Positions 1-64,000 of a stretch of 64,000 bases of DNA are shown piece by piece. The DNA lies in the NCBI GenBank assembly GCA_964016885.1, contig OZ024757.1, positions 14,322,001-14,386,000 of the forward strand. The letters run 5' to 3'. A program made the translations under genes and the position numbers. The first letter of the stretch is position 1. Each line of letters starts with the position of its first letter. The notes beneath the pieces were generated by a model. The model was given only the letters and a program-made list of their open reading frames with translations. It had not been told where the DNA came from and ran no database searches. Origin of the DNA: Eledone cirrhosa. Taxonomy: Eukaryota.

Positions 1-439
1 AGAGAGGTTGCCCTGTACTCCTCGCGACGCTGCGTTCTTTTGCTCTGGTGTTGGCCCGGTTGTTCACCCCTTCCTTTACAATTGTAACATTAAAGGAATA
101 TATCCTTCTGAAAGAATCGCGAGCAATTTATAATGTTATTTAAGCATTTGTAATGTTATTTATGTATATATTTAAAACATATTTGTTATGTCGTTCTACT
201 CTAAATTTATTTATATGCTTTGTATATATCATGTGTGTTTATATTTTCACTCCCATTTGTAACGTTATTTAATAAAATCTAAACATTTCCCTTCTATCGC
301 TCCCACTGTTTGTTCATCTTTTGGGACAAGGACCAGAAACCTATCAAGCGTTGGTGTCACGAAAATTCACCTGGTACTCCCTTCAAGGTGGTTGGCAACA
401 GGAAGGGCACTTATGAAAACCATGCTTAAAAACACATTT

Positions 440-2340
440 TTAACGTATCTGGCCTAATGGATCCCTATCTCGACAGTAATACAGTAACATTATACCTTGA
501 GATGGATGAGTCAAACCAACTGAACACAGAAAAAATAGAATGTATTAAGGAAGTGTTCACTGAGGGGCCTTATGCTGCTTTCACCAAACTAGGCAAAGTG
601 CGATGGACGGGTGAGCAGGTGGATGCACTTGCAGCAGAAATATGGCAGTTGGCTACGCTAACTGAGTTGATATAGGAAAACCTTTAAAGGGTTGTGCAGA
701 TGCCGTTCGTGAACAGTTTCCCCAATGAGATTTCACTGAAGCTCCAACAGAAAAATGACCCTGTTAATGACCGAGTTAATCCCACACGCCCATGTAGTGA
801 CATAAGGCGATGAATGGAATGTTGCAGCGACAGAATCTCATGGCAGTCGACAGCAATCAATGAGGGGAGAAGAGCCCCTGTGAACATTCAACAGCAGGCG
901 CTCAGAGGCCAGTGCTTGAGGTGTGAGGGTCCACACATGGCAAGGGACTGCAGAGAGCGTAAGCCAGATATAATTTGTTGCCGATGCAAGCCACTTAGGA
1001 AGGTTGAGGTTAACCACCAGAGGCAATGGAGGGAGGAGTTGCACTGGGACTGAAGCTGCAAAGAAACAAGATGGGCACACTGATATTTTGGAGAGGAAAT
1101 GAAGTCCCAGAACTGGACAGATGAGAACTTTTCTCAATGTGTGGGAAATATCTAATCGCAGGGTGGCTCTGAACAGCATGCAGCTATTTCAAGAGACGAG
1201 CAGAAGGGACAGTGGCCATTATGCGGGACATTGTGGATGGGTAAAGGCAGATGACCGAGTAATAGGAAGCTGATAGAGCGGAGAACAGGAGCTTATAGTG
1301 TGATGCCAGCAGCATAGCGTTAGGGGTTACTCTGGAAATAGGGGGTGTCGAGATCGAGGACACAGCCTGGCTCAGGAAGGAGGACTCTAATCACATCAAC
1401 GCCCTGAGATGGAGGGGCTATGCACCATAGAGATTCGTACTGATCCAGCCACTGTACTCGGATGGGTGAGATCAGTTCTCACAAATGAGAAGAGGGTGTG
1501 AATGAGAGGGGCGGCAGAAATGTTAATAAAGCGCCATCTGGGGACTGTGGGAGAGTTGGCTGCTGAGTTATACCTGAAGTTGCAAGTGGTCTTTGTAACC
1601 TTTGAGAAAAATAGAGTGGGCATCTTAACCAGGGTGAACAACCCCCAGAGGATGGGGAAAAAGCTAAGTGACTCGGTGTTGAGGAGGTTGCATACCATGG
1701 AAGTATATAGGACCTTATTCCTAGCCAGGAAAGTCGACTCCGATGTTAGCAGACTGAATGTGCAGGAGTTGTAACAGATGCCAGTCTATTGACCCCACCC
1801 CAGGCATGCACCAGACAGGTAACATCCCAGTGGAGCACACCTGGAAACAATTGGCAGTGGATGTAACATACTAGCAACAAGGGACGTATCTGCAGACCAG
1901 GACAGATGGCAAATTGGAGGGATTAGAAAACAGGGACTGTGGAGGAAATCACACGGACGCTGAGAGATATTCTTGCAGCAGGGCCCTGTGGATGAACTTG
2001 TTGTTGATGTGTGGAATGTGAGCCACTTCTTCAGAGCAGCGTACAAGCTGAGAGGAAATGGTATTGTGGAGAGACACCATCGCACGACGAAGGCCATGGC
2101 GGAAAGGGGGCACATTTCACCAATGGGAGTGGTGTTTTGGTACAATATGTCACCTCAGGTGGAACAGGCCGAGGTGCCACATAAAGCGATGTATAGATAC
2201 GAATGACAGCATCTGTGCATGTTATTACAACAACATGTGGAGGAGAGAGAGACTGCATTTGTACAAGTGGGCGAAGAAGTTTGGGTCAAGCCCCTGAATG
2301 CGCGTTGCACATCTCAATGGATGGAATGCCACTTTTGGGA
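440..2340 (+). mobile_element. Degenerate Ty3/Gypsy-like LTR retrotransposon internal region (gag zinc knuckle, RNase H-like and integrase remnants)
   Basis: Broken ORFs contain a CCHC knuckle CLRCEGPHMARDC (814-1053) and the integrase motif GNGIVERHHRTTKAM (1973-2206), with many stops and frameshifts. Confidence 0.75.
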
Positions 2341-3092
2341 ATGACGGACTAATATGGTGTGATGATTGATCCTTGAGTGCCAGAGGTGTGGGTGACGTCT
2401 TACCAGAAGCGAAGGATTAGTGACATCACATCAGGATTCTAGCGCTGATTACGGCCTAATGCGGACATGAACAAGAGAGGCTCTGTAATTCTCAGTTGGA
2501 CGTAAGTCATGTGGACATTCTGTCTGGGTTCAAGTAGTGACACAAGGTAAGTTTGTTTGTTTCCCACTGCAGTTTTAAATATTACAGTATTTGAAACATG
2601 CATTCTAACATAATAGCTGTTAAATCTGAAAAATGTTATGACTAATAAATTATTGTTTTAACATTCAGTCACATGTTAATTGTCCTTTTATTTTCCTTGT
2701 CTTACATACATATTTCTTATATCACCCACTAATATTTAAAAAGGACATTAGACAGTACTGTCTTAAATACATCTTTCTTGTATCAGGCACAACTATTTTA
2801 AAATTACATATTAGGTAATATAGTCTTAAACACTTATTTCTCCTATCACATCTCCATTTCAATTACATCTTTCTCATATTACACTTTATTATAAAAGAAC
2901 CTTAAACAATACATTCTTAAATACATATTTTTTGTATCACACAGCAGTAATTTAGAATTACATATTAGATAATATAGCCTTAAACACATCTTTTTATCAC
3001 ACTCCAGTATTATAAACATATTAGACAATACAGACCTAAACATATCTTTCTCATATCACACACTACAATTGTAAAAGGATATATTAAACAAT

Positions 3093-4528
3093 ATACTTAG
3101 CTTTTGTTGACTTGGAGAAAGCCTTTGACAGAGTACCCCGCTCGATTATCTGGTGGGCCCTTAGAAAACTAGGTGTTGATGAATGGCTTGTGAGAGCTAT
3201 ACAAGCCATGTATAAAGAAACAGTCAGCAAGGTTAGAATTAACAGCAAATATAGTGAAGAGTTTAGCGTAAAAGTTGGTGTTCATCAGGGCTCCGTCCTT
3301 AGCCCCCTACTATTTATTATTGCCCTTCAGGCTATAACAGAGGAGTTCAAGACCGGCTGCCCATGGGAACTCCTATATGCAGATGATCTAACGCTCATAG
3401 CTGAATCAATGGCTGAACTAGAGAAGAAATTCCAAACATGGAAGCATGGCCTAGAATCAAAAGGCCTTAAAGTTAACTTGTCTAAGACTAAAGTTCTAGT
3501 TTGTAGGAAGGAAAACAGGGCACCGGCCCCATCTGGGAAATGGCCATGCTCAGTGTGTAGGAAAGGAGTAGGTAGAAACTCCATTTTATGTCCCAAATGC
3601 AAAGTATGGGTACATAAAAGATGTAGTGGGATTACAGGTAAGCTAACTAAGAATATAGATTTTATATGTGGCCGGTGCTCTGGTGCAATAAGTAGTAGCA
3701 AGTGCCCACAGAATACTAACTCATTCCATTGCATCGTATGCCTGCATACGAACAGCAATGTTACATGGCAGTGAGACCTGGGCATTGTGTGCAGAGGATA
3801 TACGCAGACTGGAGAGAAACGAAGCTTGCATGCTCCGCTGGATGTGTAATAATAATATACGTGAATGGCAAAGCATAAACAAACTAAGGGAGAAATTAGA
3901 AATAAGAGGGATCAGATGTTGTTTACTCGAGAGAAGACTACGTTGGTATGGTCACGTGATGTGCATGAAAGACGACAGCTGTATAAAAAAGTGCAGGGCA
4001 ATAAAAATAGACGGTAGCCACGGAGTAGGCAGACCCAGAAAAACCTGGGACGACTTGATAAATTCCGACCTCACACACTTACACCTCTCCAAGACAAAGT
4101 CACTGGACCGAGATCTTTGGCGCTACACAGTAATAGAGAAGACCCGCCTTACCTAAGTGCAAAGTGAAACCTACTACAGTCAGTATAACAAAATACACCC
4201 CCATCCCACTACCCCCACCCCATCCACACCACCCCTCTCAATGTAAAGTTATGTTGGTACCACAACATCCAGCCTGAAACAAACGAGGTCGTGTAGGTGT
4301 CACGACAAAAAAACACACAATCCACGCTGTAATGTGGCCGTGTAGGTAACACGGTAAAAACCTCCCAGTTCCACACTGTAAATGTGGTTGGTGTTAGGAA
4401 GGGCATCCAGCCGTAGAAAACCCGCCAGACAGTCCTATGCGAGCAAGACAACCACTCTTGCCTCAAGTGGGAAAACTCCCGTCCAAACCCATGCGAGCGT
4501 GGAATATGGACGTTAAACGATGATGATA
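3093..4528 (+). mobile_element. 5'-truncated RTE-clade LINE (RT domain, Cys/His finger, C-terminus, 3' UTR)
   Basis: AFVDLEKAFDRVPR, GVHQGSVLSPLLF, LLYADD, then LHGSETW...RRLRWYGHV...GRPRKTW; 3' tail ends in gttaaacgatgatgat. Confidence 0.9.
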
Positions 4529-4627
4529 GTCTAAAACACACATTTCTTGTATTACACACCACTATTACAAAAGAACATTAGAGAAGACCTTCAACACATC
4601 TTTCTCATATCACCCACTAATATTTTA

Positions 4628-4780
4628 GAAGCACATGGCTTAGTGGTTAGATCATTGGGCTTGCAATCGAAAGGTTGTAAGTTCGGTTCTCAGACCAGGT
4701 GATGTGTTGTGTCCTTGAGCAAGACACTTTATTTCACGTTGCTCCTGTTTACTCAACTTTATGAATTAGTTGCGATCCTG
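4628..4780 (+). mobile_element. tRNA-derived CORE-type SINE (further copies near 11090, 18650-18950 -, 26680-26820, 31270-31450 -, 59575-59710 -, 59920-60190 -)
   Basis: A-box tggcttagtgg, B-box-like gttcggttc, CORE-like tgtgtccttgagcaagacacttta; multiple dispersed copies. Confidence 0.8.
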
Positions 4781-5499
4781 CCAAATCAATGGGTGGCAGT
4801 AGTTGCAGCTGCACGCATTGAAAGACTGGTGTAGTGGCTCTGAGAATAATGCGGCTTTGCAGATCAATACAAATTGACAATGGAAACGCACTCTCGCTCG
4901 AGTTAGAACAGAACTATTGACCTTCGGGAGAAATGAAGTACACCAAATCCAATGCTCCTGGTTCTTCTTATTTGCGAATGTTATCTCGGCCAGATTAGAT
5001 ATACAATACAGTCTTCAACACATATTTCTTATATCAAACACCAATATTTGGATCAATAGAATCTTATACATCTTTCTTGTATCACAGCTTTTTTAAAAAA
5101 ATGCTTTACACAGTAGTCTTAAACATATCAGACACCAATATTTTAAAAGGACATTATTCAGTTTATCGTTAAATACAGCTTTCTCATATCACTTCAATAT
5201 TTTAGAAGTACAGTCTTAACTACATCTTCCTTATATTGTATCAAAACCGTCTTAACATTACTCTATATTTACTATTGTATTTTCACGGTAAACACTTTAT
5301 TTCACATAACATTGAATCTGAGATTTTGATATTTATTTCGAGAACAATACCTTAACATAAGAACAGAAAGAGGTGAGAGAATTCTTGCCAGATACAACCA
5401 GTTTAAATGCTAAAGGGTTAAGTTTTCCCCAAGTAAACTCAACAGAGGAACTGGTTGTAGAAGTCAGCAGTAGTATAGTAAGTCAGCTTGGCCTTTGGG

Positions 5500-5925
5500 G
5501 GTTGTTGCTGAAAGCATCTGGGATGGTGGGTGACACCATAGCCACCCATATTGTAAAGCAAGTAATACAAAATGCTGCTATACCCAATGACTGGCATAGC
5601 AGCATCATAGTCTACTGCTACAATAGAGATGCTCTAGACAGATAAAACTATAGAGGCATCAGTTGGTTAACCAGGTTGGTGTCCATCAGGGCTCTGTTCT
5701 TAGCCCTCTCCTGGGTATAACAGAAGAGTTTAAAACTAGCTCCCCATGGGAACTTATGTATATGGTAGAATTACTGAAGAAATGAAAGGAAAACAGATTT
5801 TCACTGCTCAGTGTGCAGGAAAGGAGTTGATAGAAATTTATTGCTATGTTCCAAATGCAAACTATGTGTACACAAGAGATGTAGTAGGATCTCTGGTAGG
5901 TTAGCTGTTCAATGCCAGGTGCATT
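5500..5925 (+). mobile_element. Internally deleted RTE LINE relic
   Basis: IPNDWHSSIIV, GVHQGSVLSPL and CRKGVDRNLLLCSKCKLCVHKRCS fragments homologous to 3093-4156. Confidence 0.75.
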
Positions 5926-6001
5926 TCTATATGTTTTACTGGGTCCCCATCATGATATTTCAGCGAGCCTTAGAAATGTTTAACAGTGCCCATCTCCAAG
6001 T

Positions 6002-7379
6002 GTCCCATCCATTACTAAGTTTAACATGCCACCATCTTGGAATTGTTGAGAACCAGTCTACCTGTCCTTCACTAACATATAGAACACTAATAAAAAATAT
6101 CAATTTCATTAACTGTTAATGTGTTATTTACATTTGTTAACATCTTCCACTTACTAATAAATGTCCTATTTTCCATGGGTCAGTTGGGTTGTCCACGCTA
6201 TAAAGCAACTCTGGTCACGCCTTACTTTGCTCATATAAATGTGTGTTGTTAGGGAGTGCACGTATAGTTGTCCATTGAAATTGTTGAGCTTTTGGTGACT
6301 GTAGGGATAGGACAACGGAGAGGCAATTCTCAATCCATGCCTGCTTTTTTGCTTCCCTTGGTGTGTCTCACCTTCATATAGCAACTGAACTATTCATTGC
6401 TCTCTCCCCAAACCTGAAAAGCTTACTGTTACTCTGCTTTAAATTAGTATTGGAATGCCAGGATAGGGGTGAAAGTAACGGCTTCAGGGTATGGTTAACT
6501 TATAGGCTCTCCTAGGGCCAGATAAACCATAGTCAATACCGGATTAGATGGTGAATACTTAACATAGGGTCTCCTAAACCCTGGTTTAGGGTGTATACAT
6601 CCCATACTAAACCATTGTCAATACCATGTATTTTCTATGCTTGCATGGGTCGTCGATGCTATGAGGCAAGTCTGGCCAGTTGGCTGCACCGTACGTTGCT
6701 CATATAGGGCATATTCAACATCTTGCTTGGGGTCTCCTGCTGGTGGGAATATTTGGTGGCAAGTGTCAATCCATGCCTCCTTTTTCGATACTGTCTCACC
6801 TTAATCTCTTTGTGATAGCAAGTGAATTCGGTAATAATCCGGTATTGACTATGGTTTATCTGGCCCTAGGAGAGCCTATAAGTTAACCATACCCTGAAGC
6901 CGTTACTTTCACCCCTATCCTGGCATTCCAATACTAATTTAAAGCAGAGTAACAGTAAGCTTTTCAGGTTTGGGGAGAGAGCAATGAATAGTTCAGTTGC
7001 TATATGAAGGTGAGACACACCAAGGGAAGCAAAAAAGCAGGCATGGATTGAGAATTGCCTCTCCGTTGTCCTATCCCTACAGTCACCAAAAGCTCAACAA
7101 TTTCAATGGACAACTATACGTGCACTCCCTAACAACACACATTTATATGAGCAAAGTAAGGCGTGACCAGAGTTGCTTTATAGCGTGGACAACCCAACTG
7201 ACCCATGGAAAATAGGACATTTATTAGTAAGTGGAAGATGTTAACAAATGTAAATAACACATTAACAGTTAATGAAATTGATATTTTTTATTAGTGTTCT
7301 ATATGTTAGTGAAGGACAGGTAGACTGGTTCTCAACAATTCCAAGATGGTGGCATGTTAAACTTAGTAATGGATGGGAC
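6002..7379. repeat. 545-bp inverted repeat (arms 6002-6546 and 6835-7379, 288-bp spacer)
   Basis: Arms are reverse complements with no mismatch seen by eye; identical 72-aa ORFs at 6166-6384 (-) and 6997-7215 (+). Confidence 0.95.
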
Positions 7380-7830
7380 GCCATGTGAGAAGGCGAAAGA
7401 AGCAGCTTTAGGGCATATACTTCCCATAGGATTTTCTCAATCCAGCGCCATGTGAGAAGGCGAAAGAAGCAGTTTTAGAGCGTACACTTCCCATAGTATA
7501 TCCCCTGGCAACCTAAACCCTGGTCAATGGCCGGCATATACGTCCCATAGGATCTCGTACAGCAAGATAAACCTTGGTCAATGTCAGATTAGAGGGTTAA
7601 AAAAACGGCGTATACACCCCATAGGATCTCTCACGGCCAGCTAAACCATACTCAGTGGGCGAATGGAGCAGTATAAAGACCTAAACTTCTCGTAGGATCC
7701 GCTACGGCCAGCTAAACCATGGCAGGTGAGAGGGTGATTGAAGCATTAAAGTAATGGATCTCCTACAAGCTGTTTTAGGGCGAAAGAAGCAGTTTTATGG
7801 CGTGTCCTACTGCCAACTAAACGCTGGTCA
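7380..7830. repeat. Degenerate tandem array of cccataggatctc...ggccagctaaacc(a/c)tgg and ggcgaaagaagcag motifs
   Basis: gccatgtgagaaggcgaaagaagcag occurs at 7380 and 7447; about 5 variants of taaacc(c/a/t)tggtca follow. Confidence 0.75.
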
Positions 7831-8155
7831 GAAGCACATTAATGTAGCTGGACTGTCGTCTATACGGAGGTAAGTGTATATTCATTGAAAAAAATTATAT
7901 AAACGAAATGAATGGAAGTAATTCGTACGGAATACAGATTTTCATAAAATTATTAGTGCGTTGGTCGCAAGACGATAATTTTATAATTTAAAGTAAGAGA
8001 AATTCAGAGATCGAATCCCGCATCGTCACACTACCACCAATGCACTAATAATTTTCTTGTAAAAAGTTACTCCGAATTACCTCCCTTCGTTTCGTTTATA
8101 TTTTTTTAAACCAAAAATGGCGAAAGTAGCTATAAGTATACTTAATTTGCTTAGT

Positions 8156-8318
8156 AGAATTGCGGCCTTCGCGGTGGCGTGCGAACTGCGTCTCTGACTG
8201 CCAGTCTCCATATCTGGCGTTCGATTCGTAGTGGCGTACGACTGCATAGGCCTGGGACTATTCGGGGCCGGCACATAGATGCAAGGCCCGTCCCTGACCA
8301 CCGTGAAGAATTCTTTTT
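8156..8318 (+). ncRNA. Putative Pol III structured ncRNA, copy 1 (unknown family, 163 nt)
   Basis: TATAAGTA at 8131; A-box-like TGGCG at 8175; perfect B-box GTTCGATTC 8219-8227; 5'/3' pairing cttcgcggtgg (8167-8177) with ccaccgtgaag (8298-8308); TTTTT at 8314-8318; homolog at 11675-11874. Confidence 0.55.
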
Positions 8319-8329
8319 CAAAATTTCAA

Positions 8330-8730
8330 TGATATGCAAATGAGTTTGAAGTTCATTTACATATTAGAAGAATTATATTAGAGAGAATCTTAATATATAT
8401 AGAGAATCTTAATTACACTCTTGAAGCTTCATTTACATATCTAATTTGCATATTAGAAGAAATTTTTTAGAAATATATGAGTGAGAATCTTAATTACATT
8501 TTTGAAGGCTCATTTATTTGCATATTAGAAGAAATTTTTTTAGAAATTTATTAGTGAGAATCTTAATTTTTGAAGAAGAACCTTGGAGGTTAATTACATT
8601 CTTGAAAGACAGTTGGATTCGAACCTTCTTAACTTAGTTTCTATATAAAGAGACTGTTTAGATTCTTAGAACCCACAATTTCAATTACATTCTTGAAAGA
8701 CAGTTGGATTCGAACCTTAACTTAGATTCT
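8330..8730. promoter_or_regulatory. Tandem repeats carrying octamer motifs and stand-alone B-boxes
   Basis: ATGCAAAT 8334-8341; ATTTGCAT 8444-8451 and 8516-8523; GGTTCGAATCC on - at 8615-8625 and 8706-8716. Confidence 0.45.
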
Positions 8731-9640
8731 TAGAACCCTTGAAGAGTAAAAATGTCATTACACTTAGACACTCCATCTACATTCTTTTTTATACACTTCA
8801 CTTACATTAGTTTCTTTATTATTATTACACTTTACTTACATTCTTAATACACTTCATTTACATTTTTACTATTCAAGGGAGATAACTCTAGTATTTTGAC
8901 AGTAAGAGTTACCCCCCCCCCTTATTCAAGGGAGATAATTCCGTAGTATTTGAATGGAAGAGTTACCTCCCTGTAATAGTAAAAATGTATTGAGAATGTA
9001 GTTTCTTTCCCAGATCTCGTTAAGACTGGCGAACCTTTTATTTTCAAAATAAATTGAACCCAATTCGTATATAATACGTAAACATTTCTTTATTAACAGA
9101 TAAACTGAACACAATTCGTATATATATATGTAAGCATTTCTTTATTAACAGATAGTTCGACTTGTAAATACTCTCACTCGTTACGGCAAACACCACACAG
9201 CATATGACCGAGAAGGCTGAAATGAAATTAAGAAAACTATAAAAGCTATTCGTTGTCAATAAAAAATGTTAAATTCATAAAATGTCTTTTGCTCAGAAAA
9301 AAAACGGGCTGAGTTAGTCGAGGTGGTATCACGTACGTTGAAAATTAAGCGATATCGATCACCTTTGATTACGATGATATCTAAAAGAAATTCATGGCAA
9401 AAGCGAGACGGGTGTAATATTTACCCTGGCCAAAGACGATGGATCTCAAAAGATTCTGGTTTGGAAGGATGGAAGAAGTAGTGGACAATGTTCAACATAA
9501 AATAAAGCTTTACTTTACCTGCGTAAAATAGTAAAATCCAAGTTTTTAACGTTTTTTTTATATTCAGGTTAGAAAACGTGAAGTTCTTCCAGCAGTCATT
9601 TTATTTTTTCTAAACAGTTACCTAATGCGCATGTAAATAA

Positions 9641-11075
9641 TAATAATAATGAAATTATTGTGTAAAGTGCTCAGGTGCACTACAACTCGTCAAAGGTGTA
9701 TGGTCGCACCATAGCCATGTACATAGAATAATTGTTTCTACTTTTTGGCACAAGGCCAGCAATTACCCAGTACATTACTGGTACTTTATTTTATCGACCC
9801 CGTAAGGATGAAAGGCAAAGTTAACCTCGGCGGGAATTGAACTCAGATCGTAAAGGGACGTAACTATGCTGGAAAGCGTAATCCAACCCTCTACCGATAC
9901 TGCCAATTCACATAGAATAATACACAAATGTCAGGGAAGTACATGTGTGTATGTGTTAGCTGTAGTGTTGGCGGATCTCGGGAAGCATGGAGGCCTTAAA
10001 GGATGCAGTGTCTCGACAGCTAACAAATGATGCAGGTAGTTTGTTCCATGCTTCAGCAACTCTGAGCGTGAAAAAATGTTTCCGAAATTCTTAGTTTGTG
10101 GGCATGTCCACGTGTGTTTGGCAACATGGTTAACAATTTTGTGGGTGTTTACCAAGTCAGTTGCCAGGCGTCGGAGCTTCAATGTATCCATGCCCAGGGA
10201 AGCAAGGCGTTCAGAGTATGGTAGATGCCTGATGGAGGGTATTCACTTGACTACCGTGACTACCTCTCTGACACAGGATTCCATCAGTTTGGCGATGCAA
10301 CTAGTAAGACGACTGGACGATAGTTCACAGGTGATGTGCGGTCACCCTTTTTGAACAAAGGAATGACACTGGCAGTTTTCCACTGTTCTGGAGTAGCACT
10401 GTTGTTCAGACAGAATTGGAAGAAGCGTGATAACTGGTGCAGAAGGAAGTACCCACCACGTTTAAGAAGCAGGTACGTAACACTATCAAGACCAGGAGAG
10501 GCATGGTTGCGTTTATTTTTTAGGTGACGTCGCAGCATTGCAGGTGTAAATTCCATGGTTGTAATAGAGTCCGGTGTCATAGGTGGTGGAGATGGTACAT
10601 ACACTCTGGTCTTAAATAGTGAAAATGCCTGCATAGCATTCAGCAATGAGCTCTGCGCATTCCTTGGGGTCGTCAGTAACCTGGCTTGTGTGGGGATTGC
10701 GAAGAGGACCAACTCGAGAGTGAGGCCTCTGCTTTGAGTGAACATACTTCCAGAACACCTTACTGTCAGAGCTGGTTGCTATGCGCTGCTCAACTTGAAG
10801 CACTGCCTTTTTTGTCACCTGGATGTTCTGGTGTTGACATCTCCAGAGTCGTAGAACTCAAGCCAGTTTGGCCGTTGCAAATCGGTGCAGTAACAGTTCC
10901 AGTCTGCTTTATTCCAGTCAAAGTGAGCAGTTTGGAGATGAGGGATAGATTGGCAATGATCATAGCATGATCAGAGTCACCTAAACGTTCCTCAGCAGTA
11001 ACACTAATGACCGTTTCAGGAGTAGTGGTGAAGAGTAGGTCAAAAGTGTTGTCACCTCTCGTTGGGGAGGTGCAA
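9641..11075 (-). mobile_element. CR1-group LINE relic with the RT core deleted; SINE inserted in its 3' UTR (3'-end copies at 17425-17700 + and 18128-18490 -)
   Basis: SPGLD...PEQWKTASVIPLFKKGD...NYRPV, C-terminal RVAEAWNKLPAS, shared tail gagttgtagtgcacctgagcact...(att)n. Confidence 0.85.
9729..9910 (-). mobile_element. Abundant tRNA-derived SINE (representative; roughly 15-20 full or partial copies, e.g. 13259, 20450, 24225 +, 34283, 37560-38650, 39190, 43200, 45015, 53485-53880)
   Basis: On -: tRNA-like head with B-box gagttcaa(a/t)tccc, conserved body gcctttcatccttacggggtcgataaaataaagtaccag, tail ggccttgtgccaaaagtagaaacaatt(att)n. Confidence 0.9.
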
Positions 11076-11674
11076 AGTGTTTATGTGTAGTTGGGCTTTA
11101 CAATCGTGAGTTCGATTCTCACACCGAGCTTTGTGTTGTGTTCGTGAGACACTTTATTCCAAATCACTAAGCTGTAGGAATGAGTTTAAATCTGTACTCA
11201 GAGCGAAAAATTAAGCTGCCATGCTTCGTTCGGTGACAGAAATAGAGAAGGCAGGGGCCTCGTTTGCCTTAAAAATGTGAGGGACAAACATTCGTTGATT
11301 CTTAAAGAAGCATGTTAGTATTGCTTAGGAGAAGGTATGTCTAGTGAAGAAAGTTTATGTAGCTTGAAAGAAATGTATTTTTGTATTTTATCTTAAAAGA
11401 AAGCATGCCGCGTGTGGGTGAAGAAAGCCACAATAAATGTAGCTGAGAAGGTTTAATTTATTAGAAGAAAAAAATATATACTGTATAAAGTGAAGAACGT
11501 TTATATATGTATTCTAAAATTCTTAGCAAGAGAAAACATTACATACCTCTTTGAAAGTAATATCCAGAATGATTAAAAAAAACAAAAAAACTGGAAGTCA
11601 TTTAAGAAAGAAGAGTTTCATAAAGTGGAAGTAACTCTAAACAAAAGGGAGAAAATCCTAATCAAATTTAGAGC

Positions 11675-11874
11675 AAAAAAGGGGGGGGGGGGTAGGACGG
11701 ATTCCTCGCGCGGTCCAGGACGCAGGTCAGCATATAGCCAGCCTGCAAATAAGTCCAAGCTGCCCTTGCCGCGTACCACCACAACGATTCGATCTTCAGA
11801 CACATAGAATGGTCACTCCATACATAAGTAGGCAACGAAGTCCGAACCGCATCGCCATGCGAAGCAGCAATTCT
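11675..11874 (-). ncRNA. Putative Pol III structured ncRNA, copy 2 (diverged paralog of 8156-8318)
   Basis: TATAAGTA (11899-11892) 25 nt before AGAATTGC exactly as in copy 1; A-box-like TGGCGATGCGG; B-box GATCGAATC (11794-11786); cttcgcatgg pairs with ccgcgcgagg; T6 at 11680-11675. Confidence 0.5.
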
Positions 11875-13449
11875 AGTGAGTAAATTAGTAATACTTATAG
11901 GTCAAATTATTATTATTTTTTTTTAAAATATATAGAAACAGAAAGAAAGCGAGATAACACGATATATTCCGGATGTTACCTCACTGTCATTCCGTTCCTA
12001 CATATATATATATATTCTTCTATATATTAGAAGAAATATGTATAGAAGAATATATATATATTAATTTCGAAACTACTAGGATTTTGTACATATATACAGA
12101 ACAATTAATATGTAAGTAAATATACTTACTTAAGATGGTAACATGTATTTTACTGACAGATCTGTTTCTGAATATAAGAATACGGTAATACGAAAACTAC
12201 AAATACCGAATTTTTCAACCCGTTCGTAGGTTGGGTACATCAATTGAGAAATATTTATTATATTCTATCTTAAACATTTTAAATTAAATCCACGCTTGAA
12301 ACCGTCCTGGTTTTATAAAACAATATCCCTACTAACATAATATTAGAACTTCTCTTCAAGTAATGTCCTAAATACCACAGAAAAGTCTGAAGTCAATTTA
12401 TATTACTGGACTAAGTTTATTTGTTGTAGTTACATATGACCAATACCTTATTATAGGTTAACTGGGAGTTATACTAGATAAATTATTGAGGGAGTTAAGT
12501 TGGACATGATGGAGAAGACATTGCCCTGGCGAGGGTGATGCGCTGGGACGGCCACTCTACCTCGCACGAGCAGCCTGGGCTGGTCCCCGAACGCACCAGG
12601 TTGCCACTAGAGATGTCCCAACAGATGAGGGGCCTACCTATGCGATGATTGTCATACCGTCCCCTCGATCCAGCTGAGAAAGGACGTTCATAGGACGGAG
12701 GCCGAGTTGGTTCGATATCGCGTAAGTCATCTCACATAGCCCGATCTGGTTGAAAACTGAAACGATATCGATCTAGTTAATACTGAACAGTTAACCTATG
12801 ATTACAATGGTGTTAAGAAAATTCGTTCAAAACATAAATTTCATCATCATGGCGAGACGGGTGTAATATTTACCCCCAAAATATGAAAACTTCAAAATCT
12901 ATAGGAAAAATATAAAGGGTAATTTTCGAAAAAAGATCTAACTAAATATCTGAACGTCTGATTTGTTCAGAATACACCTAAAGCAAGAGGGGAAACATAA
13001 TTTTCACTTCTAACGCAGCAATTTATAGACTTTGATAATATTTTTCAAAGAAGCATGAAAAGTCGTCCAAATGATTTCATACAGGCAACTGAGCTGCTAC
13101 AGGGGGAAAGTATTTCGTTAAATTCCTGACATTATGAGCATTCCCAAAATTAATTGAAATGCGTGGGTAAGAATGTTGAAATAGTTGACTAGGAAGAGAA
13201 GTAAAAATAAAACCTAGCAAAATATTTCAACATATTATAATACTCAAGAGCTGAATAATAATTGTTTCTACTTTTGGCACAAGGCCAGCAATTATCTCAG
13301 TGTATTACTGGTACTTTATTTTATCGACTCCGTAAGGATGAAAGGCAAATTTAACCTCGGCGGTATTTGAACTCCGATACTGCCAAATCACCGCCCTAGA
13401 GCTGAATAATAAAAATGTTAACACTGATCACTTGATCTGTGATTATGAT

Positions 13450-13950
13450 AAACACTATATTGTTTGCTGAAGGAGTTCTCTGAATTCGGATGCAATAATA
13501 CCCGCATACCTGGTCCTGACTTCCTTATCTACCAATGCTTCCCACTTTAGTCTGTAGGTTTCCCTGGATCTGACATGTTTGTGGGCTTCTTTGGCTTTAT
13601 GTAGTCTCATGCTGCAGATAACTAGATGCTGATCAGTTGACAGCCCCCTCTCTTAATACGAACATCCAGCTCAGAGACAATAACAAAATCAATTATTCGT
13701 CTCTGCCCCTGATTCCCCTTATGCCATGTATATCTATGAATGTCTCCATAATAGAGTCCATCCGACTAATCCCGCACTCGCCTCTCGTATAGAGACACCA
13801 GGGTAACAAGAAGCTATCCATCGGTTCCATATACCTACAGAACCTTCCAAAGCAGATACCGTGGAACGCGGTCGTATGCTTTTTGATGTCTACAAAGGAA
13901 GAAAACAACCCTTCGCAGTACTCCCACGATTTCTCAAAGACCCGCTTAAT
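13450..13950 (-). mobile_element. Rearranged RTE LINE fragments (RT piece upstream of AP-endonuclease piece)
   Basis: FEKSWEY...FVDIKK(A)YDRVPR followed on the same strand by HRYTW...IIDFVIVSELDVRIKRG..STDQHLV. Confidence 0.7.
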
Positions 13951-14368
13951 GTAAAAAACAAAAATTCTACGCTATTTCATTAAATTGCTCCAAAATATAT
14001 TGAAAGATGTAACGGGGTTGTATTGTAATAGTAACACGTTACCACGTGGTTTACGATAGCTAAACAAAACTACTGTTTAAATAGTTGTTGGTGACATTAT
14101 GAAGGAACCTAAAAATAAAATGTTTCAATGAAACTGTTCAACATAAAATAAAGCTATACTTTACCTTCATAAAACTGGAAAAATCCCAGTTTTTAACATT
14201 TATTCGAGGGTTCGGAAAATATGGAAATCTTTAAGCAGCCATTTTTTTCCCCGAGATAAATATATACCAAACACGCATGCGCAATAAATAAATATATATA
14301 TATATATATATGTGTGTGTGTATGTGTGTATATATATATATATTCACATGTATTTACATTTATATATA

Positions 14369-16846
14369 TCAGATGAAAGAATGGTATTTAACTAATGCAT
14401 TGGTACGCGATGGGGCCCACCCACAGCCCCGGCGGACAGAATGGACAAGGCGTTTCCCCGGAGGACGGCAAGGGAGACGCGCTGGAAAAGCCACTCCAAT
14501 TCGCGGGGCTCACACCTGCGGCTGGCCAGCTCAGCGCCTATGGTGGTGAGTAAGGAGGTAACCATGGGGCCGAGGACACCAGAAGTCTCCACTGCCAGAG
14601 GAACGACCGCAAACCTGTCGGAGAGCGACCGGTATTTGAGGAGTTTGGCCCCCTCAGCCCGACGTGCAGCAGAACCTGGGTCAGTCGCACACTGCACCAG
14701 GTTCTGCTGCAGAAAGTGTCGTGGCATCCCAGACGAGGGGTTTGCCACCGCGGAACGGGAAGTTGGTCATGCCATCTGGCCTTTTGCCGTCCCCTCGATC
14801 CAACCCCACCGGCTCGAGCTGGGAAGGGAAGCCTGCAGCGTCCAAGCCATGCTTAATGACCTCGTTGAGGGCAGTATGGCGTGGAATGCGGCCGGCACTG
14901 TGGCGACAGGAAAGCGGGTGGAGGCCGGAAGAATCCACGGTGGAACCGCAGCGACATTGGTGTGGCTGGCAGATGCGGAGGCCGAGCCTCAGGGAAACGC
15001 CGATTCGCATGCTATGGTTGTCTAGCTGCGTGCCAGTGGAGAAGGAGGGCAGGGCATGGAGCCAAGTACCACGAAAACAAGGAAGCGGTGCTGGTCAAGC
15101 TGGCGCGTGATCCTGTCTGGGGCCAGGCTGCACTGAATGGCATCCCAAGTGCGTTGGGGGGACTTGACGTCAACAGGAGGAGGAGGAGGAGGGACGTCTA
15201 CTGGGCTAAGTCCCAGCCGGTCCCAGGTCTCACAGGCGGCCTCACGTTCTCTGAACACAGAGGGTTCTGTTGTGTTTTGAAGAACCCTGCTGACGAGGAC
15301 GCGGCACGAGGTTACCGACGAAAGATACGCCGGCAAAGCTAGTGAGATCGGGGACCGGAGGCCAAGGCCGCCATACCTGACCGGTAAAGTGGCCTGTGGC
15401 CTGTTGCCACCCTATGTCGTCAAACTTGACGTTGCATATCCCTTTGGCTGCTGCTCGGATACAAGTATCGAGGTCAGCGAGAAGAGATGTCTGGGTGTAA
15501 CATGGAGGAGCTTCGGCCTGGCGAAGCAGTTCCTCAGCAGAAAGAGAGCTGGGTGGCCGTCAATCAAGCCCAGTCGGCTCGTGAGAGTCTGGAGCTATTG
15601 AAGCCTGGACCTGATGGTGGAGCGGATGGATCGGTGACCCGAGGATGAGGACATCCTCTTTGGGGGTCACCTGAACCTGGCGGAGAATGGACCGCACGTC
15701 CAAGACAGAGGCTGTAAAGCTCGCAGCATCGAGGCTGACGTTCACCACCTCCGAGTTGACCTGGAGGCCGATTCCCGCCAGGGCAGGAACCACCGATTGA
15801 AGGTCATGGCAGACCGTCCGTACGGGCCCGCCCAACGTAGCATCATCCAGATACCAAACGTTGAGAGGGGCCGTGATACTCCGGGCGATGTGGTCAATAC
15901 CAAGGACGAACAGGAGGGGCCCCAAAGGGTCGCCCTGTTGGACCCCAGTAGCCGAGGGTATGACCGTATCAGCAGCTAGGGGCTCCATATGACAGGTAGG
16001 CAGAGGGAGCTCGGCTGAGGCAGGCCTCGAGCAGATGATCCCGGCATAAAGATTTAAAGGCAATCCTCATGTTAAGCTTGACAATGAGGTGCCTCGAGTC
16101 CCTGGATGCCGGTTCCGATGGGCAGCTGCTGAAGAACTGCCTGATTGCATGAGCGACCCCCTCACACGCCGACACCCAGCTGCACCGGATTAAACTCCTC
16201 ACCCAGTTCGTGTGTGACGGATTTGCAGATCACCTTGGCAGCCAGCCTCCGGAAGACATTTCCCACAGCAATGGGGCGTATGCCACCCTCTTTCTTCCTG
16301 ACAGCGGCGAGGCTAGCCGAAAAAAAGAGGCCTCGGGCGGAAGGGTCGAGGGCACCATGAATGAGCCTATTGGTGAGCGCCACAATTGCACTCAGAAGGA
16401 AGCGCCCGGCCTCAGCGGAGAGGGGGGGGGGGGTGTCAACTCCTTGAGGTGGCCTGGTCGGAGACCATCAGACCTCCGCAGCTGTTAGCTGGGAAGGACC
16501 TGATGGCGGACAAGATATCTGCATCAGTAGCCACAAGGAGCAAGTGGAGGTGTGGGTCTGAGATCAGGGTGTTTGAGCCGCGAGCAGCCAGGACCTCCTC
16601 GGTGGGTTGGGGGACAGTGTCCTCTGAGGCAACAACTCTGACTGCGGCCGAGACATCACCCATGATAAGTTTTGCGCTTACCTGGTCACGCAAACGCTTG
16701 GCGGTGGCCTCGGGGGTGGAGAATAGGGTGGGGTGTGTGGCGTCCCTTGGCACGCTTGGAATGGGCGCTCGCCCAAATGACGAGACATTGGCCTTGACGA
16801 AGGCTGCTGTTGACCGGCCGCCCCGGGCAGGGAGAGTTGACAGGAC
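14369..16846 (-). mobile_element. CRE-clade (RLE-type) non-LTR retrotransposon, 5'-truncated and frameshifted
   Basis: GIRPIAVGNVFRRL, QLGVG, GVQQGDPLGPLLF, WYLDD, zinc finger CRC...HPLSC, RH, KRPDG...VWDAT, KLLKY, PLAVETSGVLG; flanked by TA/TG microsatellite. Confidence 0.85.
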
Positions 16847-19134
16847 TAATATATGTGTGTCTGTATACGTAAATATATGTATTTTCATAATTTGCTGAAA
16901 GAAATATATTTTATTGAACCGAAATGAATGGAAGTAATTCTTTATTATTCGTTCATATGTAAGATATTTCTCGTAATAAAAATTGTTAATACGTTGCTGG
17001 TTGTGTGGTATGGTGAATGTGTCAAGAGGTAAAGATAAGGGCTATTTTGTTAGTTAAGACATTGTATCCATAGTCATTCGCATGTATCATTTTACCTAAT
17101 CTTTCAAATCTATTGTCAAACTTCGTTGGATTCCTCGTTAATTGAATTGTATATGTCAGATGCTGTCTTCAGTTGGCAGTTGGTGTCAACCCTTGCCTAT
17201 GGTCATGAGTCTTGGGTAATGACCGAAAGAATATGATCGCGAATACAAGCGGCCGAAATGGGATTCCTCCGAAGGGTCTTTGGAGTAACGTAGTCCAGAA
17301 AGTTAGAGTTAGTTACATCAACTTTGATTGCTAGTTTATTTTTACCGACCCCGGAAGGACGAAAAGCAAAATTGACCACATATTATTTGAACTCAGAATG
17401 GAACGAATGCCATAAACTAATTAAACACTTTTTCACGCTCAGAGTTGCTGAAGCATGGAACAAACTACCTGCATCAGTTGTTAGCTGCCGAGACACTGCA
17501 TCCATTAAAACTTCCATGCTCCCTGAGATGTAGAACACTACACCTGATGTCCTCTCTCCATACACACATGTACTTCATGACTCCTACACTGTTCATTTTC
17601 CTGACATTTCTACATTATTCTATGTACTATACATGCACCTTTGATGAGTTGTAGTGCACCTGAGCACTGTAAACAATAATTTCATTATTATTATTATTAT
17701 ATAAAATGGAACAAATACCGCAAGGCGATACCCTGGACGATCGCAACAACTAAGGGAAATAACTAAGATTGTTCCTATTGCTAAAGATTTGGGAGTTACT
17801 TTCCTTCGTTACGCAGGTTATTGCCAAAAATGACAGATTTTAGCAATTTCGATTCTTTTTTATATTCGTATGTTAGAGACTAATCAATCCTCGCTACCTC
17901 ATACCGGCTCTCCAACCGTGACTATCCACTCTTAACATTAACTGCAATATGAAGGATAAACGCCGAGCAAGATGGTTATATAACATCCGTGAACTTGGCT
18001 GGTCCCACTTTAGGGGATCCAGCCGGATCAGTTGCTTCTGACAGGAGTGTTTGTCTGATGGATAAGGACTGATTTGTGGTTTTTGCTGGTGGTCGGATGT
18101 TGATGGGTTATAACGTGGGGATTTTAAATAATGAAAATTATTGTGTACAGTGCTCAGGTGCATTACAACTCATCAAAAGTACATAGAATAATGTAGAAAT
18201 GTCAGGAAAATGAACAATGTCTGAGTCCTGACATAATGAAAATTGTGTACAGTGCTCAGGTGCACTACAACTAATCAAAGGTGCATATATGGTACATAGA
18301 ATAATGTAGAAATGTCAGGAAAGTGAATAGTATACGAGTCATGATATACACACAGATACATGCGTGCGTGTGTACGGAGGGGGAATATCAGGTGTAGTGT
18401 TGGCGAATTTCGGGAAACATGGAAGTTTTGAGGGATGCTGTGTCCCGACAGCTAACAACTGATGCACGTAGTTTGTTCCATGCTTCATTTTAAGGAAATT
18501 ATTACCAAACAAATCCTTTATTAAAGCTATGTTACTTGTGAATACATAGCTATGAGAAACATATACACCAGGTCCGAACACAAAGGAACCAATCTCCCAC
18601 TGTCACTGGCTCCGTCTCTCACTTGTGGTTAATTTAACTCGCATTCCGTCGGTTACGACGATGAGTGTTCCAGTTGATCCGATCAACAGAACAGCCTGCT
18701 CGTGAAATTAACGTGCAAGTGGCTGAGTATTCCACAAACACGCTTACCCTTTCCGTAGTTCTTCGGGAGATTCAGCGTGACAAGGCTGACCTTTCGAATT
18801 ACAGGTACAACTTATTTTTGCCAGCTGAGTGGACTCGAGCAACATAAATTAAAGTGTCTTGCTCAAGGACACAACTTGCTGCTGGGAATTGAACTCACGA
18901 ACTTACAATTGTGAGCCGAATACCCTAACCACAAAACCACGTGCCTTAACTTGTGGGTAACAAGCAACTACAAACTAACGAGGCCACTCGACCTGCTAGA
19001 AATAGCAGCCACATTTCGTTCGAATAAGTTTACAAAAAGGAGATATGGATAATATAATCCTAGATAAAGGTGTATGAAAAACAAAAACAAAAAAAAAAGA
19101 GGGTAAGGGCACGGCATGAATACCCTTTGCTCAC

Positions 19135-19577
19135 CTGAGGTTAAATATTTCAGCAGCCACAATGTCTACAGCTGTTTCTCCCTGATTAACGCGAGGAAAG
19201 TATATGCTGCGTATTGTGATTGGTCGAAATCGTGTTCTCAACAACCAATCAGATTTCTCTTTACATTAAGAATTTGTTTGTTTATAATCGCTTCCTCGAC
19301 ACCAAAATAACGTGAATGTTCGGCCAAGGTGGAACTTGAACCAGATTCTCTCCATCTCTCATTAATTTACCATCGTTCAGGTCACCTGCCCACAATCCTT
19401 CTCGACAGATACGTTGTCACACGGATCAGATTCCGCTAGCCACATTGCTACACCTGGATTTCGTAAAAAAACAGTGTTTCTTTTTCTTAGAAAAAGAGTT
19501 TTAAGTATTTTTTAGTATAATGACAATCTGCCTTACCCGGAGGAGTTGATTGACTATTCATATAATATCGTTTTTTG
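19135..19577. promoter_or_regulatory. Candidate bidirectional promoter with divergent non-coding first exons
   Basis: Opposed CCAAT boxes (ATTGG 19219-19223, CCAAT 19245-19249); + donor G|GTGAGT after 19577; - donor CAG|GTGAGC after 19135; locally CpG-containing. Confidence 0.5.
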
Positions 19578-19804
19578 GTGAGTTAGTACTGACCGAACTC
19601 TCTATCTCTTTATCTAAGTATCTATCTACCTCTCTGTCTATATATCTAAGTATCTATATCTATCTATCGATCTATGTATATAAATGTGTGTGTGTGCGTG
19701 CGTGATTCTACGCCCACACACTGTATAACCCTTTATTTACAGTTTAATAATCTACCACAATCTAGTGTATATATATATATATGTATGTATATATATATAT
19801 ATAT

Positions 19805-20056
19805 TAATCAAAATATATACTTTATTATATATATTACAGAGGTACTGTGTTGTTTTTTCAGTACGTCCTCATCAGACAAAATATATGATTTGATATATGA
19901 CATACCGCTACACCAGTATTGGCAATACTGGAATTGTATAATCAAGACTGTAGCGGTATGTCATATATCAAATCATATATTTTGTCTGATGAGGACGTAC
20001 TGAAAAAACAACACAGTACCTCTGAAATATATATAATAAAGTATATATTTTGATTA
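19805..20056. repeat. Fold-back insert (108-bp arms) with hammerhead core; probable Penelope-like element remnant
   Basis: Arms 19805-19912 and 19949-20056; CTGATGA at 19986, stem II, GAAA at 20024. Confidence 0.7.
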
Positions 20057-20280
20057 TGAGAATATTTTTCATTTGTTAATATTTTGAATAATATTAAAAA
20101 CTCCAGGAAAACTTTTTTTGTTGAGTGCTTCTAATCTATTGTAAAATTGTATTCATTGAGTAATCAACGAACCATATAATCTTTGGTTAAAAAAAATATA
20201 TATATATATATAAAGGGTTATACACTCTGTATAACCCTTTATTTACAGTTTAATAATCAACCACAATCTCGCATCTAGTG

Positions 20281-20312
<32 letters not shown>

Positions 20313-21573
20313 CTTCTTGCTCATAATAATTTCTATACTTTTCATTTATATATATACAAATATGTATATATACTGTCCCTCTTCCTCTCCGCCATATTCC
20401 CCTCATCTACATATTATACAGACAGACCTTTGTATCTATAATATAATATAATTGTTTCTACTTTTGACACAAGGCCAGCAATTATACAGTACATTACTGG
20501 TACTTTATTTTATCGACCCCGTAAGGATAAAAAGTAAAGTTAACCTCGACGGGGTTTGAACTGTGTGTCTATGATATAATATAATTATTTCTACTTTTGG
20601 CATAAGGCCGACAATTATCCCAGTGCATTACTGGTACTATATCTATGATATAATATAATGTTATACGGACAGACCTGTGTGTCTATAATTTAAGCTACAG
20701 TACTTGACACGATAGAGGTAGCAGTAAAATGCTGAGATCGACTATATAGTTACTTAAACAATCACGCCTCTCTTGAAATCTATAACTCTACTCCTGTATA
20801 ACGTGGACCCTCTTATATAATATTATTGAATACTAACATACTTTGTTGCTGTGTTTTTATTATTCTTAATTTCTTTTAATAACCGGGGAAGAGACCCCAC
20901 CCTCTTTGGGAGAGGTAACAAATGTCTTCTCTTGTGAAAATGGGTATAGCTTTCATTTTGTAAAATCTCCCAATTTTGCTTCATTTCTCCCCGTTTTGGG
21001 GCACTTATTTTCCTGGTACTCCCTATTTTGGGTTTTTAGAGGTTGGCAGGTCTGTCGTAATATGTAGACAATGTAGTGAACTTGTGTCCTAAAGGACGTC
21101 AGATTAAAAATGCCCGACATCAGATCCCACCGAGGTCTACTTGGGCTCCCGTTGTTTCGAGGTCGTTAACAAAGTAGCAAAAAAAAAAAAAAAAAGGGTC
21201 AGTCTTGTACTGGGGTCGATTCTTCCTCTGGAAGGAAGGAATAAGCTGTGATCAGACCTGGAGAGGGATGCCCCCCCCCCCGGGTTTAAAATGTCCAAGA
21301 CACGCCCTGTATTCGAACGGCGCCTCTACGATTCTATCTAGAGATAAATAAGGACCCTTTCCTTTACCTAATATGAAGACATTCGCTTCTTCAAATTTAC
21401 CAAATTCCAACATGGTGTGGCATTTTCTGTCGATCATACACAGATTACATTACGTAACGTTTTTCTGATAAACTTAGTTATCCATAATATATTTCTAACA
21501 GAAAATACTACCTATGATTTCCAAATAACTTTGAAAGTATATATGCACGCATACACACACATATCTCTCTCTC

Positions 21574-21606
<33 letters not shown>

Positions 21607-21742
21607 AAGTTAAAATAATGAAATAAAAATTCAAGTCATTAGAAATATACTTCACTGCTTTACGATCGTTTCTAGGTGATAATAATACACCGTACGCATA
21701 TTTCTATTGTGGTTACCCCCCACAACTAACCGTGGATATTTC

Positions 21743-21774
<32 letters not shown>

Positions 21775-21963
21775 AGGAAGTAAACAACACAATATAACTA
21801 CTCCATTACCAAAGGTTTCAGGACCCTAGACAATATTAACACACGTCTAGTTCGCTCGTCAGATGAAAAGTTCTGGATCTGATGAGCGAACTAGACGTAT
21901 GTTAATATTGTCTAGAGTCCTGAAACCCTTGGTAGTGGAGTAATATTGTGTTGTTTACTTCCT
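21775..21963. repeat. Fold-back insert with hammerhead core; probable Penelope-like element remnant
   Basis: Near-perfect IR; CTGATGA 21879-21885 ... GAAAC-CCTTG-GTA 21922-21934. Confidence 0.7.
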
Positions 21964-22031
21964 AATTAAATAGCTCTGTATTATACATAGAGCACTCTTT
22001 TTTTCCTTTGCTTTTACTTCAGAAATACTTA

Positions 22032-22062
<31 letters not shown>

Positions 22063-22076
22063 CATAGGTGAGTGTA

Positions 22077-23337
22077 CGAGGGGGGGTCAAAAAATTTGCG
22101 GAATTTTTCAGAAAATAATCTATTTTTCAAAAAATATGATTTACCTTTAATTTATTTTTCTACATAGTTGACATCCAGGTCAATACACTTCACAAGGCGA
22201 TGCTTCCAGCTTCGTAAGCCATCTCTAAAGAAAGTTAAAGGCCTTGTTCGAAGCCATGTGTTGGCAGTGTTTTAGCTTCTTCAACACCACTAAAACGAGT
22301 CCCTTTTAGCATTGCTTTGAGTTTTAGAAAGAGGAAAAAGTCTGATGGGGCTAAATCTGGACTATAAGGTGGGTGAGCAAGCACGTCCCATCGAAATTCT
22401 CGAAGAACTTCTTTTGCAACCTGCGCTGGTGCATTATCATGGTGAGACCATGAGGTTTCCCTTTTCGTTTCTTGACTAATGCCTCTTTCAGCTTCCTTAA
22501 AACATTTGCAAGGTAAGCTCCTGTCACAGTTCTTTGACCTTCAAGATAATCTATTATTATCACCCCATCTGAATCCCAGAAAATGGTGGCCATCACTTTT
22601 TGATCCGACTTTTGAGATTTGAACTTGATTGGCCCCGATGATCCACTGTTTTGACTGCTGTTTGGATTCAGGATCATACTGGTAGATCCAGGTTTCATCT
22701 CTGGTGATGATTCTGGTCAGGAAATGCTCTTCATCAACTTCAATTTTGTTTAATATCGCCAAAGACAGATCACTTCGAAGAATCAGCAGATCAGGGCGCA
22801 ACGCTTTTGGGACCCATCGCGCTGAAAGCTTGCTTAGTCCCAAATTATCGTGCAGAATTGAATTTGCCGAACCATATGAAATGTCTAGGGACTTAGCTAA
22901 CTGATTAACTGTTATTCTTCGATATTCTTCAATTAAAGTCTGAGCAGCCTCAACGTTTTGGTCATTTTTTGATGTTCCTAGTCTTCCACTGCGATGGTCG
23001 TCTTCAAGGTCGTCTCTCCCTTGTTTGAATCCACTTGTAGACACCAGTTTTCTTTGGAGAAGTAGTACCGTAAACTTTAACTAAAGCCTCCATAATCTGT
23101 GTCCCTTTCCATTTGAGTTTCACCAGAAACTTGATATTCGATCTTATCTCAAAATAACTATTTTCCATTGTTCCAAAAAGAGTGTCAGTACTGTACAATA
23201 GTCCGCGCATAACTGACTGCAAGTGACTAATAGCAAGGTAAACACCCAGTGACAATGTTCTGACATGTTTAATATTGTTTTAACCTGATTTTTTTCTTGC
23301 TACAATAAAATTCCGCGAACTTTTTGATCCCCCCTCA
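22077..23337 (-). mobile_element. Full-length but inactivated mariner transposon
   Basis: TIRs cgaggggggg(t)caaaaa...gcggaattt, TA flanks; frameshifted transposase with LSARWVPKAL, TRDETW, KVMATIFWD and HPPYSPDLAPSDF motifs. Confidence 0.92.
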
Positions 23338-24418
23338 TATGTATACACACTTCAACAGCATTCTAATAAATATTGCCTGTACAGGTAATCAAAGTGTGTA
23401 TACATTTTTGGGGGACACCCTGTGTGTGTCCCTTTTGTTACCATATTTCTAATAAAAGACACTGCCTATGATTTTCAAATAATTTTGTAAAAGTAATCGA
23501 GAAGCTGGAGAGATTTTGTAATACAACTAACTTCTTCGTTATTAAACTGTTGTTTGGAACGTAACTTATCAAAAAGGGTTTAGTGATTTTTATTATTACA
23601 CCCATCTCCAAGACAGGTGTTATGGAGTTTTCAGGTGGGTGAACTGCAGAAAACGAGAATTTACAATGGCTTTGAAGGTTGAATTCATTCAAAACACTTA
23701 AAAGCAGACCTGTCAACTCTCCCCGTCCAACAAAGAGAAATCCAACCCACTTTGGAGTGGGTGACAGATGTCTTCTCTTGTGAAAATGGATATAGATTTC
23801 ATTATGTAAAATCTCATTTATCCCCGTTTGGGTTTTTAAAGGTTAGCAGGTTCGCAGGCCAGCAATTGAAGGAGAGAGGCAAGTCAATTAAATTGAGCCC
23901 AGTGCATTACTGGTGCTTTATTTTATCGACCTCGTAAGGATGAAAGGTAAAGCTGACCTCATGTAGACAATTCAACAACCATATGGCATTTATATGGTGA
24001 CAATGGGTCTATATTATTTCAGAGCAATATGATATATAATGTAGACCAGCAGTTGCCAACCTTTTGGACCTCACAGACCACTAAATTAATTTTTTTTAAA
24101 AAGATAAATACATTAAAATTTATCTGCAGACCACTGGTTAGTGACTGCTGATGTAAAAAGTTCAATGACCATATGGAATTTATATGGTGATAATGTGTCT
24201 TTATTATTTCAGTGCAATAAAATTCCAGCAGCGGTTAACTTTGCCTTTCATCCTTATGGGATCGATAAAATAAAGTACCAGTAATACACTGGGGTAATTG
24301 CTGGCCTTGTGCCAAAAGTAGAAACAATTATTTCAGATCAATGTGCTATATAATGTTTATAGTTCAACAACAATATGAAATTTATATTGTGACAATGTGT
24401 CTATCTTATTTCAGAGCA

Positions 24419-24649
24419 ATGTGGTATATTATGGAGACAGTTCAACGATCGTATGAAATGTCTGAAAGGTTGATAAGGGCTATAAGTAACTGGAGCTTGG
24501 TGGACCAACCTTTTGATGATGATATTGAGGACCTGATCAATAATGGAGCGGATGTGAACCAACCCCATGGCTCATTGCTACCCCTGCACTGTACATGCAT
24601 GGTTAGTGATGCTAAATGTCTGCAACTTTTACTACAGAACGGGGCCAGG
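24419..24649 (+). CDS. ASB8: Ankyrin repeat and SOCS box protein 8, first coding exon (77 codons)
   Basis: MWYIMETVQRSYEMSERLIRAI...GADVN..HG.L.PLHC.CMVSDA.C matches the ASB8 N-terminus as I recall it; acceptor tttcag at 24414, donor AGG|GTAAGT in phase 0. Confidence 0.9.
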
Positions 24650-25089
24650 GTAAGTACAATTGAAGAAACAGAACATTTTGGGGGTTTAGGGATTTGAAAA
24701 AAGAAATTGTTTCCCTTTATAAGATGTGACAGTGTTTATTAATGGTGGTGGGGGTGGTGGTGGTGGTGTGTGGTGAAGAATATAGCTTCCCAATCACATG
24801 GTTTGGGGTTTGAGCCCACTGTATGACACCTTAGCTAAGTGACTTTTATATGAGATTCACCCAAGATCTGGGAATGAAATTTTCATGGCAAAACTGGATG
24901 GAAGATTCTGAGATATTTGTGTATATGTATATACATACATATATACAAAGACATAGATATAACAAAGAAAGTGTGATAAGGAACCAGGTGGACCTTAGGG
25001 TAGTAGAGTGGGTAATAGGAAAAGAGTCAGGACCTCGACGGCTGAGCTCCGGACTGATTGGATCTAGCTGTCGGGGTCCTGACTCTTTT

Positions 25090-25135
<46 letters not shown>

Positions 25136-25138
<3 letters not shown>

Positions 25139-26418
25139 GGTGCGGATGATATTTGTTCGCAATTTTCAACTGCTAATTTTATGCAAATTTTTTTTACTTC
25201 CGTTGTCACTCTTGTCTTCATAAAAACAGTGACTATATTTCCATTATTTATTTTCAGAATAATTGATTATGAATAATTTTGAACCTCCAAATTTGTGGAA
25301 GAGACACAGAGTTCTTCTTGGAATCTGCGCCGGGAGGACAAATAAGGAAATTTCAGACTTTCTCAGCGTCAGCAGGAGTATGGTGGAAAAGGTCAGAAAG
25401 GAATTGGAAGATTCAGGATTCGGCTATGAAGCAACATCAGAGAGGAAAACACATGATCGACGATCTGACGCCTTCAGAACGCCCGAGTTTGTTGCTGAAG
25501 TTCAGGATATCATCAACAATGAACCTAGTAAGTCGATGCGTGCCATTGCAAGGATGAAAAGCTCATTAGGCTGGTGGTACATGAAGACATTCGCTACGTT
25601 TCATACAAGATGAGGAAAGGACAATTTCTGTCAAAGGCGATGCAAGAAAAGCGACTGAAGCACGCAAAGAAGCTGATCAACAAGTTGAAACACCCACTGG
25701 AGCCAGACATGCTGTGGTTTTTCTCCGACGAGAAAAACTTCTGCCAAGACCAGAAGATCAACTCCCAGAACAACAGGTGGCTTGCTGTCTCATCCAAAGA
25801 CGTGCCCAGAGTCATGTAGACAAAGTTTCCAGCGACAACATTGATCTTGGGTGTCGTCAGCAGTCAAGGTGACGTCATGCCACCTCACTTCTTCTCTGAG
25901 GGCCTCAAGCTGAACACTGATGGCTACATCCGCATTCTGAGCGAGCTAGTAAAGCCCTGGATCGACCAGGTAGTTGCAGGTAGGCCATACGTGTGGCAGC
26001 AAGACTCAGCGCCCTGCCAATCCAGCCGAAAGACCCAAGCCTGGCTGTCAGAGAACTTCGTCGACCACACTTCACCTGACATTTGGCCTCCCAGCTCGTC
26101 TGACTGCAACCCCCTCGACTTCTTTGTGTGGGGTGCAGTGGAACAAGACACCAACAGATCTAGCTGCAATACGAAAGATGATCTGAAGGCCAGGATCACA
26201 AGTGCCTTTAGGGGCCTAAGTCGGGGGACAGTGATGAAGGCCTGTAGCCGGTTCCGAGTCCGTCATCAAAGCCAATGGTGGGTTTATCGAGTGAGATCGA
26301 AAGAATAAGTCATGAAGACAAACTGACCCAACTTTGATAAATAAATCTTAAAAAATAAAACTACTGTGTCATTTTTTCCTAGACAGTAATCTTGCGAACA
26401 AATATCGTCCGCATCCTG
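25136..26418 (+). mobile_element. DD37D (maT-type) Tc1/mariner transposon, inactivated, in the ASB8 intron
   Basis: TIRs cagggtgcggatgatatttgttcgcaa / ttgcgaacaaatatcgtccgcatcctg with TA flanks; FSDEK, QQDSAP, then 37 residues to NPLD; frameshift and in-frame stop. Confidence 0.92.
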
Positions 26419-28049
26419 TATATATGTATATATATATATATATATATGTATGTATAAATAAATGTAGAGGTTTACTTTGGTTATGGTTGACCATAGGTTT
26501 GCTCATGCAAAGTTCCTCTCCATTAAGTAGCAGGACTGATATGATCTGCTTTAATCATCTCTCTGAAAATGGCCACATGGGTAGTCAAAATCAGTTTCTG
26601 ATACATTTGTATACACACTCATGCAATCATGGGCACACGTTTATGTTTCTGAATATGTATCTAGACACATCTACACGTGAAGGAGCATGGCTTAGTGGTT
26701 AGAGCATTGGGCTTGCAATCGAAAGGTTGTGAGTTCAATTCTCGGACCGGGTGATGTGTTGTTTCCTTGAGCAAGATACTTTATTTCATGTTGCTCCAGT
26801 TTACTCAGCTGTAGAAATGAGATGATAGGACTGGGGATCCCTATCATTAAATCACCCAAGACACCTCCAACGAGATATACCTTGGAGGAGACCAGCTAAA
26901 CCTGTACAGGTGTGAGCTGTAACATACATATATACATACATCTACACACATTGTAGGTAGGTATATATAATGTAAAATTCTTACCTCAGATATTTATCCT
27001 CGAATTTATAGTTTATATAAGCTTCATCATAAAATCCACCCAGTACACACTGTTAAGTGTTTGGTATAAGAAGGGCATCCAGCTGTAGAAAATATGCTCA
27101 AAACTAGAACATATATAAGCATGAAGTGGTCCCCAGCCTGTCTAGGAGGACACTAATTCTGATTAAGAGTTGACTTGAACTCTGAGTTCTTCAGTTCATT
27201 ACCAACGTGGTGGAGAATCAGACGCGTAATGATGGTGATGACGACATATACTCATATCGACTGTCCTTGTCCAACCCATGGTTCAAAATCAGATGTAAAA
27301 TAGCGATGATGAGACATACCTATGTAATTTTCTCCACTGACCCATGCCAGCATGATGATGGAAAATATAATAATGAAGACGATGATAATGACATTTTGTA
27401 CACTTACATGACAATGATGAAACCAAGTGAATTTTGCTCTGTACTATCCCTTTTTTAAGGCCTCTTCTGTTGTATAACAGCACTCTTTGAAGGTGTGTTT
27501 AACCCTTTAGCATTTACATTATTCTATATTTACTATTGTATTTTCACAGTAAAAGCTTTATCTCACATAATATCAAATCTATGAGATTTCGATATTATTT
27601 ATTTTGCACAATATCTCAACATCAGTATGAGCAGCCGATTTGAAGAGAAAGAGGTGAGAGAAAGCAAACTTTCAAGATGTGTTTAACAGAGCACACTTCA
27701 AAAGCTAATTCTGCTCTATTTAATTCCTGTATCAGAAAATACTTTTGAAGGCCTCTTCTGATGTAAATCACAGAGCATTCTTTGAAGGCCCCTTCTGGTG
27801 TAAATAACAGAGCTTTCTTCAAAGGCCCCTTCTCATATGAATAACAGCCCTCTACCTTCAGCTTTGTTTAATAGAGCACTCTAATCAGAGCCCTTCTGTG
27901 TATAACTGCAGCGTTGTTAGGCCCCCTGCTCCTGGTCTATAGCAGTGCACCCTTTTTATATGCACACATACATGTTGGCTATCCTCAATCTGTTGCAACA
28001 TTTAGTGCAAGCCATATATTTATATATTCCTGTTTTTTTTTCTTTTCAG

Positions 28050-28682
28050 GTCAACGACTTGGATGGTTACCTGCGGACGGCGCTGCATTATGCAGCAGAG
28101 AAAGATGAGCATTGCATACTGATATTACTGCAGCACGGTGCAAATATAAATGCACGAGACGGTAGCGGCAATACCCCGCTGCACTTGGCGGCGGATAAGA
28201 ATAAGAGTGAATGTGTGCAGGTATTGCTGCAGCAGGGAGCTGACCCAGATGTCCGCAATGACAATAGCGACACACCCCTCAGCTGGGCAGCACTGAAGGG
28301 GAACCTCAAAATCATCAAGCTACTTCTTGAGTACAATGCCGATCTGTGCAACAAGAACACGAGGGGCTACACACCTTTAATGCAGGCTGCCTATGTGCAG
28401 GGCAAAGGTTTGAACTGTTTAGACGACACGAGTCTTGATTTGTTAGTCAAAGCTTCCGGTCCTTTAGGAGTACACAGTAAATGTGTAGACTTGATCGCAG
28501 AACTTTGTCAAGACAGCAAGACCAAGAAGTTGTTGTTATCGCTATGTAGGAACCCGTGTGCGCTACAAAACCTTTGCTGCCTGGTCATACGTAAAGCCCT
28601 GGGTTACTGCTATCTACCTGATGTCATACCTAAACTACCCCTTCCTCTTCAATTACAAAAATTGCTCATGTTGCAAACTTAG
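28050..28682 (+). CDS. ASB8: ASB8 second coding exon (ankyrin repeats plus SOCS box); spliced protein 287 aa
   Basis: ttttcag|GTC phase 0; LDGYLRTALHYAAEKDE, TPLHLAA, TPLSWAALKGNL, SOCS box LQNLCCLVIRKALG...LPLPLQLQKLL; AATAAA at 29066. Confidence 0.92.
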   Translation, partial: VNDLDGYLRTALHYAAEKDEHCILILLQHGANINARDGSGNTPLHLAADKNKSECVQVLLQQGADPDVRNDNSDTPLSWAALKGNLKIIKLLLEYNADLCNKNTRGYTPLMQAAYVQGKGLNCLDDTSLDLLVKASGPLGVHSKCVDLIAELCQDSKTKKLLLSLCRNPCALQNLCCLVIRKALGYCYLPDVIPKLPLPLQLQKLLMLQT

Positions 28683-29289
28683 ATACAATACGTTTAAGTA
28701 AAAGAGCTTTGCAATTCTTTTCAAAGTGATTGAACAAAAGACATGAGTGTGTTTGATGTTGGCGTGTATGTGTGTGAGTGGATGGGTATTGATATGTATG
28801 GGGGTGTTTGTGTATGACAAAGTGATTCTATTAATCTTATCTCCCCTTCTCTGCTACTCTCTTTTGCACCCCTATTTTTCTCCCGCCTCTCACCCATATC
28901 ACACCTTCCCCCTCACTCTTCTCTCTTACCCCTATTACATCTCTTCACTCTTAGCTGTTCTCTCTCTCTCTCTCATCTCTCCATCTCTCTCACACCTCCT
29001 CCTTCTTATCTGCCCCCTCTGCTCTATCCCTTTACCTATTTCCATTTATCTTACATTTCTTGATCAATAAAACTGAAATGTTTTGATTTAGACCAAGCTA
29101 CACCGTCCCACACCATGCCAGCATTTCTTCATCACACAGACCCTTAAGGATCAACTATAGATCCCTTCCAAGCCCTTGTCTAACTCCATCTATAAGTTGC
29201 TACAAACATCACCCCATGAAAGCAACTGCCATTAAAGTGAAGGGACCAACATGGTGTTTGCTTTTTGGTTTGGGGAAATGAGTTGTTCT

Positions 29290-29830
29290 AAGGCCCCTCC
29301 AGTTCTGTACAACAGAGCACTCTTTTGAAGGCCCCTCCTGTTCTGTACAACAGAGCACTCTTTTGAAGGCCCCTCCTGTTCTGTACAACAGAACAGTCTT
29401 TTGAAGGCCCCCTCCTGTCAAATCGTAATTCTGCTCTGTATAATTCTTTTAAGGCCTCTTCTGCTGTGTATCAGGGTACTCTTTGAAGATCTGTATAACA
29501 GAGCACAATTGAAAGTCCAAATCTGTTATGTATCATTCTTTTTCTAAAGATTCCTTCTGGTCTGCATAAAAGAGCACTCTTTTGTAGGCACCCTTCTGAT
29601 CTGTATAAAAGAGCACTCTTTGAAGATGTGTATAAGACTACCTTTAAAGGTATCTCTTGCTCTTTATAATTCTTTTTCTAAGGCCTCTTCTACTCTATAA
29701 CGGAGGCCCCTTTTCTTCTGTAAAATAGAGCATCTTTCCAGGCCTCTTCTCCTGTGTATAATAGCACTGTTCTAAGGCCCCCCTACTCTAGGTATATAAC
29801 AGAGCACTCAGAGCCTACCCAGCTCTTTGT
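29290..29830. repeat. Degenerate ~37-bp minisatellite (related array at 27455-27910)
   Basis: Unit ctgtacaacagagcactcttttgaaggcccct. Confidence 0.75.
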
Positions 29831-30915
29831 TCTCTATAACAAAGCATGTATGTTTAGTGATTCATTTACTTTCAAAAATCCATTGCAACAAATGTAATTC
29901 TGGCTTTGAAAAATAAAATAAAAATCAACGTATAGATTTATTTTACTTCAGCCAAACAAGAGTCGAGAGAATTCTTCAACAGTGTCACATACATGACAAC
30001 TTCCTTAATGTTGGTGATTTACATGATAAACACACTCAGTAAAGTTGTTGGTGATAGGAAGGACATCCAGCTATAGAAAAGCTGCCAAACAAAGGGTTGG
30101 AAGGATTCATCAGCTATGTCAAAGACATATAACTTCCCTGGTGCTGGTGTTACGATATGCACTCGGTATAGCGCGGTGTCATGAGTGAGTTATGAGCTTC
30201 CAGCTCATCTGTGCACTAGGTAGGGTGCAGCAACATGTGTAGGCTCCCAGCCCACCATGAGCTCATTAGCTCAGTACCTCTGCTTTGAGTACCAACCAGG
30301 TCTGCTGACCCATGCTAGCAGGGAAAGCATACATAAAACCATATTTATGATGATGATAGTGAAGCCTCCAACAGGTCCGTCAGAAGCAACTGTCTCCAGC
30401 TGGATCCCTAAGCAAGACCAACCAAACTCATGGATGTTATCCAACCATCTTGCTCGGGGTCTACCAGTTGGTTTTGCCCATAAAGTCTGTCCAGTGATTC
30501 TTTCTTGAGACATTCTAGCCACATGCCCATAGTATCGAATATATTTTCAAATCTTAAAATTTCTCAATGTTTCATTAGTCAATCAATTTTGTTTAGTAAA
30601 AGTTTCATAAGAAGGGAAGGTACCTACCTTCGCATCTCCACTTGTTTCCACACTGAATCTCCCCGAGTGATGCTCATCTGGCTAGAAAACATAGCAAAAC
30701 TCACACACTTATTCACAATAGTCACAAGCGTCTGTACTCTACCTCCACTGCCCACAGACACGGTCCGCCATTCCTATGTAATGTTACTGGCTCTAGTCAC
30801 TTCCAACTCCGTGGCCCCATAAAAAGTATATTTATCTGAAGGATTCTAGCTGTTGCTCCAGGAAGGGAGGTGGGAATGTAGCAGTGTGATCATCATCAGC
30901 AGCATCATTGTTTAA

Positions 30916-31126
30916 CCCTTTAGCACTTAAATCAGCCAGAATTCTCTCACCTCTTTCTGTTCAAACCAGCTGTAACCAGCCACTCATACTGACGTTAAGG
31001 TATTGTTCTCAAAATAAATAGTATCAAAATCTCATAGATTCGATATTATGTGAGATATTTATGTGAGGTAAAGCCTTTACCATTAAATTATAATAGTTAA
31101 TCTAGAGTAATGTAAATGGTAAAGGG
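30916..31126. mobile_element. piggyBac-like MITE (other copies ~5250-5418, 27500-27665, 33158-33664, 36531-36925, 49889-50108, 57489-57667)
   Basis: TTAA|CCCTTTA...TAAAGGG|TTAA termini and a shared internal body. Confidence 0.8.
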
Positions 31127-31522
31127 TTAATGTCTATTTTCCATGCTTGCAGGGGTTAGATAAATTGTAATGTTGTAAGGCTTGACAAGTCGGGTGACCA
31201 TGTCGTCTTCCTACATTCTGACTTGGTTCTCTACAGCTTCATGCCCTTCCTAAAGCCAACAATTTCACAGCATGTACAAGTGGCTGAGTATTCCACAGGC
31301 ACGTGTAACCTTAATATAGTTCGCAGGGAGATTCAGCAGCACGACATGGTATATGACAAGACTGCGCCTTTGAATTAGAGGTACGATTCATTTTTAACAG
31401 CTGAGTAGATTGGAGCAATGTGAAATAAAATGTCTTACTTGATGATAAAACATGCCAGCAGCCTCAATTGAGCAAGCCTATGAATGAAAACATTCCTGTC
31501 ATGACCATCTCATTTTTTTAGT

Positions 31523-32005
31523 ACTGGGTACGAAAGGCCGGTTATATGATGCCTGTGTGAGGAGCGCGATGTTGCATGGTAGTGAGACATGGGCAGCAAC
31601 TGCATAGAATATGCGACGGCTGGAGAGAAATGAGGCAAGCATGCTCCGTTGGATGTGCAATGTCAATGTACGTGAACGACCCAGCATGAATGTGTTGAGA
31701 GAGAAACTGTGTCTGAGAGGGATAGAATGTAGTGTACGAGAGAGGAGACTGAGGTGGTATGGACATGTGATGTGCATGGAGGATGACCAATGGGTGAAGA
31801 AGTGCCAAGAAATGCCAGTTGAAGGAAGACGTGGTAGAGGTAAACCACAAAAAACATGGGCGGAGGTGGTGAGAGCAGACCTCAGATCGCTGAAGCTCAC
31901 GGTGGAGATGACGAAGGACCGTGACAAGTGGAGAGATGCTGTGCTGAATAAGACCCATCCCACCCTTGCAAGCAGGGAAAAGCGGTCGTAAAATCATGAT
32001 GATGA
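31523..32005 (+). mobile_element. RTE LINE 3' fragment
   Basis: KGRLYDAC...LHGSETW...RRLRWYGHV...GRGKPQKTW, (gat)n tail; very similar to 60805-61410. Confidence 0.9.
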
Positions 32006-32379
32006 TCAGTTCTTCCTCTCTATCTTTTTCTCCCTCTTTACCACCCACTACCTTTCTTTACTCAGGAAGGACTTACCCATATCCAGACATTGAGAGGAGA
32101 TGGGCATCAGGTTAGCAGGTATGAAACTCATGATGTTTTATGATTGTGAGCTAAACACACTAACCACTGAGCTACGTGGTATGACTAACAGTGTGATATA
32201 GATATAGAAAGACGAGAAAACAACAATATAATGGTACATACATTTACTGAAAATCCATACAAATCAATAGATATGACATGGTAATGCTGCAGACACACAG
32301 TTGTATACATACACACACACAACTATACATGTGTATGTATGTATATACACACACACACAACTATACATGAGTATGTATG

Positions 32380-32420
<41 letters not shown>

Positions 32421-32584
32421 TCACACAACTGTACATGTGTATATATGTATATATACGCACACAACTATACATGTGTGTATATATATATATATACACACAT
32501 AACTATACATGTGTATGTATAGTTATACACACACACAACTATACATGTGTATATATATATATATATACACACACACAACTATAC

Positions 32585-32627
<43 letters not shown>

Positions 32628-32839
32628 ACTATACATGTGTATATATATATATATATATACACACACACCTATACATGTGTATGTATGTATATACACACAC
32701 TCAACTATACACTAGTGTGTGTAGGTATGCATATATATATACACACAGCTATACACTCATGTGTATGTGTATATATATGTATACACACATAACTATACAC
32801 TTGTGTTTTTATGTATATATATATATGAGTGTGCGTGTC

Positions 32840-32871
<32 letters not shown>

Positions 32872-32899
32872 CATACTCACACACAACTTTACATGTGCC

Positions 32900-32948
<49 letters not shown>

Positions 32949-34094
32949 CTTTCCCTCTCTCCCCAGTTCAATGTCAACTTTCTTAAATGAGATCTATATA
33001 AGATCTTTAAAAAAATTAAAGAAAAATATTAATTTAAAAAAAAAACATGGTTGACAAAATATAGAAGGAAAAAAAATAATAATAATCAGTTGTCTGAAAT
33101 ATTTAAATCAATCAATAAATCGATAAATTCAATAAATTTCTGTAGGTCAACTCTTAACCCTTTAGCATTTAAACTGGCTATATCCAACTAGAATTCTGTC
33201 ACCCGTTTCTGTTTAAACCAGCTGTAACCATCCGATTCTTATGTTGAATTTAAGGTATTGTTCTCAAAATAAATATCAAAATCTCATAGATTTGATATTA
33301 TGTGGGATAGTTATGTGAGATAAAGCCTTTACTGTGAAAATACAATAGTATATATAGTAAATGGTAATGGTTAAGGTATTTTTCTCAAAATAAATAATAC
33401 CAAAATCTCATAGATTCGATATTATGTGTGGTAAAGCCTTTACCACAAAAAAATACAATAGTAAATATAGCATTTAAACTGGCCAGAATTCTCTCACCTC
33501 TTTCTATTCAAACCGGCCATTCATACTGATGTTAGAGTATTGTTCTCAAAATAAATAATATCCAAATCTCAGAGATTCGATATTATGTGAGAGAATTATG
33601 TAAGGTAAAGCCTTTACTATGAAAAATACAATAGTAAATATAGAGTAATGTAAATGCTAAAGGGTTTAGTGAGCCGAACAACGTAAAGTGGTGTTGAGAA
33701 AAAAAAATAAAGAGAGCTGGGTTTTGAAGAAAAGGATGAATTTCAAGTAAAGATTTGTTTTTATGAGGTTTACATATGTCTGTGTGGTTGGTGGGAAGAT
33801 TTATTGTGCCTTTTTCATCCCACTTATTTTTATTATTATTATTATAATATTTTTCGTTTGTTTGTTTTTAAACCTTCAAACACCAACTTGCTCAAAAACC
33901 GGTTTTTATTAAAATGTTCAAATTTAAATGCAAATCTTGGGCTGAAATATTTTCATTACTACATGGTAGGTAATATTACATTTCAGTAATTAAATATTGT
34001 CTTTTATTATTAAGTTGAAAGTTAGTTCACTAAAAACCTCTTTTAACGATTGATTATTTTTATAATTAAAACACAAAGGCAGTCAGTGTGTGTA

Positions 34095-34135
<41 letters not shown>

Positions 34136-34833
34136 CAGGGTGTCCCCCAAAAATATATACACACTTTAATTACCTATACAGGCAATATTTATTAGAATGC
34201 ACAGCCTTTCTCAAAAGTAAAATGATCTACAGACATAATTCAATTTTATGTAAAAACCCTAAAATGTTTACATAATTTAAATAATTGTTTCTACTTTTGG
34301 CACAAGGCCAGCAATTACCCAGTACATTACTGGTACTTTATTTTATCGACCCCGTAAGGATGAAAGGCAAAGTTAACCTCGGCGGGATTTGAACACATAA
34401 TTTAAATAATGCATATAAAACAGAATTTATTTTAACACGTATTTCTTTTTTTTGCTGTTGAAGTATGTATACCTTTTTGGGGACACCCTGCATATATATA
34501 TATATATATATATACAAATAATGAATCAAAACATATCAAATATTTTGCTAGTTCAATAGACATTATCTAGAGCCATAATAAACAAAATGAAAAAGATATA
34601 TGTATATATATATATAGAGAGAGATAAAGAGCCACATATCATATAAGAAATATAAGTATATTGTATATATACCAAATATATATTCCATAGAAGAATATGT
34701 ACATAAGTGGAATCATAAGAGAGACCTCATAGCACTATTTCTTATCCTGGAGAGTGTAGCTTATGATATATAGCTCTTTCTCTCTCTCTCTCTATATATA
34801 TACATATATCTTTTTCAATTGGTTTATATATAT

Positions 34834-34920
<87 letters not shown>

Positions 34921-34929
<9 letters not shown>

Positions 34930-35253
34930 AGAACAAAAGATGGTTAAAAGAGTTCCATGTATTTTATTATGCGCATTTCAAAAACAAACATCATCATGCA
35001 ATAATATTTGTGTTTTCATCAGATAAAACAGGAAGACATGATATGAAGGTTAAAAAACACTTGTGGATAGTTCAGTTTTAAATCAACATCTAAATCAACT
35101 GAACTATCCACAAGTGTTTTTTAACCTTCATATCATGTCTTCCTGTTTTATCTGATGAAAATACAAATATTATTGCATGATGATGTTTGTTTTTGAAATG
35201 CGCATAATAAAATACATGGAACTCTTTTAACCATCTTTTGTTCTTATATATTA
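34921..35253. repeat. Fold-back insert (~157-bp arms) in a (TA)n tract
   Basis: Arms ~34921-35077 and 35097-35253 are near-perfect reverse complements. Confidence 0.9.
35145..35213 (+). ncRNA. Minimal type I hammerhead ribozyme (mirror copy on - strand in the left arm)
   Basis: Stem I gttttat/ataaaat; CUGAUGA 35152-35158; ~16-bp stem II; GAAA 35195-35198; palindromic UGCGCA; AUA cleavage triplet ending 35206. Confidence 0.75.
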
Positions 35254-35861
35254 TGTATACTCCAGTCCTACAAACTGTAGAGTGCTTCTTATCCGATATC
35301 TGCATTGCTTTATTGTACTACAATAAAACTCACCTCCTACATTATATATATATATATATATTGTTAGAAATATGGTAATGAAAACAAATTAAATCCATTT
35401 TCCACAGAACTAAGATAAGGTGAACTAGAAATAACCCAAAAAACAAGCAATCCAGCTATTATTGTCCATCGGAATCAGGAAATATTATTGACAGTGTAGG
35501 AGGAATTAGGCAAGACTGCTTGCTATAAGAAATAATATCAAGGAAGAAAAATAAAATAACCTACATGAAAGCAGAAACAACCATTGTCACTGGAAGCTTT
35601 CTGTTCAAAGGAAATATTTCTTTTGAAATGTTTTGGTCAGTTTAACATGTTTTTTTTGTTGTTGTTTTACTTTCTTTTGTGTGTGTGTGTCTTGTTTTGT
35701 TTCTTTTTCTTCTTCATTCTTTCATAAAAACTTTACAGTTTGTACCATGTACCGCCATCTCTCCCAGACCCATCAGTTATATACATATATATATATATAT
35801 GTGTGTGTATGTATATATATGGGTATATATATATATATATGTGTGTATGTATATATATGGG

Positions 35862-35894
<33 letters not shown>

Positions 35895-36210
35895 GTATAT
35901 GTATATATATATGTGTATATATATATATACACATATAAATATACACATATATATACCCATATATATATACACATAAAAAAATATAAATATATATACATAT
36001 GTATGTGTGCATGTATATATATATATGTATGCGTATATATACACACACATATATATGTGTGTGTATGTATATATATGGGTATATATATATGTATATATAT
36101 GTGTATATATATATATACACATACATATACACATATATATATACCCATATATATATACACATATGTATGTATGTGTGCATGTATATATATATATGTATGC
36201 GTATATATAT

Positions 36211-36258
<48 letters not shown>

Positions 36259-37804
36259 TCATATGTTTATCCATCCATCCGTCCAATGTAAAACATTTGC
36301 TGTGATTTATGAGATGAAATATATCAAAATTTAAAACAATACAATATAGATAAAGTTATTAATAACAGTAATAATAATAATAATAATGATAATAGTAATA
36401 ATAGATACATTTAACACCCAAGATTTGAGGAAATGTTTTCACCAGGAAATTTAATTTTACTTAAGCAAATTCGTTTATATATATTGAATTCTTACAAAAA
36501 AATTAAAAATAAAAATTCAAAAAAAATTAACCCCTTAGCATTTAAATTGTCCGTTTCCAGCCAGAATTCTCTCACTTCTTTCTGTTCAAACCGGCCATAA
36601 CTGGCTGCTTATACTGATCTTAAGGTATTGTTCTTAACATAAATAATATCAAAATCTCATAGATTCGATATTATGTGAGGTAAAGCCTTTAGTGTGAAAA
36701 TACAATAGTAAATATAAAGTAATGTAAATGTTAAAGGGTTAAACTGGCTATATCTGGCCAGAATTCTCTCACCTCTTTTTGTTCAAACTGGCTGTTCATA
36801 CTTATGTTAAGGTATTGTTCTCAAAATAAAAAATATCAAAATCTCATAGATTCGATATTATGTGAGGTAAAGCCTTTAGTGTGAAAATATAATAGTAAAT
36901 ATAAAGTAATGTAAATGCTAAAGGGTTAAAATTTATAGGATTTTGTCAACAGGAAAATATAACTTATTGTAAATACAATTAGTAAATAAATGTTATTTAT
37001 AAGTAAAACAAAACAAAAAAAAGGAAATACCCCATCGCTCTAAATCTTATAGTATGTCAATTAAAAAAATATGAGGTCTGGTCACAGTAACAGTGATGCC
37101 TTTGAATTGGCATAAACCCTCAGTATATTACTGGTATTTTTTTTAATGAGAGCCAATTGGATGAAAGGCCAAGTAAAAAAACAAAGACAAACTAAAACCT
37201 GATGGGAATTGAACCCACAAAGCCATATATGGGCATACTTTGGAGTTCTCTTTGGAGTATAGGTAGTAGTAGTAGTAGTAGTAATATAGGTAGTAGTAGT
37301 AGTATAGGTAGTAGTGGTGGTGGTAGTAGTAGTAGCAATAGTATAAGTGGTGGTAGTAGTGGTAGTTGTAGTATAGGTAGTATTAGTAGTATTAGTAAAC
37401 ACCAGTACCTGACTCATTCTTTATTTTATTAACCCTGAAAAGATAAAAGACAAAAATTGACCTCTGCAGGATTTGAACACAAAATGTAAAGGGCTGCAAC
37501 TAAACACCCCAACCTATTTCGTCCAATACTCTTAAGCCAATTCACCACCCTTAATAACAACTGTTTCTGATTTAGGCACAAGGCCAGCAATTTGGGGGGG
37601 GGGGGGAGTCGATTAAATCGACCTCAGTGCATTACTGGTACTTTATTTTATCGAGCCTGTAAGGATGAAAGGCAAAGCTAACCTTGGTGGGATTTGAACT
37701 CAGAACGTAAAGTGCAGTAAAGCATGGTACTCGATGCTCTACCGATTCTGCTAGACCTCCACAGAAAGAACTGGAACAAATGCTGTTAAGCAATTGTCCG
37801 ATTC

Positions 37805-38083
37805 AATAACAACTATGCCAATCCATACCCCTAATAACAACTATGCCAATCCATACCCCTAATAACAACTATGCCAATCCATACCCCTAATAACAACTAT
37901 GCCAATCCATACCCTAATAACAACTATGCCAATCCATACCCCTAATAACAACTATGCCAATCCATACCCTAATAACAACTATGCCAATCCATACCCCTAA
38001 TAACAACTATGCCAATCCATACCCCTAATAACAACTATGCCAATCCATACCCCTAATAACAACTATGCCAATCCATACCCCTA
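37805..38083. repeat. 27-28 bp minisatellite, ~10 copies
   Basis: Unit taataacaactatgccaatccatacccc. Confidence 0.95.
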
Positions 38084-39839
38084 ATAATAATAATTGTTTC
38101 TACTTTAGGCACAAGGCCAGCAATTACCCAGTGCATTACTGGTACTTTATTTTATCGACCCCGTAAGGATGAAAGGCAAAGTCAACCTCGGCGGGATTTG
38201 AACTCAGATCGTAAAGGGACGTAACTATGCTGGAAAGCATGGCGTCCGACCCTCTACTGATACTGCCAATCCACCGCCCTTCAAAATCCATACCCCTAAT
38301 AATAATAATTGTTTCTACTTTTGGCACAAGGCCAGCAATTATCCCAGTGTATTACTGGTACTTTATTTTATCAATGATTGTTTCTACTTTAAACAAGAGG
38401 TCAGCAATTTGAAGGGGAGGGGAAAGTCGATTAAATCAACCCCAGTACATTACTGGTACTTTATTTTATCGACCCCGTAAGGATGAACGGCAAAGTTAAC
38501 CTCGGCGGGATTTGAACTCAAACTCGATAATAATTGTTTCTACTTTAGGCACAAGGCCAGCAATTACCCAGTGCATTACTGGTACTTTATTTTATCGACC
38601 CCGTAAGGATGAAAGGCAAAGTTAACCTCGGCGGGATTTGAACTCAAACTCGATAATAATGATAATAAATAATGATGATGATATTGTGAGTCTGCTGGTA
38701 GGAACCAATACACCATATGAAAAACATCAAAGACTACTTTTCATATGAATTTGCAAAACCTTGTTTAATTCTCAATGTCATGCACAAAGACACACACACT
38801 TTTGTAAAATCTTTCTCTCTCTTGCAAATTCCCTCCCAACCATATTGAATTTTTATTTATTCATTTATCACAACAATGTTTCAAAATAGAAAACAATAAA
38901 TATTAAATATTCTAAAATAACTTGCAGAAGTATCATTTGTTGCCAAAAAAACCCACATGATAATTTTGTAAAATTGAAAGATTTTTTTTTTTTTTGTTTC
39001 AAAAACTCCATAAGATATGTGCAGATTTTTTTTTTTTCTTATGTTTTTTTTTTTTACATATATATATATATATATTTATTTATTTTTCTATTTAAAAGTT
39101 TATCAATGTTTTACAAGTTGTGGTATACCTTGAAATAAATTATGTGCAGAAGTGAATATGTTTATCAGTGATTAATAATAATAATAATAATGATTTCTAG
39201 TATAGGCACAAGGCCAGTAATTTGGGGGTAGAGGAAAGTCGATTAAATCGACCCCAGTGTGTTACTGGTACTTTATTTTTATTGACACCTTAAAGATGAA
39301 AGGCAAAGTTAACCTTGGCGGGATTTGAACTCAGAATGTAATGGGCCGTAACTCTTTGCCGTGAAGCATAGTGTCAGGCGCTCTACTGATACTGCCAATC
39401 CACCACCCTTGTAATAAAAATAATAATAATAATTGTTTCTACTTTAGGCACAAGGCCAGCAATTTTGGGGGAGGAAAGTTGATTAAATCAACCCCAGTAC
39501 ATTACTGGTACTTTATTTCATTGACCACCCCTCTCAATGATTAATAATAATGATACCAACAATAATAACAGTTGTATACATCTGTTTTCCTTCCTTCTCC
39601 ATATATCATTAGCCACTAACTCCCCCACCCCACCTATTCACACACACAAAAAAAAACAAAACAAAGTCAGAATTAAATAAATGGTGTGTATCACATAGAA
39701 TTGTCAAATAACCAGTGATAATGTGTGAATACATCAAGTAAGACAAATTTTTATTTAATTTTAAAAATGAAAAGAAAGGAATTTTTTAATTTTCTATTTA
39801 TACTTTTTATTTTTTTCAGTGGGAACAAAATATGTCTGT

Positions 39840-40860
39840 TTTGTTGTTGTTGTTATTATTTCCATTATTATTTTCATTAGGTATCATTACTGTTTCACTG
39901 AGCACAGCTCTGTGAGCCTTGGGTATGTGCAGTGTAGTTTTTGTTGATGCTGTTTCTATTGTATTGATAGTACTTTTCGTAATATGTATGCAGTACCTAG
40001 TAGTGCTATCTTTTGTATGCTGTATATATTTGTAAGTCCTGTGGTACTCTATATAATATATATACAGTACCTAGTAGTGCTATCTTCTGTATGTTGTATA
40101 TATTTGTAAGTCCTGTGGTACTCTATATAATATATATACAGTACCTAGTAGTGCTATCTTTTGTATGCTGTATATATTTGTAAGTCCTGTGGTACTCTAT
40201 ATAATATATATACAGTACCTAGTAGTGCTATCTTTTGTATGCTGTATATATTTGTAAGTCCTGTGGTACTCTATATAATATATATACAGTACCTAGTAGT
40301 GCTATCTTTTGTATGCTGTATATATTTGTAAGTCCTGTGGTACTCTATATAATGTATATATAAAGTACCTAGTAGTACTATTTTTTGTACACTGTATATA
40401 TTTGTAAGTCCTGTGGTACTCTATATAATGTATATATACAGTACCTAGTAATGCTATCTTCTGTATGCTGTATATAGTTGTAAGTCCGTAGTACGCTATA
40501 TAATATATATGCAGTACCTAGTAGTGCTATCTTTTGTATACTGTATATATTTGTAAGTCCTGTGGTACTCTATATAATGTATATATAAAGTACCTAATAG
40601 TACTATTTTTTTGTATGCTGTATTTAGTTGTAAGTCCTGTGGTACTCTATATAATATATATACAGTACCTAATAGTGCTATCTTCTGTATGCTGTATATA
40701 GTTGTAAGTCCGTAGTACGCTATATAATATATATGCAGTACCTAGTAGTGCTATCTTTTGTATACTGTATATAGTTGTAAGTCCTGGGGCTTTGGTTATG
40801 TATTTGTCTGTGTATTTTTTTATCATTCCCAGAGCACCTATTATTATAGGCATTGTTTAT
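39840..40860 (-). mobile_element. R4/Dong-like non-LTR element 3' end with internal ~74-bp tandem amplification (~11 copies, 39990-40790)
   Basis: PIIIGALG...IQKIALLGTAYIL is the typical RLE C-terminus; unit cagtacctagtagtgctatcttttgtatgctgtatatatttgtaagtcctgtggtactctatataatatatata. Confidence 0.8.
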
Positions 40861-42287
40861 TATTATTATCATTATTATTATATTTATATATCTTCATTGT
40901 TAAATTTGTCTTGCCAATGTGCACTTTTACTCAAGCTTATTGTAAACCCCCACTGTCCCTGTCTTTGTATTGTCCCCTACATGTCGGCCCTTGTGGCCGA
41001 TAAATGAAATCATTATTATTATTATTATTATTGGCAGATCAAACCAGTTTGAAGCCGGTTTTTTGTATTTTTTCTTTAATCACAGTTGTTGACGATGATG
41101 TTATTTTCTGCTTCTTGCACTCGACTATAGTTGTTCTAACCTTTAAAATGGCTGCTTAGAAATAGAATGGTTTCTAACTTAGGCACAAGGCCAGCAATTT
41201 GAGAGGGGAAGGGAGAGGGATGAGTGAAAAGTCAATTGTATGTCGACCCATGTATTATTGACTCTGGAAGGAGATGAAAAGCAAAGTTGACTTTGGTGGG
41301 ATTTGAACTCAGAACACACACAGACAGCCAGCCAGCACGAATACTGCAGAGCATTATAGTTTCGAATTTTGGCACAAGGCCAGCAATTTTTTGGGAAGAG
41401 GAAAGTCGATTATTATCAACCCCAGTACTTGACTTGTTGGGTACTTTATTTTATTGATCCTGGAAGGAGGAAAAGGCTAAGTTTACCTCCCCTCCGCCAA
41501 CAGCGAATACTTGTATCTGATTGGTTAAAAAATTACAAACTGCAATTATTGGAGGTGGGGCGGAATATAAAAACAAAATGTCCGATTCCATCTTGTTAAT
41601 GACCACCAACCAGTCTCCCCCACTCCCTACATTAACACAAAAATCTCCCCCTTTCCTCCACCAATTCCCGCATTAACATAAAGGTAGAACAAAGGAAAAA
41701 AAATAGGATTAGACAATAATTTGGTTAGTTACTCTGTAGAAACAATTCTGCAAGAAGATATATAGGTTCTGGGTCATCATTCTTGCTCCCTCTTACCGAA
41801 AAGAATTTGGTCACGAAACAGGGGTCTGTAGTAAATGCGGGGATCAACTGACTGAGGAAATGGGGTGGGGGGGGGGAGACAGGATGCTAGAAGAGAGGGG
41901 TGTTTTGTATCAAAGATGCATTTTCAATTAAAGTTGGAAAATTATTATATATATTATATATAGAGAGAGAGGTTTATATAGGAAAGGCTTCTACAGGACT
42001 AGAACTGTTTCATTTGTATGAAATCATCAGGGCATTCCTGATGATTTCATAGGAATTAAACATTAGAAGCCTTCTCTATATAAACTTCTGTCATCCCTCT
42101 ACACATGTATTGAGTACCTTATATACTGTGGTTACCCCCACTTCAACTCTGGATCAACATATATATACATATATATATATACATACCTTTTATAGAAATT
42201 GAGTAACTGACGTAAGCTGTAATAACATCAAACTGTACTGGCAAGGTTTTCTATAGAAATGACTGGTTAATCTAATGTAGAAATAAA

Positions 42288-42292
<5 letters not shown>

Positions 42293-42321
<29 letters not shown>

Positions 42322-42659
42322 TATATATATATATATATATGTACATATATATATATATATATGTACATATATATATATATATGTACATATATATATATAT
42401 ATACATACATATGTATATGTATGTATATATAGATATGTATACGTATACATATATATAATACAAAAACATATATACATATACATAAATACATATATATATA
42501 TATATATATATACATATAAATATACATATATATATATATACAAATATACATATATATATATACATATAAATATACATATATATATATATATATATATACA
42601 TATATACATACATACATATACATATAAATATACATATATATACATATATACATACATAC

Positions 42660-42702
<43 letters not shown>

Positions 42703-42975
42703 TATAAATATACATATATATATAAATATATATATATATATACATATATATATAAATATATATATATATATACATATATATAAATATACATATATATAAA
42801 TATACATATATATAAATATATACATATATATAAATATATACATATACATATATATATACATATACATATATATATACATACATATACATATATATATATA
42901 TACATACATATACATATATATATACATATACATATATATATATATATTCAGAGCCATATCCATATATATATATAT
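42293..42975. repeat. (TA)n-derived compound microsatellite (similar tracts 32300-32945, 35780-36255, 51920-52360, 60510-60803, 61410-61903)
   Basis: Directly visible low-complexity sequence. Confidence 0.95.
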
Positions 42976-43879
42976 TTAGTTTCGCTTAGAGATCTGGTTC
43001 TGCGGTTAAACCAATGGGCTTTGTCGGCAGCTTGGTATAAATATGGGACCGACTAATTTCTTCCTTCATTAATGACTCATCAGGGACCACATTTCTCTCC
43101 CTACCAAGCTGCTGAATGATAGTAACTCAAAGCTAACTTATTAAAACGGAAACAAGAATTAACCCGGCTGATATTATTTAAAAAAAACAAAAAAAGACGA
43201 TAATTATTTCTACTTTTGTGCACAAGGCCAATAATTACCCCAGTGCATTACTGGTACTTTATTTTATCGACCCCGTAAGGATGAAAGGCAATGTTAACGT
43301 CAGCGGGATTTGAACTCAGAACGTAAAGGGCCATAACTCTATGCTTCAAAGCATGGTGTCTGACGCTCTACCGATACTGCCAATCCACTGCCCTATAAAA
43401 AAAAACAATAATGGAAAGCAATATTATTCTTTTAGGATATGTCCTAATAGCTTTATCTCCTTACACCCTGTAATAATTTAGCAGAAAATATGTAAAAAAA
43501 CTGGTGTTAATTCAAATGTTTATAGTATCTTTACTAGTGGACAATTCATTGTGAAAATTTACATTATTACTGTAAAGACTTTAATCATTAATGTGATGCA
43601 GTCATAGAGATATTTTATATGTTTTAAGAATGTCCTTACTAATGCAGTTTCATATGGTTTGTCGTATCCTTGCTAGTAGACAGCTCATTATGAAAATTTA
43701 TATTATTAGAGTAAAGACTTTAATAATTTCATGTGATGTAGCCATAGTGCTGTTTTATACATTTCAAGAATGTTTTGCTAATGCTGTTTCACGTGGTACA
43801 GGATAGGACATTAAGAGCTAATGTAAATTCTGTGTTTGTTAAATTGTTATATAAACCAAGAAAGAAATGACAAGTTTCT

Positions 43880-44690
43880 CTACACATACACACACAGATG
43901 CACAACTACATACATACACACATGCATATATACATATGTACACACATGCATATATACATACATACACACATGCATATATACATACATACACACATGCACA
44001 ACTACATACATACACACATGCATATATACATACATACACACATGCATATATACATACACACATGCATATATAGATACATACACACATGCATATATACATA
44101 CATACACACATGCATATATACATACATACACACATGCACAACTACATACATACACATGCATATATAGATACATACACACATGCATATATACATACATACA
44201 CACATGCACAACTACATACATACACACATGCATATATACATACGTACACACATGCATATATACATACATACACACATGCATATATACATACATACACACA
44301 TGCACAACTACATACATACACACATGCATATATACATACATACACACATGCACAACTACATACATACACACATGCATATATACATACATACACACATGCA
44401 CAACTACATACATACATGCATATATACATACATACACACACACAACTACATACATACACACATGCATATATACATACATACACACATGCACAACTACATA
44501 CATACACATATGCATATATACATACATACACACATGCATATATACATACATACACACATGCATATATACATACACACATGCATATATAGATACATACACA
44601 CATGCATATATACATACATATACACATGCATATATACATACACACATGCATATATACATACACACATGCATATGTACATACGTACATAGA
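43880..44690. repeat. Higher-order microsatellite-derived array (catgcatatatacatacatacaca / catgcacaactacatacatacaca units)
   Basis: Directly visible ~20-24 bp units. Confidence 0.9.
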
Positions 44691-45731
44691 GGATAGGGTT
44701 GTATATGGATGAATATTAAATAAACAAAACTAAAGGTTTACTGTACACACAGATCCAATCTATTTGAGGACAAGACAAACTACTAGTAATAGTAATAGTG
44801 GTGGTTGTATGACACAGAAACACCAGAGAGCTAAGTGATGCTACTGTATGTATAGCTACAATATAGAACTGAAACCCATGTAAATAATATCGCTTTTATT
44901 GTTCTTTCATATTTTTTTCTTTTGCCAGGTTTCCAAATAAATCATCGTTTGAGACAATAGAAAGAATATATATATATATAAATAATAATAATAATAATAA
45001 TTATAATGACAATGCTTTCTGATTTAGGCACAAGGCCAACACATTTTGGGGGGAGGGGGGAAAGTTGATTAAATCGACCCCAGTGTGTTACTGGTACTTT
45101 ATTTTATCGGCCCCGTAAGGATGAAAGGCAAAGCTAACCTCGGGCGGGATTTGAAATTCAGAACGTGAAGGGCCGTAACCCTATGCCGCAAAGCAAGTTG
45201 TCCGACACTCTACCGATACTGCTAACCAAATAATAATAATAATAATGATAGTAATAATAAACAACAACAATATAAATAAATTAATTAGATGTCAAACATG
45301 AATTTGTTTCGCAGGAAAGAAAAGCTCAACATCGGTGGGACGAATAATGGAGGAGGAATATCTATAGAGGGGTGGTAGAATGAGGGGTGAGAGAGAGAGT
45401 AAGAGACAGAGAGAGAGGCTCACTAGATGGTGGGTTCTACTCTATTATATTTGATATCATTCTCCAAGTATTTCACACAGCTGCAGGCTACCTCTTAATT
45501 TTAATTTTAATTTTACTTTATTTAAAATTATTTTTTTTTACGTGTTTTTTTCTTCTTTTTTGTCCTTCTAAAATAAAAAAAAAAAAAAAAGAAGGGGTCA
45601 GGGTGTAATTTAAATTGTTCCTCTTCGTGTAGCAAGTTAAGTGATGTGTGGTTTTTTTGTGAGCCTTTTTGAGGAATCTTTTTTTTTCGAAAAAAAAAAG
45701 CCAAAAAAAAATACACCAAAAAAAAAAAAAA

Positions 45732-45903
45732 TTATTCAAGCATTCCATCTTCGTACAAAAGAGCCTCGAGGTTCCCGCTTCGCTTCAAAACACTTCGCAA
45801 GTCTGTAGAGGGCCCTTCATCATCGTCATGGAAAGCTAAGAGAGAACCACTAACATCAGTGGCCTGCTGAAAAGAACTGAAGTCTGGAGAACATGATGGT
45901 CGC
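45732..45903 (-). CDS. Terminal coding exon of an unidentified minus-strand gene (…RRPSCSPDF…TDLRSVLKRSGNLEALLYEDGMLE*)
   Basis: Acceptor tctctccag| after a long pyrimidine tract; phase 2 matches the upstream exon; TAA stop followed by U-rich UTR-like sequence. Confidence 0.75.
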
Positions 45904-45906
45904 CTG

Positions 45907-46300
45907 GAGAGAGAGAATGAAAGAGTGAGAGAAAGGGTGAGTAGAAAAAAGAGAGAATGAGGGAGAGAGAGAGAAAGGGGGAGGTAGAAAAAAGAGAGAA
46001 TGAGGGAGAGAGAGAAAGGGGGAGGTAGAAAAATGAGTATGAGAGAAAGAGAAAGGGGGAGGTAGAACAAAGAGAGTATGAGGGAGAGAGAGAAAGGGGG
46101 AGGTAGAAAAAAGAGAGAATGAGGGAGAGAGAGAAAGGGCGAGGTAGAAAAATGAGTATGAGAGAAAGAGAAAGGGGGGAGGTAGAAAAATGAGTATGAG
46201 AGAAAGAGAAAGGGGGAGGTAGAAAAAAGAGAGAATGAGGGAGAGAGAGAAAGAGGGAGGTAGAAAAAAGAGAGAATGAGGGAGAGAGAGAAAGAGACAG
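45907..46300. repeat. Purine/pyrimidine minisatellite forming the acceptor's polypyrimidine tract
   Basis: Units gagagaatgagggagagagagaaagggggaggtagaaaaaa. Confidence 0.9.
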
Positions 46301-46515
46301 AAAAAGAGATTTGTTTTTTTAACCAGTACAGTTGGCAGCAAATTGACAAAGCAAAGATGTGAGGTAAGACAGCTGAGATCCTGGTCAGGGGGTTCAATCT
46401 TGGTTAGGATCTGTACATACAAGGTCTTGCTAAATGTTTTTCACTTTTTATTTCATCAATATTTTACTGGGAATAAAAAGCGAAAATGTTTAGTATGACC
46501 GCCCTAGGTATAGAC

Positions 46516-46809
46516 CGGGCATGGGCAATCTTTTTCGAAAAGCGGGCCACATGAGATATGGCTCATCATCAGGTGGGCCACAAGTGCTAATTTACATTCG
46601 TGCCCACATTAAAAAAAAAAGGGCGGTAACTCAGGCTGTTTTGATTTGTTTCTTCAGAATTCGTACACGTTGTTTTCCTCGATTGTAAAAATGATGGAAA
46701 GATAAATTACGACTGAAAAGTTGGGGTAAAAGAATCAGAAAGATTTCACTTAGGTGACTTAGGCGAGCCATTCAGAAAGCTTCGCGGGCCACAGGTTTGC
46801 CCATGACTG
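46516..46809. mobile_element. hAT-like MITE (second copy ~62938-63219)
   Basis: TIRs cgggcatgggcaa / ttgcccatgactg; imperfect 8-bp TSD gtatagac / gtaaagat. Confidence 0.7.
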
Positions 46810-46909
46810 GTAAAGATCTTAACTGAGATTGAATTAACCCCTGATCAGGATCTCAGCCACCTTACCACAAGATAATTCACCACAAAACAAACAAATAAAT
46901 AAATAAATA

Positions 46910-47457
46910 CAAGGGTGGGCTGAAAAGTTCACAGGCTGACTATGAAGGAGTGATGCTAGAGATGCAAAATCTTGCATGCATTAATTACAACTCTTCTTAT
47001 TAATAACTACATTGTTTCTTTCCTGGGACTATGTTGAAAAATAAACCCCATTTAGTCATTTCATGAGAGTATCTTGGTCAGACTATGAAGAATTGATGCT
47101 AGAGATGCGAAATCTTGCATGTATTAATTACAACTCTTCTTATTAAATAACTACATTGTTATTAATCACGGTCACCCAACCCCACTTACCTCAAATGGGA
47201 CAAACCCGTCTAACCCATGCTAGCTAGGAAGATAGACGTTAAATGATGATGATGATGATGATGATAAAGGTGATGGTGGTGGTGATGATGATGATGATGA
47301 TGCTGCTGATGAGAGTGCTGATGATGATGATGATGGCGATGATGATGATGATTGTTTCTTTCCGGGTACTATGTTGAAAGAAAAAATAAACCTCACTTGG
47401 TCACATCCCATGAGAGTATCTTAGTCAGGCTATGAACTTTTCAGCAGCTGACCCTCG
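46910..47457. mobile_element. mariner-like MITE with internal duplication and inserted RTE-type tail
   Basis: TA-flanked TIRs caagggtgggctgaaaagttcacag / ctatgaacttttcagc...accctcg. Confidence 0.6.
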
Positions 47458-47509
47458 TAAACAAAAGCAAAACGCTACAACTTTTTAAACATTTTACCCC
47501 CTTACTTAC

Positions 47510-47818
47510 CTTTTTGATATAGGGCTCTGGACATGCGGAACAGAACCCATTTCAAATAAATTAATTCTATCTCGAACAGCAGGAGCTTCTAACTGGGAAT
47601 AATCGATTTCCTCATCCTCGTCACCTGATGATTCCGAGAAATCGGATTCCTCATCGGACTCATACATGGTCATGTGACTAAACATCATTGACAAGATCCT
47701 TGCTGTCACCTGGTCTTGACATTTCTTTGCTAGTTCAGTTTTAGTGTTCTCTTCATAGAATTCATCGAGTTCCTTCTCACCTTCGTCATCTATTTCTTCA
47801 GCATATTTAGGGAGGGGG
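47510..47818 (-). CDS. Internal coding exon of the minus-strand gene (PLPKYAEEIDDEGEKELDEF…VRDRINLFEMGSVPHVQSPISK)
   Basis: tttctgcag| acceptor, AAG|GTAAGT donor, 309 bp open frame, phase 2-2. Confidence 0.8.
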
Positions 47819-47929
47819 CTGCAGAAAGGTTCACAGAAAAAAAGAGGGGAGAGAGAGAGAAAGAATAGAAATTAGTTTGGTGGTTGTTGTTGTTTTTCTT
47901 GTTTTTTTTTTGGGGGGGGGGTGACAAAT

Positions 47930-48522
47930 AACAGGTGAGATTGGTGAAGGTAAGGTAACAGGTGAGATAGATGAAGATAATACAGAATCCAGGTGAGATT
48001 GATGAAGGTAAGGTAACAGGTGAGATTGGTGAAGGTAATATAGAATCCAGGTGTGATAGATGAAGGTAAGGTAACAGGTGATACTGATGAAGGTAATACA
48101 GAATCCAGGTGTGATAGATGAAGGTAAGGTAACAGGTGATACTGATGAAGGTAATACAGAATCCAGGTGTGATAGATGAAGGTAAGGTAACAGGTGATAC
48201 TGATGAAGGTAATACAGAATCCAGGTGTGATAGATGAAGGTAAGGTAACAGGTGAGATTGGTGAAGGTAAGGTAACAGGTGATACTGATGAAGGTAAGGT
48301 AACAGGTGATACTGATGAAGGTAAGGTAACAGGTGAGTTAGATGAAGGTAAGGTAACAGGTGAGATAGATGAAGGTAAGGTAACAGGTGAGTTAGATGAA
48401 GGTAAGGTAACAGGTGAGATAGATGAAGGTAAGGTAACAGGTGAGATAGATGAAGATAATATAGAACCCAGGTGAGGTAGACGAAGGTAATACAGAATCC
48501 AGGTGAAATAGATGAAGGTAAC
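47930..48522. repeat. 27/30-bp compound minisatellite just upstream of the 47818 acceptor
   Basis: Units gatgaaggtaaggtaacaggtgagata and gatgaaggtaatacagaatccaggtgtgata. Confidence 0.95.
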
Positions 48523-50194
48523 AATGATGATAATCAATGTAGATGCAGTAAACTGTATATATATATATAGGGGTTCAAAGTATTACCCCCTCCCCCCGAC
48601 CCCAACACACATAAGGATCTAGGGTCAACTTACAGCGGTCCACTTTCCTTTCTCTTTTGTTTGGCTGCTTGAATGAGACTGGAGAATGGGTCATTTTTGC
48701 ATTGTTCGTCTTCCTTAGGCCTAAAACGATGAACGACATATGGTAAGGTTGCCAGATGATTTATTCAAATACAGAAATAAAATCTTAAAAGAAAACAATT
48801 TCTTCATTAAAAAAATTTTTTTTTTAATGTATAAACTGAATTTGCTTAAATTTTAATATATTTTAGATAAAAAAATTCCAAAAGCAAATAAAACATTAGA
48901 TGACAATAATTTCATAAGTAAAAAAATATATTTCAGAAAATTAATTTAACCGAATTTGCTAAATTTTAAGTAAAATTTTCAGTAAATGAATGAAAAATGA
49001 AATTTTGATAATCTTTTCTTCATTTTTTTCTTAAATCTAGTAAACCTGAAATTATTAAATTTTAACAGATTTTAAGATAAAAAAAAAAAAAATTCATTTT
49101 TTACTAGTTTCTAAAATGTTATATTTAAAATTTGCTAAATTTTACCAAATTTTTAAAGGCTAAACAAATTATAAAAAAAAAACTTTTCAATCAAGAATGG
49201 GTGGCTAAGAGAATATGTGGTGTTCATACCTTTCACAAAGGCTTTATTAACAGCAATAGTGAAGTAACTAATAGTAAAATAGTTTCTTGTTAATTAAACC
49301 TATAGTGAATCCATTTAATGGACATAGGCATACAATATATATATTTAATGGACATAGGCGTACAAATATATATATATTTTTTTTAAGCCATTTCAGGGAT
49401 ATATATATACACCACCAGGGGTGGAACTAGAGCAGTGAAATTGCACACCTACCCAGCACTCTATGTTTGTCTATGGACCTAAAGATAGTTTAGTGATCTA
49501 TGGACATAAAGATAGTTTAGTGATCCAGCCACCATAGTGTTTCTCAACCATGACAATCAAAGACAGATCATACATCTCACTCTCCGGTGATAGCTTATCT
49601 GACTTGAATAGAAAGTGCTCCTAGTTAAAGTGGTCAAGTGGTGCCCTGTGTCAAGTATCACCCATGGCACAAGCCATGCTTGCCATACCCTAGTTACACA
49701 TCTGTGCATCACACATCATGTGTATGAAGTAGATTTATTTTTGAGGCCATTTCAGAGATATACATAGACCACACACATAGTATATGAGAGGCCATATGAA
49801 GGACATACATACACTACATGTAATGTAGTAACTTGTTGAGGCCATTACAGGAATTCCAAGGATATACATACACTTCACATGTGTTTAACCCTTTAGCATT
49901 TAAACTGACCATATCCAGCCAGAATTCTCTCATCTCTTTCTTTTCAAACCAGCTGTAACTGGCCACTCATATCTACATTAAGGTATTGTTCTCAAAATAA
50001 ATAACATCAAAATCTCGTAGATTCAATATTATGTGAGATAGTATGTGAGGTAAAGCCTTTACCACGAAAATACAATAGTAAATATAGAGTAATGTAAATG
50101 GTAAAGGGTTAAGTGTATTACTTATTGAGGCTATTTCAGGAACACACATAGTGTATAAAATATATTTCTTGTTGACAACATTTCTAGGATACGG

Positions 50195-50225
<31 letters not shown>

Positions 50226-50430
50226 GACAGAGACACACACACACACACACACTTTATTAACTAGATTTGCAATTTGAAGCTATTCTAAAGACATACACCT
50301 ACATACAGTATGTAAAATATTTAAGCTAACATAAAACATATATAAATTAATTAGCAAAGAACTATTTTCAAAACAATTCATAAATTTCACTGGAATATAT
50401 AAAAAAAAACATCAACAAAAACAAGCAACA

Positions 50431-50469
<39 letters not shown>

Positions 50470-50919
50470 CTGTTTCTTTAAAGGGAAAGAACAAATATAT
50501 ATAAAACCAGACACACAAGGAACCTTTCATAGACAAAAATAAACTATAATGAAATCAAGGCAAAAATTAATAATGCCAAAAATGGTAAAAAAAATTATTT
50601 ACATGTCAAAACAAAAACAACATTGAATAAAGCCACAACTTCTAACGAATTCTTTAAAGAACTGTTAATTATTAACATGTATTTCTGTTGTTCAGCCCCA
50701 AATCAGTCACCAAATGAGAAAATCTATGTTCAAAGATGATCCAGCTATGATGGATCAACCATGTTTTACAGATATACTTGTTAAAGTATTTCTTGAGCCT
50801 AGAAGCTTATCAGGCCACAGCCTATTCTGGTTTGATGGTCAGGTGTAAAGTTAAGTCTTCAATTAGTGACTTAAGTCAGATATAGTCACAGACTACATTA
50901 AGATATAGAGTTACTTCAG

Positions 50920-51455
50920 GATCAAATGTGATCAAATGTCACATTAGTTGAGGTTGAGAAGTTGCAGTTAGGTGATGATCAGGGTCTGTAGCCAGGTGTG
51001 GTGTTAGTTAAAGATCAGTCAGTGATCAAATGGAGCATAAGTTAAAAATCAAAGTCTATGGTCAAGTGTGGCTTTAGTTAAAGTCAGAATCTGTGGTCAA
51101 GAGTAGCATTAGTTAAGGGGCAGAATATGTGATCAAATGTGCTTTTCATTAAGGATCAGAATCTGCGCTCAAATGTGGCCTTAGTTAAAGATCAGATTCT
51201 GTGCTCAAATGTGGCCTTATTTAAAGATCAGAATCTGAACTAAAATGTGGCCTTAGTTAAGGAACAGAATCTGTGCTCAAAGATAATCTTAGTTAAGGAA
51301 TAAAATCTCTGGACAAACATAATTTTAGTTATGGAGCAGAGTATGTGGTCATATATGGCCTTAGTTAAAGACCAGAGACTGGTCAAATGGGGTCATAGTT
51401 AAGGGGAAGAGTTTGTGGCCTTAGTTAAAGATCAGAGCCTGTGATCAAGTGTCGA
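50920..51455. repeat. Degenerate ~39-bp intronic minisatellite
   Basis: Unit resembling gtgctcaaatgtggccttagttaaagatcagaatct. Confidence 0.8.
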
Positions 51456-51624
51456 ATTAATCAGGGATAACACTTCAAAATAAAATGGTTAAAAATCAAA
51501 TATTCAGAATAAATATAGAAAATTTAATTAAAAGTTATTAAATCAATTTAAATGTGGGAATAAATTTAAAGGAATTTCATCAACGTTATGTTAAGAAAAG
51601 TCACACAATATATATCCATGTATG

Positions 51625-51665
<41 letters not shown>

Positions 51666-51927
51666 TGACTAATGAGAAAAACTCAACACAAGGGTAGCTG
51701 TTGAAACAGCGAAATGCCATCAATGACATTGGGTAAAAATTACCTCAAAGGACAGAAATCAGTGGATAGAAGTGTGTTGATTTCTGTCCTTTGAGGTAAG
51801 TGTTACCCAACGCTGTTATTGATGCCATTTTGCTGTTTTAACAGCTGTGTTGAGTTTTTCTCATTATTCTATGGACTCTAATACACCTGTACTCCATCTC
51901 TGTCTTCAAAACAATGTTATATATGTA

Positions 51928-52023
<96 letters not shown>

Positions 52024-52117
52024 CATACACATATATATACATATATATATATATATACATACACATATATATATATACATATACATATACATACACATAT
52101 ATATATATACATATACA

Positions 52118-52157
<40 letters not shown>

Positions 52158-54872
52158 CATACACATATATATATATACATATATATACATATATACACAT
52201 ATATATATACACATATACAAATATATATTCATATATACAAATATATATACATATATACAAATATATATATACATATGTACAAATATATATACATATATAC
52301 ATATACATACACACAGACACATATATATATATGATTTATATATATATATATATATATATATTGAGAGAGAGAGAGAGAGAGAGGGGGGTATGTAAAATCC
52401 TTGTATACACATGTATGTATTAATGTATATTCAAATTTGACTAAAGCAGTCTATAAATGAGGCATTATTTATCCACTGAAATAAAGTACCAGTAATGCAC
52501 TGGGTAATTGCTGGCCTTGTGCCAAAAAGTAGAAAATTATTTATCCACTGAAATATTAAGAATATTCAAGTTAATTATTGTTAGAATTAATTTTTTTATA
52601 TGTAATAATTTTTTTAATTTTTCTAATCAAACTAAGGATGCACAGACTAACATAACAAAAGTGGCTCAGTTGTTAATCTAAATAAAAAAAATAAAAAAAA
52701 TACAAGACAAAAAGACATGCTGATGTTTCAGAGAGGAGATATTTAAAGAAGCCTATTTTATCTCTAATTGTGAGATCATGGTAGTATATAACATGGAATT
52801 GGTATATAACATTACTGGTACTTTATTTTATTGACCCCGTAAGGATGAAAGGCAAAGTTATAATGCATATAAAACAGAATTTAATTTGAATGCATTTTTT
52901 AAAGATTTGATGTGTGTATACATTTTTTGGGGACACCTAAATGATGATGATGATTGTCTTACTGCATGGAAGTATGTCATCATTAATGTTTAATGTCCAA
53001 TTTCCTACTAGCAAGGGCTTGACACACAGGGTATGTGTATGTATGTATACACACACACGTACATATATGTTGAATTTGTGGGAGCCCCTACACGGGCACA
53101 AAAGAAGAGTGAGACCGAAGTTGACATATGTTGATGCCCTAAGGACAGACAAAGGTCTCTTGGGGACACAGGATGATGAAGGACAGAGACCGCTGGAGAG
53201 AATTCGTCCATGGATGTCAGGAATTTTACCTGCCCTATATATATATAATAATAATAGAAGGACGATTTGTTAGTCTTCATTACATTTATTGAATAATGAC
53301 GTATGTTTCGCTATTGATCAGCTCAGGGTTTGATCTGTATTGATCTGGCCCAACTTTGGAATCAAAAGCTCATTGGGCCTCTGGTGTGGTAATAACAGAA
53401 TGAACCTACAGTAACTACACGTTACACTCCCTATATATATATTATATATATATAGGGTGAGCATAAAGAAGGTAACAAATGATAATAATTGTTTCGACTT
53501 TTGGCACAAGGCGAGCAATTACCTCAGTACATTACTGGTACTTTATTTTATCGACCCCGTAAGGATGAAAGGCAAAGTTAACCTTGGTGGGATTTGAACT
53601 CAGAACATAAAAGGCCATAACTCTATGCTGAAAAGCATGGTGTCTGACGCTCTACCGATACTGCCAATCCACTGACCTACATAAATTAAATAATTGTTTC
53701 TACTTTTTGCACAAGGCCAGCAATTATCCCAGTGCATTACTGGTACTTTATGTTATCACCCCCTTAAGGATGAAAGGTAAAGTTAACCTTGGCGGGATTT
53801 GAACTCAGATCATAAAGGGAGGTAACTCTATGCTGCAAAGCATGGCGTCCGACCCTCTACCGATACTGCCAATCCACCGATTAAATAATGTGTATAAAAC
53901 AGAATTTAATTTTAATGCATTTTTTAAAGATTTGATGTATGTATACATTTTTGGGGAACACCCTGTGTGTATATATATATATATATATATATTCATTTGG
54001 TGGATTAGTAAATGTGAAGTGAAGATGTGACATTCATGCTTCTACTAAGATCAATCATGTAAAGAATATGGGATAGCTACAAGTGTATTGTATGCAGCTA
54101 ACCCTTTATTTTACAGTGCTTATACACACACACACACATGTGCACGTGTGTATATGAGTGTGTGTGTGTGCTGAATACATGTTAGGTGTCAAAACAATAC
54201 GTTGCGTATTATTTGTGTTAGAAAATAATGAAAAAAAATAATTTTTTTTTATCTTAAATACAATGTTGAGGATTTATAGCTTGAAAAGGTGTATCAATTC
54301 CCATCTCGAAGGTAAACGAAGATGAGAGAAAAGAAAAACAAACAAATAAAAAACAAGTGTGAAATAAAGAAATTTGAAGAATAATTAATTTAAAAAAAAA
54401 AAAAAAAATTGAAGGTTCCTTGTAGGCTGTGGATAGCAGAATAGCATTTTCTGAAACAAGATGCAATAAAGAAAAGAAAAATATTCTTTGAAAAAAATTC
54501 TTTAGAAACACAATGAAACGTCTTGCATTGGATACACATTTCCAGAAAGAAATACAGAGAAAGAGGTAAGAAAACAAGACGGCAAACGGAATTGGTTTTG
54601 GTTAGAGTTATCATGCTGAAATATTCATGCCGATATTGGTCAACAAGTCAATAATTATCATGCAGTTTGAGTGGTTTGTTGAGAGCAAGACAGAAACCAC
54701 GAAGAGAGCATCACATCTGATGTAGAAAGTTAAGATGCACTGAACAAAACAAGCGTTCCCAAAATAAAATAAAATAAAAGAAAAGAAAAGAAAAGAAAAG
54801 AAAAAGGAAAGGAAAATAACACGAACCGACACTGATGACGAAAGAAAGAATATATGAAGAAGAAAGACCCAC

Positions 54873-57314
54873 TTAACAAGACGAGGTCTGGCGATGGTAT
54901 TTGCAATCAGGCATTGAGAGATCTCTCCTCTTTCGTGGGCTTTGTTAATCTCCACGGATCTGCTTTTCCTAAATATATGCCCTGGCAACATGGTATGAGG
55001 TTCAACTGGGTTAGTATCTAAAGAACTACGACTATTGCTCAAGCTGGATCTACTTTGATCTTCAGTAAATAAATTAGAATGAGTGTAGGACGGATTTTCT
55101 GGACTAGATGAGTCGGCATTGATGAACGACTGTAAATCTTTCGAACGGCTGAACGTTTCAGAAGAAGTAGCAGCAGTAGAGGAAGCAGAGAAGAGAGGTG
55201 AACTAGAATTACTTGGACTAGAGCTACGGCTAAACGGAATATCTATAAAATAGTTATCACAGCTGCCTAAATACCAGGAATCATCCAGTTTTTGCCAACA
55301 TCTATCGACAGGAAGGAAAGGATTACTTAAATCTGGAATACTTTGCTTGCTCTCATCACTGCTTGGCCTCTGGCTTTCCATGTCGGACGTATCACAATCA
55401 GCCATTGTTGATTTAAAGCTACAACTGTTTGTGCTAAGACTGCATGCTTGGTCATTGGAGTCGTTCTCTACACTTAAACTAAACACACTGACTGTGCTGC
55501 CACCTATACTTTCAAAATCTTCCAGTGATGTCCTTCCTTTAATATCACTGTGACATGAGTCACTATAATTCATGGAACTAACCTCCTCCAAAGTAAGTGT
55601 CTCTTCGCTGATTGCAACTAGATTTCCATCGTCAAAGCTCATTTTTAATAAAAAGTCCATACCTAAATATGATTCATAATCCTTAGATGTTGCCTCAATA
55701 CTTCCAAACTCTTGGTTGTATTTAGAGTCCACAATGTTACACCTATAACTAGCTTTGTCTTCGTGAGAATGGTGGTTCTTCAATTTATACAAGTCTTTAT
55801 GTCCAAATCTTGATCGATAGGGTCGGGTTTCTATACACGGGGCTCTTGACCTGATATCACTGCATATGCTATTTTTGTCGTTGCTGTTTTGATCTGAGCA
55901 GGTCTGTAGACTTGGCCAATCATTCTCATCAGTGCTGGCTTCTTCTCCGTTGTCATTGAAATCTGCCTGGCAGTAGTAGCCTCCCAAGATACATGCTGGG
56001 TGAAACGTTTCGTCCTCTTCATCCTCGTCTTCCATCTCTGGCCAAGAGTCTTTCTCAAAATGTACGCTAATGCTATCGTTGTCGATACTTTCGTTAAAGT
56101 GGTAATCTAAGACAATACTCGGTTTCGGGTAACCTTCAATTTCAGCACAACCAGGAACTTTCCTACTGCCATTGTAGCAAGCTTCTTGGTATTCATTGTT
56201 CCTTGTCCTCTGTTGGTTACATTCATCACACACTTGGCAGGTGTTGTATATCTCACCGCCATCGCTCGCTCGTCTGTTAACATCGGCCGGCATTAAACCA
56301 CTTTGACGGAAATCATGACTACGTCTACGACGGTTGTTCAAAATCGTGCGGATCGAATCGTCAATGGTATTGATCCAGTGGTACTCTTCATTTATAGGCA
56401 GTTTGTTGATAGATTCCGACGAACGTTTTATAGTGGTGTCAAAATTACGAGACTCATCCACCCTCCACTGTACATCCTCAATGCCAGCAGAGAGCTTATT
56501 TTCAGAACTTGGCAACAGTTTTCTTGAAAGACGGGTATTTCTCTGTTCTCGGCTATTTCTTTTTTCCAGGGTACTTCTTTGCTCCAGGGCATTTCTTTGC
56601 TCCAGGGCATTTCTTTGCTCCAGGGCATTTCTTTGCTCAAGGGCATTTCTTTGCTCCAGGGGACTTCTTAGCTCCAGGGGACTTCTTAGCTCCAGGGGAC
56701 TTCTTTGTTCCAGGATATTTCTTAGCTCCAGGGGACTTCTTTGCTCCAGGGGACTTCTTTGTTCCAAGATATTTCTTTGTTCTAGAGTGTTCTCTGTCAG
56801 TGGATCTTCACCCACAGAAGGCAACATGCACAAACCATTGTTGTGGATGTGGTTGCTCTCATTCACTGTTTTAATTTTATCGTCAATGACTAAAACTACG
56901 GGCCTGCGGTTATACAGTGGTTCCTTACTGAGGTCCGGGTTATGTTTCTTCACCGTTTCCTCCGCAGGGAACTGATAGTTCTCGACGAGTATATTTGGTT
57001 CAGACCCAATCCAATTCTCTGAAGAATCTGAAGTGCTTATGGTACTTTCTATGTTATTTTGCTTCTGGTTAATATTATCCAGGCTATTATTATCCATGTT
57101 ACTAACTACTACAGCATTAGTAGTGCTACTACTACTAGATTGCTTACTCTCACGGCAGCTTCCCTCATACTCAGTACCGACATACTCTGGAGGATCGTCA
57201 TACTCAATACTTTTTTTATAATTATGTTGTGTGCTGTTATAGGGTTTATTGGCCCGGGGCAATATCTCAGAGCCCTCCGGAGAATCTGTCTGCAAAGGCT
57301 CCTCTGTCATTGGC
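54873..57314 (-). CDS. Giant 2442-bp coding exon (814 codons; acidic, Ser-rich, probably disordered) of the minus-strand gene
   Basis: 899-aa ORF in AT-rich DNA; acceptor ttcatctgtag|G CCA ATG; donor AA|GTGGGT; phase 2-2, joins flanking exons in frame. The donor position is less certain. Confidence 0.75.
56535..56790 (-). repeat. Coding 18-bp tandem repeat, LE(Q/L)R(N/S)(A/P/I/T) x ~14
   Basis: Seen in the ORF translation and in DNA. Confidence 0.9.
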
Positions 57315-60300
57315 CTACAGATGAAGTAGATAAAAGAAAAGATTTAATGCCTCCAAATTTGTTATTTTTCAAAATTAACTGAAGCACATAGGCTGTGGTA
57401 TTTTAATAGAAATATGATAACAAAGGGGTTAAAGTGTCCCTCACAAAATAATAAACATTTCCAAGTTTATTATTATTTTCAAATTTAACCCTTTAGCATT
57501 TAAACCAACTGTAACTGGCCACTCATACTGATGTTAAGGTATTGTTCTCAAAATAAATAATATCAAAATCTCATAGATTCGATATTATGTGAGATAATTA
57601 TGTGAAGTAAAGCCTTTACCATGAAAATATAATAGTATATATATAGAATAGTGTAAATGGTAAAGGGCTAATTGAAACACACAGGCAGTGTATTTTAATA
57701 GAAATATGGTAACAAAAGGGTTAAGGTGTTCCTTACAAAATAATAAACACTTCCAAGTTTGTTATTATTTTCAAGTACAATTGAAACACAGACAGTTTAT
57801 ATTTTAATAGAAATATGGTAAAGAAAAAGTGAATAAATTCCTCACAAATTAAAAAATACCTCCAAAATTATTATCATTTTCAAAGTTTATAGAAACACAT
57901 CTAGGAAGCGTGTTTCAATAGAAATATAGAAACAAAACGGTTAAGAAATTGTTTACAAATTAAGAAATACCTATTTTCAAAATTAATTGAAACACAAAGG
58001 CAATGTATTTCATTAGAAATATGGTAACAAAATGGTTAATGATTTCTTCACATATTAAGAAATGATTCTCTAATATACTCAACATAATCTGAATAAGGAA
58101 TCTCACAAGGAATGGTATTATGGAATCAAATCGAGGAGAAGTAGGTCTATATATATATTATTAGAAATTAGTATTGGTGCTCTGAAATAGCGATATATAT
58201 ATGAATGTATGTATAGTATATTTGATAATATACTGTATGTTTATTTTAAAACATTTTGAAGACCATTCGCTATGAATTTTAAAGTAGTGATTAGGTCATG
58301 TCCTTAGTCTATTGTTGTTTTGCCCTAGGTCAAGCTAGGTCAAGCTGACCTAGAGGCTCCTCCAATCACCACCACAATTTTTTTGAAAATATATTTTTAA
58401 GTATTACCATCACTTACAATGGTAAATGCCAACTCGAAGACAGAAAATCAGAAAAAAAAAGACCAAAAATATTGAAGAATTCACAGAATTGTTCTAATAT
58501 TCAAATATATATTTCATGTGTTGGTTATATAGAATATGTATGTTTTATTTTCTTGTAGAGTGAGAGACTCCTAGTCTTCATTAAGACATCTCTCGAGAAG
58601 GTCACTCTGATATAAAACCTGCGACTTTGTTGTATCCAATGATGTGGACCAGTTCTACTTTTTAGGTATATGTATTCGATGTTCAGAGAGTGGGATTGGC
58701 CCCATGTAAAGCTTTTCCTCACTTAAAAAAGATCTAACAGAGGCATTGTTTGATATGCGACATTCTTTTTGCAATGCATGGCATTGATGGCCATAGGCAA
58801 GTCCCTAGCAGGACTAAAAAGCCACGTCTGTGATGCTCATGGTTAAAAATCAAGCGATGGCATTACTTGAAATCGAGTTGCAGCCATCATGTATGTATAT
58901 ATGTGTGTATGAAAGGAGTGACAATTAATTAAACAATTGGTTGATTAGCTGTTCAAAAATAAAACAAACAGAAGTGAAAAAAAAACACAGTACATGTGTT
59001 TTAATCAGCAGCATGACCCTCTCAAAATACAACACTGTTAATAAACTCACCACAACTTTGTCAGAAACAGACACCCTCTCTATTGTCCTAGAATGTCTGA
59101 TAAACGCTTAAATACTAAATACAAAAACAAATGAAAGACATGAACAGGTGTTTGTCTACAATGACCTCTTCACTGAGATGTCATGTGATCTAGGTCATGT
59201 GGTTCATGTCCTGTAACTTAGCCCAAGGATATTTGTGTTATGTACAATATAGCAAGCATTTCTTGATTTTATCCATCTCTAGACATGTTTAGTGACATAC
59301 ACACACACGCATATATATATATATATACTAGAAATGTTTTCATATACTGACGTGTATGTGCATATGCATTCATCATCATCAACATCATTTTACATCTGCT
59401 TTTCCCTGTTTGCAAGGGTGGGATGGGAACTGATTCTGGCTTGATTTCTACAGCTGGATGCCCTTCCTAACACCAACCTCATTTACAGTGAGTGCTGGGT
59501 GCTTTTTTGCCATGGCACCTCCACGACCACTTTGCAGTGGAATGATAGGGACCCCAGTCCCTATCATCTCATTTCTACAGCTGAGTAAACTGGAGCAATA
59601 TGAAATAAAGTGTCTTGCTCAAGGAAACAACACATCACCCGGTCTGAGAATTGAACTCACAACCTTTCGATTGCAAGCCCAATGCTCTAACCACTAAGCC
59701 ATGTGCCTCCATATATATATATAAACGTGCAAACACATACATGCTTCCCCTTCTTTCCTTTTACACACACACACACACATACATTCACACAAGCAGTAGA
59801 TGTAAAGAGAGAGGAGTAGTATGAGGTAGTCAAACTGCTCCTCTCTCTTTATGTGTTGTGACAGAATCACAGATATTTATATATATATATATATATTCAT
59901 ATGTTGGATCTGACAGAGTAATGAATGCTCCAGTTGTTTCATCAATGGAAAGGCTGCCTGTTTGTGAAATAAACGTACAAGTAGCTGAGCATTCCACATA
60001 TATGTGCACCCTCTCCATAGTTGTCAGGGAGACTCAGCATAACACAGAATCTGACATGGCTGGCCTTTTGAATTACCCTTTTTTTCAGCTGAGTGAACTA
60101 GAGCAATGTGAAATAAAGGGTTTTTCTCAGTGACACAATGCATCACTGCCACTAGGAATTGAACTCATGAGCTGAAAACTCTAACCACTATACCACACAC
60201 ATTTATATATATGTATATATGTTCTCTGGACTTTCACAAACATGGTAGCGTTAGCCAACAACATATCAACCCACCTACCTAATTGTGGTAACACCTGATG

Positions 60301-60595
60301 ATGTCACACCAGTGCAGGTCACTGTTATAACAATTGCACAACAGCTCCATGCTGGTGTCACAGAAAGACATATGTTTAATAAATATGATCATGTAACTTC
60401 TGTCTTGACATTTATTTCATATATATATATATATAATAAACGTTGAAAATTGAAAAAGTCAGGAGTGAAGAGTGCTCTATGTAGGTGCCAGAACTAAATT
60501 TAACACATTATATGTATATATATATATACATATATATATATATGTATATATATACATATATATATATACATATATATATACATATATATATATAC

Positions 60596-60706
<111 letters not shown>

Positions 60707-60761
60707 CATATATATATATACATATATATATATACATATATATATACATATATATATATAC

Positions 60762-60792
<31 letters not shown>

Positions 60793-60804
60793 CATATATA
60801 TATA

Positions 60805-61410
60805 GGAGATCAGATTAGCATGGGAGGAGGGTGTTCCGAGGCCATAGTATCTAGAATAAGGACGGGTTGGAAGAAGTTTAGGGAGCTGCTTCCTCTGTTG
60901 ACGAAGAAGGGTTTCTCCCTGCATACGAAAGGCCGGTTGTATGATGCCTGTGTGAGGAGCGCGATGCTGCATGGTAGTGAGACATGGGCAGCAACCGCAG
61001 AAGATATGCGACGGCTGGAGAGAAATGAGGCAAGCATGCTCCGTTGGATGTGCAGTGTAAATGTGCGTGAACGACCTAGCATAAATGTGTTGAGAGAGAA
61101 ACTGTGTCTGAGAGGGATAGAATGTAGTGTACGGGAGAGGAGACTGAGGTGGTATGGACATGTGATGCGCATGGAGGATGACCGATGGGTGAAGAAGTGC
61201 CAGGAAATGCCAGTTGAAGGAAGACGTGGTAGAGGTAGACCACGAAAAACGTGGGCGGAGGTGGTGAGAACAGACCTCAGATCATTGAAGCTCACGGTGG
61301 AGATGACGAGGGACCGTGACGAGTGGAGAGATGCTGTGCTGAATAAGATCCGTCCCACCCTTGCAAGCAGGGAAAAGCGGACGTAAAATGATGATGATGA
61401 TGATGATGAT
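60805..61410 (+). mobile_element. RTE LINE 3' fragment embedded in a (TA)n expansion
   Basis: [32 protein letters not shown]...RRLRWYGHV...GRPRKTW, uninterrupted; (gat)n tail. Confidence 0.92.
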
Positions 61411-61818
61411 ATATATATATACATATATATATATATATGTATATTATACATATATATACATATATGTCTATATATACATATATATATGTATATATATACA
61501 TATATATGTATATATATACATATATATATATATACATATATGTATATATATACATAGATATGTATATATATACATATATATATATATGTATATATATACA
61601 TATATATGTATATATATACATATATATATATATGTATATATATACATATATATGTATATATATACATATATATATATATGTATATATATACATATATATG
61701 TATATATATACATATATATGTATATATATACATATATATATATATGTATATATATACATATATATATATACATATATATATGTATATATATACATATACA
61801 TATATACATATATATATA

Positions 61819-61868
<50 letters not shown>

Positions 61869-61975
61869 CATATATATATATACATATATATATATACATA
61901 TATATACCATCATCATCTTCGTTTAATGTCTATCTTCCACGCTAGCATGGGTTAAACAGGTATATATATTTATAT

Positions 61976-62380
61976 ATATTGTTATGCTTTGGGAGGGTCA
62001 TGTTGCCAATAAGAAACACACGCACCAGTTGCTTACACTCCAATTTGTTATAAATTAAAGAATTTATAAATTTCCGGTTGGTTGTTTGGTTCCATAACAG
62101 TCCTACGCCATCTTGTTTCAAGAAACAAGATCGCATAGGACAGAACAAAGGAGAGGCACAAAACAAAGAAAAGAATCCCCAGTCACTGAAGAGGTCACAG
62201 AATGTGTGATGAAAGAACTTTGACACTATATGAACAACCGTCCGGTTATGGAACCAACCAACTAACCGGAAATTTATAAATTCTTAAATTTATAAATTTA
62301 ATTTATAATAAATTGGAGTGAAAGCAACTGGTGCGTGTGTTTCTTATTGGCAACATGACTCTCCCAAAGCATAACAATAT
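61976..62380. repeat. Fold-back insert (~125-bp arms, ~145-bp spacer) next to (TA)n
   Basis: atattgttatgctttgggagggtcatgttgccaataagaaacacacgcaccagttgc… and its reverse complement ending 62380. Confidence 0.85.
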
Positions 62381-62497
62381 CGGTTTCAACACACTTTTTC
62401 AGATAAAGAATCTTGCTAAACAAATTCAGAAACGAAATATATATATATATAGTAATAATAAATGTGAAGACTCAAATCCAAAGAGGGCTCGATAAGG

Positions 62498-62545
<48 letters not shown>

Positions 62546-62726
62546 AAAGTTTCAAAAAATCCCGTAAAAGGGTGAAAGCAGCGATTCTTTGCTAAAACTT
62601 TAATCTGTACATATAATATATATATATGTGTGTACACATATATATATATATATACATATGTATATGTATATATGGTACACACACATGAATTTCCAAAAGA
62701 AAATAAAACAATAAAATCGCAAATAC

Positions 62727-62801
62727 TTTTTCATTTGATTGATTCTGAGTTTTTCCTTGATATTAGCAAATGTCGGCTTTCCGGATGGTTTCTCAGTTGG
62801 T
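62727..62801 (-). CDS. 75-bp coding exon of the minus-strand gene (PTEKPSGKPTFANIKEKLRINQMK)
   Basis: Strong pyrimidine tract with tttcag| acceptor, AA|GTATTT donor, phase 2-2, open frame. Confidence 0.7.
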
Positions 62802-63295
62802 CTGAAATAGAAAGAGAGAGAGAAAGAAAGAAAGAGAAAAAGAATATTAGTTAGTGTCTTCTTTGGAGACGATGAAGAAAGTCTTGATGACTTTTGTTTT
62901 CAAATACCCAGAATAGGGCACAATTAACCCTTTAGCACAGGCGTTGGCAACCTTTATCGTGAATCGATGAGATATGGTTCATCATCAGGTGGGCCGCAAG
63001 CACTAATTTATATTTGTGCCCACATTAAAAAAAAGGGCAGTAACTCAGGTTGTTTTGATTTGATTTTTCAGAATTCGTACACGTCTTCCTCAATCGTAAA
63101 AATGATAGAAAGATAAATTACAGCTGAAAAATTGGGGTAAAAAAATCAGAAGATTTCACTGAGGTGATTTAGGCAGGCCATTCAGAAAGCTTCGCAGGCC
63201 ACAGGTTTGCCCATGACTGCTTGAGTATAAGGTTTCTCAAGCAATTGGTTGCTAGGTGAAGTATGTTAATTGGCTTCAGATCAGTCCCTTATCTC

Positions 63296-63490
63296 AGAGG
63301 TTCAATGTATTGGACAGGATTCTGGCAGTGCTAGTGATGGTAGAAATTTGGGCACTGCCTATGAAGTCAAGGATCTCAAGGCTTTTGATGGAAGATGTTA
63401 GGCATTTAGGGACCATGCCTAGCACACCAATGACAATTGGTATGACTTCTGTCTCTACATGGTGCTCAGTTCTTATAGCATCTAAAAGGC
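63296..63490 (-). mobile_element. R4/Dong-like RLE C-terminal fragment
   Basis: VIPIVIGVLGMVP...STARILSNTLNL*. Confidence 0.65.
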
Positions 63491-63502
63491 CTAATAATAA
63501 TA

Positions 63503-63923
63503 ATAATTGTTTCTACTTTAGGCACAAGGCCAGCAATTACCCAGTGCATTACTGGTACTTTATTTTATCGACCCCGTAAGGATGAAAGGCAAAGTAAACC
63601 TCGGCGGGATTTGAACTCAGATCGTAAAGGGACGTAACTATGCTGGAAAGCATGGCGTCCGACCCTCTACCGATACTGCCAATCCACCGCCCTAATAATA
63701 ATAATGATTTCTAGTATAGGCACAAGGCCAACGACTTTGGGGGAAAGGGAAAGTCGATTAAATTGACCTCAGTGTATTACTGGTACTTTATTTTATCAAC
63801 CCCCGTAAGGATGAAAGGCAAATATAACCTCGGCGGGATTTGAACTCAGAACATAAAGTGCCATAACTCTATGCTGCCATACATGTTGTCCGATTCTCTA
63901 CCGATGCTGCCAATGTACCACCC
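63503..63923 (-). mobile_element. Two tandem copies of the tRNA-derived SINE within (taa)n
   Basis: Same head, body and tail as 9729-9910. Confidence 0.9.
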
Positions 63924-63957
<34 letters not shown>

Positions 63958-63960
63958 CAC

Positions 63961-64000
63961 TTGAATCCTGAAGCACTGTCATAGTAAGCCATTCCTTTCT
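63961..64000 (-). CDS. Partial coding exon running off the window edge (…KGMAYYDSASGF)
   Basis: AA|GTGAGT donor; phase 2 is compatible with the 62801 acceptor. Confidence 0.6.

Follow-up and report, generated by a model that had tools for sequence, protein, structure and literature searches.

Two diverged copies of a candidate Pol III-type structured RNA gene family in an octopod genome

What are the two GC-rich islands that face each other across 3.4 kb of this Eledone cirrhosa contig: genes for structured RNAs of the host, or the leavings of a mobile element, a virus or a dead repeat? Copy A (8131–8318, plus strand) and copy B (11899–11675, minus strand) are convergent and lie in the window, i.e., the whole stretch of 64,000 nucleotides analysed, which is host-type DNA with an octopod ASB8-like gene. 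Their GC content (57% in A and 55% in B vs. 37% in the window) bears out the preliminary description, which had proposed a convergent pair of Pol III-type RNA genes here. We put at roughly 55% the probability that A and B are diverged members of an octopod family, likely host genes, whose Pol III transcripts, about 157 and 194 nt long, would fold and bind a protein through a common 3′ bulged hairpin.

Promoter and terminator signals of the two copies

The two copies are homologous, with 65% identity when aligned over 263 columns, and carry the following elements.

8077–8118, plus strand: upstream pyrimidine/T/A-rich element of copy A, common to copy B (0/500 shuffles)
11915–11957, minus strand: copy B's homologue of the upstream element at 8077–8118
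8131–8138, plus strand: TATA-like box TATAAGTA of copy A, at −31/−24 if the start is G8162
11892–11899, minus strand: TATA-like box TATAAGTA of copy B, located by pattern search and alignment
8162–8318, plus strand: predicted transcript of copy A, 157 nt long, or 163 nt with a start at A8156
11675–11868, minus strand: predicted transcript of copy B, 194 nt long, or 200 nt with a start at A11874
8175–8185, plus strand: weak A-box-like motif of copy A, 5/9 consensus positions
11847–11857, minus strand: A-box-like motif of copy B, 8/9 consensus positions
8219–8227, plus strand: B-box core of copy A, GWTCRANNC, 7/7
11786–11794, minus strand: B-box core of copy B, GWTCRANNC, 7/7
8314–8318, plus strand: T5 run of copy A, predicted Pol III terminator, the first run of at least four T
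11680–11675, minus strand: T6 run of copy B, the first run of at least four T

As previously described, TATAAGTA begins exactly 25 nt 5′ of AGAATTGC in both copies (8131/8156 in A, 11899/11874 in B), with a spacer of 17 nt. With at most one mismatch allowed, this pattern has two matches in the window vs. 0.02 expected, a number reached in 0/100 shuffles. The complete layout, comprising the TATA-like box, an A-like box, a B-box core and a T-run, also occurs twice in 64 kb (both strands), namely in A and B, as counted by a filter designed after the two copies were known. Across the ungapped promoter block (8130–8163 and 11900–11867), 28 of the 34 positions are identical vs. 65% overall, which speaks for the host-gene reading. 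The homology begins about 54 nt 5′ of the TATA-like box (0/500 shuffles match it) and has the terminal stem, described below, as its 3′ limit; none was found farther upstream (491/500 shuffles as good) or farther downstream (276/500). Three profile models and BLAST found no third copy in the window, the third model covering 5000–20000 only. The reading frames that span the bodies of A and B have no Pfam match, and a protein-coding reading was dropped for that reason. We note that the element at 8077–8118 doubles as the right-hand arm in an imperfect inverted repeat (7889–7965/8036–8107), and is seen again at 16858–16940, where it adjoins a non-LTR element.

In type-2 and type-2-hybrid Pol III promoters, the A box lies about 11 bp past the start and 30–60 nt before the B box, and any TATA-like box near −31/−24 (PMC10137851, PMC12498455). 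The geometry of A and B, as far as letters and spacing tell, appears close to that of these two reports: counted from the predicted starts, the A-box-like motif lies at +14 in A and +12 in B, followed by a gap of 32 and 51 nt, respectively, to the B box, which in turn has 8/10 (A) and 7/10 (B) positions of an 11-nt consensus. Both copies have a TATA-like box near −31/−24 and an oligo-T terminator, with the start site inferred; placing the box at −31/−24 puts the start on the G of a T–G step in both. Because of this TATA spacing (PMC10137851), G8162 and G11868 are more probable starts than A8156 and A11874, which had been proposed earlier and from which the A-box-like TGGCG, said to lie near +20, is indeed found at +20 (A) and +18 (B). 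The B boxes and downstream T-runs of the preliminary description are likewise in place, and a type-2 plus TATA-like layout is supported, from which transcription is predicted. In copy B, a run of 12 C (11692–11681) stands directly 5′ of the T6 run.

Predicted folding and the 3′ bulged hairpin

Copy A folds better than its shuffles (z −3.56), whereas copy B folds no better (z −0.01). The structures discussed here, all predicted, are as follows.

8254–8294, plus strand: 3′ bulged hairpin of copy A, with a GGAC/GUCC base, a 6-nt bulge, a 5-bp stem and a tip stem-loop
11718–11756, minus strand: 3′ bulged hairpin of copy B, with the geometry of copy A and another upper-stem sequence
8167–8308, plus strand: terminal stem of copy A, 8167–8177 with 8298–8308, 11 bp
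11704–11864, minus strand: terminal stem of copy B, 11864–11855 with 11713–11704, 9/10 pairs
11816–11834, minus strand: additional hairpin of copy B, in an insertion that copy A lacks, two pairs of which are better with the letters of most other copies

With moderate confidence, we take the 3′ bulged hairpin, which the preliminary description had overlooked, as the best-supported predicted structure common to A and B. In an ungapped block of 39 nt, it shows four double changes in five pairs, which 5 and 3 of 2000 shuffles equal; these four changes hinge on the register, and a gapped register gives a 2-bp co-insertion instead. In fold-and-align comparisons against simulated neutral divergence, 3, 0, 9 and 4 of 300 nulls are as good. 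The shared structure is not significant on sequence-only alignments (139 and 37 of 300 nulls; 72 and 48 of 150), tests over the whole length give borderline results (18 and 2 of 150 nulls), and the 5′ arm, which carries the B box, is significant in no test (130–212 of 300 nulls). Shared pairing of the two copies is supported for the 3′ hairpin (0–9 of 300 nulls) but not on the sequence-only alignments, and the earlier claim that pairing is kept despite divergence holds for this hairpin and not for the other helices.

Three of those helices had been put forward. The terminal stem pairs as claimed (11 bp in A, 9/10 in B), but its changes between A and B are one-sided only, and in B alone its probability is about 0.12 and it is absent from the minimum-energy fold. 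A long apical stem with the B box is the preferred fold of B, whereas A prefers another register. The previously drawn second hairpin can pair (6/7 and 7/7), but it cannot coexist with the better-supported 3′ hairpin and does not appear in A's own fold. Several mutually exclusive helices suit both copies, so that overfitting two GC-rich sequences is easy. A profile model with A's own fold scores copy B at 12.0 bits vs. 17.4 bits for a sequence-only model; the shared-structure model gives 24.1 bits, a circular value, and costs A 17 kcal/mol relative to its own fold. An RNAalifold structure was dropped because the underlying MAFFT alignment had its 5′ part misaligned.

Further copies and known RNA classes

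Beyond the window, contigs from one organism, genomic in appearance, were matched in four of the seven runs listed with copy A as query; these four runs represent at most two samples of one study, and may be the assembly's own source. Contig depth is taken as a rough guide, not as copy number. A contig at 8323–8345 has a depth of 83 vs. about 10–13 for exact-match contigs, the flanks of copy A equal its body in depth, and a variant at 11817 is carried by 42 contigs. One paralogue-like contig spans 8249–8507, beyond the terminator, and another spans 11735–11892, reaching the TATA box; a 512-nt contig equals 11298–11809 with zero differences. Because other copies share the flanks, A and B belong, on sequence grounds, to a multi-copy family that was likely spread by DNA duplication, and in which these two are the copies readable at full length. 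At least seven variants fall inside the bodies, 40 of 200 variant rows being covered; none of these seven breaks the shared model and four improve a proposed pair, although two of the helices so improved were defined with variants already seen. The summed depth of the family is in the hundreds vs. about 10 million for the SINE at 9760–9899, and a high-copy SINE head, which the preliminary description had named as an outcome that would refute it, is thus not what is found; the larger family around the pair lay beyond what that description could see. A single ancient transposon, with A and B as its terminal inverted repeats, is a conceivable but unsupported reading: no target-site duplication was seen, parts of the interior (9200–9339) are single-copy, and no transposase was found.

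At gathering score, Rfam gives one match in the whole window, a SINE-head tRNA at 59644–59701, and none at A or B; E-value scans (E up to 10) give chance matches only, with no vault, Y, VA or EBER RNA. This favors the earlier suggestion of an undescribed RNA family, and goes against specific kinship with VA, EBER or vault RNAs. The hallmarks of vault, Y and VA RNAs are absent. A tRNA gene was rejected, as ARAGORN at default finds none, and the cloverleaf has an energy of +1.1 vs. −26.9 kcal/mol for the free fold; relaxed ‘pseudo-tRNA’ calls are uninformative, arising in 31–39% of shuffles as well at the same cut-off. The first 72 nt of copy A have exact tRNA spacing, 15/21 pairs and 7/9 invariant letters. 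Pairs and invariants combined are matched by 20 and 33 of 5000 shuffles, and the pairs alone by 403 and 388 of 5000, with no Rfam tRNA match. All ten of ten metagenome matches to the 5′ pattern were chance, with neither TATA nor B box.

By analogy, the closest known kind is a lineage-restricted Pol III RNA such as rodent 4.5S or ape snaR. Like A and B, 4.5SI and 4.5SH have type-2 A and B boxes, a TATA-like box at −31/−24, a T-run terminator and a narrow lineage; 4.5SI has several genes a few kb apart, and 4.5SH many copies in a longer duplicated unit (PMC10137851). They differ in length (94–98 nt vs. 157–194 nt; PMC10137851), in a clear parent SINE (B2 and B1; no parent repeat of A/B was found within the window) and in proven transcription, which is predicted for A and B, with no sequence kinship to 4.5S apparent. 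The snaR RNAs are structured Pol III RNAs with diverged subsets, spread by segmental duplication with flanks, but are about 117 nt long, derived from Alu/7SL and partnered by NF90 (PMC3045588); their promoter is plain type-2 (PMC10498592), whereas A and B keep a TATA-like box. Adenovirus VA RNAs and EBV EBER1/2 share the size (about 160 nt), the A and B boxes, and a terminal stem with long arms, and EBER2 has an upstream basal element (from a title cited in PMC10137851); A and B are without the GGGU/ACCC tetrastem, Rfam match or viral context, and are multi-copy in a host genome. Vault RNAs resemble A and B in type-2-hybrid promoters, clustered paralogues and paired 5′ and 3′ regions, seen here as the predicted terminal stem (weak in B), but A and B are longer, with a central B box, a further hairpin domain behind it and no Rfam match. 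In mollusc tRNA-derived SINEs, a head whose A and B boxes have tRNA-like spacing precedes a portion unrelated to tRNA (PMC4758252), whereas the copies of the A/B family share an upstream promoter and flanks, have low depth, and show no tail or target-site duplication.

Proposed host genes and alternative origins

A selfish or passenger element is the main competing reading, unlikely but a real possibility. It would be a low-copy SINE-like family or SINE source gene whose head is of tRNA type, or a module travelling within a duplicated segment or a non-autonomous DNA transposon, and the 3′ hairpin would serve mobilisation (e.g., recognition by a LINE reverse transcriptase) and not host function. 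Multi-copy state and repeated flanks are consistent with it, as is the DNA around and between A and B, much of which is repeated, as expected of a mobile or duplicated unit, and which includes a contig of depth 50–66 joining 9393 to 11093, the letters between not being read. So are the upstream element, as an inverted-repeat arm recurring beside the non-LTR element, the tRNA-like spacing at the head of A, and the 11.6% of the O. vulgaris genome made up by SINEs (PMC13282606). However, the depth lies four to five orders under that of the resident SINE, no A-rich or microsatellite tail and no target-site duplication were found (the longest shared flank words are 7–8 nt and AT-rich), and 34 nearby frames have no transposase Pfam match. 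SINE retroposition, moreover, leaves the upstream promoter and flanks uncopied, whereas the upstream TATA and flanks are kept here. A silent relic, in the form of a repeat or tRNA-like pseudogene that has decayed after being duplicated along with its flanks, its hairpin inherited or due to chance pairing of GC-rich sequence, would suit the unremarkable folding of copy B, the dependence of the structure tests on alignment and the mutually exclusive helices. We consider it very improbable, as the spacing of the promoter, the core of the B box, the terminal stem and the T-run outlast about 35% divergence, the 3′ hairpin beats neutral-divergence nulls, and variants of other copies improve pairs.

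The B box of vault RNAs sits near the 3′ end, whereas that of A and B lies in the middle of the molecule, followed by about 90 nt, and both Ro-binding words of Y RNA are absent. A highly diverged cephalopod vault or Y-like RNA, with TEP1 or Ro60 as its TROVE-domain partner, is thus improbable; Rfam is without a match at E up to 10, and the predicted 157–200 nt exceed 80–140 nt (PMC7916137). In its favor, vault RNA genes are described as having promoters of the type-2-hybrid kind, pairing between the 5′ and 3′ regions and low conservation outside the boxes, which makes homology searches difficult, and the validated or predicted vault RNAs listed come from deuterostomes and one trypanosome (PMC7058938, PMC10498592).

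The least probable origin is a VA/EBER-like pair from an endogenous DNA virus or Polinton, serving the virus as a dsRNA decoy. In their size and paired ends, in a B box at mid-molecule and in being two close, diverged paralogues, A and B resemble VA-I/VA-II and EBER1/2, each of which is arranged as a pair of paralogues; TATAAGTA includes TAAG, a word of late promoters in baculoviruses, which may count on this side, and VA RNAs and EBERs have type-2 promoters (PMC10137851). A and B, however, face each other across 3.4 kb instead of lying in tandem, and the GGGU/ACCC tetrastem that defines VA RNA (PMC6599070) is absent, with no GGGT in either copy. The 34 frames (5778–13980) have no Pfam match of viral or transposase kind, and three viral-contig patterns and a phage blastn gave 0 matches, in sets that contain few animal DNA viruses; the viral origin offered by the preliminary description is accordingly disfavored.

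The preferred reading of a host gene family starts from what is seen: the TATA-like box, A-like box, B-box core and T-run keep one order and spacing, and the flanks recur in other copies. From the biology of type-2 promoters, TFIIIC would bind the A and B boxes and TFIIIB the TATA-like box, and Pol III would initiate at G8162 and G11868 (or 6 nt earlier) and terminate in the T-run. The RNA ends are predicted, with moderate support from two copies, to pair as the terminal stem, and the 3′ part to form the GGAC/GUCC base, 6-nt bulge and 5-bp stem, whose sequence varies while its shape is kept. Like snaR, 4.5S and VA RNAs, the product might, as a guess, be a protein-binding scaffold or decoy and not a base-pairing guide. 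DNA-level duplication would have spread the family, a tRNA-type head may be its ancestor, and the two copies in the window, most of all B, may have decayed to some extent. Octopods are of the lineage best known for massive RNA editing. That they have evolved the family as VA/EBER-like endogenous decoys for dsRNA-binding proteins (e.g., ADAR or Dicer), tuning editing or silencing, is very unlikely.

Most lineage-restricted Pol III RNA families known to us (4.5S, snaR, BC1/BC200) are mammalian, and searches of the open-licence literature found none for cephalopods. If expressed, A and B would define a new octopod RNA class, supply genetic tools for cephalopods with a native Pol III promoter, and exemplify the origin of such genes from tRNA-type heads. 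The 4.5SH RNA was recently found to counter SINE exonisation (PMC10137851); a similar antisense guide against local SINEs was rejected, as no significant match was found in the window. If the family is instead a mobile element, it would belong to ordinary repeat annotation. The family could already sit as an unclassified repeat in octopus repeat libraries, e.g., the supplements of PMC13282606.

Homology, promoter layout and predicted start of the two copies

The candidate Pol III elements and their associated parts lie as follows.
8131-8318, plus strand, copy A
11899-11675, minus strand, copy B
8077-8118 (A) and 11915-11957 (B), upstream element, a pyrimidine/T/A-rich stretch before the TATA-like box
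8254-8294 (A) and 11718-11756 (B), predicted bulged 3' hairpin

Copies A and B are GC-rich islands in facing orientation, with 3.4 kb between them. The preliminary description had read them as a pair with a common promoter layout, and this is borne out by their homology (170/263 alignment columns identical, E about 1e-15; 8077-8311 versus 11957-11701) and by the TATA-to-AGAATTGC pattern, which has two matches in the window versus 0.02 expected. The 34-nt promoter block aligns ungapped with 28/34 positions identical, the B-box core GWTCRANNC is exact in both copies, the A-like box agrees with its consensus at 5/9 positions in copy A and 8/9 in copy B, and each element ends at its first long T-run. 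An ordered filter requiring a TATA-like box, then an A box, then a B core, designed post hoc with both copies already known, selects only these two sites in the 64 kb.

According to PMC10137851, TATA-like boxes occupy -31/-24 and the distance from the start to box A is 11 bp. Carried over to the two copies, this spacing puts +1 at the G after T in A (8162) and B (11868), and box A then lies at +14 in A and at +12 in B; the predicted RNAs would be 157 nt (A) and 194 nt (B). The start proposed previously, 8156/11874, is a possible alternative, because its GAAUU has pairing partners in the 3' AAUUC/AAUCC (5/5 and 4/5 pairs).

Predicted RNA structure

Folded as single sequences, copy A has a z of -3.56 (0/200 shuffles as good) and copy B a z of -0.01 (102/200). 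The terminal stem, which joins the RNA ends, is available to both copies, with one-sided differences only. The 3' hairpin is present in the single-sequence ensembles of both; from its predicted GGAC/GUCC base it continues, past a bulge of 6 nt in the 5' strand, into a stem of 5 bp that carries a small tip. The GGAC-to-GUCC interval has the same length in A and B. In the ungapped register, four of the five upper pairs are doubly changed with Watson-Crick pairing kept (5 and 3 of 2000 shuffles), a count that depends on the alignment register; upon sequence-only realignment, neither domain does better than simulations of neutral divergence (139 and 37 of 300; 72 and 48 of 150).

A purpose-written program for simultaneous folding and alignment returned the 3' hairpin in 4/4 parameter sets and the terminal stem in 3/4. 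Neutral-divergence nulls matched the consensus energy of the 3' domain in 3, 0, 9 and 4 of 300 cases, that of the 5' arm in 212, 130, 205 and 162 of 300, and that of the whole RNA in 18 and 2 of 150, the domains being of our choosing and the counts uncorrected for that choice. Covariance models built from A alone recover B end to end. B scores 12.0 bits when the model has A's own fold, 17.4 when structure is left out and 24.1 with the shared fold, the last value being circular in that the shared fold drew on B. Modelling gives moderate support to a shared 3' hairpin, weak support to a shared terminal stem, and none to any particular 5' arm. The second hairpin of the preliminary description can indeed pair in both copies, but it competes with the 3' hairpin; an RNA with these two alternative folds is possible.

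Further copies and neighbouring repeats

A run search with copy A as query gave seven runs, four of them containing it, from a single study and a single organism and none recorded as RNA. Contigs of the four, compared with 7800-11990 of the window, look genomic because they cover 29-30 of its 30 bins. Exact-match contigs have a depth of about 10-13 (run X1). Summed contig depth, which overlap between contigs inflates and which does not equal copy number, is about 220 at 8200-8212 in copy A and 140-260 in its flanks on both sides; in copy B it is 95 at 11775, 1172 at 11817, where 42 contigs carry the variant, and 548 at 11834. A contig spanning 8323-8345 has a depth of 83, and the SINE-like repeat 9727-9911, with numerous copies in the window, sums to about 1e7. 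Judged by their letters, contigs 8249-8507 and 11735-11892 (18 and 12 differences) look like paralogues, extending beyond the terminator and reaching the TATA box, respectively. The plain reading is several to tens of family copies with common flanks, and these flanks point to DNA duplication, as is reported for 4.5SH and, in PMC3045588, for snaR.

Among the 40 of 200 variants listed, at least seven fall inside the A/B bodies. Four are in copy A, grouped in the loop region 8200-8212, one disrupting an apical stem private to A and one forming a helix present in B; all three in copy B give a G-C pair where pairing was weak or missing. Such pair-improving variants, from a partial list and with two of the improved helices defined only after it was known, suggest that A and B are family members in a state of some decay. 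At 8210, all listed contig depth has C and the window A, so copy A carries either a private allele or an error of assembly. One contig (depth 50-66) runs from 9393 to 11093, with 29-33 letters on its short side, and hints that there are related units which lack the SINE/LINE stretch.

An imperfect, MITE-like inverted repeat (7889-7965/8036-8107), multi-copy in the run contigs, has as its right arm the upstream element of A and B, which recurs at 16858-16940 adjoining this feature:
14390-17040, minus strand, GC-rich, frameshifted non-LTR retrotransposon (RVT_1 match 15563-16066), presumably HERO/CRE-like

Directly upstream of copy A are tandem degenerate repeats of about 70 nt (7379-7810, also 6454-6590), unmatched in the Rfam gathering scan. 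A 545-bp perfect inverted repeat (6002-6546/6835-7379, spacer 288 nt) can be explained either by a foldback formed very recently or by an artefact of assembly. The terminator of copy A is directly followed (8352-8730) by 70-90-nt AT-rich repeats, multi-copy in the run contigs, two of which hold a minus-strand B-box-like word at 8624 and 8715. Between and beyond the copies are a 130-nt palindromic element (8859-8989; 31-nt arms, 90% complementary) and same-orientation repeats (9388-9426 with 12837-12875; 9484-9663 with 14130-14315).

Origin, class membership and genomic setting

Nucleotides 13-84 of copy A have exact tRNA arm spacing, 15/21 pairs and 7/9 invariant letters, a fit equalled by 20 and 33 of 5000 shuffles on the combined score and by 403 and 388 on pairs alone. 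ARAGORN at default settings found no tRNA, and its relaxed calls are at chance level. An origin from a tRNA-type head is plausible on this resemblance. In line with the preliminary description, which took the family to be undescribed, Rfam gave no match, either at the gathering score or with E relaxed to 10; ten metagenome matches were rejected as chance. Searches of open-licence literature turned up no description of this octopod family, which is real and apparently uncatalogued. It shares its gene layout with 4.5SI/4.5SH and its mode of spread with snaR, and is a member of neither.

We favour, with a probability of about 0.55, the reading that both copies are host genes read by Pol III into small folded RNAs, and that these bind protein through their conserved bulged hairpin. 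The promoter signals and multiple copies are observed; Pol III would transcribe the copies, the predicted RNA fold would include the bulged hairpin, and by analogy this hairpin may bind a protein. A mobile or passenger element is the principal competitor, though a distinctly weaker one. Kinship with vault, VA and EBER RNAs, suggested previously, was not supported, the family lying outside these and outside the Y RNA family by the tests run; a diverged vault or Y RNA is improbable. A silent relic, with the unremarkable folding of copy B on its side and the surviving promoter spacing against it, is slightly more so. The proposed viral origin found no link in viral-contig scans, a phage search or a nearby Pfam scan, and a viral relic is the most doubtful reading.

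The window is AT-rich (GC 0.37), with abundant microsatellites, SINEs and LINE fragments. Frames at 22351-23080 (minus) and 25820-26308 (plus), which resemble Tc1/mariner transposase remnants, were both scanned and had no Pfam match at E 0.01. Gene exons are present:
24269-24697, plus strand, ASB8-like ankyrin/SOCS-box exon
28050-28682, plus strand, exon of the same gene, 91% identity to an Octopus vulgaris ASB8-like protein (runner-up 65%)

The 91% identity is that of the stretch 28050-28679; it places the host among the octopods, probably as a species other than O. vulgaris.

An open frame of 910 codons occupies 54611-57343 on the minus strand; it has tandem repeats of six residues, and its match to DUF1388 is marginal.
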